64,000 bases of DNA. It comes from an uncultured delta proteobacterium. GTDB lineage: Bacteria; Desulfobacterota; Binatia; UBA9968. The notes under the pieces are model-generated. The model was not told the DNA's origin, searched no databases, and saw only the letters and a program-made list of their open reading frames with translations. Positions 1 through 64,000 of this stretch are shown one piece after another. The first letter of the stretch is position 1. Each line of letters starts with the position of its first letter. The stretch lies in NCBI GenBank assembly GCA_963771465.1, contig CAVYTU010000015.1, forward strand, positions 1,120,001-1,184,000, in the 5' to 3' direction. Position numbers and translations under genes: made by a program.

Positions 1-1
1 A

Positions 2-427
2 CGCGTCTTCGGCCAGCCGTTTGAACAGATGTTGGCTTTGGGCAGTTTCTGCGGCGGCGGTGTGTTGGCGCGCCACCCGAAGCTTCGCGTCGCGTTCTTA
101 GAAGCCAACTGTAGTTGGCTGCCTTGGCTTTTATGGCGTTTAGATGAAGGTTGGGAGCGCGAAGGCGATGTCTGGGCTAAAGATCTGACAATGAAACCGA
201 GCGATTATTTCAAACGTCAGTGCGTCGTGTCTGTGGAACCGGATGAAGCGACGATCAAACAGGTCATTGAATACATGGGCGGCAACAATGTGGTCTTTTC
301 AACCGACTATCCGCACGGCGATTCGAAATATCCCGAAGCGGTCAATAGCTTTTTCAACTTGCCGATTACGGACGAGAACAAGCGCAAAATTCTTTGGGAC
401 AACTGCGCGAACTATTACGCCATGTAA
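2..427 (+). CDS. Amidohydrolase_2 family protein, C-terminal part (5' truncated by window edge)
   Basis: FLEANCSWLPW, FSTDYPH and KILWDNCANYY motifs; similar to paralogues at 10672 and 14810. Confidence 0.85.
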   Translation, partial: RVFGQPFEQMLALGSFCGGGVLARHPKLRVAFLEANCSWLPWLLWRLDEGWEREGDVWAKDLTMKPSDYFKRQCVVSVEPDEATIKQVIEYMGGNNVVFSTDYPHGDSKYPEAVNSFFNLPITDENKRKILWDNCANYYAM

Positions 428-448
428 ATCGCTGCCACGAAATAAGCG

Positions 449-489
449 CGCCACTCCGGCTTGGGGATATGGCCGGAGTGGCGTGTTTT
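449..489. terminator. Hairpin/bidirectional intrinsic terminator between convergent genes
   Basis: CGCCACTCCGGC (449-460) pairs with GCCGGAGTGGCG (472-483), followed by TGTTTT. Confidence 0.65.
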
Positions 490-494
490 ACGAG

Positions 495-605
495 TTATCG
501 AGAATAGTAGCCGTCTCCGTAGTTATTGCGGTGGTGCCGCCAGTGGCAGCCAGATGCCGAGACAACTGCCAATGCCAGGAGAGCCAGCAGTGCAATGGTT
601 TTCAT
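495..605 (-). CDS. Small putative lipoprotein, 36 aa (MKTIALLALLALAVVSASGCHWRHHRNNYGDGYYSR), not in ORF track
   Basis: AAGGAGG RBS just upstream of ATG; basic N-terminus, hydrophobic core, lipobox-like ASGC; stop adjacent to terminator. Confidence 0.7.
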   Translation of the reverse strand: MKTIALLALLALAVVSASGCHWRHHRNNYGDGYYSR

Positions 606-685
606 AATCCCTCCTTTCTACACAGTAATGGCTGCCGCTAAGATCGGCAGCCATCGAGTTTTAACCCGTTGATCGTTCTGTAACT

Positions 686-714
686 TTAGACGCTTGCCAA
701 GGTAGTTTGTGTCA
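686..714 (-). promoter_or_regulatory. ECF-type promoter TGACAC-N16-CGTCTAA
   Basis: Same CGTCTAA element and 16-nt spacer as the two motifs upstream of the ECF sigma gene. Confidence 0.55.
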
Positions 715-957
715 CTTGGGATCAACAATATTTCCTCGCTCAGCGGCAGAAATTTATGTAGTGAACGGTGTGGAGAGAACCAAGTTTGGTCCACTTTCAC
801 GTGCAAAAGTAAACGCAATGGGAGTAACGATTATTGGATTTCGGCACGCAGAACTGGGAGCGTCGGAATTCTTATCGATTTATTGATCTCGACACAGAAA
901 CAGTGAGATTTGCACCAAGCGACACCCTACGATTTAGCAATCCATATGGTAGCTCGT

Positions 958-1230
958 TTAGTCGTCGCGCCGGTTATTGCGTCGCTGATCGTCGTAGCGC
1001 TGCTTGAGACGGTCGCGCCGATCCTGAGGCAAACGTTGATAGCGGTTCCACTCTTCGCGTAGATGTTCTTTGTCCTGCGGCGGGAGTTTTTCCCAGCGCT
1101 GATAATTGCGGATAACCTTGTCTTTCTCTCTTGGGCTAAGGTTACGCCAGTTATCGTTTGCGGCCATAGCCGGTGGCGTCAACCACAACAGACATCCACA
1201 GATCAGTACTGCGATTACGTTTGTCTTCAT
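958..1230 (-). CDS. Secreted helical protein, DUF3106-like
   Basis: Signal peptide; repeated W/Y-x-x-L-[SP]-P (WRNLSP, WEKLPP, YQRLPQ); directly downstream of anti-sigma gene. Confidence 0.7.
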   Translation of the reverse strand: MKTNVIAVLICGCLLWLTPPAMAANDNWRNLSPREKDKVIRNYQRWEKLPPQDKEHLREEWNRYQRLPQDRRDRLKQRYDDQRRNNRRDD

Positions 1231-1247
1231 ATCAATTCATTACGTCA

Positions 1248-1802
1248 TTACGCGCTCGCCGGCGCGTTTTGCCGGTTCATAAGTTTACTCGTCTTGGCTT
1301 CAGGTTTGTTGCTATCCTGGTCATCGAGCTTGTCGAGCGATTCAAGCATATCGAGGGATTGAAAAAACTCCAACTGATTCGAGTCTGCTAGGACGTCCTG
1401 GGGAATATTGACAGGATTCGAATCGGTAGAGATGTTGACTTTGCCCAACAGCAGTGTAACCGCCAGAACCCCCACAGCAGCCGTACCAAACGCCGGCACC
1501 ATCCATGTTTTCATCGGCGCGAGCCAGGTGCGCCACCAATGTTTCCGCTCGTCCTGCTCGGCAAGCTTAGCGACGGTTTCGCGGTAGTAATTATCCCAAA
1601 AAGTCTGCGGCAGCTTTTGCTGCTCAGCCATGGGCGGCAGCACGCGATAGAGATCGTCGACGAAGCTCTGACAGCCATGGCAAATCGACAGATGCTGCTC
1701 AACACGCCGGCGCTCGACACTGTTATTTTCCCCATAGTAGTGGAGCACGAGATCTTCTTCGAAGGTCTTACAAGCATTGTCCAACGGTAACCCATTTTTC
1801 AT
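1248..1802 (-). CDS. Zinc-finger (zf-HC2/ZAS) anti-sigma factor
   Basis: HLSICHGC (HxxxCxxC), single TM helix, adjacent to ECF sigma. Confidence 0.85.
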   Translation of the reverse strand: MKNGLPLDNACKTFEEDLVLHYYGENNSVERRRVEQHLSICHGCQSFVDDLYRVLPPMAEQQKLPQTFWDNYYRETVAKLAEQDERKHWWRTWLAPMKTWMVPAFGTAAVGVLAVTLLLGKVNISTDSNPVNIPQDVLADSNQLEFFQSLDMLESLDKLDDQDSNKPEAKTSKLMNRQNAPASA

Positions 1803-1812
1803 AATCGATCTC

Positions 1813-2388
1813 CTACACGAACTCCACCAGACTCTGACGCAGCGCGGCGACCGCCCGGTGCAAATAGACGCGCACGGTTCCTTCGGTAGTCTTCATGACC
1901 TTGGCGATATCTGCAATCGATAAGCCCTGATCGTTTCTTAGCATAAACGCCGTGCGTTGTTTATTCGGCATAGCTTCCAACGCTTCGCCAGCACGCCGGG
2001 ACGCCTCGCCGGCGATCGCTTCCTGATCCGGCTGCGATCGGGTATCGGCAAATTGCCGTTCGGCACCGGGAACTTCGCTCAGGCTGTCTAATGATTCCCA
2101 AGCCACTTTGCTGTGATGGCGTGCGTGGTCGAGACAAAGATTAACCAAGATGCGATAAAACCAAGTATAAAAACTCGACCGGCCATCAAACTGTTTAATC
2201 CGTGCGAAAGCCCGCAAAAAAGCGTCCTGAGATAAATCTTTGGCGCTCTCGGTTTCCCGTGTAAACCCGAAGGCGATATGAAACGCCTTTTGCATATATC
2301 GCTGCACCAACGGCTCAAAGTACTGACTCTGGCCGTGCTGGCAGAAACTTACCAACTCTTCGTCGCGGAGACCTTCGCTCTCAACCAT
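1813..2388 (-). CDS. ECF RNA polymerase sigma-70 factor
   Basis: DLSQDAFLRAF and SSFYTWFYRI (region 2); SIADIAKVMKTTEGTVRVYLHRA (region 4). Confidence 0.93.
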   Translation of the reverse strand: MVESEGLRDEELVSFCQHGQSQYFEPLVQRYMQKAFHIAFGFTRETESAKDLSQDAFLRAFARIKQFDGRSSFYTWFYRILVNLCLDHARHHSKVAWESLDSLSEVPGAERQFADTRSQPDQEAIAGEASRRAGEALEAMPNKQRTAFMLRNDQGLSIADIAKVMKTTEGTVRVYLHRAVAALRQSLVEFV

Positions 2389-2396
2389 AATGCTTG

Positions 2397-2459
2397 TTAG
2401 ACGCCAACAGCTGCGATCCGCTTTAATTGATTAGACGCCCGAAACGGGCAAAGGTTAAC
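2397..2459 (-). promoter_or_regulatory. Two tandem ECF-type promoter motifs (GTTAAC-N16-CGTCTAA, 2431-2459; TAAAGC-N16-CGTCTAA, 2397-2425)
   Basis: TTAGACG occurs at 2397 and 2431 directly upstream of the sigma gene; AAC...CGT is a typical ECF promoter pattern. Confidence 0.6.
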
Positions 2460-2568
2460 CGCTCGGACCGGTTTTGCCGGTTCCGGCTAAGGGGTTTGAA
2501 TCTTAGGAGAATCCTGCTGCGAGAGACGATCGGCGTGGGGCCAATCGACGACGGAAATTGGCGGCTGG

Positions 2569-3000
2569 CTAACGGCCGGTCACCAAGCCAATTACGTCTT
2601 CGATGATATCGAGAATCCGATTGGTGCGCCGGTCGATGAGAACAATATCGCGCTCCAAAATGACCCGTTCGTAATATTCCGGCAAACGCGGGAGCCGACG
2701 ATCCAAGTCGACTGGCAACGGCTCCAAGCGCTTTTGTAAACCGGGTGGCAGCTTGCCGTCGCGATCGAGCTTTTTCTGCAAACCCGGCGGCAGATTGCCG
2801 CCGCGTTTCGCTAAGCCCGGCGGCAAACCTTTCTGCTTCGCTTTCTTTCCCTGGTGATAGAAATCTTCGATGATGCGACGTTCATCCGAGGAAAAGCGCT
2901 CCGGCCGCTTATTGTCCAGCGCCGCCGCAGACCCGCCATTCAAAGCCGATAGAGCGGTGCAGATCGATATTCCAAGAAAAATCCGTCGCTGTTTATTCAC
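2569..3000 (-). CDS. Exported PPGLxK-repeat protein (RcnB-like C-terminus)
   Basis: GTG start after AGGAGA; QRRIFL Tat-like signal; PPGLAK/PPGLQK/PPGLQK. Confidence 0.7.
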   Translation of the reverse strand: MNKQRRIFLGISICTALSALNGGSAAALDNKRPERFSSDERRIIEDFYHQGKKAKQKGLPPGLAKRGGNLPPGLQKKLDRDGKLPPGLQKRLEPLPVDLDRRLPRLPEYYERVILERDIVLIDRRTNRILDIIEDVIGLVTGR

Positions 3001-3031
3001 TGAAATTCTCCTATCGTAAACCAACCATAGC

Positions 3032-3952
3032 TTATTTGCTGTGACCTTTGCCGTTGGTCAAGCCGTTGCTGCCGGCACCCCTGGCCGAAACAATCCCGCT
3101 GGTCGAAGCCGCGGCACCGCCGCCGCCGCTGACAATCCCGCTTTGTTGCATGCCATGGCTGTTGCCATGATCCTTGCCGGAAGCGCTGACGATTCCGTCG
3201 CCCGAGCCTTTTCCACTAGAGATTCCATGATCCGCGTTACCGTGCGATTTGCCGCTGCCGGATATAATGGCCGAACCGGATGATTTACCCGCCGAACCGC
3301 TTGTCGTTGTAACTTTGTTACCTTTAGACGACAGAGCTGCGGTCGTTATGCTCTGATTGGCGCTTTTCATGCCGCTCATGACCGGACCGAGCTTGTAGCC
3401 GAGTTTCTGCGCGATTTGGCCCCAGCCCATGTTTTGGCTGCGGAGCGTGAGTATTCCATCTAACTGGGTCGACGTCGTCACTGCGGTTGCTCCGGTGCCG
3501 GTCGTCTGTGTGATCGTGCCGCCGGTCAACGCCGCCTGTAGTTGTTGCGGCGTCGGTTGGGTAATGCCTAGACTGCTCAATTGCTGCTTGGCCAGCGCCA
3601 GCGAGATGTAGACGTTGCCGTGGCCCATATGGCCGGTCGGCGGTGTGATCACCGTTGCCGTCGTCGTAGTTGTCGGCAAGCCGCCCGGCGTAGTGCTCGG
3701 TACGGTGGTTGTGCGTGTCAATGTAATCGGAGTTCCGTTTCTGAGACCGGTGACGACCGTGGTGCTATCGGAGCCAAGAAAAGTATTGAAGTCGCCGGCG
3801 ATCTTGCCGGTGACCTTAGTTTCGCCATTGCTGGTCGCCAGGTTATTCATCGTCGTCGCCTGAGTGTTCAAGTCGCTGGTCAAATCCGCCCGCCCCAAGG
3901 CTGCCGTTCCCAAAACCATACCGACAGTCAATACCATTGCATGAGTCTTCAT
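3032..3952 (-). CDS. Secreted Thr/Gly/Ser-rich hypothetical protein
   Basis: GAGGAGG RBS, signal peptide, MGHGNV and MGWGQIA motifs, low-complexity G/S/H tail. Confidence 0.7.
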   Translation of the reverse strand: MKTHAMVLTVGMVLGTAALGRADLTSDLNTQATTMNNLATSNGETKVTGKIAGDFNTFLGSDSTTVVTGLRNGTPITLTRTTTVPSTTPGGLPTTTTTATVITPPTGHMGHGNVYISLALAKQQLSSLGITQPTPQQLQAALTGGTITQTTGTGATAVTTSTQLDGILTLRSQNMGWGQIAQKLGYKLGPVMSGMKSANQSITTAALSSKGNKVTTTSGSAGKSSGSAIISGSGKSHGNADHGISSGKGSGDGIVSASGKDHGNSHGMQQSGIVSGGGGAAASTSGIVSARGAGSNGLTNGKGHSK

Positions 3953-3978
3953 ATCGTTACCTCCTCGCAATCGAATTT

Positions 3979-4425
3979 TTAGCTTAGGCCCAAAACTTTC
4001 TCGGTCTGAATAATGATTTCCGTTGCAGTCGCCCGGTCTTTGAAAAAGATTCCTTGTTTCGCCACAGTCCGGATGCGCGTGGTTTTTGCGCTCACCATCT
4101 CCAGCTCAATCTCAATCTCGCGATCATTGGAAGTTGCCCGTATCGCTTTCCCCTGCTCGCTCTTCGCCGTGGAATCGACTTTGATACCCATGCGGTCGAG
4201 CGCAGTTCGAGTCGCGTTTTCTACCTGCGGCAGAGATGCCGTGAAGGTTCTGTAAGCAATGCCATCTAGGGTATAGGCCACTGAAGTGCCGGTGGCGACT
4301 CCCGCGCCAACACCGAAAAGCGTCATGCCCACGCCAACGCAACCGTTAAGCCACAGTGTTACGACTAGACTTAATGCGAGTAATCGAGTTTTTTGTTTCA
4401 CCATATGGCAGGTAGCCATAGGCAA
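3979..4425 (-). CDS. Lipoprotein, DUF3568-like (start may be ~4404)
   Basis: LNGC lipobox then Gly-rich hydrophobic segment and small alpha/beta domain. Confidence 0.65.
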   Translation of the reverse strand: MPMATCHMVKQKTRLLALSLVVTLWLNGCVGVGMTLFGVGAGVATGTSVAYTLDGIAYRTFTASLPQVENATRTALDRMGIKVDSTAKSEQGKAIRATSNDREIEIELEMVSAKTTRIRTVAKQGIFFKDRATATEIIIQTEKVLGLS

Positions 4426-4476
4426 TTAGCGAGCCAGCGAGCGCCGACGACCATTTCGCGGAACAGTACGCAGTTC

Positions 4477-4516
4477 TTGTCGATGGGACGGATTGCAATC
4501 CCCATCCCGCCGACAA
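4477..4516. terminator. Imperfect hairpin with perfect core palindrome GGATTGCAATCC (terminator of the F420 operon or an operator)
   Basis: TTGTCG...GGATTGCAATCC...CGACAA. Confidence 0.4.
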
Positions 4517-4573
4517 AAATGTTGAGCTGGCGGTAATTTCTACCTGGGAAAGATCAGCTTAAGCATGGCACGA

Positions 4574-5227
4574 CTAGTGGGGGGCGATGCCGGTGATCTT
4601 GATGCTGCCATGCTTGGACTTGTATTTGCGGTTGAGCGCGATGATCACACCGGTCAAGCCTTCGATCACATAGGCATTGCTCGCCGGACCACCGTCATAG
4701 GCCGTCGCGCCAATGCGGGCGATGATCTCCATCACTTTCTGCTTCGCCTCGGCGTTGTCGCCGCATACCAGCACGTCGCCGAGCGGCGCATCGACATCGC
4801 CCAAATCGACCGCGGAAATATTATGCAAGGCGCCGATCACCGGCGCTTCGTCGCCGATAATCTGCTGCGCTTCCTGAAGCGCCGAGCCGGCGGGCGGCAC
4901 AAACGGTTTGATTTTATTCAACGGCACCACGGTGTCGATGACGATCTTGCCGGCTAGTTGGCCTTTCAAATCCTGCACCATCTGCGCTTGGCCTTCGTAG
5001 GGCACGGCGATAACGACGAAGTTGGCGTCTTTCACCGCTTCCCGGTTGGTTGTGCCGATCATCTCGCCGGCGCGAAGACTCGGTTTCAAACTCTCCACCA
5101 CCTTCTTGGCCTTTTCCGCGTCGCGCGAGCCGATGATAATTTTTACTCCTGGGGCACCGAGACGGAGCGCTAAGGCGCTGCCCAAGTTTCCCGTGCCGCC
5201 GACGATAGCTACAGCCAAGTTTTCCAT
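4574..5227 (-). CDS. npdG: NADPH-dependent F420 reductase (F420H2:NADP+ oxidoreductase)
   Basis: GGTGNLG Rossmann motif, IGSR, AVPY, DTVVPL, GALHNISA; in cof operon. Confidence 0.9.
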   Translation of the reverse strand: MENLAVAIVGGTGNLGSALALRLGAPGVKIIIGSRDAEKAKKVVESLKPSLRAGEMIGTTNREAVKDANFVVIAVPYEGQAQMVQDLKGQLAGKIVIDTVVPLNKIKPFVPPAGSALQEAQQIIGDEAPVIGALHNISAVDLGDVDAPLGDVLVCGDNAEAKQKVMEIIARIGATAYDGGPASNAYVIEGLTGVIIALNRKYKSKHGSIKITGIAPH

Positions 5228-5239
5228 TTCATATTCGAT

Positions 5240-5992
5240 CTAGCGAAAAAGATCTTCCGCCTCGGGGCGCAAAAGCTCTTGCACTGATCCGTCCTCCTTT
5301 TTCTCTAATTGATATCCGCGCACGATCACGACGGGAACGCCGTCGCGCTTGCCCATGACCAACTCCGCCGCGGACGCGATCTCATCGGCGACCGCCGCCA
5401 CCGCAGCTTTCAATTGGTAGCCATGGCGATCCTTCAATCCGCGCTCGTCTTTAATCGGTTTCATGCCAGCCACACCCACTGCCACGTCCGCCGTGCCCAC
5501 ACGCCACGCCCGGCCGAAGCTGTCGCTGATGATCACACCGACGGATTTTCCCGTGCGGGTTTGAATTTCGCGGCGAATTTCCCGAGCCGAATGATCGGCA
5601 TCTTTCGGCAGCAACGCGACTTGTCCGAGACCGACATTGGACTGATCGACGCCGGCATTGGCGCAAACAAAACCCTGATGAGTTTCGACAATCAATGCAC
5701 GGCCGCCGCTACGAATCACTCTACGGCTCTCGCCGAGAATCACTTCGACCAGTTCAGCTTCCTTGGCCAATTCCCGAGCTAACTGGCGCGCTCGCTCGCT
5801 CGGTTTCACTCCGGCCAGCCGCACCATTCGGCCTTCGGCTTTGGAGATCACTTTCTGCGCCACCACCAACACATCATCATCCATCAACTCCATCCCTTGA
5901 CGCGCGCAGCCATCGCAGATTAGCGCGCCGATGGAGTCGCCGCTGTCAATCTCAGCGATTCCTTCGAGGCCAAATAGCTCCAGCCGTTTCAT
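5240..5992 (-). CDS. cofE: Coenzyme F420-0:L-glutamate ligase
   Basis: QKVISKAEGR, ANAGVDQSN, SDSFGRAWR; ATG overlaps cofC stop (ATGA). Confidence 0.93.
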   Translation of the reverse strand: MKRLELFGLEGIAEIDSGDSIGALICDGCARQGMELMDDDVLVVAQKVISKAEGRMVRLAGVKPSERARQLARELAKEAELVEVILGESRRVIRSGGRALIVETHQGFVCANAGVDQSNVGLGQVALLPKDADHSAREIRREIQTRTGKSVGVIISDSFGRAWRVGTADVAVGVAGMKPIKDERGLKDRHGYQLKAAVAAVADEIASAAELVMGKRDGVPVVIVRGYQLEKKEDGSVQELLRPEAEDLFR

Positions 5993-6678
5993 AAACCACC
6001 GGAACCGCGGCTCAACTCTGCGCCTTGTCGGCCCAAAAGCTCGCGCGCGACACGCGTCGAATCGCCGCCGGCGCAATCGTAGGAAAGGAACCGCTCAAGG
6101 TCCGCAGGCTCATCAATATCCAGCGCGATATGCTCATTTTCAAAGTAGCGCTGCGGCAGACCACTCTCGGTCACTTGCGCCGAATGAAAAGTGAAGCTGT
6201 CGTAACCGAAGCGTAGTTGAATCACATCCGGCGGCGCCAACAGCAAAGCGTTGGTTCCCAAGCGGTCATGAGAGGGCACGAGTAAAGCGAATGGCGCGCT
6301 CGCTCCGGGTGGAACTTGCGCGAGAACCTGTTCCACGTCGGTCGCGCTCGCCAACGGCATATCGCCGGGCAGAATCAGCACCGCTTCGCAACCCGCTTGC
6401 TTAAGCTCAAGCCGCGCGAAGTCGACCGCGCTGGTTTCTCCATTCTCGGCGCGCTCGCGCATCACTTCGGCACCGGCTGATGCAGCGATCGCAGCGACCC
6501 TATCGTCACCGGTGACGACAAACGTCGCGGTCAGTCCGCGCGCCAAGCGCACTTGGCGCAAAATATCGCGGAACATGGTTTCCGCCAATAACTCCCGCGC
6601 CGCGCTGCCCAACATCGGGCTAAGGCGTTGCTTGGCATTGCGAAATCCTTTTACAGGCATTAGTGCGGTGACGTTCAT
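5989..6678 (-). CDS. cofC: 2-phospho-L-lactate/PEP guanylyltransferase
   Basis: PVKGFRNAKQRL, PGDMPL, GTNALL, FGYDSF, LDIDEPADL. Confidence 0.92.
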   Translation of the reverse strand: MNVTALMPVKGFRNAKQRLSPMLGSAARELLAETMFRDILRQVRLARGLTATFVVTGDDRVAAIAASAGAEVMRERAENGETSAVDFARLELKQAGCEAVLILPGDMPLASATDVEQVLAQVPPGASAPFALLVPSHDRLGTNALLLAPPDVIQLRFGYDSFTFHSAQVTESGLPQRYFENEHIALDIDEPADLERFLSYDCAGGDSTRVARELLGRQGAELSRGSGGL

Positions 6679-6704
6679 GGCAAACCAGAAAGAATTTTTT
6701 TAGA

Positions 6705-7631
6705 CTATTTTCGCGCCAAGGCCAAGACCTCGCGCGCCAGCCGGCGCTTGTGAGCGAGATCGGGCATGCGAATGTCGGCAGTCACGGCACGAATCTTGAG
6801 TTGTTGAATCTCCGAAATCAGCTGTCGATCTTCGTCGGCAATGATCAACGTGTCGAGAAAATCGCGGTAACACTCGGCCACACCGCGTGCAGAAGCTTTG
6901 ACACCGCTAGCACTCATCAGCTTATGTGCCGGACCCGAGATTGCCGATCCACCGATAGTTGGGCTGACGCCGACAATCGCTGCGGCACTTTTGGCTAATG
7001 CTGAGCGCATTCCGGGAACGGCGAGAATCGGACCGATACTAGTGATCGGATTGCTCGGGCAAACGACGATCGCTTGGGCGTTAAGGATCGCGGTAATCAC
7101 ACCAGGCGCCGGTTGGCTATTCTCAGCGCCGGCGAAACGAACCGCGCTCACTTCCCGCGACCAACGCTCTTTGACAAAATATTCCTGGAAAGAAATCTCT
7201 CCCTGCGCCGTCGTCACGCAGGTTTCAACGCGGTCATCGGACATGGGTAAAATTGTCGATTGAACGCCGAGCACGCGGCGCATCCGCTCGGTGATCGCGC
7301 TCAGTTTGCCACCTTCCTTCAGCAACCGCGTGCGCGTAATATGCGTCGCCAAATCTTTATCGCCGAGATTGAACCACGCCTCGTTACCCAGTCGGCGCAG
7401 TTGCTCCAGTACGGCGAACGTATCACCGGCGATGCCCCAACCTTTGCCTGGATCGCTCAAGCCGGCAAGTGTGTAAGTAATCGTGTCGATGTCCGGCGAA
7501 ACGTAAAGTCCGTGCACGATCGCGTCGTCGCCGGTGTTGCAGATCACCGTCAGTTCAGCGGGATCGATTTCGGCGGCCAATCCTTCAACCAGCTTCGCCC
7601 CGCCGGTGCCGCCGCTAAGTGCGACGATCAT
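6705..7631 (-). CDS. cofD: 2-phospho-L-lactate transferase (LPPG:FO)
   Basis: LSGGTGGAKL, NTGDD, SPDIDT, FQEYFV, PSNPITSIGPIL. Confidence 0.93.
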   Translation of the reverse strand: MIVALSGGTGGAKLVEGLAAEIDPAELTVICNTGDDAIVHGLYVSPDIDTITYTLAGLSDPGKGWGIAGDTFAVLEQLRRLGNEAWFNLGDKDLATHITRTRLLKEGGKLSAITERMRRVLGVQSTILPMSDDRVETCVTTAQGEISFQEYFVKERWSREVSAVRFAGAENSQPAPGVITAILNAQAIVVCPSNPITSIGPILAVPGMRSALAKSAAAIVGVSPTIGGSAISGPAHKLMSASGVKASARGVAECYRDFLDTLIIADEDRQLISEIQQLKIRAVTADIRMPDLAHKRRLAREVLALARK

Positions 7632-8893
7632 GAAGTGAATTCCGCGGTCAATGAAGTGTTAGCGTGATCGGGTGAAGAAAAATTGCCCAGCGGACCGTTG
7701 TGCTTGACTAGCCCATCAGCGCCGCAAAGCGATTCAACAAGTGGTAACAACGCCGGCGCCAGGAATTTGTCGCCTTGATGAACGTATTCAGGATACACCG
7801 GCAGGCGCGCCCTAAGTTCGAAACCCGCTTTGGCGCTTTTTTGTTGTAAGATTTGTAATGCCGGCCACGGCGCTTCGGGGTTGATGAAGTCGGGCGTCAG
7901 CGGCGACACGCCGCCCCAGTCGTTAATCCCCGCGTCCAAATATAATTCATAGCCGTCCGGCGTCAGATTGGGCGGCGCTTGGATATTCATCGCGCCGCCG
8001 AGAATCAAACGCGCCAATGCGATCGTCTTCACCATGTCGTCTTTGCTCGCATGCGGATGCGACCGCATGGGGATCGTCGGCTTGGCGCGAAAGTTTTGCA
8101 CGATCACTTCTTGAATATGGCCGTAGCGCTGATGTAAATCGCGAATCGTCACCAGCGAGTCGATTCTCTCCTGCCAGTTCTCACCGATACCGATAAGGAT
8201 TCCGGTGGTGAACGGAATGTGCAATTCGCCGGCCAGCTGCAACGTTCGCAGCCGCGCCGCCGGCTTTTTGTCCGGCGCGTGGTTGTGCGCAGCGCCAGGC
8301 AAAAGCAAACGTTCGCTGACGCTTTCGAGCATCAGCCCCATGCTGGGGTTGAATTCTTTCAAGCGTTGCAAGTCGCTCCGGCCCATGACGCCAGGATTGG
8401 CGTGCGGCAGGAGCGCGGTTTCTTCCACGACGACGCGGCATGCTTCGAGCAGATAATCGAGGGTGCGCTGGTGGCCGCGCTCGGCCAAGAACTGTTTCAT
8501 CTCGGGGTAAATCGCTTCCGGCTTGTCGCCGAGGCTAAAAAGCACTTCCGTACAGCCGAGCGCTTTGCCTTGGCGCACCACGCGCAAAACTTCATCGAGG
8601 GTCATCGATTTGGCGCCCGGTTCATCCGGCGCCTTACGGAAAGTGCAGTAACCGCAGAAATCGCGGCACAGATTGGTCAACGGCACGAAAATCTTGGGCG
8701 AAAACGTGACCACCCGCCCTTTGTGCCGATCGCGGACCTCAGCGGCAAGCGAAAGCAACGAACCAAGTTGGTCGCCTTCAGCGTCAACCAGCGTAAGCGC
8801 GTCGCTGCGGCTCAGCGACTTTCCCTCACGACATGCGTTGAGTATCGCGTGCATCACCCTTGATTGAATATCGGATCGGTCCTGATCGGTCAA
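7628..8893 (-). CDS. cofG: FO synthase subunit CofG, radical SAM (start may be ~8854)
   Basis: LTNLCRDFCGYC, LPHANPG, PFTTGILIGIGE, QAPPNL, NDWGGVSP. Confidence 0.92.
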   Translation of the reverse strand: MTDQDRSDIQSRVMHAILNACREGKSLSRSDALTLVDAEGDQLGSLLSLAAEVRDRHKGRVVTFSPKIFVPLTNLCRDFCGYCTFRKAPDEPGAKSMTLDEVLRVVRQGKALGCTEVLFSLGDKPEAIYPEMKQFLAERGHQRTLDYLLEACRVVVEETALLPHANPGVMGRSDLQRLKEFNPSMGLMLESVSERLLLPGAAHNHAPDKKPAARLRTLQLAGELHIPFTTGILIGIGENWQERIDSLVTIRDLHQRYGHIQEVIVQNFRAKPTIPMRSHPHASKDDMVKTIALARLILGGAMNIQAPPNLTPDGYELYLDAGINDWGGVSPLTPDFINPEAPWPALQILQQKSAKAGFELRARLPVYPEYVHQGDKFLAPALLPLVESLCGADGLVKHNGPLGNFSSPDHANTSLTAEFTS

Positions 8894-8986
8894 TCAGCGG
8901 AATGCCCGGTCTTACGCTTGACAGCAGCACAGCCCATACCTATGCTCGGCGACAATCGAGTCAAAACAGCGCCGACGATTCATTTA

Positions 8987-10654
8987 ATGTCCGCCCATCC
9001 AAGCGCCGAGAAGTCCGCTGAACCCGTCATCAGCGCCGCGCAGCTGAAAAAGCACTACGCCGCCGGCGCGCGCCATTTCGCCGGCGCTCAGTTAGCCAAC
9101 GCAGATCTATCCGGATGCGATCTCCGCAACGTCAATCTCATCGACGCCGACTTGACCGCCGTTAATCTTGAGCACACCGATCTGCGCGATGCCAATCTTC
9201 AGGGCGCAACCTTGCTACGCGGCAAGCTGCGCGATGCCAATTTGGCAAACGCCGATCTCAGCCGCGCCGTCGGGCTGCTGCCGGCGCAACTCGCCGGCGC
9301 CAATCTCGCCGGCGCTCGTTTACCCGAGAAATTTGGCGACTTCGACGGCCTACGCGTCGTCGAGGAGGAATCGAAAAACGCCCGCACGCTGTTCTTCGGC
9401 ACGCTGCTCGCCTGCGTTTACGGCTGGCTCACCATCGCCGGTACCAGCGATGTATTGTTGCTCACCAACTCCGCCTCGTCGCCCCTGCCGATCATCGGCG
9501 CGGCCATTCCAATCGTCAGCTTTTACGTCGTCGGCCCGCTGATCTTGTTGTTGCTCTATATTTATCTCCATCTCCATTTGCAGCGCTTGTGGGAACGACT
9601 CGCCGACTTGCCGGCGGTGTTTCCTGATGGCCGTTCCCTTGGCAAGCGCGCCTATCCCTGGCTGCTCACCGGCCTGGTCTATTCCTACAATCCCTATCTT
9701 AAAGACCGCCGGCCGCCGCTGTCGCGTTTACAGTCCGCCGTGTCGCTGCTGATCGCCTGGTGGTTGGTGCCGCTGACGATCGCGATGTTTTGGCTGCGCT
9801 ACTTGCGCCGTCACGACTGGGTCGGTACGACACTCCATATCGCCGTGTTAGTCGCAGCCATCGGCGCGGCTGTCATCCTTTATCAGCTCGCCGTGTCGAC
9901 GCTGCGTGGCCAGCGCCGCAACGCCGTGCCACTCAGGAGCATGTTCGCCCATCGGCCGACCTATGTTCGCGGGCTATGGATCGCACTGCTCGCCGCCGCG
10001 ATTTATATTCTTTCATTGGGCGCCATCGACGGCGTGCCGCCGGAATACGAAGCCGCCGAAGGTGAAAAATCTTTAATCAATGCCGACGTCACTCCCACCG
10101 ACGTGCGCCGTTGGGTGCCACAACTGTTGCAGGCGCTCGGCAACAAAACCTTCGCCGACCTGCGCGAAGTCGATGTCTCGACGCGGCTGCAGAATTGGAA
10201 GGGCCAAGAAGAAGACGAGCTCGATCGGGTCAAGCGCGGCCGGCTGCGCGGCGCTCATTTGCGCTTCGCCGACGCCACCCGGGCATTTCTCGTCGGCGCG
10301 GATTTGAGCCGGGCCAATCTTCAGGGCAGCTATTTATTTCACGCCAATCTACGCGGCGCCGACCTGGCCTGGGCCGATTTGAAAGAATCCTTCGCTTATG
10401 AAGCCGATCTGCAGGGCGCCAATTTGCAAAATGCCGATCTGCGCGGCGTCGATTTTAGCGGCGCGAACTTAAGCGGTTCCAACCTCAAGGGCGCGCGCCT
10501 TGATAACGCGAATCTGGAAAATAGCAATTTGAACAAGACCAACCTTAGTGGTACGTCATTGGCGACAGTGAAGGGATTGACTGCTGGGCAACTTGCCGCG
10601 GCGCTTACAGACGACAGCACGCAGTTGCCAGATACGATGACGCGGACCAAATAG
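8987..10654 (+). CDS. Pentapeptide-repeat membrane protein
   Basis: A(D/N)Lxx repeats at both termini flanking about 5-6 hydrophobic helices; start uncertain (ORF open from 8864). Confidence 0.8.
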   Translation: MSAHPSAEKSAEPVISAAQLKKHYAAGARHFAGAQLANADLSGCDLRNVNLIDADLTAVNLEHTDLRDANLQGATLLRGKLRDANLANADLSRAVGLLPAQLAGANLAGARLPEKFGDFDGLRVVEEESKNARTLFFGTLLACVYGWLTIAGTSDVLLLTNSASSPLPIIGAAIPIVSFYVVGPLILLLLYIYLHLHLQRLWERLADLPAVFPDGRSLGKRAYPWLLTGLVYSYNPYLKDRRPPLSRLQSAVSLLIAWWLVPLTIAMFWLRYLRRHDWVGTTLHIAVLVAAIGAAVILYQLAVSTLRGQRRNAVPLRSMFAHRPTYVRGLWIALLAAAIYILSLGAIDGVPPEYEAAEGEKSLINADVTPTDVRRWVPQLLQALGNKTFADLREVDVSTRLQNWKGQEEDELDRVKRGRLRGAHLRFADATRAFLVGADLSRANLQGSYLFHANLRGADLAWADLKESFAYEADLQGANLQNADLRGVDFSGANLSGSNLKGARLDNANLENSNLNKTNLSGTSLATVKGLTAGQLAAALTDDSTQLPDTMTRTK

Positions 10655-10671
10655 CATGGAGGAAACCAGCC

Positions 10672-11871
10672 ATGGACAATTTCGATAACATACTCGTCGT
10701 CGACGCCGACGGCCACGTGTACGAAGGCAACGTCGACCTACGTCCGCGCATGCCGGAAAAATGGCGCTCCCAAGCGCCAATCCGCATGAAAGACAACGAA
10801 GGTAACTCGCGCATGCTGCTCGAAGGCCGCATGTGGTCGGCCTCACAGGGACTTGGCCCCGGCGTGTCCGGACCGATGACGGACAAAGCGCGCGGCTTTC
10901 GTGACGGAATGGTCGATCCCGTGGCTCGGCTCAAAGACATGGATGCCGAAGGCATCGACGTCGCTGTGCTCTTCGGCACGCAAATCGCGCTCACCGTCAA
11001 CGGCTTGATGAGCAAGGAACTCTCCGCCGTGCTCTGTCACGCGTGTAACGACTGGCTGATGGAATACTGCTCCGCCGATCCCAAGCGTTTGCTTGGCGTC
11101 GGCTTGATCCCTTGCCAGGATCCAACCGCGGCGGTGCAAGAATTGGAATATCTCAAAAAAGCCGGCGTGGTGACGGCGATGCTGCCGACCAACGTGTATG
11201 GGATCAATAACATGGGCGACAAGATGTTCGACCCGATCTACCAATGCGCCCAATCGATTGGCATGACACTGAGCGTCCATCCGCAAACCGGCCACGACGG
11301 CGTGCCGGGAGTTTCCGGCGTCATGGGCGCCGGTAGTGAGCGCTTTCGCAAGTATGTCTACGTGCACATGACGGCGTTTCCTTTCGAATTGATGATCGCC
11401 ATGATGCACATGATCGGCGAAGGCGTGTTCGATCGATTTCCTAGGCTCAAGGTCGGCTTCATGGAAGGCGGCGCGGGCTGGTTGCCATTTTGGGCCGAGC
11501 GCTTTGACGAACACATCGAAAAACTCGCGCCGCAGATGCCCGAGCTCAAGCGCAAACCGAGCGACATCATCAAGAGCAAACAAGTCGTACTCACCTGCGA
11601 ATCCGAAGAAACCGGCCTCGATCGTGTGTTCGACGCTAATGGTGAAGACACGGTGCTTTATGCGTCGGACTACTGCCACTGGGATTGCCACTTTCCTTAC
11701 TCAGTAAAAGACGTCGTTGAGGGCACGGACTTAAGCTTCGCGCAGAAAGAAAAACTGCTCGGCAAAAATGCCGTAGAATTTTTCGAGCTTAAGCATCTGC
11801 CGAAACCTAACGCGCTTAAGCTGGCGCGCCAAAGTTGGAACGGAGGCCAAGCCAAAATCGCCATTGCGTAA
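10672..11871 (+). CDS. Amidohydrolase_2 family protein
   Basis: DADGH, MDAEGID, FMEGGAGW, ASDYCH. Confidence 0.88.
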   Translation: MDNFDNILVVDADGHVYEGNVDLRPRMPEKWRSQAPIRMKDNEGNSRMLLEGRMWSASQGLGPGVSGPMTDKARGFRDGMVDPVARLKDMDAEGIDVAVLFGTQIALTVNGLMSKELSAVLCHACNDWLMEYCSADPKRLLGVGLIPCQDPTAAVQELEYLKKAGVVTAMLPTNVYGINNMGDKMFDPIYQCAQSIGMTLSVHPQTGHDGVPGVSGVMGAGSERFRKYVYVHMTAFPFELMIAMMHMIGEGVFDRFPRLKVGFMEGGAGWLPFWAERFDEHIEKLAPQMPELKRKPSDIIKSKQVVLTCESEETGLDRVFDANGEDTVLYASDYCHWDCHFPYSVKDVVEGTDLSFAQKEKLLGKNAVEFFELKHLPKPNALKLARQSWNGGQAKIAIA

Positions 11872-11882
11872 GGAGATCCGAG

Positions 11883-12833
11883 ATGAAGCTGAGAATTTTT
11901 TTCTACGTTTTCCTGTTCGCGTTGAGTCAGCTCGTCTCGCGCAGCGCCCACGGCGCTGAAGGCTCGTATAAAATTCGCATCGGCTTTCCCTCCCTGGCGT
12001 TTTCCTACATGCCCTTCTACGTCGCCCAGGAAAAAGGCTTCTATAAAAAATACAACGTCGAGTCTGAGTACATTCAGATGACGACGACGATCCAGCCGCA
12101 AGCCGTGGTCGCGGGTAATATCAACTACTTCACCTCGGTCTCGACGGGAATATCTGCGGCGCTCGCCGGATTGCCTTTGGTCATGGTCATCAATTTTTGT
12201 GACGTTTCGCCTTGGGTGCTAGTGACCCATAAAGACATCAACAAACCGCAGGATCTGATCGGCAAGACCGTCGCGCTCTCAGGCATCCGCACCTCACCCT
12301 ATTATTTCTTTCAAGCGTTTCTGAAAAAATCGGAGATCAACGACAAGGACGTCCAGTCCATTAGCACCGGTGGCACGGCGGATAGTTTTCGCGCTTTGAC
12401 AACCAATCGCGTGGTCGGCACGGTTTTGACACCGCCGTTCGACGACAAGGCGGTTTCGCTCGGTTACAAGAAGTTCATGCAGTTGGGCGATCTCGCCGAC
12501 ATCCCATATGTCGGTTTGGTGACCTCGCAAAACGAAATCAAAAGCAATCGCGAGTCAGTGCGCCGCACGGTAACCGCCGTAATGGAATCCGTTGCGTGGC
12601 TGCGCGCCAACCGCGCCGAGAGCGCTAAGATGATCGTCGATAAATTTAAGGTGAATCAAACCGAAGCGGAAAACACCTACGCGACGCTGATCAGGATTTT
12701 GAACAAAGATGGCCGCATGAACCCCAAAGTTGCCCGCGGTTACCTCGACATCCTGCGTCAGGAGCGCCCTATCCCGGCCGACTACGATCCGATGAAGCTG
12801 ACGGACTTCTCCATGTTACCGAGTAGTCGCTGA
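11883..12833 (+). CDS. ABC substrate-binding protein, NMT1/SsuA-like
   Basis: AAGGAG RBS, signal peptide, PFYVAQEKGFY, DLIGKTVA. Confidence 0.8.
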   Translation: MKLRIFFYVFLFALSQLVSRSAHGAEGSYKIRIGFPSLAFSYMPFYVAQEKGFYKKYNVESEYIQMTTTIQPQAVVAGNINYFTSVSTGISAALAGLPLVMVINFCDVSPWVLVTHKDINKPQDLIGKTVALSGIRTSPYYFFQAFLKKSEINDKDVQSISTGGTADSFRALTTNRVVGTVLTPPFDDKAVSLGYKKFMQLGDLADIPYVGLVTSQNEIKSNRESVRRTVTAVMESVAWLRANRAESAKMIVDKFKVNQTEAENTYATLIRILNKDGRMNPKVARGYLDILRQERPIPADYDPMKLTDFSMLPSSR

Positions 12834-12849
12834 TTTTAGTTAGAAATCG

Positions 12850-13510
12850 ATGCCAACCCTGAAATTACGTATTGGAATCGGCTTGCTGCTGGCGTCTGGC
12901 GCCTTGATCGTCGGGCTATCAAGCGGAGAATCTCAAACGCGCCGCCACATTAAGGTCGGGCTCGATTCGCAGCAGACTGAAACCCTCAACCGCGACGCCG
13001 TCCAAGGCTCCGGCAGCGTTATCATCCGCCGAGGCACTGTGAATCCTTCAGGCCGAATCATCGCCAACGACAGTCAAAAGACTGTTAAACGCTTCAGCGG
13101 CATCTTCACTTTAGTGATGGACGGCAGCGAATCGATCCTCACTGTGGCGACCGGGGTGCCGCAAAATCAAATCGGCTACTACCATAATTACGCTCGCGGT
13201 ATCGGCTATATCGAGAGTCGGATCGTGTTCAACGACGTCGGCACGTCGCTTCGCGTCCACGCCTCGACACTTCCCGACGGACAGATCAAATTACGGCTCA
13301 CACCCCGTATCAGCTACTTTTCCGTGGAACGGCCGGGGGCCATCGACTTCACCGAAGCCGCCACTGAAGCTCATCGTCGCCAACGGCCAGCCAGTATCCC
13401 TCGGCGGCTCCGCCAGCAGCATGCACCAAGTGACGCGGCAGATTTTAGGTTACCGCGACCGCGCTAGCAGCAACGAGACCGATCTGAAGGTCACCGCCAC
13501 GATTCAGTAA
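12850..13510 (+). CDS. Small secretin-like beta-domain protein, frameshifted near 13366-13369
   Basis: DVGTSLRVHASTLPDGQIKLRLTP; removing one base gives ...TELIVANGQPVSLGG...DLKVTATIQ* ending at 13510. Confidence 0.55.
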
Positions 13511-13612
13511 CTGCAGATTGACGGCCACGCCATCTCCTGCTAACTCGGTTAAAAATCTCACACCGGCTTACCTGCATCGGGGCCGAGTGACCGCCGCCAT
13601 GGGGTAGAGCGA

Positions 13613-14686
13613 ATGAAAAAACTCGGCGCTTATTTATTCCTCAGTTTGCTTGCTTCAAGCGCTTTCGCGCAGCCGCGAGTGGAATCGCTGCGCGTCGCTA
13701 CTCGCCTAGTCAAACCTTTTGTCTTTGAAGAAAATGGCAATCTTACCGGCTTCAGCGTCGAGCTTTGGAATGAGATCGCCAAGCAGCTGAACGTCAAGTC
13801 TGAGTTCATCGTCAAGCCGACGGTTAAAGAATTATTGGACGCGGTGAAGTCCAAGGGCGTGGACCTCGGCATCGCGGCGATCTCGATCACGGCGGAACGC
13901 GAACTGGAAATGGACTTTTCCCAGCCGATGTTCGACGCCGGCTTGCAAATCGTGACGCCCGTGCAAACAAGTCGAACGGCGTTGGTCAAAACCATCCTCG
14001 CCAATTTGCTTTCAGCCGGGGTCCTCCCTTACATCTTAGGCGTAGCAATCATTCTCGTCGTCATCGCGCATTTGGTTTGGCTGCTTGAGCGGCACCATCC
14101 GACCGGTATGTTGGCTCGCCTGGAATACTATCCCGGAATCTTCGAGGCCTGTTGGTGGGCCGCGTCGACGCTCGCCACCCAAGCTGATCAGATGCCGCGC
14201 GCCGCCCTGGCTCGGTTGGTCGCGGTTGTTTGGATGTTCGCCAGCGTTGTATTTATCGCCTACTTCACCGCCGCCGTCACCTCCAATCTCACCCTGCAAC
14301 AATTGCATGGCGACATTAGCGGCCCCGCGGATCTTCCCGGCAAACGCGTCGCCAGCGTCAAGGCCAGCACTGCGAGCGAGTACCTACGCCAGCACAATGT
14401 CGAGGCGATGGAATACGCCAAGGTAGAAGACACCTATCAAGCGCTGCAACAGAGCCAGGTGGATGCGGTGGTTTATGACGCGCCCGTTTTGCTCTATTAC
14501 GCGTCGCACGATGGTAACGGCAAAGTCCAAGTCGTCGGTTCGATCTTCCGCAAAGAAAACTACGGTATTGCCTTTCCACCCAACGACGCGCTGCGCAAAC
14601 CGGTCAATGAAGCATTGCTCAAGCTCAAAGAGACCGGTGTCTACGATCAGCTTTACAAGAAATGGTTCGGCGCCAGCAGCTCGTGA
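13613..14686 (+). CDS. Prokaryotic ionotropic glutamate-receptor-like channel (SBP family 3 S1-M1-P-M2-S2)
   Basis: GFSVELW, AISITAERE, DFSQP (S1); TM; WWAASTLAT pore helix; AYFTAAVTSNL; DAVVYDAPVL, YGIAF (S2). Confidence 0.85.
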   Translation: MKKLGAYLFLSLLASSAFAQPRVESLRVATRLVKPFVFEENGNLTGFSVELWNEIAKQLNVKSEFIVKPTVKELLDAVKSKGVDLGIAAISITAERELEMDFSQPMFDAGLQIVTPVQTSRTALVKTILANLLSAGVLPYILGVAIILVVIAHLVWLLERHHPTGMLARLEYYPGIFEACWWAASTLATQADQMPRAALARLVAVVWMFASVVFIAYFTAAVTSNLTLQQLHGDISGPADLPGKRVASVKASTASEYLRQHNVEAMEYAKVEDTYQALQQSQVDAVVYDAPVLLYYASHDGNGKVQVVGSIFRKENYGIAFPPNDALRKPVNEALLKLKETGVYDQLYKKWFGASSS

Positions 14687-14809
14687 TGCGTTCGGTTTCG
14701 GGTTGGGATTTCGCGGCAACTCAGAACACGAAACTCCAAACCTAACGAAGTATTGACAAAATCTCCGCTCCTTGATGACTTAGGCGCTAACCCTCAGGGA
14801 GGATTTGCC

Positions 14810-15904
14810 ATGCCCTACAAAGGCCACACAATTATCGACGGTGATGGTCATGTGATCGAAGATACCAAAGCGATCGTCAATTACATGCCGCAATCCTATC
14901 GCGACAAGTACGAAACCCACACGTTCTTCAACCCATTTCCCCCGCTCGATCACTTGCACTCCGCCAACATGCACGATTTTCCTCCCGGCGCGTTCAACAA
15001 AGTCGGCCCCGAAGGTTGGGTCAATTTTCTCGAAGATGTCGGCATTGAAAAAACCGTGCTCTACACGACGCTCGGCTTGGCTTTCGGCAAGATCGTCAGC
15101 CGCGACTGGGCCATCGACGTCGCGCGCGGCTACAATGACTGGATTTATAACACCTACATGAAATACAATCCGCGCTTCCAAGCGATGGGCTTGTTGCCGT
15201 TGCAAGAACCGACCGCGGCCGTGGACGAACTCAGACGCATCATCAAGGATCTCGGCATGTGCGGCGCCATGCTGCCTTCCACCGGCATCCAAGCGCACCT
15301 GGGCGACCCACGCTACTGGCCGATTTACGAAGAAGCGAACAAACTCGGCTGCGCCATCGGCATTCACGGCGGCGCCCATGAGAATTTGGGACTCGACGAC
15401 CTGACCCCTTACGCGCCGGTGCACGCGCTCGGCCATCCGTTCGGCCAGATGATTTCCTTCGCTGGGATTGTCTTCAACGGCGTCTTCGACCGTTACCCCA
15501 ATGTGAAATTTGGCTTCATGGAAGGCGGCGTCGCTTGGCTGCTCATGTGTCTGGAGCGTTTCGACCGCTCCTGGGAGACCCATATTCAACATGACCCGCG
15601 CAAACGTTTTCTCGATTTGAAAGCCAAAGAAAAAGTCAGCGAGTATATTCAACGCCACGTTGAAGCCGGCCGCGTCTTTGTCGGCTGTGAAGGCGAAGAG
15701 CCCGACATCGCCCACGCGATTAAAAGAATCGGCAACAAGCCGTGGGTTTACTCGAGCGATTATCCGCATGAAGTCAACAACGAGTTCTGCAAGCATGAGA
15801 TCAACGAGATGCTCGAGAACGAAGAAATCACCGACGCGGACAAAGCCGCAGTACTGCACGGCAACGCGCGCCGCTTTTATAACCTGGGAGCGCCGGGACT
15901 ATGA
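14810..15904 (+). CDS. Amidohydrolase_2 family protein
   Basis: GGAGG RBS; IIDGDGH, FMEGGVAW, SSDYPH. Confidence 0.88.
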   Translation: MPYKGHTIIDGDGHVIEDTKAIVNYMPQSYRDKYETHTFFNPFPPLDHLHSANMHDFPPGAFNKVGPEGWVNFLEDVGIEKTVLYTTLGLAFGKIVSRDWAIDVARGYNDWIYNTYMKYNPRFQAMGLLPLQEPTAAVDELRRIIKDLGMCGAMLPSTGIQAHLGDPRYWPIYEEANKLGCAIGIHGGAHENLGLDDLTPYAPVHALGHPFGQMISFAGIVFNGVFDRYPNVKFGFMEGGVAWLLMCLERFDRSWETHIQHDPRKRFLDLKAKEKVSEYIQRHVEAGRVFVGCEGEEPDIAHAIKRIGNKPWVYSSDYPHEVNNEFCKHEINEMLENEEITDADKAAVLHGNARRFYNLGAPGL

Positions 15905-16608
15905 ATCCGCCGACCAGCATCGGCCTGATCATTCCCTCCGGCAATCGCCTGACGGAGCCGCAATTTGGCCAATACCTTCCGTCAGGCGTGGGCGCCCATG
16001 TCACGCGCCTGCGCATGACCGGAAAATTTCGCAAGCCACTGGCGGATTTAAAGCGGCCGCTGATTGAAGCCGCCGAAGCGCTCTCGGACCTAAAACCGAG
16101 CGTCATTGTGTTTCACTGTACCGCCAACTCGATGGAGAGCGGTCTGGCCCATGAAAAAGCGATCGTCGATATCGTCGAGCAAGCCAGCGGCTGCCCGACG
16201 ATCACCACGGCGCAGGCGCTGACACAAGCGTTTGATCACTTCGGCATAAAGAAACTCGTGCTCATCAGTCCCTACGTGCAAGCGACCAATCAACTCGAAG
16301 TGAACTATCTGAGTGAAACCGGCTACACGGTGTTGCACGAGTTGGGCCTCGCGCTCGAACCCCATGCCTATTCGGCGGTCACGCCGGAGGAGTGGAAGAA
16401 AGTCGTCAAAGACAATCTCCGCGCCGACGCCGACGGCTATTTTTTAAGCTGCACGAATACGCGCATGATCGAAGCGATTGCAGACTTGGAAAACGATTTG
16501 GGTAAGCCGGTCGTCAATAGCAATCAAGCGACGATCTGGGCTTGTCTGAAGAAATTGGCAATCCCGCACAGCGACCCACGCCTCGGCCGATTATTTAATT
16601 CAAATTAG
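15901..16608 (+). CDS. Maleate cis-trans isomerase / Asp-Glu racemase superfamily protein
   Basis: IGLIIPSGN, FHCTANS, SPY, LSCTN, KPVVNSNQA; ATGA-coupled to upstream gene. Confidence 0.85.
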   Translation: MNPPTSIGLIIPSGNRLTEPQFGQYLPSGVGAHVTRLRMTGKFRKPLADLKRPLIEAAEALSDLKPSVIVFHCTANSMESGLAHEKAIVDIVEQASGCPTITTAQALTQAFDHFGIKKLVLISPYVQATNQLEVNYLSETGYTVLHELGLALEPHAYSAVTPEEWKKVVKDNLRADADGYFLSCTNTRMIEAIADLENDLGKPVVNSNQATIWACLKKLAIPHSDPRLGRLFNSN

Positions 16609-18855
16609 TCGCATCTCAGAGTGCGTTTGCAACGCGGCCAGCAACTTTTCTTTTAGACCGGTATTTCTGTTTTCCACCCGAACATTGCGAATCGCCATGC
16701 CGAGAGCTTTACGGCTGCCGACGACGATGACCAAACTTTTACCGCGAGTTACCGCGGTGTAAAGAATACTGCGATAAAGCATCATGTAATGCGACGTGTG
16801 CAGCGGTAGGATGACAACCGGATATTCGCTGCCTTGGCTTTTGTGAATCGAGGTGGCGTAGGCCAGACTGATCTCGTCCCATTCATCCGCTTCGTAGGCG
16901 ACGCGCTTGTCATCGAAATCGACCTGAATCTTGCCGTCGTCGCGATCGATGGAAACAATTCTACCAAGATCGCCGTTGAACACGCCCTTGTCGTAATTAT
17001 TGCGCAGCTGCATCACCTTATCGCGCACGCGTAACGTCGTGCCGCCTCGTTCCAACCCTTCGCCGATGGGGTTGAGCAGCGCTTGCAATTCGCGATTGAG
17101 CTGAATCGTGCCGAGCATGCCGCGGTGCATCGGTGTCAAGAGCTGCACCGATTGGACAATCTCATCGGGGCGAAGCCGCAGCCAGGCGGGAATGCGCTCG
17201 CGCAGTAGTTCTTTGATCGTCTCGAGGATTTCATCTTCGCTTTCCCGCGCCATGAAATCGAAATCGCGCCGCTCGCGGGCGTCGGCGAATTCTAAATTTT
17301 GCCCTTGAAGTATGCGGTGCGCGTTGACGACGATCAGGCTCTGGCGATCTTGACGAAAGATGCGCTTGAGCACCGCCACGGGCACTGCCTTGGAATCGAT
17401 AAAGTCCTTGAGCACACTGCCTGGTCCCACTGAGGGCAACTGATCGACGTCGCCGACCAGAATCAAATGCGTATGCGGTTCGACGGCGCGCAGCAAATGA
17501 TCCATCAAGGTCAAATCCACCATGGACGCCTCGTCGACGATGATCATGTCGACTTGCAGCGGATTGTCCTCGTGGCGTTGAAAGCCGCCCTCGCGCGGAT
17601 TGTATTCCAGCAAACGATGGAGTGTGAGCGCCGCTTCGCCGGTGCTCTCGGTCATGCGCTTGGCCGCTCGACCGGTGGGCGCGGCCAGGGCAAAGGTCAC
17701 CCTGGCGCGGCGCAGCACCGTCAAGATCGACATCAATAAGGTAGTCTTACCGGTCCCAGGCCCGCCGGTAATGATGAAAGCTTTTTCGTTGAGCGCGCGC
17801 CGCGCTGCGTCGATCTGCTCCTCATCGAGTTCCAGCGGCATATCGGAAAATAGCGAACCACTCAGCAAGTCAATGGCACCCCGGGCGCCGCTTTTGTCCT
17901 TTTCCCACGGGCGCAGCCGCTCACTTTGGAGAAAAGATGCGGTTGAAAGCAGCCGCGCAAGAGCGTCGGCGACGCGCTTCTCGGCTTCGAACAATTCGAC
18001 GAGATAGACCCGCGTGCCGCGCCGGTCCGGCTGGTCCTGCAAGACCACTTCGTTGCGCTCGGCAAGTTTTTCCACGGCGATATCGATCCGTTCGTCATCG
18101 ACGGCGAGCAGCTCGCAGGCGGTTTTCGCCAGACCGTTTAACGGCAGGAAACAATGACCGCGCTCGGCCGACTCACGCAGCACATGCAACACGCCGGCTT
18201 GCACGCGCAGGGGAAAATCGCCGCGGATACCGATATGATGTGCCAGTCGATCGGCTAACAGAAAGCCGATGCCGTGCACTTGGCGCGCCAGCGCGTAGGG
18301 ATTCTCGCGCACCTGGGCGATGGTATCGGCGCCGAAGACGCGGTAAATTCTCAGCGCCAGCGACGCGCCGACGCCGTGACCCTGGAGAAACACCATGACA
18401 TCCTGCATGCCGCGCTGGGCTTGCCAGGCTTCCATGATGCGACGCGCGCGCACTGCGCCGATGCCGTCGACATCGAGAATTCTCAGCGGCTGTTCAGACA
18501 ATACTCTCAAAGTCTCGACGCCAAAGGCGGCGACCAAGCGCTTGGCGTAGGTCGGGCCGATGCCCTTGATCAAACCGGAGCCAAGATATTTCTCGATACC
18601 TTCGATGGTGCTCGGATCGATTTTCTCCCAATGGCCGACTTGGAACTGCAAACCGTAGCGCGGATGGCGCTTCCACGCGCCAGTGACTTTGATCTCCTCG
18701 CCTTCCGCCACGGGGAAGATCACTCCGACGACAGTCGTGCTCGGTCCGCCGTCCTCATCGAGGCGCGCGACCGTGTAGTGGGATTCCGGGTGTTGGTAGG
18801 TGATTCGGCTGATCGTCCCTTGTATGGACGTGATCTGATTTTGCTTGTCGTCCAA
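16600..18855 (-). CDS. recD2: ATP-dependent RecD-like DNA helicase
   Basis: IKGIGP HhH, GGPGTGKT, APTGRAA, DEASM, GDVDQLPSVG, IHKSQGSEY. Confidence 0.93.
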   Translation of the reverse strand: MDDKQNQITSIQGTISRITYQHPESHYTVARLDEDGGPSTTVVGVIFPVAEGEEIKVTGAWKRHPRYGLQFQVGHWEKIDPSTIEGIEKYLGSGLIKGIGPTYAKRLVAAFGVETLRVLSEQPLRILDVDGIGAVRARRIMEAWQAQRGMQDVMVFLQGHGVGASLALRIYRVFGADTIAQVRENPYALARQVHGIGFLLADRLAHHIGIRGDFPLRVQAGVLHVLRESAERGHCFLPLNGLAKTACELLAVDDERIDIAVEKLAERNEVVLQDQPDRRGTRVYLVELFEAEKRVADALARLLSTASFLQSERLRPWEKDKSGARGAIDLLSGSLFSDMPLELDEEQIDAARRALNEKAFIITGGPGTGKTTLLMSILTVLRRARVTFALAAPTGRAAKRMTESTGEAALTLHRLLEYNPREGGFQRHEDNPLQVDMIIVDEASMVDLTLMDHLLRAVEPHTHLILVGDVDQLPSVGPGSVLKDFIDSKAVPVAVLKRIFRQDRQSLIVVNAHRILQGQNLEFADARERRDFDFMARESEDEILETIKELLRERIPAWLRLRPDEIVQSVQLLTPMHRGMLGTIQLNRELQALLNPIGEGLERGGTTLRVRDKVMQLRNNYDKGVFNGDLGRIVSIDRDDGKIQVDFDDKRVAYEADEWDEISLAYATSIHKSQGSEYPVVILPLHTSHYMMLYRSILYTAVTRGKSLVIVVGSRKALGMAIRNVRVENRNTGLKEKLLAALQTHSEMRLI

Positions 18856-19073
18856 AGAAATCTCCCGAGCGCCATCCTACGCGAAAGCGCCAAGGGCGTA
18901 AACGTCGGCCCTTGCCTTTTCGCACTAGAAGGCTAGAATTTTCGCCATCCATGCAGTTCCATTCACTCGGGCACGGCATTGCCCCGCGCACAACACAATC
19001 GCTTGCTGAAGCTTAAACCACCGCCGTCATTTTTCCTCGGTTTGTGACCGCAGGGAACTAGGAGACGACACCC

Positions 19074-20387
19074 ATGACTCTGGACTATTTCTGGATCGAG
19101 GCAGTCTTAATTGTAATTTTGATTCTCGCCAACGGTTTTTTCGCCGCCTCGGAAATCGCCATGATCGCCATGCGCAAAAGCCGCATCGACGCCCTGCTCG
19201 AAAAAGGCGTCACCGCGGCGGCGGCCGTGGCGCGCTTAAAAAACGATCCCGACCGGTTTCTCGCCACCGTGCAGATCGGCGTAACGGTCGTGAGCTCCTT
19301 CGCCTCTGCCCTCGGCGGCGCCGCCGCCATCGGCTATCTCAAGCCGCAGATCGCCGAGATACCGATTTCGTTCGTCACCCAATGGGCGGATGCCATCGCA
19401 TTGACGATCGTGGTATTGCCGATTTCTTACCTGTCGCTGGTGTTCGGCGAGTTAGTGCCCAAGTCGCTCGCCTTGCGCTATTCCGAACAGATCGCCTGCT
19501 TCGTCGCCCGTCCGATTGAATTGCTCGCGCGCGTGAGCGCGCTCTTCGTCAAAATACTAATGGCGTCAAGCAATTTCGTCTTGAGAATCTTTGGCGGCAA
19601 GGACAACGAAAGCGCCAGCTTCATCTCGGTCGAGGAAGTAAAATCGCTGATCCGCGAGGGCACCGCCAAAGGTATTTTCAACGAGACTGAACGAGAACTC
19701 ATCCATAGCGTCTTTGAATTTACCGACACACCGGTGAAAGCGGTCATGAAACCGCGCACCGAAATCCATGCCATCGACGCCGAGTCATCCCTCGCCGAAG
19801 TCGCCAAGGATTTCGTCGACAGCGGTTTCTCGCGCATTCCGGTCTTCGAGGGCAACTTGGACAAAATTATCGGTATTCTTTACAACAAAGACGTTTTTAA
19901 AGCTCTGCAAGAGCGCAGCGACTTTCGTATTCGCGATCACTTGCATCAAGCTTTTTTCGTGCCGAGTACTTTGCCCACCAGCGAATTGCTCAAACAACTC
20001 CAACGCCGTCGCTTGGCAATGGCTTTGGTGGTCAACGAATTCGGTGAGGTCGAAGGCGTGGTTACACTGGAAGATTTGGTCGAAGAAATCGTCGGCGAGA
20101 TTCGCGATGAATACGACCGCGAAGAACGCGGCCCGGTGGATCGGCTGCCCGACGGCTCCATGGTCATCCAGGGTTCGGCGCTATTGAAAGATCTCAAAGC
20201 CGATTACGCTTTGCCGTTTGACGAATCGCCGGATTTTCACACACTAGCCGGCTTCATACTGTCGCGCCTCAAACGCATCCCGCGAGGCGGCGAATGGGTC
20301 GAGGATAACGGTTACAAACTCACCATCGTTGACATGGAAGGACGCCGTATCGTCAAGATTAAGCTAGAAAAAGTTGCCACCGCGTAA
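19074..20387 (+). CDS. HlyC/CorC family (CNNM-CBS-CorC) transporter
   Basis: NGFFAASE, FLATVQIG, GELVPK, GFSRIPV, TLEDLVEEIVGEIRDE. Confidence 0.92.
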   Translation: MTLDYFWIEAVLIVILILANGFFAASEIAMIAMRKSRIDALLEKGVTAAAAVARLKNDPDRFLATVQIGVTVVSSFASALGGAAAIGYLKPQIAEIPISFVTQWADAIALTIVVLPISYLSLVFGELVPKSLALRYSEQIACFVARPIELLARVSALFVKILMASSNFVLRIFGGKDNESASFISVEEVKSLIREGTAKGIFNETERELIHSVFEFTDTPVKAVMKPRTEIHAIDAESSLAEVAKDFVDSGFSRIPVFEGNLDKIIGILYNKDVFKALQERSDFRIRDHLHQAFFVPSTLPTSELLKQLQRRRLAMALVVNEFGEVEGVVTLEDLVEEIVGEIRDEYDREERGPVDRLPDGSMVIQGSALLKDLKADYALPFDESPDFHTLAGFILSRLKRIPRGGEWVEDNGYKLTIVDMEGRRIVKIKLEKVATA

Positions 20388-20401
20388 AGCCGAATTGCCA
20401 A

Positions 20402-20815
20402 TCAATAACAGCGTATCTCAATCTCGTTGCCGTCGGGATCGAAAAAATAAACCGAGGTCGCTCGTCCCTGGGCACCCCAGCGCGACACCGGCCCTTGGCG
20501 CACCGTGACGTGATTTTCCGCCAAGTAATCGACGATCCCGGAGAAACTGTCGGCGCCAACCACCAAGCAGAAGTGATTGAGATTTTTCACGGCCCGCTCC
20601 GAGCTGGAATCGCTGGCGCGATCTTTACTGGGAAATAAATCGATGATCGTTTGATCGGTAATGCGCACCGAGGGAAAACTGACTTTGCCCGTTCGAAATT
20701 CGTCGACCCGCTCGCCTTTCAATCCCAACACCTCGGTGTAGAATTTTAGCGAGCGATCGATGTCGCCGACGTTGAGCACGATGTGGTCCAGCTCGATGAT
20801 CTTTATTTTACCCAT
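20402..20815 (-). CDS. VOC/glyoxalase family protein
   Basis: LDHIVL, FYTEVLG, NHFCL, YFFDPDGNEIE. Confidence 0.88.
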   Translation of the reverse strand: MGKIKIIELDHIVLNVGDIDRSLKFYTEVLGLKGERVDEFRTGKVSFPSVRITDQTIIDLFPSKDRASDSSSERAVKNLNHFCLVVGADSFSGIVDYLAENHVTVRQGPVSRWGAQGRATSVYFFDPDGNEIEIRCY

Positions 20816-20858
20816 GGCAAAACTCCTTTCGTCCCCACGAAATAGCAGACTGCGAAAC

Positions 20859-21914
20859 CTAAGCGGCGAGCGCCGCCAACTCTTTCAACAACGCTTGCAC
20901 TTCCTTCGGAGTACCGACGGTAATGCGTAAGCAGTCGCGCAATTCCGCCGTGTCGAAATAACGCACCAAGATGTTTTTCTGCTTAAGTTCCTCATAAACC
21001 GGCTTTAAGTTCTGCTCTCGTTTGCGCGCCAAAACGAAATTGGCGTGCGATGGATAGACTTCATAGCCCAGCCGCTTGAGCCCCCGGGAAAGTATCGCGC
21101 GATTGCGTTGAATGCGCCCGGCGTTACGTTTCATCCATGCCATATCCTGCAAAGCCGCCATAGCCGCGACCATACTCAGACGATTTAAATTATAGGAATC
21201 TTTCACCTTCATCAGGCCGGCGATGATTTCCGCCGATGCGAAGGCCAAGCCGATACGCATGCCGGCAAGCGAAAAAGATTTGGAAAACGTCCGCATGACC
21301 ACCAGATTGGGAAGCTGGCGGATCAGCGGGATCGACGATGCCCCTTCGCTCGCGGCGAAGTCGACGTAGGCCTCGTCGACTACCAGGACGCCGCAAACCG
21401 CGTCAGCGAGCTTGACGATTTCCGCGAGCGTTACTAACGTCCCAGACGGCGCGTTGGGGTTACAGAGAAACGTCAGCGCGGCGTTTTGCTCGGCCAAAGT
21501 CTGTGGCAAAGAAAAATCCTCGGGGAAATCAACCCGCGCCGCCACGCCGTCTTGAATTTCTACCAAGGTATCGTAAAGCGAATAGGTTGGCACCGGAAAC
21601 GCCACTCGATCCCGCTGCCCCACAAAGCAGCGCAGCAACATCGACAAGATCTCATCCGAGCCGTTTCCGGCGATGATATTGTCCGGCTTGACTCCGTATA
21701 CGCTGCCGGCGAGCGTCCGCAAGCTATCGCTCAAAGGCTCGGGATAGAGCCGTAACGAGGGATTGATGGCTTTTCTTAAAGCCGCAAACACTTTCGGCGA
21801 GGGCGGATAGGGATTTTCATTGGTGTTGAGCTTGATGATGCCATTGTCGCGGGGCTGTTCGCCCGGCGTGTAGCCGTACATAGCATCAATGTTTGCGCGG
21901 AAGTATTTTGACAT
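20859..21914 (-). CDS. hisC: Histidinol-phosphate aminotransferase
   Basis: KLNTNENPY, GNGSDE, NPNAPSG, VDEAY, RTFSKSFSLAGMRIG. Confidence 0.93.
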   Translation of the reverse strand: MSKYFRANIDAMYGYTPGEQPRDNGIIKLNTNENPYPPSPKVFAALRKAINPSLRLYPEPLSDSLRTLAGSVYGVKPDNIIAGNGSDEILSMLLRCFVGQRDRVAFPVPTYSLYDTLVEIQDGVAARVDFPEDFSLPQTLAEQNAALTFLCNPNAPSGTLVTLAEIVKLADAVCGVLVVDEAYVDFAASEGASSIPLIRQLPNLVVMRTFSKSFSLAGMRIGLAFASAEIIAGLMKVKDSYNLNRLSMVAAMAALQDMAWMKRNAGRIQRNRAILSRGLKRLGYEVYPSHANFVLARKREQNLKPVYEELKQKNILVRYFDTAELRDCLRITVGTPKEVQALLKELAALAA

Positions 21915-22148
21915 GGGGCCCGGATTTTAACGACAGGCAGTTCCGTTTTCAATCAATAACGAGCTAACAACGGTACAGCCAAGCTGGCAATTAAGGAATA
22001 GTAAAGAATTTTAACCAGTATCGAGACATTTTTGTCCATGCTTTCCGGATATTGTCCAAAAATCCTTCTTAGAGCACACATTGGCGCGTAATGACGCATT
22101 AACTTCGTTTGTAAATAGTCGATATTGCACAGGTCCCGTTTTTTCCAG

Positions 22149-22164
22149 TGGCATGTTTTTGGCT
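22149..22164 (+). promoter_or_regulatory. Sigma54-like -24/-12 promoter (TGGCATGTTTTTGGCT)
   Basis: GG-N10-GC with TGGCA; about 80 nt upstream of the coiled-coil gene in an AT-richer spacer; -12 is TGGC rather than TTGC. Confidence 0.5.
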
Positions 22165-22242
22165 AGATGCATCGCAATTGACCGAGCCGGGTACGGATCA
22201 AAGTAGCGATCCGTCCAGACCAACGCTCGGACGGGGTAAGTA

Positions 22243-25200
22243 ATGGACCAAAGCAGTTTTAGCAATAGCGATCCGTCGATTCTCTTGCTCAACGAGATTG
22301 AGATCCTGCTGGCGCAGACCCGGCTCATGGAACTCTATCTCAAACAGGCCCAAGCCACAGCGGCCAATGAAGCCGCACGGGTCACTAAACAGCACCACGC
22401 CGAACTAACTACTTTGCGTGCCGCCCTGGCGGAAAAAGAAAATGTTGCACCGATTGTCGCGCCCGATCCCGAGCTCATTCAGCGGCTAGAAACCGTTGAA
22501 TCCGAGCTCGGCGCAAATCAACTGCTGCTCAGCCAGCGCAATCACGAGCTTGCCAGCGCGCAAGCGGATGCGGCAAGACTGCATGGCGAAATCGCCGAAC
22601 TGGAGATCGCGCGCCAGCTAGCTCAAACCGCCGCGCTCGAATCCACTAGAGCGGGGGAGAGTTTACAAACCGAACTGGCAACCCTACGCCAGGAGCTTGA
22701 AACCAAGCGGCATGAGTTCGCCGAACAGCAGCGCGATGCGCGGCAAATTGAGCACGGTCTGCGCCAGCACGTGACGCAACTACAGGGGGAGCTAAACGAC
22801 AAACAGAGCTGGTCGCAGAATGCGACTAACGAACTGGCGCAGAGCCGCAACGATATCGCCGCCTTGCGCGCGCGCGTCGCGGAGCTGGAGTCGCGCCGTC
22901 AGGAAGCGCAAAGCAGCGCGGCCCAAGAGCTCGAGCAGACGCGCGCGCGCTTCGAAGCGGAACTGGGCGAGTTGCGCACGGCACTGGGCGCCCGCTCGGA
23001 GGCCGAACAACACAGCCAAGCGGCACTCGTCCAGATCGAAGGAAATCTTAAGAGCGAGATTCTCACTCTCAAGAACCAACTTGAGCAAAAACAGCAGCAG
23101 CTCGTAAGCCGAGACGCCGATTGGCGCCAGACGCAAAGCGATCTCGCTGCGCTCAATCGGCACGTCGCCGAGCTCGACGAGGCCAATCGCCAAGCTGCGG
23201 TGGACGCAGCAGCGTTCGAAAAAGCCAAGCAATCCTACGAAACTGAGCTCGCCGAGCTGCATCACGAGATCGCGGTCAAAGAACGCGAACTGACGCAGCG
23301 CTATGAGGCCGTCACGGCGGTCGAGCTGGCCTTACATGGCAAAATTCAAGCCCTGCAGCACGATTTAGCGCGGAGCCACCATGAGCGCGCTAGCCAAGAA
23401 AGCGAACTCGACCAGGCCCGCGATGAAATCGCCAAGTTAGCCGCCCATGTTCGCGAGCTCGAAAGTGCCCGCGAGCAAGCCGAGTCGGTCGGCATGCGCG
23501 TCACCGAGGAAACCCGTCAGCGCCTCGAAGCCGAGCTGAACCGCCTGCACGCTTCCCTGGCGCAAAAGGAATATGCGCTCAAAGAACGGGAAAATGGCTA
23601 CAAAGCTCTCCAAGACCGGCTCACCGAGGAATCGCAGCAGTTAAGAAACCAGCTGGAAGAACAGCAAAAAAGTTTTGCCGCCGCCCATGCCGAACTGACT
23701 CTCGCGCAAGCTAAAATCGCCGCGCTCCAAGACGAGAGCAGCGCGCGCGACCGGGAACGCCAACAGGCCGAGGAAAACTGGCAGCGCTCCGGGATAATTC
23801 AGAAGGAACTGCAAGAACGCTTGCAAGCGCGCGGCGAAGAGCTGCAAGGCGCAAAGACCGCCGCGGACCAGCTGAAAGAACAGCTCCATAGCCAGCTCAA
23901 TGAGCTGCAATTGGAGCTAGCCCACAAACAGCTGTTGGCCGACAGCCGCGGCGCTGAAGTAAGCAATCTCCAGGATAATCTAGCTCAACTGGCGGAACAG
24001 CTAGCCCAAGTGGAATCGGGCCAGCACCAATCGGCGTCACGGCTGCGCGACGCGGAAGAGAGCCGGGCCGCACACCAGAACGAACTTACGGCGCTCAACG
24101 AAACTTACCGTCAGCAATTCCAGGCTTTGGAAAACCAACTCCAACGAGAGCAGGCGAATGCCGACGAGCTGCGCCATCTCGTTCAAGCGTTAGAGCGCCT
24201 AGCGAACCAGCGTGAAACCGAGGTCAATGAGAAAAGTCAGAGCCTCGACAGCGCAAAGATAGAAACGAGCAGCCTGCAGTCCCGCCTGGTTGCATTGGAA
24301 AGCCAACTCGCCCAAGAACGGGCGAGCACAAATCATTTGCATCTGCAGATTCAAGAGGTGGAGCGCTTGGCGAGCGAGCGCGAAACCGCACTGGACGAAA
24401 AAAGTTCCAGCCTTGACAGCATGCGCGCGCAGGCGAGCGCCGACCAGACTCGCCTGCATGAGCTCGAAAGCCAACTGAAAAAGCACCAGGCCGATGCCGG
24501 AGAAATCGAGCAAGCCCATAGCGCATTGGCGAGCGAGATCGATTCCCTGCGCCAGGAACTCCAAAGAAAAACCTGGGCCCTCGCCCAGCAGCAAGCGTCC
24601 GTCGAAAACCTCGCCCTCGCCCACAGAGAACAGATTCACAAGCTTGAAGGCCAACTCCATGAACAGCGCAGCAGCGCCACGGCGCACACGGGCGAGCTTG
24701 AAAATGCCCACGCGCAAGCCGAGACTTTGCGCCGGCGCATCGAAGAACTAGAAACCGCGCTGCGCCATGCCGAGATCGCGGCGCTGAGTCGCGCTGAGGA
24801 GTTGCTGCAGGAACATGCCGCACGGGATCAAGAGTTGACAACGGCGCTGCAGCAAAAAAGCTCCGAGGTCGAAGAACGCGGCGCGGCACAGACGCGACTG
24901 GAACAATCGTTACACGCGGAAATCGAGCGTCTGGTGCGCGAAGTCCAAGAGCGAAATCAGATATTGCAAAACCGCAACGACGAGCTGGTCCGGGTCAAAG
25001 CCGAGATGGATACCCTCCATGAACGGTTCACTCAACTGGAATTGTCAGCGGCGCAGTCCGACGCCGCTGCGCAGAACGAGTCCGAGCACATGCGCACGGA
25101 ATTTCAAGCCCAGCTCGCCTTACTGCAAGCCGAGCTCAGTCAAAAAGAGTGGGCCTTGGAAGAACGCCATGCGGTGGCAAGCGGCACGGAACAGGCGCTG

Positions 25201-25437
25201 CGCCAAGAAATCGACACGCTGCGCACCCAACTCGCGTCCCAGGCGAAAGTCAGCGAACGGGATGCCGACGCGTTTGTCATCGGCGACAGGGAGCTTAACC
25301 CGACACAACGGGAACACGCGGCAAATCTACATGAGATAAGCGATGGCGTCGACACCGGCGCATCGAGCTCCATGTCCGATGCACAGCAACGCCGCTGGCG
25401 CACCGGTTTCGCTTGGAAGCGGCGGTGGAAGGCGTAG
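22243..25437 (+). CDS. 1064-aa repetitive coiled-coil protein
   Basis: E/Q/A/L-rich heptads throughout, ~95-aa internal periodicity, no Walker motifs, basic Trp-rich C-terminus. Confidence 0.85.
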   Translation: MDQSSFSNSDPSILLLNEIEILLAQTRLMELYLKQAQATAANEAARVTKQHHAELTTLRAALAEKENVAPIVAPDPELIQRLETVESELGANQLLLSQRNHELASAQADAARLHGEIAELEIARQLAQTAALESTRAGESLQTELATLRQELETKRHEFAEQQRDARQIEHGLRQHVTQLQGELNDKQSWSQNATNELAQSRNDIAALRARVAELESRRQEAQSSAAQELEQTRARFEAELGELRTALGARSEAEQHSQAALVQIEGNLKSEILTLKNQLEQKQQQLVSRDADWRQTQSDLAALNRHVAELDEANRQAAVDAAAFEKAKQSYETELAELHHEIAVKERELTQRYEAVTAVELALHGKIQALQHDLARSHHERASQESELDQARDEIAKLAAHVRELESAREQAESVGMRVTEETRQRLEAELNRLHASLAQKEYALKERENGYKALQDRLTEESQQLRNQLEEQQKSFAAAHAELTLAQAKIAALQDESSARDRERQQAEENWQRSGIIQKELQERLQARGEELQGAKTAADQLKEQLHSQLNELQLELAHKQLLADSRGAEVSNLQDNLAQLAEQLAQVESGQHQSASRLRDAEESRAAHQNELTALNETYRQQFQALENQLQREQANADELRHLVQALERLANQRETEVNEKSQSLDSAKIETSSLQSRLVALESQLAQERASTNHLHLQIQEVERLASERETALDEKSSSLDSMRAQASADQTRLHELESQLKKHQADAGEIEQAHSALASEIDSLRQELQRKTWALAQQQASVENLALAHREQIHKLEGQLHEQRSSATAHTGELENAHAQAETLRRRIEELETALRHAEIAALSRAEELLQEHAARDQELTTALQQKSSEVEERGAAQTRLEQSLHAEIERLVREVQERNQILQNRNDELVRVKAEMDTLHERFTQLELSAAQSDAAAQNESEHMRTEFQAQLALLQAELSQKEWALEERHAVASGTEQALRQEIDTLRTQLASQAKVSERDADAFVIGDRELNPTQREHAANLHEISDGVDTGASSSMSDAQQRRWRTGFAWKRRWKA

Positions 25438-25533
25438 AACGTTTTTAATATCGGCAGCCACCACGATGGCAGTACCAACTGACGCTTCGGGAGTGCGGGT
25501 TGCAACAGGCAGTGTGTTTGAGAAGGGAAAGCG

Positions 25534-26256
25534 ATGACTAAGACAGAACGCGTATCCACGGGTATCAGCGGACTTGACCCGTTTCTCGAAGGCGGATTTC
25601 CCAAAGGCCGGTCGATACTTGTGACTGGAGACCCGGGCACGGGGAAAACGATCTTCGCGCTGCAATTTCTTTTCGAAGGACTGAAGCACGGCGAAAAAGG
25701 CATCTTCGTCACTGCCGACGAGAGTCCCATGGACATCATCGAGCAAGGCGCGTCGATCGGCTGGGATTTGGAACCCTACATCGAGAGCAAAGAGTTGGCG
25801 ATCTTGAACGCCGGCGCCTACTTGAGCTCGCTGCCGAGCAACGGCAAAGATCGCCAAGTCGACGTTCAAAAAGCGATGAGCGATCTCGCCGGTTTCGTCG
25901 AACAGATCGGCGCCGAGCGGATGGTGCTCGATCCCGCCGGACCCTTTGTTCTGCTGCGCGATTCCGCTGCCCGTATCCAAGATCAGACGCGGCTGCTGAT
26001 CAAGCTTTTGCGCTCATCGATGAAGACGACCAACATTCTGACCTCCTACGCCGTGCCGCGCACGGGCGAGCGTTCGCTGCACGGCATCGAAGAATATCTC
26101 GTCGCCGGCGCCATCGTGCTGGAAATGATCTGGAAACAAGGCGATCTGGCGCGCAGTCTGATCGTCGAAAAAATGCGCTACACCGACGTCAAGCCCAAGC
26201 AGTTGGAATTCGATATCGTCAAAGGTCAAGGCATTACGCTGACGCCCTTCGACTGA
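25534..26256 (+). CDS. KaiC/RAD55-like single-domain ATPase
   Basis: STGISGLD, GGFP, GDPGTGKT, GIEEYL, IVEKMR. Confidence 0.88.
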   Translation: MTKTERVSTGISGLDPFLEGGFPKGRSILVTGDPGTGKTIFALQFLFEGLKHGEKGIFVTADESPMDIIEQGASIGWDLEPYIESKELAILNAGAYLSSLPSNGKDRQVDVQKAMSDLAGFVEQIGAERMVLDPAGPFVLLRDSAARIQDQTRLLIKLLRSSMKTTNILTSYAVPRTGERSLHGIEEYLVAGAIVLEMIWKQGDLARSLIVEKMRYTDVKPKQLEFDIVKGQGITLTPFD

Positions 26257-26283
26257 TCTGGCACTACGTAAATTATTGATCGA

Positions 26284-27069
26284 ATGACAAATCAACGCAT
26301 TTCTACGGGAATTGCCGGGCTCGACTCCTTGCTTCATGGCGGCTTCGTCAGGGGGCGCACCTATATTTTTACCGGCGACACCGGCAGCGGCAAAACCATC
26401 GCCTGTTTACAAATGCTCCAAGGCGCGCTGGCCGCCGGTGAAAAGGCGGTGTACGTCACGGTCGACGAACGGCCATCGGAAATCACCGATTCGGCGGCGG
26501 CGTTCGGCTGGAACCTCCAACCCCATATCCAAGATAAGAATTTGGCGATCCTAGATGCTTCACCCTATTTCAGCGGTCGATCACCGAGTGCCGGCGAGAA
26601 GGGCATCGACCCGCAGAAGATCGTCGCCGACTTGGGCAACTATGTAAGGCGGTTGAGCGCGACCCTACTGGTCATCGACCCTGTGACGCCGTTTATTTTG
26701 CCAAACGACGCCACCAGCCCGGCGCAAGACCAAGCGCGCGCCTTGATCAATTTATTGCAAACCCAACTGACCACGACCAATTTGTTGACGGCGCACTTCT
26801 CCAGCCGCGCCGATCAAGATCAGACCTGCGGCATTGAAGAGTTTTTGGCCTCCGGAGCTTTTTATCTAAAAATCGACAACAGCGCCGGCCAAGTTCAGCG
26901 CACATTAGCGATCCGCAAAATGCGCGGCACACCGGTGATGCCGGGCGATCATCATTTCGAAATGACAACCGCCGCCGGCATCGTCATCGCCAATCAGGGT
27001 TCCGCAAAGGTCTCGCCCCAGGAGGGCGCCAACCCGGTGTTTGAGTATTTCGAGCTTCCCAAGAAATAG
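26284..27069 (+). CDS. KaiC/RAD55-like single-domain ATPase
   Basis: STGIAGLD, GDTGSGKT, GIEEFL, AIRKMRGT. Confidence 0.88.
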   Translation: MTNQRISTGIAGLDSLLHGGFVRGRTYIFTGDTGSGKTIACLQMLQGALAAGEKAVYVTVDERPSEITDSAAAFGWNLQPHIQDKNLAILDASPYFSGRSPSAGEKGIDPQKIVADLGNYVRRLSATLLVIDPVTPFILPNDATSPAQDQARALINLLQTQLTTTNLLTAHFSSRADQDQTCGIEEFLASGAFYLKIDNSAGQVQRTLAIRKMRGTPVMPGDHHFEMTTAAGIVIANQGSAKVSPQEGANPVFEYFELPKK

Positions 27070-27145
27070 GCGGACGGCGATGATCTGAATCGCCGCACGA
27101 CCCACTCGCTATTGAGCCGATTTCCCGCCCTGCGCCAGCGCTTTC

Positions 27146-27174
27146 TTGACACCTCCCATTACGATGCTTAACTT
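27146..27174 (+). promoter_or_regulatory. Sigma70-like promoter for clpB
   Basis: TTGACA-N17-TAACTT. Confidence 0.5.
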
Positions 27175-27198
27175 CCCTGCACAGGCGGGGGAAATGCG

Positions 27199-29826
27199 AT
27201 GCGTTTAGATAAACTTACGACCAAATCACAGGAAGCGCTGCAGCAAGCGCAAACTCTTGCCGACAAGCGCAGTCACCAAGCGGTCGACGTCGAACATCTA
27301 TTGTTCGCGCTGCTAGGACAGAAGGAAGGCGTCGTTCTCGCGCTGCTGCAAAAACTCGGCGTGCCGCTCAACCCATTGACGGATAAGCTGCAAAAAGCCC
27401 TCGACCGTCTGCCGCAAGTCACCGGCGCAACCGGCCAAAGCTACATTACGCCACGGCTGAAAAAAGTCATCGAGAGCGCGGAAGCCGAAGCCGAGGCATT
27501 GAAAGACGAATATGTGTCCACCGAGCATTTGCTTCTCGCCATGGCGCAAGAGAGCGGCGACGCCGGTAAGATGCTCAAAGAGCTCGGCGCCGGCAAAGAC
27601 AAGATTTTGAATGCCCTCGTCAGCATTCGCGGCTCCCAGCGCATTACCGATCCCAATCCGGAAGAAAAGTATCAAGCGCTCGAAAAATACGGCCGCGATC
27701 TCACCGATCTGGCGCGTAAAGGGAAACTCGATCCGGTGATCGGCCGCGACGACGAAATCCGCCGCGTCATCCAAGTGCTGTCGCGCCGGACCAAGAATAA
27801 CCCCGTGCTGATCGGCGAGCCGGGCGTCGGCAAAACCGCCATCGTCGAAGGCTTGGCGCTACGCATCGTCAACGGCGACGTACCTGAAGGATTGAAAGAT
27901 AAAAAACTCATTGCGCTGGATCTCGGCGCTCTGGTCGCCGGGGCAAAATTCCGCGGCGAATTCGAAGACCGGCTCAAAGCCGTGCTCAAGGAAGTCACCG
28001 AAGCGAGCGGCGAGATCGTTCTGTTCATCGACGAGCTGCACACCTTGGTCGGCGCCGGCGCCGCTGAAGGCGCCATGGACGCGTCGAACATGCTCAAGCC
28101 GGCGCTCGCCCGTGGCGAGCTGCGCTGTGTCGGCGCGACCACGCTCGATGAATACCGTAAAAAAGTCGAGAAAGACCCGGCGCTGGAGCGGCGCTTTCAG
28201 CAAGTCTACGTCGGCGAACCTTCGGTCGAAGACACCATCGCGATTCTCCGCGGCTTGAAAGAACGCTACGAAGTGCATCATGGCGTGCGCATCACCGACG
28301 GCGCGATCATCGGCGCCGCGACATTGTCGCAGCGCTATATCAGCGACCGTTTCTTGCCCGACAAAGCAATCGATCTGATCGACGAAGCGGCGTCGCGGCT
28401 GAGAATCGAAATCGATAGCATGCCGCTGGAAATCGACGAGGTCGAACGCAAAATCATGCAGATGGAAATCGAGCGCCAAGCGCTCAAGCGTGAAGAGGAC
28501 AAAGCGTCCCAACAGCGTCTCGCCCAGCTCGAGCGGGAAATTCAAAATCTGAAGGAAACCTCAAGGGGCCTCAAGGCGCACTGGCAAAATGAAAAGGCGT
28601 CGATCCAACAGCTGCGCGAGCTCAAAGAAAAGATCGAGGCGACCAAAGTCGAAGAGCAAAAGGCGCAGCGGGACGGCAATCTGAACCGCGCCGCCGAATT
28701 GCGCTACGGTACGCTCAACCAGCTGCAAAAAGAGCTTGAGGACGCTAATCAAAAACTCATTGAGCTGCAGAAAAATCAAAAGATGCTCAAAGAAGAAGTT
28801 GACGCCGAAGACGTCGCCGAAGTGGTCGCCAAGTGGACGGGCATCCCGGTTGCGAAAATGCTCGAAGGCGAAGTGCAGAAACTTCTGACCATGGAAGACC
28901 GACTCAAACTTCGCGTCATCGGCCAGGACAGCGCGATCCACGCCGTGTCCAATGCCGTGCGCCGCGCGCGGGCGGGATTGCAGGATAGCAATCGGCCGAT
29001 TGGCTCATTCATTTTTCTCGGGCCAACCGGCGTCGGTAAAACTGAACTTTGCCGCGCGCTAGCGGAGTTCTTGTTCGACGACGAGCAGGCGATCGTCCGC
29101 CTGGATATGTCGGAGTACATGGAGAAACACTCCGTGTCGCGCTTGCTCGGCGCGCCTCCCGGCTACGTCGGCTACGATGAAGGCGGGCAATTGACCGAAG
29201 CGGTGCGCCGCCGGCCCTACTCCGTCGTCTTGTTCGACGAGATTGAAAAGGCTCATCCGGATGTCTTCAATGCGCTTTTGCAGGTGCTCGAAGACGGGCG
29301 GATGACCGACGGCCAAGGCCGCACCGTCGATTTCAAGAACACCGTCATCATCATGACTTCCAATCTCGGCAGTCAATTTATCCAAGAGCTCGGCGCAAAA
29401 GACCGCAAGGAAATGGAGCAGCGCGTCACTGCCGCTTTGCGCGAAGCCTTCAAGCCGGAGTTTTTGAATCGCGTCGATGAAACGATTATCTTCAGCAACC
29501 TCGGCCGTGATGAGATCAAGTCGATCGTCGAAATCCAGCTGAAACGTTTGCGCCGGAATCTCGCTAATCGCAAGTTGTTATTGGAAATCACCGAGCAAGC
29601 CAAGGCGCTGCTCGCCGACAAGGGCTACGATCCGGCGTACGGCGCCCGCCCGCTCAAGCGAACCATCCAACGACTGATTCAGGATCCGCTGGCGGTTAAG
29701 ATTCTCGCCGGAGAATTCAAAGAGGGCGACCGGGTAAAAATCGATGTTGACAATGACGAGCTAAACTTCAGCCGTGGCCAAGCGGCGGCGCCGGATGAAA
29801 CTTACGAGCAAAGGACGATCCATTGA
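27199..29826 (+). CDS. clpB: ATP-dependent chaperone ClpB
   Basis: GEPGVGKT and GPTGVGKT, long coiled-coil M domain, GAPPGYVG. Confidence 0.97.
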
Positions 29827-29834
29827 GCCCGGCG

Positions 29835-29987
29835 GTGAAAAAAATTCCCATCGGGCTGGCGCGGGTGCGCAAAGAGTTGCCGCCGCCAAGCAAAGTCTTT
29901 AAGAGCAAGCACAAAGACAGCCGCAAACGCGCCAAAGAAAAGCTTCAGCGCGAGATCGACGAAACCTTGCCGCGTCATTCTCGATAG
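29835..29987 (+). CDS. Small basic protein, 50 aa (MKKIPIGLARVRKELPPPSKVFKSKHKDSRKRAKEKLQREIDETLPRHSR), not in ORF track
   Basis: GTG start 8 nt after clpB stop; lies before the terminator; K/R-rich; RBS weak. Confidence 0.55.
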   Translation: MKKIPIGLARVRKELPPPSKVFKSKHKDSRKRAKEKLQREIDETLPRHSR

Positions 29988-30007
29988 TTTTCGCCCCCAT
30001 CGATTTC

Positions 30008-30047
30008 ATAGGAGGCAGCCGAGTTCGGCTGCCTCCTATATTTTTTT
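30008..30047 (+). terminator. Rho-independent terminator
   Basis: ATAGGAGGCAGCCGA / TCGGCTGCCTCCTAT perfect inverted repeat followed by a T7 run. Confidence 0.85.
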
Positions 30048-30176
30048 ATCGCTCCAGCTTTTGTGTGAATCATTTGCTAAACTCAACCCGGCTCCAGCAC
30101 CACGAAGTTCACCAAGGACACGTGCTCTTCGTGGTGACAATTCATTCCCAGCCAATTCAAAAGTTTCATTTTCGAC

Positions 30177-31625
30177 ATGCCTGATTCACCCATTACCGAC
30201 CAAGAACGGCGCCATTCCCGGCTGGTGCTCTATCAAGTCTCGCTCGGACTGGTTCTGGTCGCGATCAACCACCGGGCGATCCAAGTGGCGCTGCCGACCC
30301 TCACCCATGTGTTTCATACCGACTTATCTTTTATCCAATGGGTACTCTTGGTCTACGACCTCGCAGTCATCGGCTTGGTGCTCACACTCGGCCGGCTCGG
30401 CGACCTGTTTGGCCGCAAATGGATTTACCTCATCGGTTTTTTAGCTTTTGTCGTGAGCTCCGCGCTCTGCGGCCTGGCGCAATCGCCGACACAGCTCATC
30501 GCGTTTCGCGCGCTGCAAGGTATCGCCGGCGCCATGATCATGGCCAACGGCCGCGCCCTGGTGACGGTCAACTCGCCGCCGTCGGAGCGCGGCAAAGCGC
30601 TCGGCTTTACGTCGATGGCGTTTCACGTCGGTTATATCACCGGTCCGACCCTCGGCGGTTTCGTTATCGATGCGGCGGGTTGGCGCTGGATTTTTTTTCT
30701 GACCACGCCGATCGGGTTGGCCTGCGCTTATTTCGGCTGGAGGGTCTTGAAAGAACGAGCGTCAAGCGACGAACCTATTAAAGTCGACTTTGCCGGCGCC
30801 GCCTACCTATTGCTCACCAATGTCTGTTTCATCTACGCGCTCAATCGGCTGCCGCACCAGGGCCCACGCGATCTCCTCGTGATTACGTTTTTCATCGTCG
30901 CAGCGGCAACTTTGTGGCTGTTCATTCGTACCGAGCAAAGAGCCGAGACGCCCATCTTAAGCCTGGCGCTGTTTGAAAATCGACTTTTTACGGCGGCCAA
31001 TCTGAGTCTATTCTTTTTAACCTCGACCCAAGCCGCCATCAGCGTACTGATTCCGTTCTACTTGCAGAATCTCATGGGCTTCACGCCGACGCAGATGGGC
31101 TGGATATTGATCGGCGGTTCCGCCGTGATCATCCTGCTTGCTCCAGTGGCAGGCCGCTTGTCCGATCGCTTCGGTTCGCGCATCCTATGCAGCGTCGGCG
31201 CCGCGATTATGGTTGTCGGTCAATATTTCATCGCGTCGCTTACGCTGCGCTCCACGGTATTTCAAATGATCTTCCCGCAGCTTCTGATCGGCCTGGGCTG
31301 GGCGCTATTCAACTCGCCGAACCAGAGCGCGATCATGAGCACCGTGCCGCGCGACAAAGTCGGCGCCGCCTCCGGCATGACCCTGACGACGGCAAGAATC
31401 GGCGGCGCCATGGGCATCGCGATTTCCGGCGCGATCATGACTTACGCGCTCGGTACCTACGGCCTCACACCCGAACAGATCGAATCGCCGGCGAGCTGGA
31501 CCGCGGCGCCGGAAATTTTCTTAAAGTCGTTCAGCTTCACCGCCCATATGATCAACGCTTTTGCGATTCTCTCAGTGGTTTTTTCCGCCATGCGCGGCTC
31601 TCAACAAGAAGACGGTAGACCCTGA
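30177..31625 (+). CDS. MFS transporter, DHA2-like
   Basis: GRLGDLFGRK, GPTLGG, GWRWIF, GRLSDRFG. Confidence 0.88.
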   Translation: MPDSPITDQERRHSRLVLYQVSLGLVLVAINHRAIQVALPTLTHVFHTDLSFIQWVLLVYDLAVIGLVLTLGRLGDLFGRKWIYLIGFLAFVVSSALCGLAQSPTQLIAFRALQGIAGAMIMANGRALVTVNSPPSERGKALGFTSMAFHVGYITGPTLGGFVIDAAGWRWIFFLTTPIGLACAYFGWRVLKERASSDEPIKVDFAGAAYLLLTNVCFIYALNRLPHQGPRDLLVITFFIVAAATLWLFIRTEQRAETPILSLALFENRLFTAANLSLFFLTSTQAAISVLIPFYLQNLMGFTPTQMGWILIGGSAVIILLAPVAGRLSDRFGSRILCSVGAAIMVVGQYFIASLTLRSTVFQMIFPQLLIGLGWALFNSPNQSAIMSTVPRDKVGAASGMTLTTARIGGAMGIAISGAIMTYALGTYGLTPEQIESPASWTAAPEIFLKSFSFTAHMINAFAILSVVFSAMRGSQQEDGRP

Positions 31626-31639
31626 ATACCCCGTGTAAA

Positions 31640-33073
31640 GTGACCGACGATCAAACACGCACGAAGCGCGCCTCGCACCTGATCTTACTCAGCGTTTGCA
31701 TCGGCCAGGCGCTGGTCGGACTCGATCAGCGGGCGATCACAGTGGCGCTGCCGACGCTGACGAAAATTTTCGACACACCGTTCACGACGATCCAGTGGAC
31801 CATATTAATTTACGATTTGGTCTTGATCGGCCTGATCATCACCATGGGCCGGCTCGGCGATCTGTTCGGCCGGCGCCGTTTCTACACCGTCGGTTTTTTG
31901 ATCTTCGTTACCGCGTCCGCGATCTGTGGCGTGACCCAAACGACCGGCCAGCTGATTTTTTTCCGTGCGGTTCAAGCGCTCGGCGGATCGATGATCGCGG
32001 CCAACGGCCGAGCCATCGTATCGGTGAACTTACCGCCAGAAGAACGGGGCCGAGCCTTGGGACTGACGTCAACGGCATTTCACATCGGCTTTCTTATCGG
32101 GCCAGCGCTCGGCGGATTTTTGATCGACAGCATCGGCTGGCGCTGGATCTTTTACATCAATCTGCCGTTTAGCCTGGCCGGCGCCTATTTAGCTTGGAAG
32201 GTTGTTCCGGAAACTCGCATGCCAGGCAAAACTTCGGTGGACTTCGCCGGCGCTTTGCTCCTCCTTCTGACCAATGGATTTTTTATCTATGCGATCGACC
32301 AGCTGCCGCGGGTCGGTTGGCGTCATCCGACCTTTCTTTTGACTCTGGCGCTTGCCGCCATTGCGCTGCTTTGTCTGTTGCGCGCCGAAGCCCGAGCGAC
32401 GATGCCGATACTGGTTCTCTCGATGTTTCGCGCGCGCCTTTTCAGCGCCGGCATTTCGAGTTTGTTCATCCTCGCCGCGACTCTTTCAGCGATCAATTTT
32501 CTCCTGCCGTTTTTTCTCCAGAGTTTGCTCGGCTATTCGCCGACCCAGGTCGGTTGGATCATCGTCGCCGACTCGGTGATTATCATGGTAATGGCGCCCA
32601 TCGCCGGCGCGCTATCCGATCGCTTCGGCTCTCGGGTTCTATGCACCACCGGCTGCGCCGTCGTGGCAATCGCGCAATTTTTCTTGGCGTCCGTCGATCT
32701 CGACGCTTCGCTGGTGCGAATCATGCTCCCGCTGGTGCTTTGGGGCATCGGTTGGTCGCTCTTCAATGCGCCCAATCAAAGCTCCGTCCTCGGCGCGGTC
32801 AGTTCGGAAAAACTTGGCGCCGCGGCCGGCATGATCGCCACCACGGCGCGCACCGGCGGCGCCATGGGCGTCGCTCTATCGGCAACCTTTTTAGGCTATC
32901 TGCTCAGCGGCGCGGGTCTGACCAGCAGCCAGGTTAACTCCCCCGAGAGCTGGCGCGCCGCGCCGGAGATTTTTATCGGCGCGTTTTCTTCGACGATCTA
33001 TGTTTTGGCTGTATTCACGTTGCTCGCCGTTTTCTCCTCCGCGGTCCGAGGCGCGAAGCAAGACAACACGTGA
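31640..33073 (+). CDS. MFS transporter, DHA2-like (tandem paralogue)
   Basis: GRLGDLFGRRR, GWRWIFYIN; collinear with upstream MFS including SPxSWxAAPEIF. Confidence 0.88.
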   Translation: MTDDQTRTKRASHLILLSVCIGQALVGLDQRAITVALPTLTKIFDTPFTTIQWTILIYDLVLIGLIITMGRLGDLFGRRRFYTVGFLIFVTASAICGVTQTTGQLIFFRAVQALGGSMIAANGRAIVSVNLPPEERGRALGLTSTAFHIGFLIGPALGGFLIDSIGWRWIFYINLPFSLAGAYLAWKVVPETRMPGKTSVDFAGALLLLLTNGFFIYAIDQLPRVGWRHPTFLLTLALAAIALLCLLRAEARATMPILVLSMFRARLFSAGISSLFILAATLSAINFLLPFFLQSLLGYSPTQVGWIIVADSVIIMVMAPIAGALSDRFGSRVLCTTGCAVVAIAQFFLASVDLDASLVRIMLPLVLWGIGWSLFNAPNQSSVLGAVSSEKLGAAAGMIATTARTGGAMGVALSATFLGYLLSGAGLTSSQVNSPESWRAAPEIFIGAFSSTIYVLAVFTLLAVFSSAVRGAKQDNT

Positions 33074-33221
33074 ATGATGCTCGAGGGAGAGATCGCGTGT
33101 TTTCACTAAACCGGTGCCAGCTTTGAAACCGCTTAAAAGACTGGAACCGCCTTCGACGTTCCCTTGACAGCAACTCCCCGGCTCTCTTACTCTCCGGCCA
33201 TCTCGGCTGAGGGAGGCACCC

Positions 33222-34217
33222 ATGAAGCGTCGGTCAAGTTTAGCCCAGCTCGCGTTCGCCGCGCTATTAGCGCCTCAGCTCATGTTCACGGCAAAGTTGA
33301 TCGCCGCCGAAGGACCGGCGCTGCGCGGTGTCCACAATGCCTTGGGCGGCACCATGGCGCCGGTATTTGTCGCCCAAGAGCTCGGCCTGTTCACCAAGCA
33401 CGGCTTGGAGCACAGCCTCCAGTACATCGCCGCCACCACTGCCGTCCAGGCGCTTGCCGCTGGTAGCGAAGAAATTGGTTTGGTCGGCAATCAGTGTGTC
33501 GACGTCGCTCTGGAAGGCGCCGATACCGTCTACATCGCCGCCACCGCGTCGCGCTTTATTTTCCAACTCTACGGCGATCCGGCGATCAAGACCGTTACCG
33601 ACTTGAAAGGCAAAGTGATCGCCGCAACCCAGCCGGCCGCATCCACTGACTACGCCGCGAGGATTTTGCTGCGCAAATATGGCCTCGTGCCGGACAAGGA
33701 CGTGAAAATAATTTACGCCGGCAGCAGCCCGGCATTGTTGTCGATGTTAAAAGCGGGCAACGCCGTGGCCGGACTGATCAATGCGCCGGCGATCTATCAA
33801 GCGCGAGAGCTCGGCATGAAGCAGATCGTCAACGTCACTGAGCTGAATATTCCGTTTATCTTCGTCGCCGTTTGCACGACCAGGAGAGTCATCCAGCAAA
33901 AACCGGAAGCGATCACCCGCTATCTCAGAGCCTACACCGAAGCGATCTCGATCATCCTGCGCGACAAGGAAACCGCGCACAAGATCATGGCCAAATATAT
34001 GAAGATGGAAAATCGCCAATGGGTCGAAGCCGTCTATAACGACGTTGCCGGAGTGTTGCAGCGCATGCCTTACATGACCAAACTGGAAGTCCAAGCCGTG
34101 TTAGACATCGTCAAGAATCCCAAAGGCACGCAGGTCAAGCCGGATGATTTGTTCGACAACTCGTTCTTGCAGAAACTTGAGTTCAGCGGCTTCATCAATT
34201 CACTCTATGCGCGCTAG
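33222..34217 (+). CDS. ABC substrate-binding protein, NMT1/SsuA-like
   Basis: GGAGG RBS, PVFVAQELGLFTKHGL, DLKGK; TTGACA at ~33164. Confidence 0.8.
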   Translation: MKRRSSLAQLAFAALLAPQLMFTAKLIAAEGPALRGVHNALGGTMAPVFVAQELGLFTKHGLEHSLQYIAATTAVQALAAGSEEIGLVGNQCVDVALEGADTVYIAATASRFIFQLYGDPAIKTVTDLKGKVIAATQPAASTDYAARILLRKYGLVPDKDVKIIYAGSSPALLSMLKAGNAVAGLINAPAIYQARELGMKQIVNVTELNIPFIFVAVCTTRRVIQQKPEAITRYLRAYTEAISIILRDKETAHKIMAKYMKMENRQWVEAVYNDVAGVLQRMPYMTKLEVQAVLDIVKNPKGTQVKPDDLFDNSFLQKLEFSGFINSLYAR

Positions 34218-34273
34218 CCGTAGAACTCGAACCGTTCATTGATCCAAGCAACGAATACGAGCTACGATCACGC

Positions 34274-35395
34274 ATGTCTTGGTTCCTGCACATCGACATG
34301 GATGCGTTTTTCGCGTCAGTGGAAGAAGCGCTCGATCCCAGTCTCAAAGGCAAACCGGTGATCGTCGGCGGGCGCAACGGCCGCGGTGTGGTCACGTCGG
34401 CGTCCTACGCGGCGCGAAAGTTCGGCGTGCGCTCGGCGATGCCGGGCTTTCAAGCCAAAAAACTTTGTCCGCAAGGAGTTTTCTTGCCCAACCGGCGGCG
34501 AACTTATGTGGAGTTCTCACGCAAAGTCTTCGCCATCTTGGCGCAATACTCGCCCGCCGTGCAGGCGCTGTCGATTGACGAAGGCGTCGTCGATCTCACA
34601 GGCACCGAACGGCTCTTCGGCCCGCCGCTGAAAACCGCCGGTGACCTGATCGGTCGAATTGAACGGGAACTCGATCTGCCCTCCTCCGGCGGTTTATCGA
34701 CCAGCCGCGTGATCGCCAAGATCGCTGCGACTTTGGCCAAACCCCACGGCTTGATCTGCGTTCCCGCCGGCGCGGAGAAAGATTTTCTGGCGCCCCTGGG
34801 CGTGGAAATGATTCCCGGCGTTGGTCCCAAAACTCATCAATCTCTGCTCCAGCGCGGCATTAAAACCATCGGCGATCTATTGCAGAAACCGGAATCGGCC
34901 GCGCGCTATCTCGATCTTGGAGAATCGTCGCCACACCATCAACATCATGATCATTCGATCGGCAACGAAACGACTCTCGGCGCGCCGCTCAAGACTATCC
35001 CCGAAATGGAATCGGTGCTCTGGGAACTCGTCGAAGAAGTCGGCGCCAGACTGCGCCGCGAGGAATACTTCGCCCGCTGCCTCACTGTGAAAATCCGCTA
35101 CAGCAATTTCCAAACCATGACCCGCTCGCGCACGCTGACATCACCCACCTGCTTCGACAAGGAAATCTTCGAAGTGGTCAAAGATTTGTTGCGCCAAAAC
35201 GTCAGCCCGGGTCGCGCCGTGCGGCTGCTCGGCGTGAGCGCCAGCGCGCTGCAAGTCACTGGCTGGCAAGAGCCGCTGCTCGATCGCCAACAGCGCGGCA
35301 CAATGGAAAAACTATATAAAGGTATCGACCAGCTCAGAAAAAAATATGGCGAAGACGCCATCGGCGCCGCCACACCGCGCAAACGATCCGGTTGA
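34274..35395 (+). CDS. dinB: DNA polymerase IV
   Basis: HIDMDAFFASVE, SYAARKFGV, SIDE, KPHG, IPGVG, VRLLGV. Confidence 0.92.
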   Translation: MSWFLHIDMDAFFASVEEALDPSLKGKPVIVGGRNGRGVVTSASYAARKFGVRSAMPGFQAKKLCPQGVFLPNRRRTYVEFSRKVFAILAQYSPAVQALSIDEGVVDLTGTERLFGPPLKTAGDLIGRIERELDLPSSGGLSTSRVIAKIAATLAKPHGLICVPAGAEKDFLAPLGVEMIPGVGPKTHQSLLQRGIKTIGDLLQKPESAARYLDLGESSPHHQHHDHSIGNETTLGAPLKTIPEMESVLWELVEEVGARLRREEYFARCLTVKIRYSNFQTMTRSRTLTSPTCFDKEIFEVVKDLLRQNVSPGRAVRLLGVSASALQVTGWQEPLLDRQQRGTMEKLYKGIDQLRKKYGEDAIGAATPRKRSG

Positions 35396-35442
35396 TTTTC
35401 CCGGCAAAGCTTCATACTGTTTTGCCACCGTCGATCCGCAAC

Positions 35443-36477
35443 ATGTCACAAACCACACACCCTTTTCTTGCCGCTTGCCGCCGCGAACCGACTTCGTACA
35501 CTCCCGTTTGGCTGATGCGCCAAGCCGGCCGTTACATGGAGGAGTACCGCAAGCTGCGCGCGCAATACGGCTTTCTCGATCTCTGCAAGAAACCCGACCT
35601 CGCCACCGAGATTACCGTGACGCCGGTGCAGAGACTCGGTGTCGACGCGGCGATTCTCTTCGCCGACATTCTATTAATCCTCGAACCCATGGGTGTCGGC
35701 CTGGAATACTCCAAAGGCGACGGCCCGGTGATCCATCGCCCGGTGCGCAGCGGCAAAGACATCGACGGCTTGAAAGAGTTCGACGTCGAGCGCGAGCTGG
35801 CGTTTGTCTACGAAGCGGTTAGAAAAATCTGCAAAGAGCTAAAAAACAAGGTGCCGCTGATCGGCTTCGCCGGCGCGCCGTTCACGCTCGCTTCCTATCT
35901 CATCGAAGGCAGCGGCTCGCGCAACTACATCCACACCAAAAGACTTTTTTATGGTGCTCCCGAAGCCTGGAAGCGCTTGATGGAGCGGCTGGCCAAGGTG
36001 ATCGGCGAATATTTGAACTGCCAGATCGCCGCCGGCGCACAAGTCGTGCAAATCTTCGACAGTTGGGCCGGCAGTCTGACGCCGTTCGACTATCAACAAT
36101 TCGTTCAACCCTATACCAAAGCCGTCATCGATGCGGTTGCGTCCGGCACACCGGTGATCCATTTCAGCACCGGCACCGCCGGCATATTGAAGCACATCCG
36201 CGCCGGCGGCGGCGACGTGATCGGGCTCGACTGGCGGATCAATCTCGATGAAGGCTGGGCCGCCGTCGGACATGATGTCGCCGTGCAAGGCAATCTCGAT
36301 CCGGTCGCGTTGTTCGCGTCGCCCAAAGAAATCAAAAGTCGAGTGGGAGAAATTCTCCGGCGCGCCGCCCGCAGGCCCGGACACATTTTCAACCTCGGCC
36401 ATGGCGTCCTGCCCGAAACTCCAGTCGACCATGTCGTCGCCATGGTCGACGCCGTGCACGAGCTCAGCGCACGGTAA
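35443..36477 (+). CDS. hemE: Uroporphyrinogen decarboxylase
   Basis: PVWLMRQAGRY, GAPFTLASY, QGNLDP, FNLGHG. Confidence 0.96.
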   Translation: MSQTTHPFLAACRREPTSYTPVWLMRQAGRYMEEYRKLRAQYGFLDLCKKPDLATEITVTPVQRLGVDAAILFADILLILEPMGVGLEYSKGDGPVIHRPVRSGKDIDGLKEFDVERELAFVYEAVRKICKELKNKVPLIGFAGAPFTLASYLIEGSGSRNYIHTKRLFYGAPEAWKRLMERLAKVIGEYLNCQIAAGAQVVQIFDSWAGSLTPFDYQQFVQPYTKAVIDAVASGTPVIHFSTGTAGILKHIRAGGGDVIGLDWRINLDEGWAAVGHDVAVQGNLDPVALFASPKEIKSRVGEILRRAARRPGHIFNLGHGVLPETPVDHVVAMVDAVHELSAR

Positions 36478-36486
36478 ATCGATGCC

Positions 36487-37428
36487 ATGTCCAACTCCTA
36501 CGACGCTATACTTCTCATCGCCTTCGGCGGCCCCAGCCGTGCCGAAGAAATTCGTCCATTCCTAGGCCGCGTCGCCCAAGGCGTTGCGATACCGCCGAAC
36601 CGTCTCGAGGAAGTCGCCCATCACTACGAAGCCGTCGGCGGTAAATCACCGCTCAACGAAATCACCTTCCGACAAGCAAATGCATTAAGCAATGTCTTGA
36701 CCGGTCGACTGCCTGTCTACGTCGGCATGCGCAACGCGAGTCCGTTCTTCAACGAGACGCTAAAACAAATGGCCGACGACGGCATCAGGCGCGCCTTAGG
36801 TTTCATCCTTTCGTCACACCGAAGCGAAGCGAGTTGGGAGCGCTATCAGCAAAATATTGCCGATGCGCGCTTGCAACTCGGCACCACGTCACCCCAAGTC
36901 GACTACTGCAGCGGTTGGCATGATCATCCATTGTTCATTCAAAGCTGGGTGGAACGCATTCAAGAAGTTCTGCAAAAAATTGTTTCCCATGGGCGACAAA
37001 GCCCGCCGCTGATCTTCACCGCGCATAGCTTGCCGAAGGCGATGGCGGCGCGCTCGCCTTATGTTGAGCAGTTGGAAACCAGCGCACGATTAATCGCCGA
37101 CAAACTCAAACTTCAGCGTTGGTCGCTGGCTTATCAGAGCCGCAGCGGCAAACCATCGGACCCCTGGCTAGAACCGGACATTAGCCAAGCGTTTCGTGAC
37201 TGCGCTGCCAATGGCGAAAAACAAATCATAGTCGCGCCCATCGGCTTCGTTTGCGACCATGTCGAAGTGCTTTACGACCTGGACATCGAGGCAAAGCAGA
37301 TCGCCGCCGACCTCGGCCTCGATCTAAGTCGAGTCAGCTGCCCAAACGATCATCCGACTTTCGTTGCCATGATGGCTGACGTTATCGAAAATCATATTAA
37401 GCAGGTCGAGGCTAGAGGAAGCGGATGA
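36487..37428 (+). CDS. hemH: Ferrochelatase (probably coproporphyrin type)
   Basis: GGKSPL, FTAHSLP, AYQSRSG...WLEPD, GFVCDHVEVLYDLD. Confidence 0.92.
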   Translation: MSNSYDAILLIAFGGPSRAEEIRPFLGRVAQGVAIPPNRLEEVAHHYEAVGGKSPLNEITFRQANALSNVLTGRLPVYVGMRNASPFFNETLKQMADDGIRRALGFILSSHRSEASWERYQQNIADARLQLGTTSPQVDYCSGWHDHPLFIQSWVERIQEVLQKIVSHGRQSPPLIFTAHSLPKAMAARSPYVEQLETSARLIADKLKLQRWSLAYQSRSGKPSDPWLEPDISQAFRDCAANGEKQIIVAPIGFVCDHVEVLYDLDIEAKQIAADLGLDLSRVSCPNDHPTFVAMMADVIENHIKQVEARGSG

Positions 37429-37477
37429 AAGATCGCAATCCTCTATCCTCGATTCTCCATCCTCAACCGGCGCTTCG

Positions 37478-38917
37478 ATGAAGCGCGTGATAGTTATCGG
37501 CGGCGGTATCGCGGGCCTCGCGGCTGCGCATCGTGTCACTGAACTTGCCGAAGAAAAATCCCTCGGCTTGCAATTAACGCTTCTCGAAGCCTCGAATCGT
37601 CTCGGCGGCGCCATCGCCACCGAACACGTCGGCGATTTTCTCGTCGAAGCTGGACCGGACTCATTCATCACTGAGAAACCCTGGGCGCTTCGCCTATGTG
37701 AGCGGATCGGACTCACTTCCCGTCTGGTTTCGACGCAGTCCGCGTATCAGAAAATCTCCATCGTTCATGGCGGCAAGCTGGTTGAACTTCCCGAAGGTTT
37801 CTTGCTACTCGCGCCAACGCGCGTTTGGCCGTTCATCCAATCGCCGCTCTTTTCTTGGCCCGGCAAGGTGCGCATGGCGAGCGAACTATTTCTTCCACGC
37901 AGTGAAAATAAAGAGGATGAAAGTCTCGGCGCTTTCGTACGGCGCCGCTTCGGCAGCGAAGCCCTCGAGCGGGTCGCTCAACCGCTGGTCGGCGGCATCT
38001 ATGCCTCCGATCCCGACAAGCTCAGCCTAACGGCAACCATGCCGCGCTTCAAAGAAATGGAGCGACAGAAGCGCAGTGTGATTTACGCTATGTGGTCGGC
38101 CCAGCGAGCACAGGCGAAAAAGCGCCAGGTAGGCAGCGGCGCGCGCTGGAGTTTGTTCGTCACGCTCAGCGGCGGCATGCAGGAGCTTGTCGACGCCATC
38201 GCGCAGCGCCTTTCCGAAGGCGTCGTTCGCTTGAATGCTCCGGCGACGGACTTAAATCGCAACGCCGACAACACTTGGCGTGTCACAGTGGACGGCAAAG
38301 AAATCATCGAAGCCGACGCGGTCATCCTCGCCGCGCCGGCGTATCACGCCGGCCAGCTGCTCGAATCGATCGCAGCTAACGCCACGGCTGATGTGAAAAA
38401 TATTTCCTACGCTTCCACGGCCACCGTCAGCCTTGCTTATCGCAGCGAAGATTTTGCGCGCGCGCCGGACAGCTTCGGCTTCGTCGTACCGGCAATAGAA
38501 AAACGAAAGATCATGGCCTGCACCTTCAGCAGCTTGAAATATCCGGGCCGGGCACCACAGGGCTACATTCTGCTGCGCGCCTTCGTCGGTGGCAGCCTGC
38601 AGCCTGAATTGTTTTGCGCTGACGATCAAATGATGGAGAAAAATGTTCGCGACGAGCTAGCGTCTTTGCTCGGCGTTACGGCCCAACCGCGATTCGCCCG
38701 CGTCTGGCGCCACCCCAACTCCATGCCGCAATATCACGTTGGCCACGAAGCGCGCGTGGAACGTATTGAAACGGCATTGCGGCAATTCCCTTCCCTTACG
38801 CTTGCCGGCAGCGCCTATCACGGCGTTGGCATCTCCGACTGTGTGCGCACCGGCGAAGAAGCTGCGGAGGTTGTCGTTGGACACTTGGTCACGAATTCCG
38901 TACCGCTTTCTCCTTGA
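37478..38917 (+). CDS. hemY: HemY-type (copro/proto)porphyrinogen oxidase
   Basis: GGGIAGLAAA, EAGPDSF, GGIYA, MPQYHVGH, GVGISDC. Confidence 0.92.
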   Translation: MKRVIVIGGGIAGLAAAHRVTELAEEKSLGLQLTLLEASNRLGGAIATEHVGDFLVEAGPDSFITEKPWALRLCERIGLTSRLVSTQSAYQKISIVHGGKLVELPEGFLLLAPTRVWPFIQSPLFSWPGKVRMASELFLPRSENKEDESLGAFVRRRFGSEALERVAQPLVGGIYASDPDKLSLTATMPRFKEMERQKRSVIYAMWSAQRAQAKKRQVGSGARWSLFVTLSGGMQELVDAIAQRLSEGVVRLNAPATDLNRNADNTWRVTVDGKEIIEADAVILAAPAYHAGQLLESIAANATADVKNISYASTATVSLAYRSEDFARAPDSFGFVVPAIEKRKIMACTFSSLKYPGRAPQGYILLRAFVGGSLQPELFCADDQMMEKNVRDELASLLGVTAQPRFARVWRHPNSMPQYHVGHEARVERIETALRQFPSLTLAGSAYHGVGISDCVRTGEEAAEVVVGHLVTNSVPLSP

Positions 38918-38973
38918 CGCCTTCACGAAAGCCGGATTATGAAATGAATCGGTGGTAAGGAGTATTTTTTCTT

Positions 38974-39816
38974 ATGATGATCATCGATTCTCAAGTTCAC
39001 ATCTGGGCGCCGGAAACGGCGGAAAAACCGTATGCCAAAGAGAATGCGTCGCCGCCCCACCGCGCCATGGCTCTCGGCCACGATGAACTGTTGCGCGAGA
39101 TGGACGGCGCCGGGGTTTCGCGCTGCATTCTGGTGCCGCCGACCTGGGAAGCCGACCGCAACGACACTTCACTGGAAGCAGCCCGGCTCCACCCCGATCG
39201 CTTCCGCGTCATGGGCAAACTCGCGCTGACCAATCCTAACGGCCCCGCGCTGATGGCGACCTGGAATCAGCAGCCGCATATGCTCGGTATCCGCATGACA
39301 TTTAACGCCGGACGCGCCAGGCAATGGATCGAAGATGGCACCGCCGACTGGTTTTGGGACGCTGCGGAAAAGTACAATGTCGCGGTCATGGCGTTCGCGC
39401 CGAACTCCGTGGCGAAGCTCGGCGAGGTCGCCGAGCGCCATCCCGGCCTGCGCCTGATCATCGATCATATGGGTTTGAGCTCGGCGTTGCGCGGCAAGTC
39501 GCTCGAACCCGCGGTCGCCAACGTCATCAAACTCGCGCGTCTGAAAAACGTCGCGGTGAAAGTTTCCGCGCTGCCCTGTTACGTTGACGAGCCTTATCCC
39601 TTTCCGACGCTCCCACCGTTGGTGCGCCGCGTCGTCGACGCCTTCGGGCCGGAGCGCTGTTTCTGGGGCACCGACCTGTCGCACTTGCCTTGCCCTTACA
39701 AGCAAGGGGTCACGTTGTTCACCGAAGAGATGGAGTCGCTGACGACCCATGAGCTGGAATGGATTATGGGCCGCGGCCTTGCCGAATGGCTCAATTGGCC
39801 CCTGCCAAAATCATAG
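38974..39816 (+). CDS. Amidohydrolase_2 family protein (lactonase-like subgroup)
   Basis: IDSQVHIW, IIDHMG, VKVSA, FGPERCFWGTD. Confidence 0.85.
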   Translation: MMIIDSQVHIWAPETAEKPYAKENASPPHRAMALGHDELLREMDGAGVSRCILVPPTWEADRNDTSLEAARLHPDRFRVMGKLALTNPNGPALMATWNQQPHMLGIRMTFNAGRARQWIEDGTADWFWDAAEKYNVAVMAFAPNSVAKLGEVAERHPGLRLIIDHMGLSSALRGKSLEPAVANVIKLARLKNVAVKVSALPCYVDEPYPFPTLPPLVRRVVDAFGPERCFWGTDLSHLPCPYKQGVTLFTEEMESLTTHELEWIMGRGLAEWLNWPLPKS

Positions 39817-39953
39817 GTTGCACATGGACGAATCCTTCGTTCTCCAAAAATCTTACTTCGCTACTTTCATATCGCAAACATTTCCATAAAATAACTACTA
39901 ATAGCGTTAGCGCATCGTCGCACCGCGTGACGCCAAAAGCTTCCTGATGGCGG

Positions 39954-41265
39954 ATGACTCGCGGGGAGTGTTTGGTCATTCTTACCAAGAAAACACTTCT
40001 AACTTGGATCGTATTCTTCCTCGGCGTCGAGTGCGCGGCAGTTGCGGCTCAAAACAACGAGCTGCGCTTTGTGACTTGGCGACCGGAAGATCCCCAGGTT
40101 TGGAATCAGGGCATCGCGGACTTCGAGAGGCAAAATCCCGGAGTGAAGGTTATCCGCGAGATCGGCCCGCAATCTTCGACCCAGCTCCACGACCTGGTTG
40201 CGCAGAAATTGAAGAATCGGGATACCCGACTCGACGTTTTTGTCATGGACGTCATCTGGCCCACCGAGTTTGCATCGGCCGGTTGGGCCTTGCCGCTGGA
40301 TCGCTATTTCACTACGAGTGAGCAGAAAAAATTTCTCGGCGCACCGGTGGCAGCCAATCAGTATCGCGGGCAGATTTTCGGCGTGCCGCTATTTATCGAC
40401 GCCGGGGTGCTGTACTACCGCAGGGATCTGTTAGAAAAACATAAGCTGTCACCGCCGCGCACCTGGCCCGAGCTCGTCGAAGCCGCCAAAACCATCCTCG
40501 CCCGTGAGCACGATCCGCAACTCGTCGGTTTCTCCGGCCAGTTCAAGCAGTACGAAGGTCTCGTTTGCAACATGATGGAATATATTCTCGGCAATGGCGG
40601 CGCCCTATGGGACCCAACGCGCATGGTAAGCACGCTCGACAGCCCTGCGGCGCTTGCCGCGGTGCGCTTTGTTCGCGATCGCATTATCGGCGAGATTTCC
40701 CACCGCGGTGTGCTCGCCTACGAAGAGCCGGAATCGCTCGCGCTCTTCACCCAAGGACGGGCAATTTTTCACCGCAACTGGCCCTATGCTTGGGCCGTCG
40801 CTAACGATCCGGAAAAATCTCAGATCGCGGGCAAGGTCGCCATGAGTCCCGCTGCCGGGATTTTCCCCCGGCAATGGAGTCGCTGCGCTGGGCGGCTGGC
40901 AGGTGGGCATCAGCCGATTCTCGAACAAACCCGACCTGGCCTGGCGTTTTGCGGCGTTCATGACCGGCGAAGAAATGCAAAAGCGCATCGCCCTCGCCAC
41001 CGGCCGCGCGCCGACGCGGCTCGCGCTCTACCATGATCCGGAAATTCAGGGCAAGATTCAGACGTTGAAATCGCTGCTCGAAACGTTCAAGCAAGCCGTG
41101 CCGCGTCCGGCGACGCCGGTCTACGTGCCGTTGTCGAATATCATGCAGCGCTATTTCAGCTCGGTGTTGGCCCTGCCGAGCACGGACGTCAACGCGCGCG
41201 CCGCGCTCGCCGCGCGCGACATGAATCGCGCCCTGGACCTTGTGCGTGAAAGGCCGGCGCCATGA
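39954..41265 (+). CDS. Sugar ABC substrate-binding protein (trehalose/maltose-like), frameshifted at ~40848-40850
   Basis: MDVIWPTEFA, GVLYYRRDLL, QYEGLVCN, RNWPY; removing one C gives SPLPG...ALGGWQVGI continuing to 41265. Confidence 0.85.
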
Positions 41266-42149
41266 AAAGCTCGCAGCGCCTTGCGGCCGTCTTTCTGTTG
41301 CCGAGCTTTCTTTTCGTCGCGCTCTTCTCCATCTTCCCCATCGTCGAATCGTTTCGCCTGAGCTTCTACCGGCTGATTCTGACCCTGCCGTGGTTCGGTC
41401 AGAAAATGGTCGGCTGGGAGAACTACGCCGATCTTTTGACCGATCCCGTGGCGCTCGCGGCGATTAGGACGACGCTGATTTTCATCGGCGTGACCGTCTC
41501 GCTGGAATTGTTTCTCGGCTTGGGCATCGCGCTGGTATTGAACGAAGCTTTTCGCGGCCGGGGACTTCTGCGCGCCGTCGTGCTCATTCCGTGGGCGATT
41601 CCGACCGTGGTTTCTTCGCAAATGTGGCGTTTCATATTTAACGACCGCTACGGCCTGGCGAATCTAATGCTGTTCGGCGCCGACACATCGCGCTATCTGT
41701 CCCCGCTGGCCGAGCCCGATTTGGCACTGACCGCGATTACGATCGCGGAGATCTGGAAGACCACGCCCTTCGCCGCGCTGATTATTTTGGCCGGCCTGCA
41801 AGGCATTGCCGACGACCTTTACGAGGCGGCGAGCATCGACGGCGCCACGGCGTGGCAAAAATTTCGCCATGTCACCTTGCCGCTGCTCAAGCCGGCCCTG
41901 CTTCTGGCATTGTTATTCCGCACCATCGATGCCCTGCGCGTGTTCGATCTGGTATTTGTCATGACTCAAGGCGGCCCGGCCGACGCGACCAATGTCCTGC
42001 AATTCTATGGCTATAAAAAAACCTTCGCGGAAGGGATGATCGGCTATGGCTCAGCCATCGCCGTGGCGGTGTTTTTGATGTCGCTGGTTCTGTCGCTGGT
42101 CTATCTGCGCGCATTCAAGACCAGCCGCGTAGAGGGGACAACGCCATGA
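41262..42149 (+). CDS. Sugar ABC permease
   Basis: LIPWAIP, IWKTTPF, LYEAASIDGA (EAA loop). Confidence 0.92.
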   Translation: MKSSQRLAAVFLLPSFLFVALFSIFPIVESFRLSFYRLILTLPWFGQKMVGWENYADLLTDPVALAAIRTTLIFIGVTVSLELFLGLGIALVLNEAFRGRGLLRAVVLIPWAIPTVVSSQMWRFIFNDRYGLANLMLFGADTSRYLSPLAEPDLALTAITIAEIWKTTPFAALIILAGLQGIADDLYEAASIDGATAWQKFRHVTLPLLKPALLLALLFRTIDALRVFDLVFVMTQGGPADATNVLQFYGYKKTFAEGMIGYGSAIAVAVFLMSLVLSLVYLRAFKTSRVEGTTP

Positions 42150-42961
42150 AGCGTTCCACCGCCCTCGCGCTTTTTTCCTGCGCCATCGCGCTCTATTGTC
42201 TGGTGCCGTTTCTCTGGTTCGTTCTGACTTCGTTCAAGACCAGCGCGGAACTGACCGCGATCCCGCCCACCTTGGTGCCCTCGTTTCATTGGAGCTTCTA
42301 TCAGTCGGCATTGCAAAACTATGGACTGCTGCATTACGTCGTCAACAGCACCATCGTCGCCGGCTCGGCCACGCTGCTCACCATCACCGTCGGTTCGCTG
42401 GCGGCCTACGCCATCGCGCGCTTAGATTTAACTTGGACGAATTTTTATCTGCTCTTCCTGCTCGCCATCTCCATGTTTCCGCAGATCGCCATCGCCGGTC
42501 CGGTCTGGACGATCCTCGACCGTCTACAGTGGCTCAACACTTTTCAAGGGCTGGTGGCGGCGTACGTCGCCCTGTCATTGCCGCTGGCGATCTGGATTCT
42601 CACGACGTTTTTCCGTGATGTGCCAAGGGAAATCGAGGAGGCGGCGCTGATCGACGGTTGCAGCCGGCTGCAAGCCCTGTACAAGGTCGTGTTGCCGCTC
42701 GCGGCGCCGGGAATTCTCACCGCCGCGCTGCTCGTCTTCATTCAGGCTTGGAATGAGTTTTTCTTCGCGCTGATTATAATGACCGATCCGGAGGTCCAGA
42801 CTCTGCCGGTCGGCATCGCGCTCTTTCCCGGAGAATACACCATGCCGTGGGGTGAGATCAGCGCTGCGTCCACCATCGCCACGATCCCGTTAATCGTTCT
42901 CACCCTGATTTTTCAACGCGGCATCGTGCGCGGCTTGTCGGCGGGCGCGGTCAAAGGTTAA
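42146..42961 (+). CDS. Sugar ABC permease
   Basis: IEEAALIDG, AWNEF, TLPVG, GLSAGAVKG. Confidence 0.92.
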   Translation: MKRSTALALFSCAIALYCLVPFLWFVLTSFKTSAELTAIPPTLVPSFHWSFYQSALQNYGLLHYVVNSTIVAGSATLLTITVGSLAAYAIARLDLTWTNFYLLFLLAISMFPQIAIAGPVWTILDRLQWLNTFQGLVAAYVALSLPLAIWILTTFFRDVPREIEEAALIDGCSRLQALYKVVLPLAAPGILTAALLVFIQAWNEFFFALIIMTDPEVQTLPVGIALFPGEYTMPWGEISAASTIATIPLIVLTLIFQRGIVRGLSAGAVKG

Positions 42962-42980
42962 ATCCAATGCCGGAGGATTT

Positions 42981-44057
42981 ATCGCTGCACTTTCAGTAAA
43001 ACGACTTTCAAAGCGCTTCGGCGCCGCGGAGGTGTTGCAAAATATTTCTTTCGACGTTGCCGACGGCGAATTTTGCATCCTGCTCGGTCCTTCGGGTTGC
43101 GGCAAATCGACCTTGTTGCGTTTGATCGCTGGTCTCGAAGAGCCCAGCGGCGGCGAAATTTTCATTGGCGCCGAACGGGTCGATGGCTTGGCTCCGCGCG
43201 AGCGCGACGTCGCCTTCGTATTTCAAAACTACGCGCTTTATCCGCACATGACCGTATTTGAAAATCTCGCCTTTTCATTGCGCCTGCGCGGCATGTCGAA
43301 AACTGAAATCGGCCCCAAGGTCAAAGACGCCGCGCGGCTCTTGGAAATCGAAGATCTGTTGGAACGCCGGCCCCAGGCGCTGAGCGGCGGCCAGAGACAG
43401 CGGGTGGCGCTCGGCCGGGCCATCGTACGCCAGCCGAAGATTTTTCTCTTCGATGAGCCGCTCTCGAATCTGGACGCGACTCTGCGTGCCAACATGCGCG
43501 TGGAGTTGGCGCGTTTGCATCACCGGCTGGGCGCCACGATCGTTTACGTGACTCATGACCAGGCGGAAGCTTTGACCCTCGGCGACCAGATCATTGTTCT
43601 CAATCGAGGAACGATCCAACAGACCGGCTCCGCGGCGGCGGTGTACCGCACACCGTCCAATGTCATGGTCGCCGGTTTCGTCGGCAATCCGCAAATGAAT
43701 TTACTCCAAGGCAATGTTGACAGCAGTGGCTCCGTGTTTCAGTGCATGAGCTTGCGCTTGGATCTGACGAGTCTGTTGAACAAATCACTGCGGCAACTAT
43801 CGCAGCGGTCACTGACCATCGGCATCCGCGCCGAAGATTTCGCCATCGCCGACCCGGCGGCGGCGTGGATCGCCGGTGACGTCGAGTTCGTCGAGGACCT
43901 TGGTTCTGACCGCTATCTTCGGGTTAAATGCGACCCAATCGAGCTGGTCGTCCGGGCTGGCAGAGAGCAAAACATTCAGCGGGGTGATCGGATCGGCCTC
44001 AACGTCCGGTTCGATCGAATGCATTTCTTTGCCGACGGCAAACGCTATGAACTCTAA
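42981..44057 (+). CDS. Sugar ABC ATP-binding protein (MalK-like); start uncertain
   Basis: GPSGCGKST, VFQNYALYPH, LSGGQRQR, DEPLSNLD; MalK-like N-terminus extends in frame to ATC at 42981. Confidence 0.9.
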   Translation: MAALSVKRLSKRFGAAEVLQNISFDVADGEFCILLGPSGCGKSTLLRLIAGLEEPSGGEIFIGAERVDGLAPRERDVAFVFQNYALYPHMTVFENLAFSLRLRGMSKTEIGPKVKDAARLLEIEDLLERRPQALSGGQRQRVALGRAIVRQPKIFLFDEPLSNLDATLRANMRVELARLHHRLGATIVYVTHDQAEALTLGDQIIVLNRGTIQQTGSAAAVYRTPSNVMVAGFVGNPQMNLLQGNVDSSGSVFQCMSLRLDLTSLLNKSLRQLSQRSLTIGIRAEDFAIADPAAAWIAGDVEFVEDLGSDRYLRVKCDPIELVVRAGREQNIQRGDRIGLNVRFDRMHFFADGKRYEL

Positions 44058-44171
44058 CGAGTCTGTCAAAGCAATTCGCCGCAACGCACCCACAAACCCA
44101 ACCGTCGCATTTGAGTTTTTGCCGCAATCGTATTAACACCGGGCAAATGAGTGATCACGGAGGGCTGCGAA

Positions 44172-44879
44172 ATGAAAATTATCAATCGAGACCTTTCATC
44201 GGACAAGGACGGCATCCCCGGCTATCTCGCTCATCCCGATCGCAAAGAACCCGGCCCCGGAGTGATGATCGTGCATCACCACTACGGCGTCACGGGTAAT
44301 ATGAAAGTTAAAGTCTGCGACTACGCCAAGCTCGGCTACACTACCGTCGTACCTGATCTGTATAAAATGCTCGGCGCGGCCGACGGCGTGCACGAAGCTC
44401 AGAAGAGCACGACCGACGGACAGTTCGTCGAAATCCTCACTCAATCCTGGCGCTATCTGACTTCGAGACCGGAAGTGGACGCCAAACGCTGCGCCGTCGT
44501 CGGTTACTGCATGGGCGGGCGCATTGGCATTCACTTCGTCGCCGCGACGCCAAGTGTGCGCGCTTTCGTTGGCTACTATCCGTCAGTGCGCGACGAAGAG
44601 CCGAACAAGTTGCGGCCGCGCCATCCCAACGACGCCGTCAAAGACTTCAAGTGTGCGTCGCAAATATTCCTCGGCGGCAACGACCACGTCGCCAGCATTC
44701 CGGTGCAGCAAAAGTTAATGGCGAGTTTCCAGGCCAACGGCCAACCACTCGATTGGCACTTTTTCCAGCGCGCCGGCCACGGTTTCGCCATGGCCGACGG
44801 CGAATGCTACGATCCGGGCTTGGCGGAACACGCGTGGACGCTGGTGGCGGATTTCCTAGGTAGAGAGTTGGGGGAATAG
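44172..44879 (+). CDS. Dienelactone hydrolase family protein
   Basis: VVPDLY, GYCMGG nucleophile elbow, AGHGF. Confidence 0.88.
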   Translation: MKIINRDLSSDKDGIPGYLAHPDRKEPGPGVMIVHHHYGVTGNMKVKVCDYAKLGYTTVVPDLYKMLGAADGVHEAQKSTTDGQFVEILTQSWRYLTSRPEVDAKRCAVVGYCMGGRIGIHFVAATPSVRAFVGYYPSVRDEEPNKLRPRHPNDAVKDFKCASQIFLGGNDHVASIPVQQKLMASFQANGQPLDWHFFQRAGHGFAMADGECYDPGLAEHAWTLVADFLGRELGE

Positions 44880-44896
44880 TTAGTGAAGGATACGGA

Positions 44897-45367
44897 TTAG
44901 GAAATCTCAAAAAGAAAGTTTGCTGCATCGCCGCGCTCGCGCCAGCCGGCTTTGAGATAAAACTGCCGCTGATAAGATTCGCGGTTACGCAGGTTAATCA
45001 GGGATAGCCGTTGACAGCCGCGTGCCCGCGCATCGGTCTCGATGACTCTGAGCAGCTGGCGGCCAACTCCTTAACCTCGCAAGTTATCACGCACGAATAA
45101 TTCGGAAACATATCCTTCCGGCCCCGACATGAAAATATACGGTAGCCAGTGCACCGAACCGTATCCAGCGATTTCGCCATGCGGCCATTCGGCGACGTAG
45201 ACAGAGTGACTATCGTCCGAGAGACATTGTCGGAGCTGGCTTTCAACTCGCGTGACCGAGTCCTTGAACGGCCGAGTCCTGAACAACTCGAACCATCCTA
45301 TTCCTCGCAGCAAATCTGCCAGCCGAGGCGCATCGTCGATCACGGCCTTTCTAATCAACGTCTCCAT
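44897..45367 (-). pseudogene. GNAT acetyltransferase with in-frame TAA at 45071-45073
   Basis: ...SELFVRDNLRG*GVGRQLL...ARGCQRLSL...FYLKAGW... continues in the same frame to TAA at 44897. Confidence 0.75.
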
Positions 45368-45466
45368 AGCATCGCTCCGTTCTGATGCATCGTTACATGC
45401 GCTAATCGTAACTTTTCAGCTAGCACGCTCCTTGATCCACGGCAAATCGATCTGGTTAGCACGACC

Positions 45467-46646
45467 TCACACCGCCTGACCTCCCGCCCAGCCCGACGAC
45501 CACGCCCATTGAAAGTTAAAGCCGCCGAGATGGCCGGTGACGTCGACGACTTCGCCGACGAAATAAAGACCGGGAACGATTTTCGACTGCATCGTCGTCG
45601 ATGACAGTTCATCGGTATCGACACCGCCCGCAGTCACCTCGGCTGTGCGATATCCTTCCGTGCCCTCTGGACGGAAGCGCCAGTTCTGCAACCGCTCGCA
45701 GATCGCGCGACAAATCGCGCGGCGAATATTGGCGCAGCGGCTGGCTGCCCAGTTCGACTGCGCATAAGCGCTGCGCCAGTCGCTTCGGCAGGAACTCGCC
45801 GAGTACCGTTTTCAATTCGGCATCCGAACGCGACGATTGGCGCTTTCTTAGCCAAGTATCAGCGTCGGTCAAGGGCAAGAAATTAACCAAAAGTTCATCA
45901 CCCGCCTTCCAGTATGACGATATCTGCAAAATCGCCGGCCCGCTGATGCCGCGATGGGTAAACAGCATCGCATTGGCAAAGCTCTGACCGCCACACTCGA
46001 CTTGAACCGGCAAGCTGACGCCCGACAAATCTTTGTACCGAACCAAATCGTCTGGACTGAATGTAAACGGCACCAGCCCGGCGCGCGTCGGTACAACCCG
46101 ATGGCCAAATTTCCTGGCAAGCTCGTAACCCAAGCTCGTGGCGCCCATCTTCGGCACCGACAACCCGCCACAGGCGATCACCAGTGATGACGCTTCGATC
46201 GTGCCGCGGTTGGTTTTCAACACAAACCGATTGGCGCCACGCTCCACTCCGTTCACGCTGCATTCAGTCGTAATCCGCACACCCGCAAGACGACATTCAT
46301 CGCTTAGCAACTTAACGATCAATTTCGCCGACTGATCGCAAAATAATTGGCCAAGTTCTTTCTCGTGATAGGCGATGCCATGGCGTTCGACCAAGGAAAT
46401 AAAATCCCACTGCGTGTAGCGCGCCAACGCGGACTTGCAGAAATGCGGATTAGCCGAGAGAAAATTTTCCGGGGTAATGTTGAGGTTGGTAAAGTTGCAG
46501 CGGCCGCCGCCGGAGATGAGAATTTTCTTGCCGATCCGGTCGCAGTGTTCGAGCACGACAACGCGCCGCCCGCGTTTACCTGCCTCTATGGCGCACATCA
46601 AACCCGCGGCGCCGCCGCCGATGACGACAACGTCGAATGGAATCAT
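45467..46646 (-). CDS. HI0933/BaiN-like flavoprotein, frameshifted near 45705-45712
   Basis: GGGAAG, GKKILISGGGRCNFTN, FTHRGISGP; C-terminal AEVTAGGV, GGFNFQWAWSSG in the other frame. Confidence 0.88.
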
Positions 46647-46770
46647 TAACGCGGCGCTAAGCAGTCAGATTCTCACAATTCGCGAACGGATAAACCAAGC
46701 GGCAATATCCGAACGCCGGCGCCAGCATGCAGTCAGCCATTACGTTCGCCATAAGTCTGCCAGCGCGCAG

Positions 46771-47946
46771 TCAAATAATCCCCTTCTCCTTAAACTCGGC
46801 GATCTTTGTCTCGTCGTAGCCGAGCGCTTTGAGAAACTCGCCGTTGTTCTCGCCGAGCTCGGGTGGCGGAGAAGGGAACGGCGACGGCGTCTCGCTATGC
46901 GTCAGCGGGAATTTCACGGTGCGGATCGTCGGCTTATCTTTGCGTTCGATGGCGATCTGCATGCCCATGTGCTTGACCTGCGGGTCGTCGAAGACTTCTT
47001 TCAAGTTGTACACCGGAGTGTGCGGCACGTCGTTGGCTTCGAGCTGATCGATCCAGTGCGAGCGCGGCTGTTCTTTGAAAAATACCGCGAAAGTTTTATT
47101 GAGTTCGTCGTAGTTGCTGCGCCGGTCCGGCCGCGACTTGAAGCGCGGATCTTCGATCAGCTCGGGATGACCGACCGATTTGCAAAGCCCTTCCCAAAAT
47201 TTTTGCGGCGATGACAAATGGATCGCCAACATCGCGCCGTCGGCGCAGGCAAACGCATAGGTCTGCGACTGGCGCGGCCGGGTGTACGGACCGGGGACGC
47301 GTCCATGCGCCAGCGTTTCAGTCGCCGGCGCGTTCAAAAACGCGAGAATCGAACCGACCATGGTCGCATCGATCTGCTGCCCTTTGCCGGTCTGATTACG
47401 CGCCATCAGCGCGCCTAAAACTCCCAACGCCGAAAACATTCCGCTCAAGCAATCGGCGTAGGCCGGGCCGACCGGCTTGGGATTTTTTGGGTCCATCAAG
47501 ACGCTCATCATGCCGCCCATACCTTGGCCGACGGTGTCGTAGGCAGGCCGTTTGACGTATGGACCCGTCGGGCCGGTGCCGGTGATGGAGCAACAAACAA
47601 CTCGCTCGTTGATTTTCTTGAGCGCGTCGAAATCGATGCCTAGTTTTTTGGTCACGCCGGGCCGATAGTTATCCATCACCACGTCGGCTTCTTTGACCAT
47701 GCCGTAAAAAATTTCCTTGCCTTCCGGCGTCTGCAAGTTGAGCGTCACGCTTTTCTTGCCGCGATTGTAAGCCCAAAAGTTCGGCTGATCGCCGCCGAAA
47801 TCCCAGCCGCGAAAAGGATCGCCACCCTTGGGATTTTCTACTTTGATCACTTCCGCGCCCATATCGGCCAGCAACATCGCGCCGTAGGGCCCGGAAATAA
47901 AATTGCCCAACTCCAAAACTCTGATGCCATTCAAACAACCACTCAT
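46771..47946 (-). CDS. CaiB/BaiF family CoA transferase
   Basis: GAEVIKVE, NRGKKS, NYRPG, AYD, PELGE. Confidence 0.92.
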   Translation of the reverse strand: MSGCLNGIRVLELGNFISGPYGAMLLADMGAEVIKVENPKGGDPFRGWDFGGDQPNFWAYNRGKKSVTLNLQTPEGKEIFYGMVKEADVVMDNYRPGVTKKLGIDFDALKKINERVVCCSITGTGPTGPYVKRPAYDTVGQGMGGMMSVLMDPKNPKPVGPAYADCLSGMFSALGVLGALMARNQTGKGQQIDATMVGSILAFLNAPATETLAHGRVPGPYTRPRQSQTYAFACADGAMLAIHLSSPQKFWEGLCKSVGHPELIEDPRFKSRPDRRSNYDELNKTFAVFFKEQPRSHWIDQLEANDVPHTPVYNLKEVFDDPQVKHMGMQIAIERKDKPTIRTVKFPLTHSETPSPFPSPPPELGENNGEFLKALGYDETKIAEFKEKGII

Positions 47947-48053
47947 GCTCTTGTCTCCTTAATTCTTATCTTGCTATCGTCCGCTGCCTATTGCCTGAAG
48001 CCTTGCTAATCAGATATTGAACTTTCATATCCCCCATTTCACAGGAGAACAAG

Positions 48054-49418
48054 ATGGCCACACCACCACCGGTTACCGACACACTGGCGCGCTTCGTCAC
48101 GGACACCGATTTTTCGTCGATCTCCGAAAAAACCCGCGCCAACGCCAAGATGCATATCCTCGACACGCTCGGCGTTGCCCTGGCCGGCTCCAAGACCGCC
48201 GTCGCGGACATCGCCGTCGATTATTGCAAGAAACTCGGCGCGTCGAGCGAAGCATCGATCTGGGGCACGCAAGCGAAAGCGTCGGTCTCCACCGCGGCAT
48301 TTGCCAATGGCCTGTTATCTCACGCGCTTGACTACGACGACTGGGACGCGTTCATCCATGTCGGTCATCCGTCAAGCATGCTGGTCGGCGCGGCGCTGCC
48401 GCTGGCGGAAAATCTCGGCGCCTCCGGCAAAGAGTTGCTCAAAGCCTACGTGCTCGCCATGGAAGTCATCTGCAAACTCGCCGCGCACTCGCCCAACATG
48501 CAGGACCGCGGCTTTCACAGCACGCCGGTGTTCGGCAGCCTCGGCGCCGCCGTTGCGTGCGGCAGCTTGTTGAAACTCGATGCGGCCAGGCTCAAAGCCG
48601 CTATCGGCGTCGCCGCCTCAGGCGCCGGCGGCATTCACCGCCAGCAGGGCTCGATGGTCAAACCGTTTCACGCCGGCAACTCGGCGCGCAACGGCGCCGA
48701 AGCCGCGCTGCTCGCCAGTAACGGCTTCACCGCCGACACCGCCATCTTCGAAGCGCCGCGCGGTTTTTGCGACACCTTTTTCGGCAAGGATACCTGCGAC
48801 TACGACAAGATGATCGAGAACCTCGGCCAGCCGTTTTATTTAGAAACCCCGGGAATGGGATTGAAATGGCACCCATGCAGCGCGCCGCAGTTCCTCGCCG
48901 CCGACGCCGCGCTGCATTTGAAGCATGAGCACAAGATAGACTTTGCCGATGTCGAGAAAATAGAGGTCAGCATCCCGCCGCTGCGCTACCAGCGCCATTA
49001 CGCAGCCGAAGTCAAAACCGGCCTGCGCGGCAAGTTCACCATCAACTTCGTCGTCGCCATGGGCCTTCTCGACGGCAAACTGGAGATCGCGACGTTTACC
49101 GATGACTACGTCAATCAACCGCGAGTCCAAGACGCGTTTAGCAAAGTCAAAGTCATCGTCGACGAGTCGATCCCCGAACCCGGCCCGTATTGTCCCGTCA
49201 GCGTCGAGCTAAAAGACGGCACCCGCCACAGCTACACGGCCAAAATCGCCAAAGGCGACCCGCGCAATCCGATGACCGAAGCCGAAGTGATGGGAAAATT
49301 TCGCGGCAACGCGCGTCAGGCGATTTCAGAGAAGCAGACTGAAGCGGTAATCGACGCAGTGAACCGCCTCGAATCGGTGGACAACGTAAAAACCATCGTC
49401 GACCTGCTCAAAGCATAA
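48054..49418 (+). CDS. MmgE/PrpD family protein
   Basis: HALDYDD, HP, RGFHST, KPFHAG, KWHPCS, KGDPRNPM. Confidence 0.9.
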   Translation: MATPPPVTDTLARFVTDTDFSSISEKTRANAKMHILDTLGVALAGSKTAVADIAVDYCKKLGASSEASIWGTQAKASVSTAAFANGLLSHALDYDDWDAFIHVGHPSSMLVGAALPLAENLGASGKELLKAYVLAMEVICKLAAHSPNMQDRGFHSTPVFGSLGAAVACGSLLKLDAARLKAAIGVAASGAGGIHRQQGSMVKPFHAGNSARNGAEAALLASNGFTADTAIFEAPRGFCDTFFGKDTCDYDKMIENLGQPFYLETPGMGLKWHPCSAPQFLAADAALHLKHEHKIDFADVEKIEVSIPPLRYQRHYAAEVKTGLRGKFTINFVVAMGLLDGKLEIATFTDDYVNQPRVQDAFSKVKVIVDESIPEPGPYCPVSVELKDGTRHSYTAKIAKGDPRNPMTEAEVMGKFRGNARQAISEKQTEAVIDAVNRLESVDNVKTIVDLLKA

Positions 49419-49647
49419 AAACCGGAGTGTGAACACTGCTGTCTGCGCACTTTCCTGAGGGCTGGCTAGAAACACCCTCTCGCCGGTTTCTTTTTTGTAC
49501 TCTTTGCGCTCTTTGCGGATAAATTTCCGCACATCTTCGGTTGCGGCTTAGCCGCGCCGGTCTTGCCTGCTGTATAAACCCTGCGGTGGAAAACCTTTTT
49601 CGATTGCGATAAGTGAAAAGCTGCTCTTAGAAACGGCATTAGTTCAA

Positions 49648-50829
49648 ATGATCTCCGGCGCTCTTGAAGGAATCACTTGTATCGACGTCAGCGGCCACGT
49701 GGCCGGGCCTTACGCCAGCAGTTTGCTCGGCGATCTCGGCTGCGAGGTGATAAAAATCGAATTGCCCAACGGCGGCGACACGCACCGCGGCAGAAATCCC
49801 AAATATGAAGGCTACGGCCCGAGCTTTCGCGCGCTCAATCGCAACAAAAAAAGCGTCACGCTCAACCTGCGCGAGAAAAAGGCTCGCGAGATATTGCTGA
49901 AGCTGTTGGCCGGCGCCGACATCTTTCTAGAAAATTTTCGGCCGCCGACGCGCGAACAACTGGGCCTCGATTACGATGATCTGGCGAAGGTGAATACGAA
50001 ACTAATCCACTGTTCAATTTCCGGCTACGGCCAGAGCGGGCCATATCGCGACAAGCCCGGCTTCGACACCATCGGCCAGGCGTTGAGCGGCATGATGAGT
50101 CTGGTGACCGACCTCGACGATCCGAAAGTCGCCGGCATTTCGTTCGTCGATCACACGGCGGGCATCTTCGCCGCCCACGGCATCATGGCCGCGCTGATCG
50201 CGCGCGGCAAAACCGGACTGGGCCAGTTCATCGACGTGTCGCTACTCCAAGTCGCCATCGCCTTCATCGAGTCCCATGTGTCTGACTTTTTAAACGGCGG
50301 TGAAGCGGTGTCGCGGGAAAATTTTCCCAAAGGGAGAATTTACAGCCTGCTCGATTGTGATAAGAAACCATTCATGGTGCATCTGTCGGGACACAACGAA
50401 GCCTGGGAAGGATTGCTCAAAGCCGGCGAGCTCGAGGGTTTGATCGGCGATCCGCGCTTCGCCACGCGCAAACAACGCAGCGACCGGCATGCGGAAATCG
50501 TCAAGCTCCTGCGCGACGCATACGCCAAAAAACCGCGGCAATACTGGCTGCCGCGGCTGGACGCCAACGACATCCCCAACGCGCCGATCAACACGATCCA
50601 CGAAGTGTTCGACAACCCGCAGATCAAGCATTTGGGCATTCCCCAACCGATCGAGCATCCGAAGATGGGAATCAGCAACTTGGTCGGCAGCCCGATCAAC
50701 ATGTCCGGCACGCCGCCAAAGTTTTTTCGCGCCGCGCCGCTGCTCGGCGAGAATACTCAAGAAGTATTGGCGAAATTGGGTTACGACGAAGCTGCGGTGA
50801 TGGAATTGAGAACAAACGGAGTGATATGA
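49648..50829 (+). CDS. CaiB/BaiF family CoA transferase
   Basis: AGPY, EVIKIE, NRNKKS, ENFRP, GFD, APLLGE. Confidence 0.92.
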   Translation: MISGALEGITCIDVSGHVAGPYASSLLGDLGCEVIKIELPNGGDTHRGRNPKYEGYGPSFRALNRNKKSVTLNLREKKAREILLKLLAGADIFLENFRPPTREQLGLDYDDLAKVNTKLIHCSISGYGQSGPYRDKPGFDTIGQALSGMMSLVTDLDDPKVAGISFVDHTAGIFAAHGIMAALIARGKTGLGQFIDVSLLQVAIAFIESHVSDFLNGGEAVSRENFPKGRIYSLLDCDKKPFMVHLSGHNEAWEGLLKAGELEGLIGDPRFATRKQRSDRHAEIVKLLRDAYAKKPRQYWLPRLDANDIPNAPINTIHEVFDNPQIKHLGIPQPIEHPKMGISNLVGSPINMSGTPPKFFRAAPLLGENTQEVLAKLGYDEAAVMELRTNGVI

Positions 50830-50903
50830 AATGAGTTTCGAGTTTCGCGTTCGCAATCCGAAGCTCGAAACCCGAGACCGGGAACGATTGAAAGGAGTCA
50901 GCA

Positions 50904-52118
50904 ATGGATTTTACCGTTAGTGCAGATCCACCCAGTGTAGTGGAGTTTAGAAAAGAGGTCGCCGCCTGGCTGGCCGCAGAGTTCAAAGGCCATGAGCACC
51001 TGCGCTGGTCGGCCTCCTGGTCGACGCGTGAAGATGCGGATGAATATAAATTCCGCCGCGGTCTGGCCGAAAAACTGGGCGTCAAGGGCTGGCTGTTTCC
51101 GTTGTATGAAAAAAAATACGGCGGCGCCGAATTGACGGTCGACCACCAAGTGGTGCTCGAAACCGAACTGTTCAAGTACGGTCTCAATCTCTCGCACACG
51201 TTTTACACTCTGGCACGCATCGTCGCGCCGGTGTTGATTCGCTGGGGCACCGAAGAGCAAAAAGCAGAATTTCTGCCGGCGATCACGCGCGCGCAAATCT
51301 GCGTCTGGCAGGTGCTCACCGAACCGCACGGCGGCAGCGATATTGCGAATTGTCAGACCAAAGCGATTCGCGACGGCGACGATTACGTCGTCAACGGCCA
51401 AAAGGTCATGGTCGGCCACCATCTGCCGCCGGATTTTCTCTGGACGCTGGTCTGTACCAATCCGCAAGGCAAACGCCACGAGAACCTCGCCTGGCTGCAT
51501 ATCCCCGCGAAACTGCCGGGCGTCACGATTCAACATATGAACATGATGATGGGCATCAAGAACGCGGTGTTCTTCGACAACGTGCGCGTCCCGGCGAAAT
51601 ATTTAATCGGCGGCGAGAACAACGGTTGGAAAGTCGCCAGCACCCACATGGAACTCGAACACGGCGGCGACGGAAGAATCGCCGCTGATCCGCTGTTCGA
51701 ACGGGTGGCCGAGTATTGCCTCAACAACCACATCGACGGCAAGCCGATCATGGCAGATCCGCGCGTGCGCGATCTGCTCGCCGACATGTTGATCGAATTG
51801 AACACCCTGCGCCGTTTCAACCAATTGATCTACTGGCGCCGCTTCGCTAAAAAGCCGCATCCCTACGGCGGCCCGCAGCAGCGTTACTATCAACGCATGT
51901 TGCGCTTGCGCAACGGCGAACGGTTACAGGCGATCATGGGCGCCGACGCCTTGGAGCAAAACTTGTCGGTGCACGAAGTGGTCGATTTCGAATACGCCGT
52001 GCGTACCGGTCCGGGCCAGCTACACGGCGGCGGCACCCTCGACACCGACCGGTTAATTTTCGCCCGTCGTCTCGGCCTCGGCCGTCCCAGCAAAGAGACC
52101 GCGCCGGAGACGCATTAA
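50904..52118 (+). CDS. Acyl-CoA dehydrogenase family protein
   Basis: TEPHGGSD, NGQK, VFFDNVRVP, GENNGW. Confidence 0.88.
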   Translation: MDFTVSADPPSVVEFRKEVAAWLAAEFKGHEHLRWSASWSTREDADEYKFRRGLAEKLGVKGWLFPLYEKKYGGAELTVDHQVVLETELFKYGLNLSHTFYTLARIVAPVLIRWGTEEQKAEFLPAITRAQICVWQVLTEPHGGSDIANCQTKAIRDGDDYVVNGQKVMVGHHLPPDFLWTLVCTNPQGKRHENLAWLHIPAKLPGVTIQHMNMMMGIKNAVFFDNVRVPAKYLIGGENNGWKVASTHMELEHGGDGRIAADPLFERVAEYCLNNHIDGKPIMADPRVRDLLADMLIELNTLRRFNQLIYWRRFAKKPHPYGGPQQRYYQRMLRLRNGERLQAIMGADALEQNLSVHEVVDFEYAVRTGPGQLHGGGTLDTDRLIFARRLGLGRPSKETAPETH

Positions 52119-52135
52119 TAGAAGTGACTCGATGC

Positions 52136-52180
52136 CTTAACGTTTTGAACGGCTTGAACGATTTGAACATTTTGAACGAA
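52136..52180. repeat. Degenerate 9-bp tandem repeat (TTGAACnnn)
   Basis: ttttgaacg gcttgaacg atttgaaca ttttgaacg. Confidence 0.75.
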
Positions 52181-52215
52181 ATGTTGCTGCACGTTCAAGC
52201 TGTAGGAGAATTGAG

Positions 52216-53337
52216 ATGGACCTAGCACTCACCGAAGATCAGGAGATGTTGAAAAAAGTCGCGGCGGATTTCGTCAAAGCCGAAGTTCCGGCGCACCAAA
52301 TGACCCAGTGGTATAAAAATAAACAAACCTTCCAACCGCAGGTGATCAAGAAAGCCGCCGAGCTGGGCTGGCTCGGCATGATGTTGCCGGAAGAATTCGG
52401 CGGCGCCGGCGTTTCAACCATGGACTGCGCCGTGGTGTTCGAAGAACTCGGCCGCGGCCCAGTGCCCGGCCCGCTGTTCACATCGGGAGTCTTGAGCGCT
52501 CAGATGATCTACGAAGCCGGTACCGATGCGCAACGAAAGGCGCTGCTACCACCGTTGTGCGCCGGCGCGTCGATTGTCGTGCCCGCGCTGGTGGACAAAG
52601 CCGCCTATTGGGGACCGCAGGCGGTCGAGACGCGACTAAGCAAGACTCCGAGCGGCTACTTGATGAGCGGCGCCAAGCGCTTTGTCTTCGACGCCCAAGC
52701 CGCCAGCCATTTTCTCTGCGCCGCGCGCACGGAAGAAGGCAAAGTGGTTTTCTTGCTGGTCGATGCGAAAAGCCCCGGTATCACGGTCACACCGCACATT
52801 GGCTTTTTTGTTTCCGTCGCCGAAGTGAAGTTCGACAAGGTCGTCGTTGGCACGGAGAATCTGCTGGGATCGAGCGGCGCCAGCTGGGCGACTTTGGAAG
52901 CGGCGTTGGACAAATCGCTGCCGATACTTTCGGCTTACCAAGTCGGCGCCACTCAGGAAGTGTTCGACATCACTTGTGAGTACACCAATTCACGTGTCGT
53001 CTTCGGCCAACCCATCGGCCGCTTCCAGCGCGTGCAAGATCACTGCGTCGATATCTCGATCAATCTCGACACCGCGCGCTGGGCGACCTACGAAGCGATC
53101 TGGCGTATCGACAGCGGCATGGACGCGCGTGCCGGCGTACACGAAGCCAAGGCGACCGCCAGCGAGGGCTACTATCACGGGACTAACTACGCGCACATGG
53201 TTTGGGCCGGACCCGGCACCGACTACGGCCACCCGATGATGGCGCACAGCGTGTTGGCGCACACGCTTTATCAGTATCTCGGCACGCCTGGGCATCATAA
53301 GCGGCTCATGATGGATGCGCTCTATCCGCGCGCTTAG
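52216..53337 (+). CDS. Acyl-CoA dehydrogenase family protein (short partner subunit)
   Basis: LTEDQEML, EELGR, GAKRFV, RVVFGQPIGRFQ. Confidence 0.85.
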   Translation: MDLALTEDQEMLKKVAADFVKAEVPAHQMTQWYKNKQTFQPQVIKKAAELGWLGMMLPEEFGGAGVSTMDCAVVFEELGRGPVPGPLFTSGVLSAQMIYEAGTDAQRKALLPPLCAGASIVVPALVDKAAYWGPQAVETRLSKTPSGYLMSGAKRFVFDAQAASHFLCAARTEEGKVVFLLVDAKSPGITVTPHIGFFVSVAEVKFDKVVVGTENLLGSSGASWATLEAALDKSLPILSAYQVGATQEVFDITCEYTNSRVVFGQPIGRFQRVQDHCVDISINLDTARWATYEAIWRIDSGMDARAGVHEAKATASEGYYHGTNYAHMVWAGPGTDYGHPMMAHSVLAHTLYQYLGTPGHHKRLMMDALYPRA

Positions 53338-53344
53338 AACTGAA

Positions 53345-53427
53345 TGGGTCGAGAATGGAGGATTGAGGATGGAAGATCGCGCTCTGTGATCCCAGCCATC
53401 CTCGATCCTCGATCATCAATCCTCGAC
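53345..53427. repeat. Degenerate 7-bp repeat tract in inverted arrangement (GAGGATx / ATCCTCx)
   Basis: gagaatg gaggatt gaggatg ... catcctc gatcctc gatcatc aatcctc; related tract at 37428-37465. Confidence 0.7.
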
Positions 53428-53431
53428 CACG

Positions 53432-53722
53432 CCGGTGGATTGGATCGAGACTTTCGATCCCATCGTGGTCACCATCAGCGGCATCGCACTTAGTTCCAAA
53501 GCGACAAATCCCAACACGGCCAAGCTGCTGATCAACTTCGCCACGTCGAGAAAAGGCCAAGAGATGATCCGCGAGATGCGCCGCATCCCGGCGCGCACCG
53601 ACGTCAAACCGGTGGCGGCGAAGATGGATCAAAGCAAACTCAAGTTGAAAGCCGTTCCCAAAGAGGTGTATTCAGGTCTCGACGAACATGCGCGCGAGTT
53701 CCGTAAAATATTTGGCATCTAA
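53432..53722 (+). pseudogene. C-terminal remnant of an extracellular solute-binding protein
   Basis: PVDW..., ATNPNTAKLLINF...GQ resembles the C-termini of SBPs at 57642-60898; no signal peptide or N-lobe. Confidence 0.65.
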
Positions 53723-53739
53723 CTAAAGGAGAGACAAAG

Positions 53740-54833
53740 ATGAAGCGGCACAGTTGGCGGCTGGCGGCGGCATTTTTGGCTTTTCGATTTTTTTCGAGAG
53801 CTACGGCGCGGCGCTCGCCGCCGAGAAACCTTCTCTCTATCAAGGCAAGACGCTCAACATCGTCATTAACTTCGCCGCCGGCGGGCCGACCGATATCGAA
53901 AGCCGGATTTTCGCCAAGCATTTATCCCGCCATATTCCGGGCAATCCGACGATTACAGTGCAAAACATGGGCGGCGGCGGCGGGATCACGGCCGCGAACT
54001 TTATCGGCGAAGTGGCTAAGCCGGACGGACTCACGGCGGCTTATTTCACCGGAAGCCTATTCCACCAGCAGCTCAAAGATCCTGGGTTGCGCGTCGATTT
54101 GAGCAAATTCGGATTCATCACCGGTGTGAACGGCGTTACCGTCTCCTACATTCGCGCCGACGTTGCACCGGGCATGAAAAAGCCCAGCGATTTTATCAAG
54201 GCACAAAAGTTTCGCGCCGCCGGACTCGGCGTGAGCAGCTCCAAGGACGTACGCTTTCGTCTGTCCTTCGATCTGCTCGGACTCAAGTACGATTACGTCA
54301 CCGGCTACAACAACAGCTCCGACGCGCGCCTCGCCGTGCAACGCGGCGAAGCGCAATATCACGATGAAACTCTTCCCAGTTACCGCACTCAGGTCGAGCC
54401 ACAAATGGTCAAAACCGGTATGGTCGTGCCGCTCTATTACACGGATCTGGTGGCGCCGAGCGGAGAAATATTGGTCAGCCGCGACGTGCCGGAGCTTTTG
54501 CCCTTCAGCTATTATTACCGAGAGCTGTTCGGCAAGCCGCCGTCGGGCATCAAATACGAAGCGCTCAAAGCCGCCAATATGTCGAGCACCAACATGACGC
54601 GGATGTTTTTGCTGCCGCCCAAAGCGCCGCCGGAGACGATCGCGATTCTGCGTAAGGCTTTCGAAGGGTTAGCGCGCGACCAGGATTTCTTGCAAGACGC
54701 CATCGGCGTCATGCGCTTTCAGCCGCGCTTCGAAGTCGGCGAAGCCGGCGAGAGGTTGTTTCAACGAGCATCAACGACATCCCCCGACGTGGTCAATTTT
54801 CTCCGCAAGTTCATTGAGGAAGCGAATAAATAG
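53740..54833 (+). CDS. TctC/Bug-like tripartite tricarboxylate transporter receptor, frameshifted in T-runs at ~53781-53794
   Basis: AAGGAG RBS before ATG 53740; YQGKT, AGGPTD, HIPGNPTITVQNMGGGGG, KPDGLT in the shifted frame. Confidence 0.8.
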
Positions 54834-55134
54834 TTTTCGTCCAAGGCGCGCGGCGCCTTCAGATGGTTCGCCCAATAAAGCAACGCGTGGTGCCAGTCAC
54901 CACCGCGCCGCTGACTAACGTTCTTGATATATTCTGATCAACTCAGCAGCGAAGGTCTTGGGGGAAAAGGGTTTCTTGAAAACATGACAAGCGCCGAGGT
55001 CGATCAACTCGGCGCGCTCATCGGCAGTGAAAATGAAGGCGCCACACCGAAGCTCCGCCGAAGCTCGAACAGTCAGGAAAACGGCGATGGAGTCTCCTGG
55101 TCAATCTCCGAAGACTCCATCGCGGTTGACGACT

Positions 55135-56444
55135 CTAACGAACAGGCAGGGGCAGACCGGGAATGGTTAGCTCTTGGTCCATGCAAGAGATTTTCCCCAA
55201 CGGAATTGGACCATCTTGAACCGCTCCGCCATTGACTTCGCCAGCGCTGCGGGGCGAATTATCCCGCCTGTCCCCATCGGACATCGATGTGCAAAATACC
55301 TTGCCGCTCAGAACGGACTGGTTGGAAATTCCAGAATATGATTATTTCCCACCGATAAGTTTCCCGCGTTCCTGAGCCCAACTCCCGTCGGTGAGTTAAC
55401 TGGGGTGCGGAAAATTTCAATTACTTTTCTTTCCGCGGTAACCACGGCTACCGCATTGCGCTCATTGGCATCTACCCAGATATTCCCCTCTCGATCGAGA
55501 GCGATGCCGTCGCCACCCTCCAGAATCGGATGAGCGACAAAGATATTGCTGAGGCACAGTGTATTTGCCGTGAATGTGGTATCGCAGCCGGTTGGACTCT
55601 TGAGGCTTCCATTGTGGTCGAACTCTATTTTCCAGAGCGCTCCCCGAGCGGTATCTATATTGAAGAGATCGCCCTTCTTATTGAAGGCTAAACCGTTGGC
55701 CACAAGCGGCTGGGAACCCAATGTGTTGGCGGCATTGCGAGACGTCGGTGTCACCGTGATCGTGCCTAGCGGCAACGCACGGTTATCCCGCCCGACGCCA
55801 CCGATTCCATTGACATCAAGATTGACCTCGTTCGCCATTGGCTGGATGCGAAAGACCTCTTCACAATTAACCGCCGGCGTGGAACTGCAGTTCGCACCGG
55901 GGCCGGTGATCTTCCACACTCTGCCCCGCCCTGTCGTGCCATCGCTCGCCCAGAGGTTTCCCTTCACGTCGAAGGCAAGGCCGTTGGCGCCCGGCGTACC
56001 GGTGGCAAATGGCACGGTAACGATCGGTGGATTAACGGTGTTCGGCGTAAAGCTGTAGATTCTCTGCGCCCCTCCGTCGGCTACAAACAAATCGCCTATA
56101 TCGTTGAAAGCAATGCCGGCAAAACCGCAGTTTCCCGACGCAGGTCGAATGAATCCAACAGGGATCAAAGTTGGCTTATTAAGATTGATTTTCCAAACCG
56201 GGCAGTCCGGCGTTCCGGAACCCCCGGTATATAGATTACCGTGACTGTCACCGGTCAGTCCTTCAAGGGCGCGTGGGGTGGTGATCAGAGTTGTGAAAGT
56301 GGCATTTTGCGGCAACGACCTTCCATGATCGTCATTGTCTCCCCAAGCCGAGCTCTGCAGGCCTGGAACAATTTTAGGCGCGAACAAAAAAGAGGCAGCC
56401 GTAATGAGCAGAAACACTACTAGAGCAGTCGATCGTGACTTCAT
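55135..56444 (-). CDS. Secreted SMP-30/gluconolactonase-like beta-propeller protein, frameshifted near 55310-55314
   Basis: EGL, ANGLAFD, ANGLAFN, GDGIALD; after FPTSPF the shifted frame reads LSGKVFC...PGLPLPVR* to 55135. Confidence 0.72.
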
Positions 56445-56805
56445 AATTTATCCTCCGAGTTACGTCGTGTGCTATTTAACCTAATCGCATCGCCGCAACA
56501 AGCCGTGGAGTATCAGGCGATGAGAGTTGTCTTGAAAGCGTCGGCCAGCCCGCTGACGTTCCGGATCCCGCTTGGTGAGCAGCTCGAACCGCTCAGAGCA
56601 TGGCGTAATAACGGACTACGGATAGGCGATTAACTTAACGCAGCGATCTGCGGGGAGTTCGACCCGCGGAGATTGAAACAGTGAACCAGAACGCGCGCTC
56701 GCGATCGCCACCCGACGTGCTCCGCACATACGCGAGCGGCGGCGAGAAAGTCTAGACTTTCTCGCCGCCGCTCTCTCATCGGTTTCAAGTGACCCTTTCC
56801 GCGCG

Positions 56806-57404
56806 CTAGTCGCGATCTCGCTTCGTCTGAATTTGTCCGCGAATTTCGCCGGGTGTAAACGTCCTGAGTGCACATTCGCGTAGGTGGCTCCCGCGCGAAG
56901 CGCACGGACGATTTCATCGAACTCTCCAGCATCGATGCCCTGGGCGGTTTGCGCGAGCACCTGGGCTGCTACAATGGTCCCAGTCACTTTGCCGCTTCTA
57001 AGACCGGGACAGAAGGGCGTGGCAGCCGCGACTGCCGCTGGAGCGAGGGTCCCGGGAGTTTGGCACAGCCAAATTACGATGCCACCGACGGTGTGACGTT
57101 GGCCAAAATGAATATGGGACTGGGTGATGTCTGACTCAAGTCCCTCATAAGTAAGCTCGTAGCCGATCGTGCTGGTGGAATTGTCTAGCGTAGCCTTGAA
57201 CGATCCCTTTGCGACACTTGAGATCGCGCCACGTAGAGTCGCCGGCGGCCCGGCATTGAAATGAACCTCGTTGAAGCTTGAGAGCCGCGTCGAGAAACGT
57301 TCGTGACGGTTACCTTTATCTTTATCTTTATCGTCCGAGTAAACATTCCCGCTCGCCAATATTAAAATCCCCAACGCACAGGCTGCGGCCAATTTATTTT
57401 TCAT
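56806..57404 (-). CDS. Secreted CHRD-domain protein, frameshifted at ~56857-56859
   Basis: GAGGAGGAG RBS; SHIHFG, YANVHS; adding one base restores the CHRD signature PGEIRGQI. Confidence 0.8.
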
Positions 57405-57641
57405 GATACTCCTCCTCGAGTTTGTAGTAGTTGTTAATCTCACCTACACCAAAGTCCGGCCAGAGCGATACCAACTACGCAGACTTCCCGCAAGCCCCAT
57501 TTGGGTCAGTTGATTGCTTCCTCTTTTAGGCGCAACGGCTGCGCCGCGCATTGACTCACTTCAATTCACCGTGTTATCCGAGCGGGAGAGGTGCGCGTCG
57601 GTAGCAGGGTATACCGAGGAACGCCAAGGGAGACTGCCGAC

Positions 57642-58691
57642 TTGATTCATGCTGTATCCGTCCTATTGGGCGTATTGCTCCTCTTACCTAGTCAACTCAT
57701 CGCCCAGGCGCGCAAGCCGGCAACCATCTCTGAAATCTCCACCTACATGGGCGCCGATCGCGAGCAGCTGCTTTATACCGGCGCCAAGAGCGAAGGCGTG
57801 GTCAACTGGTACACCTCGCTGGCGGGCGACTCATACAAAGCGCTATCGCGCGCCTTCGAAGCGAAATACCCCGGCGTGCGCGTCGAAGCTTTTCGCGCCG
57901 GCGGCAGCGATCTGGTGACGCGCATGTCGGAGGAAACCAAAGCGCGCCGACCGACCATGGACGCGCTGGAAACCACCTACGATTTCATGATGGTGTCGAA
58001 AGCATATGGTTTGACTCGACCGTACAATTCACCAATGCTCGTCGCATACCCCAGTGAGTCGAAAGAAAAGGCCGACGCCGGGCTGACTTTCTGGACAATT
58101 TTTCGCGAGTCTTACATGGGCTTCGGTTTCAGCAAGGACCAAGTTCCGGCCAATGCAGTGCCGAAAGGTTTCGACGGCCTGCTCCATCCGCAGCTTAAAG
58201 ATAAAATGGGCATCACGCTCAACGAAAGCTCGACGCGCATGATCGGCGCGATAATAAAAATCAAAGGCGAAGCCTTCGTCAAAAAACTCAAGGCGCAAAG
58301 CATTCGTGTCTACACCGTCAGCAGCGCCGCGCTGGTCGATCTCATGGCGTCGGGCGAGCTCGGCGCGTCCTTTCACATCTACAGAAATCACGCCATGGTC
58401 TCGGCCGAACGCGGCTCGCCCGCAAGTTGGGTGCCGATGGAGTTGGTGCCGACCAACTCGGGGTGTGTCGCGCTCAGCGCTCAGCCGCCGCATTCGCACG
58501 CGGCGACCTTGTTGGTCGATTTCCTGCTCGGCGCCGAAGCGCGCAAGGTGTTGGAGAAATTCCAATACGGTCATCCGTCCAATAACCTGCCGTTCAAACG
58601 TTGGCACCCCGGCTTCGGCCGCACTCTCGAACAATTTGAGAAAGACAGCGAGAAGTGGGAAAAACTCGCTAAGGAAATCACCCAGCGCTGA
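57642..58691 (+). CDS. Extracellular solute-binding protein (Fe3+/thiamine-like cluster)
   Basis: GAKSEG, WYTSL, FEAKYPG, PPHSHAATLLVDFLL. Confidence 0.82.
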   Translation: MIHAVSVLLGVLLLLPSQLIAQARKPATISEISTYMGADREQLLYTGAKSEGVVNWYTSLAGDSYKALSRAFEAKYPGVRVEAFRAGGSDLVTRMSEETKARRPTMDALETTYDFMMVSKAYGLTRPYNSPMLVAYPSESKEKADAGLTFWTIFRESYMGFGFSKDQVPANAVPKGFDGLLHPQLKDKMGITLNESSTRMIGAIIKIKGEAFVKKLKAQSIRVYTVSSAALVDLMASGELGASFHIYRNHAMVSAERGSPASWVPMELVPTNSGCVALSAQPPHSHAATLLVDFLLGAEARKVLEKFQYGHPSNNLPFKRWHPGFGRTLEQFEKDSEKWEKLAKEITQR

Positions 58692-58714
58692 AAGCACCAA
58701 AGGAGACTGTCGCG

Positions 58715-59779
58715 ATGCTGTTTATAGTATTGGCCGTATCCGTCCTGTCAGTCGGATCAGTCCTATCGCCCACGCAGCTTCTCGCCCAAGCGCGCAAGCC
58801 GATGACGATCTCCGAGCTGGTCACTTACAACGCCAAGGACCGCGAGCAAGTCCTCTACTCAGGCGCCAAGGGCGAAGGCAAAGTGACCTGGTACACTTCC
58901 CTCGCCGGCGAGAGTTACAAAGGGATGGCGAAAGCCTTCGAGGGAAAATATCCCGGCGTCAAACTCGAAGCCTACCGCGTCTCCGGCTCCGAGATGACCG
59001 TTCGATTGATGGAGGAGTCCAAGGCCAGGCGTTACATCGCCGACACGGTGGAAACCACCGAAGGCAATTTGATGTTCATGCGCGACGCGTTTTTGCTCCG
59101 CCCCTATCACTCGCCGCACTTCGCTTCCTACCCCGAAGACGCCAAGGAAAAAGGCGAGCGCGGCTTGTACTTCTGGGGCATCGCGCGGGAGTCGTATATT
59201 GGCTTTGCGTACAACAAAAAATTGCTGTCGAAAAACGCCGTGCCGAAAAACTATGAAGGCCTGCTCCATCCCGAGCTCAAAGGCCGTATGGGCGTGTCGG
59301 TGAGCGATCCGGCTTTTAAAGTCATCGGCGCGATGATTCGCACCAAGGGACAAGAGTTCGTGAAAAAACTGAAAGTCCAAGAAATCGCCCTGCATACGAT
59401 CATCCCGCCGGCGCTCTTAGAATTGATCGCTTCCGGTGAAGTGCTGGCGTCGCCGGGGATTTTTCGCAACCACACGCTGAATGCGATCGCCAAAGGCGCG
59501 CCGGTGGAATGGCTGCCGATGGATATCGTGCCGACCAACGTCGGCGGCGCCGCCATCGCGGTCCAGCCGCCCCATCCGCACGGCGCGTTGCTCTTGGCGG
59601 ATTATCTCTTGGGACCGGAAGGCCAAGCCGTGCTGGAAAAGTTCGACTACGGCAGCGCGGCGAAAAATCTCGGCTTCAAACGCTGGCGTCCAGACCATGG
59701 CATCGCCACCGAGAAATACGAAAAAGATCTTGAACACTGGGAAAAGCTCCTGAAAGAAATCAGCCGCAAGGGCGCATAG
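58715..59779 (+). CDS. Extracellular solute-binding protein (tandem paralogue)
   Basis: Collinear with neighbours; GAPVEW, PPHPHGALL. Confidence 0.85.
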   Translation: MLFIVLAVSVLSVGSVLSPTQLLAQARKPMTISELVTYNAKDREQVLYSGAKGEGKVTWYTSLAGESYKGMAKAFEGKYPGVKLEAYRVSGSEMTVRLMEESKARRYIADTVETTEGNLMFMRDAFLLRPYHSPHFASYPEDAKEKGERGLYFWGIARESYIGFAYNKKLLSKNAVPKNYEGLLHPELKGRMGVSVSDPAFKVIGAMIRTKGQEFVKKLKVQEIALHTIIPPALLELIASGEVLASPGIFRNHTLNAIAKGAPVEWLPMDIVPTNVGGAAIAVQPPHPHGALLLADYLLGPEGQAVLEKFDYGSAAKNLGFKRWRPDHGIATEKYEKDLEHWEKLLKEISRKGA

Positions 59780-59842
59780 TCGTATCATCGCTTGTCAGCG
59801 CGACAATCACGCGATAAAAGTTTTTGCAGGAGACTCACATCG

Positions 59843-60898
59843 ATGCAACTATTGTTTTACGTTCTAGTTGTCCTATCAGCGCTATTCCCAAGCCAGCTCA
59901 TCGCCCAAGCGCGCAAATCGATGACGATCTCCGAGCTGGTCACTTACACCGGCAAAGACCGCGAGCAAGTGCTCTACACCGGCGCTAAGAGCGAAGGCAA
60001 AGTGACCTGGTATACATCCCTCGCCGGCGACTCGTACAAAGGCATGATCAAAGCCTTCGAGACGAAATATGCCGGCGTCAAAGTCGAAGCCTACCGCACC
60101 AACGGCGGCGACATCACCCAGCGCATGGTCGAAGAAGCGAAAGCCAGGCGGCAGATCGTCGATACCATCGAGACCACGGAACCCAACCTCATGTTTCAGC
60201 GCGATGCATTTCTGCTGCGGCCGTATCACTCGCCGCACTTCGCCGCCTATCCCGATGACGCCAAGCATAAAGGCGAACGCGGTTTATATTTCTGGGCGAC
60301 CGCTAGAGAATCCTATATCGGCTTTGCCTACAACAAAAATCTTTTGCCCAAGGAAGCGATTCCGAAAAACTACGAAGGTCTGCTCCACCCGGCGCTCAAA
60401 GGTAGAATGGGGCTCACCGTCGACGACACCAGCACCAAAGTCATCGCCGCGATTCTCAAGATCAAAGGACCCGAGCTGGTAAAGAAGTTGAAAGGCCAGG
60501 AGATCAGTCTACACACGATTATCCCGCCGGCGCTGCTTGAACTGATCGGTTCCGGCGAAGTCTTAGCCGGCGCCGCTATCTTTCGCAATCACGTCATCGT
60601 GGCCCAGCAAAAGGGCGCGCCGGTGGAGTGGGTGCCGATGGACATCGTGCCGACCAACGTCGGCGGCGCCGCCATCGCCGTGCAGCCGCCGCATCCCCAC
60701 GGCGCGCTGCTATTCGCGGATTATTTGCTCGGACCGGAAGGACAAGGAATCTTGGAAAAATATCACTACGGCAACGGCGCGAAAAACTACGGCTTTAAAA
60801 AATGGCGCCCTGAACACGGCATGCCGCTGGACAAGTACGAGAAGGAACTCGAACGCTGGGAAAAACTTCTTAAAGAAACCGGGCGTAGGGGCGCATAG
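59843..60898 (+). CDS. Extracellular solute-binding protein (tandem paralogue)
   Basis: AGGAGA RBS; highly similar to 58715-59779. Confidence 0.85.
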   Translation: MQLLFYVLVVLSALFPSQLIAQARKSMTISELVTYTGKDREQVLYTGAKSEGKVTWYTSLAGDSYKGMIKAFETKYAGVKVEAYRTNGGDITQRMVEEAKARRQIVDTIETTEPNLMFQRDAFLLRPYHSPHFAAYPDDAKHKGERGLYFWATARESYIGFAYNKNLLPKEAIPKNYEGLLHPALKGRMGLTVDDTSTKVIAAILKIKGPELVKKLKGQEISLHTIIPPALLELIGSGEVLAGAAIFRNHVIVAQQKGAPVEWVPMDIVPTNVGGAAIAVQPPHPHGALLFADYLLGPEGQGILEKYHYGNGAKNYGFKKWRPEHGMPLDKYEKELERWEKLLKETGRRGA

Positions 60899-60999
60899 TA
60901 ATTCTAAATCGGTTGGCAGAGGCGCCAGTCACCTATTACATTCGCGCCATTACAACTACACAACTTTCTTACTCAGGTCTTTTGCCGCGCGCCTCATGC

Positions 61000-62010
61000 C
61001 TACTTCCCTTCATATAACTTCTTGATAAATCCGCTCTTCTCCAACTCGGCGACGAAGCTCGTATCGACGAATTCCTCCGCCTTGTGACCGCGGATGTCCG
61101 CCCGGCGGTGCGCGACAATCTCGTAGATCGCGTCCAATCCTTTGGTGATCGGATAGGGCGCCGAAATGAAATCTTGCTTGTGAATGACATAAGCACCTTC
61201 GAGATACTCCGGATCGTTGGTGCGCAAGTATTTGGCAAGAACCTGTTTGCTCGCCTCTTTGTTGTTTTTCAAAAAGGCGATGCCTTCGACGAAGGAACGC
61301 ACATAGCGCGCCACCGTGTCGCGCTCTTCGCGAATCGTTTTGCGCCGGGTCACCACCGACGCCGTCGGGTAAACGATTTCCTTCTTGGCATCGAGCAACG
61401 GGCGAAAACCTTTGCGCTCCGCCTGAACGTCCGCCGGATAGGAAAGATCGGCGGCATCCACCGAACCATTATAAAGCGCCTGGACGCGCTCGGCGGTGTT
61501 GCCTACCGCGAGCCAATAGACATCGCGGACGGTGTCGATGCCGTACTTGCGCAGCACGTAACCGAAGAGCAAGTCGCCGGCCGATCCCAAACTAGATATG
61601 CCGATTTTTTTGCCTTTGAGATCTTCGACTTTGCGAATCTCCGGTTTCACCATCAATCGGCTGCCCTGAACGCCGATGCCATGAGCGACGTTCACCAGAT
61701 CGGCGCCGTTGAGCACTGCGAGCATCACTTGCGGCAGCGCCACCGACGCGGCGAATAAACTGCCGGACAACATCGCCTGCGAAGTCTGGCCTGAACCGCG
61801 CAGCAAAACCGGTTCTACGTCGAGCCCGTTCTTTTCGAAAATCTTCGCTTCCTTGGAAATCCAGGGAATCCATAACGTCGGCGACAATGTCGACACGCCC
61901 CAATAGATTTTCTTGAGTGGCTTGTCCTGCGCGAAGCCTTGGGTTGCCAAAGCCAACACGGAGATCAACAATATGAGATAAGTATTTCGCCAAATTTGCG
62001 CCATCTGCAC
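61000..62010 (-). CDS. ABC substrate-binding protein, NMT1/SsuA-like
   Basis: Signal peptide, FEKNGLDVE, DLKGKKIG. Confidence 0.82.
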   Translation of the reverse strand: MQMAQIWRNTYLILLISVLALATQGFAQDKPLKKIYWGVSTLSPTLWIPWISKEAKIFEKNGLDVEPVLLRGSGQTSQAMLSGSLFAASVALPQVMLAVLNGADLVNVAHGIGVQGSRLMVKPEIRKVEDLKGKKIGISSLGSAGDLLFGYVLRKYGIDTVRDVYWLAVGNTAERVQALYNGSVDAADLSYPADVQAERKGFRPLLDAKKEIVYPTASVVTRRKTIREERDTVARYVRSFVEGIAFLKNNKEASKQVLAKYLRTNDPEYLEGAYVIHKQDFISAPYPITKGLDAIYEIVAHRRADIRGHKAEEFVDTSFVAELEKSGFIKKLYEGK

Positions 62011-62277
62011 TCCTTGCTAGAACGGATATTCATACGGCGAAGAAAGCTGACGACACGCTGTCGATCGAGGTGTGACCCTGGAGGAACCAAGGCACCGGCG
62101 CGAATATTTCATTTTATGTTCAGCTCTCGAGACGATGTTTGACGTTTTCGCTGCTGATGTCATAAGCAACTCGCCACGCTGACATCTTCAAGGCACAACG
62201 GCTTTGCCTTCGTTCCGTAAGGGGTTGCGCCTCGAGCGCAGTTTTACCGCGAATAAACCAGGCTAGAACGACACGGA

Positions 62278-63345
62278 TCACCGCGACGGCAGCGGGCCGC
62301 TTCCAGCGAGTGCCTTGACCAGATCAATAACCTCGGGGTCGCGGGGAATTTCTCGGATCTCTTTGGTCAGTTGTTCAGCTGACACCGGTTCGACTTCGTC
62401 GCCGACGATTTTTTTATATTCGCGATGAAACTCGGTGTCTTTGAGCACCTTGCGCATCGCCTCCTCGAGAATTTCCACGCGATCCTTCGGAGTCCCGGGC
62501 AGTGCGACGTAGGGTGAACCCACTAATCTAAAGGTCCTCCATGTGTTCACGAGTTTGACCTCTCGCTGCGACTTGGCAAAGCTCTCGATCTCCGGCAGAT
62601 GACCAAGCCGTGGATGTTTAGATCCCTTGGGAATATCGATGATCGTATGAAAATCCATAAGGCCCTTTTCGATCCAATCCGGGCTTCGCCTCTGGATCGC
62701 GGTCGCGCCGTTCGCCGTCGCGTCCAATTCGCCACGCATTAGGGCAACCTCAAGATCTCCGGTGCCGCTAAAGCCGGTGACCCATTTAGAATCCTTAAGA
62801 CCCAATAGGAAAGCGAACAGCCGCGCCGCGACGTAATTGGTGTGACCCACAGACAGACCGCCGACGCGCACGCCGGAAGCGGCGCGGAGTTTCTCTAGGT
62901 TACTAAACCCGCTTTCCTTGCGTGTAAAGAAGGTAATGTGAAACGCGTGTTCCGTAGCGCCCAAGTAGATAAACTTGGAGCTGTCAAACATCACGCCACT
63001 TTCTTTAAGGACTTCTAGCGGTATGGCTGTGGCCGCGAGCACACCGATCGTCAACCCATCGGGTTTGACGTTGCCGTAAAGATGATTCGCCGCTTTGCGC
63101 CCGCCGGCGCCGGCCATGTTCTCGACGATGAGCGTCGGATTACCGGGGATGTGCTTGCGCAAAAAAGGCAGTAACGCTCTGATCCGAATGTCGCCCGATC
63201 CACCCGCGGCGACGCCTGAAACTACCGTTATTGTCTTGCCTTGATAGAACGGCGTCTGAGCCGAACCGTCTGTGCGACAAAAAACCAACGAGGCGGTGAA
63301 AAGCATCGCTACACTTAGCGTTTTACTTAAGCGCGTTTCAGTCAT
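62278..63345 (-). CDS. TctC/Bug-like receptor
   Basis: FYQGKTI, AGGSGD, HIPGNPTLIVENMAGAGG, KPDGLT, PGTPKDRV. Confidence 0.82.
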   Translation of the reverse strand: MTETRLSKTLSVAMLFTASLVFCRTDGSAQTPFYQGKTITVVSGVAAGGSGDIRIRALLPFLRKHIPGNPTLIVENMAGAGGRKAANHLYGNVKPDGLTIGVLAATAIPLEVLKESGVMFDSSKFIYLGATEHAFHITFFTRKESGFSNLEKLRAASGVRVGGLSVGHTNYVAARLFAFLLGLKDSKWVTGFSGTGDLEVALMRGELDATANGATAIQRRSPDWIEKGLMDFHTIIDIPKGSKHPRLGHLPEIESFAKSQREVKLVNTWRTFRLVGSPYVALPGTPKDRVEILEEAMRKVLKDTEFHREYKKIVGDEVEPVSAEQLTKEIREIPRDPEVIDLVKALAGSGPLPSR

Positions 63346-63397
63346 GGTTCCCTCATCGTGAATAAATAATTTCAGCGCCGACGATCAATTGCCCGGA

Positions 63398-64000
63398 TCA
63401 CTTGGCCGCTTTTGCATTCACCATCGCCAACGCTTTGCCGTGATAGGATGCATCGTAGTACCGGTCCGGCGCCGGCGCCTTGCCACCCCAACTGCCCTCG
63501 ACCTCGGCGCGGAATTTAAGCACGTTGCTAAAACGTTCAACGTCGATCGCCGCGTCTTTGGCCAAACCGTTGGCTCCCACGTCCATTTCGTAAATTCCCG
63601 TTGCTAGTTCGCGCGACATTTTGCGCTGGCGCAGAACCATATCGATCACTTTGTCTTTGTTTGCCGGATTAAGCAGCCAGCGCTGCGCCTCGATCTGCGC
63701 TGCGAGGTAGCGAATCAGCAGATCGCTATTTTCCTTAGCCCACTGGCGGCGCGTGAAAACACCGTAACGCAGCGTCGGTCCGAAGATGTTCGCCGTTGTC
63801 GCCAGGCTCACCAAGCCGTCCTGGCGCGCCTGCGCCGCCGTCTGTCCAGACGCCATCGTAGCGGCGAATTCTTTTTGCTTCAGCATCGCCGCGATGCGCG
63901 CCGATGTGCCGCCGACTTCCTTCATCTGATAATCGGTTCCTGCGTTGAGCCCAACGGTTGAGAGAATTTTTTTGAGCGCCAGCGCGTTCTGGGTGTTCGG
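63398..64000 (-). CDS. ABC substrate-binding protein, NMT1-like, C-terminal part (5' outside window)
   Basis: VGGTSARIAAM, WAKENSDLLIRYL, YYDASY; frame open to window edge. Confidence 0.7.
   Translation of the reverse strand, partial: PNTQNALALKKILSTVGLNAGTDYQMKEVGGTSARIAAMLKQKEFAATMASGQTAAQARQDGLVSLATTANIFGPTLRYGVFTRRQWAKENSDLLIRYLAAQIEAQRWLLNPANKDKVIDMVLRQRKMSRELATGIYEMDVGANGLAKDAAIDVERFSNVLKFRAEVEGSWGGKAPAPDRYYDASYHGKALAMVNAKAAK

Follow-up and report, generated by a model that had tools for sequence, protein, structure and literature searches.

A putatively sigma-54-controlled operon of a long coiled-coil protein and single-domain KaiC-like ATPases in an uncultured delta proteobacterium appears to be a lineage-specific module for signalling or scaffolding

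Three co-oriented genes between hisC and clpB of an uncultured delta proteobacterium, a soil organism of the Syntrophobacter group, raise the question of what a very long coiled-coil protein does in the company of two small ATPases of the KaiC family. The window, that is, the whole stretch of 64,000 nucleotides that was analysed, carries on its + strand an open reading frame for the coiled-coil protein, CC (1064 aa, 22243-25437), followed by K1 (240 aa, 25534-26256) and K2 (261 aa, 26284-27069), and the gene arrangement described in the original prediction is thus borne out by the ORFs. The upstream neighbour hisC is on the - strand (20859-21914) and the downstream neighbour clpB on the + strand (27199-29826), and the gaps are 96 nt between CC and K1, 27 nt between K1 and K2 and 129 nt between K2 and clpB. 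The locus occupies a stable core position amid housekeeping genes and is not an island; recD2 is found 3.4 kb upstream. No terminator-like sites are found on the + strand within 21800-27300, and one RNA-library contig bridges the CC-K1 gap, these contigs being assembled from libraries which may hold DNA. Judged from its sequence, the CC-K1-K2 operon seems to be a signalling or scaffold module peculiar to its lineage and not a clock.

K1 and K2 are paralogous single-domain CI-like ATPases of the KaiC family (PF06745, E 2e-59 and 3e-53, respectively), K1 being tail-less and K2 having a C-terminal extension. Their Walker A sequences are GDPGTGKT and GDTGSGKT, and, as predicted, the catalytic pair reads D-E in both proteins, Walker B carries D-P, and GIEE(Y/F) and K-M-R are kept; none of the K1, K2 and K3 proteins has lost Walker A, D-E, Walker B or K-M-R, K3 being a third paralogue described below. 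The best solved relatives of both are KaiC first domains: KaiC CI (PDB 4TL7, 4TLB and others) is the best match in sequence and fold at about 30-40% identity, K1 scores 125 bits with the first KaiC domain and 39 with the second, and the AlphaFold2 core of K2 (1-238) is confident and resembles crystal structures of KaiC CI most closely (target-normalised TM 0.88-0.91). KaiC CI and K1/K2 have in common the RecA-type fold, Walker A, the catalytic acidic pair, Walker B, GIEE(Y/F) and the K-x-R arginine finger. K1/K2 differ from KaiC in that they have a single domain where KaiC has two, and D-E where it has E-E; they lack a CII with phosphosites as well as KaiA/KaiB partners, and they belong to a different operon under probable sigma-54 control. 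The C-terminal extension of K2 ends, after a variable linker, in the short conserved motif FEYFELPKK (27040-27066, + strand; consensus hydrophobic-E-x-F/W-E/Q-x-P), which is disordered in the monomer model and common to stand-alone Kx proteins of sister genomes.

Since the closest characterised family is KaiC, one may think of a timing device, hourglass or clock, made from two separate half-proteins, but this is very improbable. K1 and K2 are both CI-like and neither is CII-like, so the "split KaiC" of the original prediction, which would need a CI half and a CII half, does not hold; moreover, they score only 138.5 and 123.7 bits, far under the KaiC equivalog cut-off of 408. As had been stated, no kaiA, kaiB, kinase or flagellar genes are found among the 54 window ORFs scanned. 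In addition, the genome encodes its own two-domain KaiC elsewhere (C13:201.5-202.9 kb), immediately preceded by a KaiB-like frame, and the earlier view that the system is not a clock agrees with this and with the single-domain architecture lacking a kaiB alongside.

The K proteins constitute what appears to be one narrow clade within an uncharacterised single-domain KaiC-like clade. K1, K2, K3 and the sister-lineage K proteins have clade supports of 100, 98, 95 and 98, respectively, and together form one 37-row clade (support 99), which is nested in a 63-row all-single-domain clade (support 99) among CI-type domains, all values being FastTree local supports only. D-E and D-P are present throughout the whole single-domain clade and D-P also in the CII domain of the two-domain KaiC that this genome encodes, so they are no mark of this pair as had been supposed. 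The family is narrow: of 401 genomes taken from across the phylum as a sample, 2 have K1-like matches at E<=1e-40, and among 1.84 billion representatives there are just 207 matches at E<=1e-30.

Co-conservation of the triplet, on which the earlier view depended, stands in part. CC is followed by K1 in all 19 loci with downstream DNA and K1 is the fixed element of the module; 15 of the 19 loci also have K2, and because K2 is missing from the other four species a K1/K2 heteromer is not obligatory, which also tells against a timing device of two halves. CC itself is absent or about 95 aa long in some relatives. At one locus at least (L076) K1-K2 stand without CC behind the same promoter, K2 keeping its tail motif, so the ATPases can work without CC.

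The promoter is strongly conserved. A sigma-54 type -24/-12 element, TGGCATGTTTTTGGCT (22149-22164, + strand), lies 79 nt before the CC ATG; its GG and GC do not vary in any of the 9 orthologous hisC-CC spacers that were aligned, and the pattern recurs in all 16 further genome_contigs loci whose sequence includes this spacer. By this conservation the sigma-54-like element of the original prediction is real, as far as sequence can tell, and the genome encodes rpoN and gives 27 Sigma54_activat matches. The variant TGGCAYRTWTTTGGCT has only two copies in the 6.9-Mb genome, before CC and before a second coiled-coil gene, CC2. Furthermore, a conserved block in the nine aligned spacers, GACATTTTTGTCCA then a second TTGTCCA (22025-22058, + strand; 96-116 nt before -24), is a candidate upstream activator site: TGTCCA occurs at -116 and -96 before the CC promoter and at -88 before the CC2 promoter, its paired form is unique in the genome, and the pair would be the site of an enhancer-binding protein.

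CC belongs to no Pfam family. A rod that varies lies between conserved N-terminal and C-terminal helices, and the protein closes with an Arg/Trp tail. Its hydrophobic residues recur most strongly with a period of 3.53 residues, the mark of a heptad coiled coil. The "repeat" character claimed for it is weak: there are no tandem repeats in its DNA and no self-BLAST matches, and the only signal is a single 191-residue autocorrelation peak. Orthologues are 529-1685 aa long, and shorter relatives of 244 aa (L083) and about 95 aa exist. The N-terminal motif SDPxILLLNEI(D/E)ILLAQTRLMELYLKQAQA (22270-22377, + strand; mean column identity 63% over nine orthologues) is found too in the 244-aa form, and the last helix of the rod, LLQAELSQKEWALEER... 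(25090-25266, + strand), is conserved in the orthologue alignment; in AlphaFold2, a 115-residue piece gives a single helix at residues 2-59, with block-mean pLDDT of roughly 90 or above up to residue 50. The tail, RRWxxGFxWKRRWK (25387-25434, + strand), has R-R-W and K-R-R-W invariant in 10 of 10 orthologues and is retained in every form of CC, including both mini forms. It carries a net charge of +5 to +8 and is unstructured in the AlphaFold2 model; its helical hydrophobic moment is no higher than that of shuffles, that is, it makes no clear amphipathic helix.

Long coils beside RecA-like ATPases recall Rad50/SMC, Wadjet and Lamassu, and a DNA-repair, chromosome-organisation or anti-phage system would account for sub-threshold CC matches to SMC, Rad50, JetC and LmuB coils, for weak RecA, RadA and DnaB matches of K1 and for recD2 3.4 kb upstream. 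However, the CC matches all fall inside the coiled-coil region, and the protein lacks an ABC ATPase head, a hinge and a nuclease domain; K proteins have no zinc finger, Lon or DNA-binding domain; no PADLOC family is significant; and the stable core position is not that of an island. Such a system is therefore hardly probable. CC resembles the coiled-coil-rich bacterial scaffold proteins crescentin, FilP/Scy and FrzS/AglZ of Myxococcus in being a long heptad coiled coil of variable length whose ends are short and conserved. The 244-aa relative gives a sub-threshold match to the crescentin rod (21.5 bits vs 100), although CC has no significant sequence relation to any of these proteins, and none of them is known to pair with a KaiC-like ATPase. 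Crescentin-rod clusters also appear at 0.82 in the atlas search.

Does CC act with the ATPases at all? The two may be co-transcribed and act apart, K1/K2 as a free-standing signalling pair and CC as an independent sigma-54-induced structural protein, either intermediate-filament-like or membrane-tethering. The CC-less K1-K2 locus behind the same promoter and the unconstrained length of CC are in favour of this, and the positively charged Arg/Trp tail would suit anionic membranes or nucleic acid, either of which could be its target in place of an ATPase. The second operon bears on both sides. CC2, which is unrelated to CC, directly precedes K3 in this genome and at 6 of 7 loci of the genus; the termini of the two coiled-coil proteins have no profile similarity and thus give no sign of a shared docking motif. 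Against separate action, K1 adjoins CC at every one of 19 loci, and an independent coiled-coil gene stands before K3 under the same rare promoter variant; two such pairings by chance are unlikely. The functional tie between coiled coil and ATPase which had been proposed gains from these facts, and separate action is rather unlikely, while still the more serious of the alternatives.

A probable origin of the ATPases is seen at the same site in sister lineages, in a module which the original prediction missed. A K gene, a REC-KaiC-like fusion and a REC/PAS/HisKA/HATPase hybrid histidine kinase adjoin hisC in three genomes (G029, G031 and G331, the last from a sister genus), and K with REC-KaiC-like is also found on two unrelated metagenome contigs (L065, L066). 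Because sister lineages hold this set at the same position, the ATPase is derived, in our reading, from a two-component-type signalling module.

The downstream neighbour invites another explanation, a module for stress or proteostasis linked to ClpB, in which the KaiC-like ATPases sense stress or culture age, as Pseudomonas KaiC homologues reportedly do, and the operon reads into clpB. Throughout the genus, and also in G331, clpB comes straight after the K locus, a conserved position which would suit a proteostasis link, and an RNA-library contig runs from K2 through the 129-nt gap into clpB; a contig over two genes, assembled from libraries that may hold DNA, does not prove one transcript, and TTGACA-17-TAACTT in that gap suggests to us that clpB may have its own promoter. 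Moreover, in G029 and G031 the K module is beside hisC with no clpB after it, and CC2-K3 has no chaperone neighbour. KaiC homologues of the stress-resistance type are taken as two-domain; K1/K2 are unlike them in being single-domain and in having lost two-component partners in this genus. Pseudomonas KaiC homologues are reported to act with a kinase and a response regulator in stress resistance, which favours the link, and are bacterial, wired to two-component proteins and not a clock, a theme that recurs in the sister-lineage loci (bioRxiv 10.1101/2022.01.26.477890). Taken together, a ClpB-linked module is improbable.

ArlH/FlaH of the archaellum, whose partners are the coiled-coil ring protein ArlX/FlaX and the motor ATPase ArlI, offers a parallel in kind. 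K1/K2 differ from it: they reach 50 and 43 bits against the NCBIfam ArlH cut-off of 215 and come from a bacterium with no archaellum genes. ArlH/FlaH is reported to be a single-domain KaiC-like ATPase acting as a nucleotide- and phosphorylation-dependent switch on a macromolecular assembly (bioRxiv 10.1101/2021.03.19.436134). The archaeal single-domain KaiC-like proteins PH0186, PH0284 and SSO2452 also match, at E 2e-39 to 1e-30. As summarised in PMC5847659, Makarova, Galperin and Koonin (2017, mBio 8:e01959-17) proposed archaeal KaiC-like proteins as signal transduction hubs with lineage-specific partners, including REC fusions and inactivated KaiC-like domains, and the sister-lineage K, REC-KaiC-like and kinase module fits this picture. 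The K proteins differ from those hubs in being bacterial, in forming a separate clade and in having a long coiled-coil partner and probable sigma-54 control.

We tentatively favour, at somewhat less than even confidence, a signalling ATPase module, K1 and usually K2, which gained the coiled-coil partner CC and became a switch on a tether. The ancestor would have been the signalling unit at the hisC/clpB site, whose receiver and kinase partners CC would have replaced in this genus. The operon would need sigma-54 and an enhancer-binding protein. K1/K2 are expected to form nucleotide-dependent rings like other KaiC-family members, and these rings would act as a switch, neither clock nor motor. 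The CC rod would be a spacer between the N-terminal helix and the Arg/Trp tail; we infer a ring that binds or gates the CC tether, most likely via this tail, and the flexible FxxF-type tail of K2 may dock either on a subunit of the ring or on some other partner.

The cellular setting completes this reading. A full che cluster adjoins CC2-K3, with which CC-K1-K2 would be co-regulated; FliG and flagellin have no match in the 99.4%-complete genome, and T2SSE-type ATPase gives six matches. Co-regulation with an operon beside a chemosensory cluster, in a genome with no FliG or flagellin gene, suggests that the module helps to arrange or position a cell structure when the cell receives a signal.

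The locus is best read as a sigma-54-activated signalling ATPase module with swapped partners: the module would consist of K1, a single-domain KaiC-like ATPase, usually together with a second one, K2, and in this genus a coiled-coil protein, CC, would have taken the place of the receiver and kinase partners of the module. The gene of CC (22243-25437, + strand, an open reading frame (ORF) of 1064 aa) is followed by those of K1 (25534-26256, + strand, 240 aa) and K2 (26284-27069, + strand, 261 aa) with intergenic gaps of 96 nt and 27 nt, respectively, and no terminator-like site was found on the + strand from 21800 to 27300. The hisC gene (20859-21914, - strand) is divergent from CC and lies 328 nt upstream of it, and clpB (27199-29826) begins 129 nt past K2. 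The remaining window genes are housekeeping and transport genes, and F420 biosynthesis genes, recD2, a CNNM/CBS transporter, MFS pumps, haem synthesis genes and ABC transporters are among the genes carried. A 596-aa pentapeptide-repeat protein (8864-10654) adjoins the F420 biosynthesis set (CofC, CofD, F420 ligase and a radical SAM protein). As the original prediction held, no kaiA, kaiB, kinase or flagellar gene is adjacent to the triplet: 54 window ORFs were scanned and gave none of these and no receiver gene, and the window gene scan gave no archaellum or gvp genes.

The source assembly is 6.9 Mb in size and 99.4% complete, and near-identical DNA occurs in soil and rhizosphere metagenome runs from 14 studies. 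In addition, contigs from RNA libraries (three soil libraries, three studies) match the locus at 99% identity or more, one piece reaching from the end of CC into the beginning of K1 (25403-25586) and another extending from K2 into clpB. RNA libraries may hold DNA, and assembled contigs are uninformative on starts or single transcripts; these contigs are a weak hint of expression only, and parts of the window without such contigs were not taken as silent.

K1 and K2 match the KaiC-like ATPase family PF06745 over the full domain, with 201.1 bits (E 2e-59) and 181.0 bits (E 3e-53), respectively, against a gathering score of 26.6 bits. The solved structures closest to them are KaiC proteins, followed by the archaeal single-domain proteins PH0186, PH0284 and SSO2452; K1 scores 125 bits to the first KaiC domain (CI) and 39 bits to the second (CII), and K2 likewise favours the first. 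The AlphaFold2 model of K2 (mean pLDDT 81; core of residues 1-238 confident, residues 239-261 disordered) is nearest to KaiC CI crystal structures, with TM-scores of 0.88-0.91 normalised to the target. The intact Walker A motif and K-M-R arginine that had been reported for both proteins are present and conserved. The active-site residues are K38 (Walker A), D62-E63 (acidic pair), D133 (Walker B) and R215 (trans-acting arginine) in K1 and K37, D61-E62, D132 and R214 in K2, and in alignments of 19-53 sequences they are invariant or nearly so. By its residues each protein is therefore predicted to be an active RecA-superfamily ATPase. In K2 a variable linker is followed by the C-terminal motif FEYFELPKK (consensus hydrophobic-E-x-F/W-E/Q-x-P), which is common to stand-alone Kx proteins of sister genomes.

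Neither protein is a clock KaiC, as had been predicted. Both fall far below the cut-offs of TIGR02655 (K1 96.2 and K2 105.2 bits, against 546) and PRK09302 (138.5 and 123.7 bits, against 408), each has one RecA-like domain instead of the two in tandem (CI + CII, about 500 aa), and kaiA and kaiB are not beside them. A timer, which is the rival reading to which the family match could lend itself, is very unlikely in view of these results. ArlH/FlaH (NF052589; 50.2 and 43.3 bits against a cut-off of 215, with no archaellum or flagellar genes) and GvpD (PF07088; K1 22.3 bits over 29 residues only, against 24, K2 without a match, and no gvp genes in the window) were rejected as identities. In the source annotation, proteins of this clade are called only 'circadian clock protein KaiC' or 'ATPase domain-containing protein', the cluster names of ten representatives included. 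Outside the window, a 661-aa open frame of the same genome (contig C13, 201519-202892) contains a two-domain KaiC homologue (PF06745: CI 238 bits, CII 135 bits), and the frame directly upstream resembles the start of KaiB, so the organism may have a separate KaiBC system. Furthermore, contig C17 has KaiC-domain matches fragmented into four pieces in different frames (825890-827279, - strand), which may be a decayed KaiC-like gene, and a sigma-54-type site nearby (829200, + strand).

Searches with K1 against 1.84 billion representatives gave 10687 proteins at E<=0.001 and only 207 at E<=1e-30. A FastTree tree of 248 domain rows, with local SH-like support only, was built from the separate domains of representatives with 200 aa or more, the K proteins of the loci and the genome's own KaiC; three fusions of a receiver to a KaiC-like domain (REC-KaiC-like) are absent from it because they had no domain match of at least 150 profile positions. 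K1 (support 100), K2 (98), a third paralogue of the same genome, K3 (95), and the K proteins of sister lineages (98) make up one 37-row clade (99), nested in a 63-row clade (99) which consists exclusively of single-domain proteins and is placed among first-domain (CI-type) sequences. A split KaiC finds no support here: K1 and K2 are both paralogues of the CI type, and some species do without K2. The substitutions that had been taken as a mark of this pair, D-E for E-E and D-P after Walker B, are real but not pair-specific, as the whole single-domain clade has both; D-P is not unique to the clade either, being present in CII of the genome's own two-domain KaiC. Four proteins of the wider single-domain clade (P0134, P0138, P0145 and P0151) have extensions at the N-terminus that resemble zinc ribbons (CxxC...CxxC), a further case of a lineage-specific addition to this ATPase core. 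The range is narrow: of 401 genomes evenly sampled over the phylum two, both from the window's family, have a K1-like gene (E<=1e-40), and a K1 orthologue of at least 72% identity occurs in 19 of the 24 genomes of the genus sample by our own row count, which takes in G020, a fragmented genome, and G005, an unpublished one. The five genus genomes without a K1 orthologue are 65-97% complete.

The probable ancestry of the module is legible in sister lineages. Beside hisC, two genomes of a sister family (G029 and G031) and one of a sister genus (G331) have three genes. Their products are a 235-240-aa K protein, a REC-KaiC-like fusion that keeps Walker A and has a D-D acidic pair and no K-M-R arginine, and a kinase with REC and HATPase_c domains, to which PAS is added in G029 and HisKA in G331 (the kinase domains come from a Pfam scan on these two genomes only). 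In G331 clpB is next, which makes this the same site as the locus in the window. On two metagenome contigs, L065 and L066, a K gene is likewise followed by a REC-KaiC-like fusion, and the remaining genes there are not those of this locus. On a further metagenome contig (L067, 2472-4112) a K-clade ATPase is divergent from a REC-PAS-DUF835 protein, another receiver-type neighbour of the clade. KaiC-like ATPases have been viewed as signalling hubs with receiver partners, a view quoted in PMC5847659, and a KaiC-kinase-regulator network is reported in Pseudomonas (bioRxiv 10.1101/2022.01.26.477890); the sister-lineage loci fit both accounts.

In contrast to those lineages, the genus of the window has CC at this site. 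A profile of the CC C-terminus found 20 loci among 185,579 species genomes, all 20 in this lineage according to our own reading of gene order and of the identities of hisC, K1 and clpB. The co-conservation of the triplet on which the original prediction depended holds for K1, which follows CC in all 19 loci having downstream DNA, and only partly for K2, which follows K1 in 15 of these 19; in the other four, G015 among them, clpB comes directly after K1. K1 is thus the invariant member. A stress role linked to ClpB is a rather unlikely rival reading that would draw on this neighbourhood and on the RNA-library contig running from K2 into clpB. At one locus (L026, contig C6 of G022, about 3100-7900) the 8 kb ahead of what remains of CC (a 255-aa ORF) gave no hisC, and the ORFs of this stretch resemble, in our own reading of the sequence, an inserted mobile element that may carry genes of integrase type. 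At another (L027, contig C13 of G019) recD2, clpB and K2 are among many genes split into short frames, which looks like assembly frameshift errors rather than decay.

CC had been described as a giant repeat coiled-coil protein. Its size stands, and so does its coiled-coil character, since the strongest Fourier peak of its hydrophobic residues is at 3.53 residues, a heptad signal (residues 61-960). Of the repeats there remains only an autocorrelation peak at 191 residues; Tandem Repeats Finder gave no rows for the gene and self-BLAST no off-diagonal hits. CC matches no Pfam family, with SMC and Rad50 coil matches below threshold only, and residues 930-1064 found only generic coiled-coil clusters, all below 0.9, in the protein atlas search. 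A DNA or defence system is the very unlikely rival reading to which such coil matches would belong; as SMC, Rad50, JetC or LmuB, however, CC reached at best 60 bits against cut-offs of at least 567, the matches being all inside the coil region and none to the ABC ATPase head halves that flank the coil in those proteins, and PADLOC gave no significant defence family (E 2e-5 or weaker, without a separate stretch).

CC orthologues share 34-38% identity and vary from 529 to 1685 aa. Conservation is seen in three parts, namely an N-terminal helix (SDPxILLLNEI(D/E)ILLAQTRLMELYLKQAQA), the last rod helix (LLQAELSQKEWALEER), which is modelled as one long helix, and the extreme tail RRWxxGFxWKRRWK, in which R-R-W and K-R-R-W are invariant (10/10). 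The tail has a net charge of +5 to +8 and is unstructured in the model. It was also considered as an amphipathic helix, which was rejected because six tails gave hydrophobic moments (0.21-0.45) no higher than those of shuffles. Moreover, metagenome loci extend the length series downwards, with a 244-aa CC having both ends (L083), a mini CC of about 95 aa with the tail only (L069) and a locus without CC, where the promoter lies 157 nt before K1 (L076). The constant element of CC is therefore its tail; the rod behaves like a spacer of changing length, and the protein itself is accessory. The K2 tail motif is kept in L076, which means that CC is not its sole possible partner. A complex prediction of the N-terminal and C-terminal pieces of CC with K1 as the scored partner gave a score of 0.00, which was taken neither for nor against binding. 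A further, less likely reading is that CC acts independently of the ATPases; against it stands the pairing of coiled-coil and ATPase genes, which recurs elsewhere in the genome.

This second pair lies on the same contig (C15) outside the window, where K3 (683016-683681, 227 aa) is directly preceded by CC2, a 639-aa protein which is coiled-coil-like by composition (rich in A, E, L, Q, R and K) and matches no Pfam family. The pair was found in six of seven loci from other genomes of the genus, with CC2 of 537-664 aa, G015 being without CC2. CC2 has conserved ends of its own, and profile-profile comparison found no similarity between them and those of CC (probability 6.7% for the N-termini and 1.4% for the C-termini). 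The pair is divergent from a complete che cluster (locus L032, 683016-698517, pair and cluster together), in which CheD, a CheA-CheW fusion and an HPt domain were identified by Pfam and CheY, CheW, MCPs, CheR, CheB and a second CheY were read from ORF order and N-terminal sequences. FliG and flagellin had no match in the genome, which makes it probable that the chemosensory system acts on a target other than flagella; T2SSE-type ATPases gave six genome matches.

The two pairs have a promoter type in common. The sigma54-like promoter of the original prediction was borne out: upstream of CC a -24/-12 element, TGGCATGTTTTTGGCT (22149-22164), ends 79 nt before the ATG and differs from the consensus in one base, in the -12 element. 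In an alignment of the hisC-CC spacer from nine orthologues (mean identity 54%) its GG and GC are invariant in 9/9, and the pattern recurs in all 16 further loci that include the spacer; the same alignment has a second conserved block, GACATTTTTGTCCA...TTGTCCA (22025-22058). The genome encodes RpoN (one Sigma54_DBD match, E 4e-63) and has 27 Sigma54_activat matches at E<=1e-20. By GG/GC, spacing, conservation and the presence of rpoN and activators, the element is a putative sigma-54 promoter. The pattern TGGCAYG-N4-TNGCW has 22 sites in the genome, about three being expected by chance in our own rough count. CC2 is preceded by TGGCAT(A/G)TATTTGGCT in 7/7 loci, and TGTCCA lies some 90 nt ahead of that element. 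The variant TGGCAYRTWTTTGGCT has exactly two copies in the genome, before CC and before CC2, each with TGTCCA 88-116 nt upstream, which argues for one activator and a regulon of two operons. A genome-wide search for the upstream TGTCCA pair gave no promoter beyond these two, and no enhancer-binding protein gene was found in the window or the che cluster.

Because two independent coiled-coil/ATPase pairings share one promoter type, a functional tie is likely, and it is the reading of a signalling ATPase module with replaced partners that is carried forward here. Direct binding, ring formation and the cellular output of the module are what we infer. A bolder and rather unlikely reading is that CC-K1-K2 and CC2-K3 form a small sigma-54 regulon and a new bacterial scaffold system, in which KaiC-like rings would dock the conserved ends of tethers of adjustable length and ATP binding or hydrolysis would switch tether attachment or assembly as an output of the chemosensory pathway. 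If that were true, KaiC-family proteins would for the first time be found to act on the bacterial cytoskeleton. Signalling ATPases of the KaiC-like type with partners particular to a lineage are already known, and this module is narrow in range; literature listings and abstracts gave no account of a KaiC-like ATPase that has a coiled-coil protein as its partner or is controlled by sigma-54.

To our knowledge, KaiC-family ATPases are widespread outside the cyanobacteria and almost none has a known job. The locus offers a compact and testable case: a narrow clade of single-domain CI-like ATPases, whose ancestral partners, a receiver fusion and a kinase, are still visible in sister lineages and were replaced by coiled-coil proteins in one genus, all under one recognisable sigma-54 promoter type. 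In addition, CC varies in nature from 0 to about 1685 aa while its tail stays invariant, and this series amounts to an experiment already set up on the roles of rod and tail. If the ATPases act on the coiled coil, the KaiC family would be linked to bacterial cell organisation, and if they do not, the locus would still show clearly how the partners of a signalling ATPase module can be replaced.
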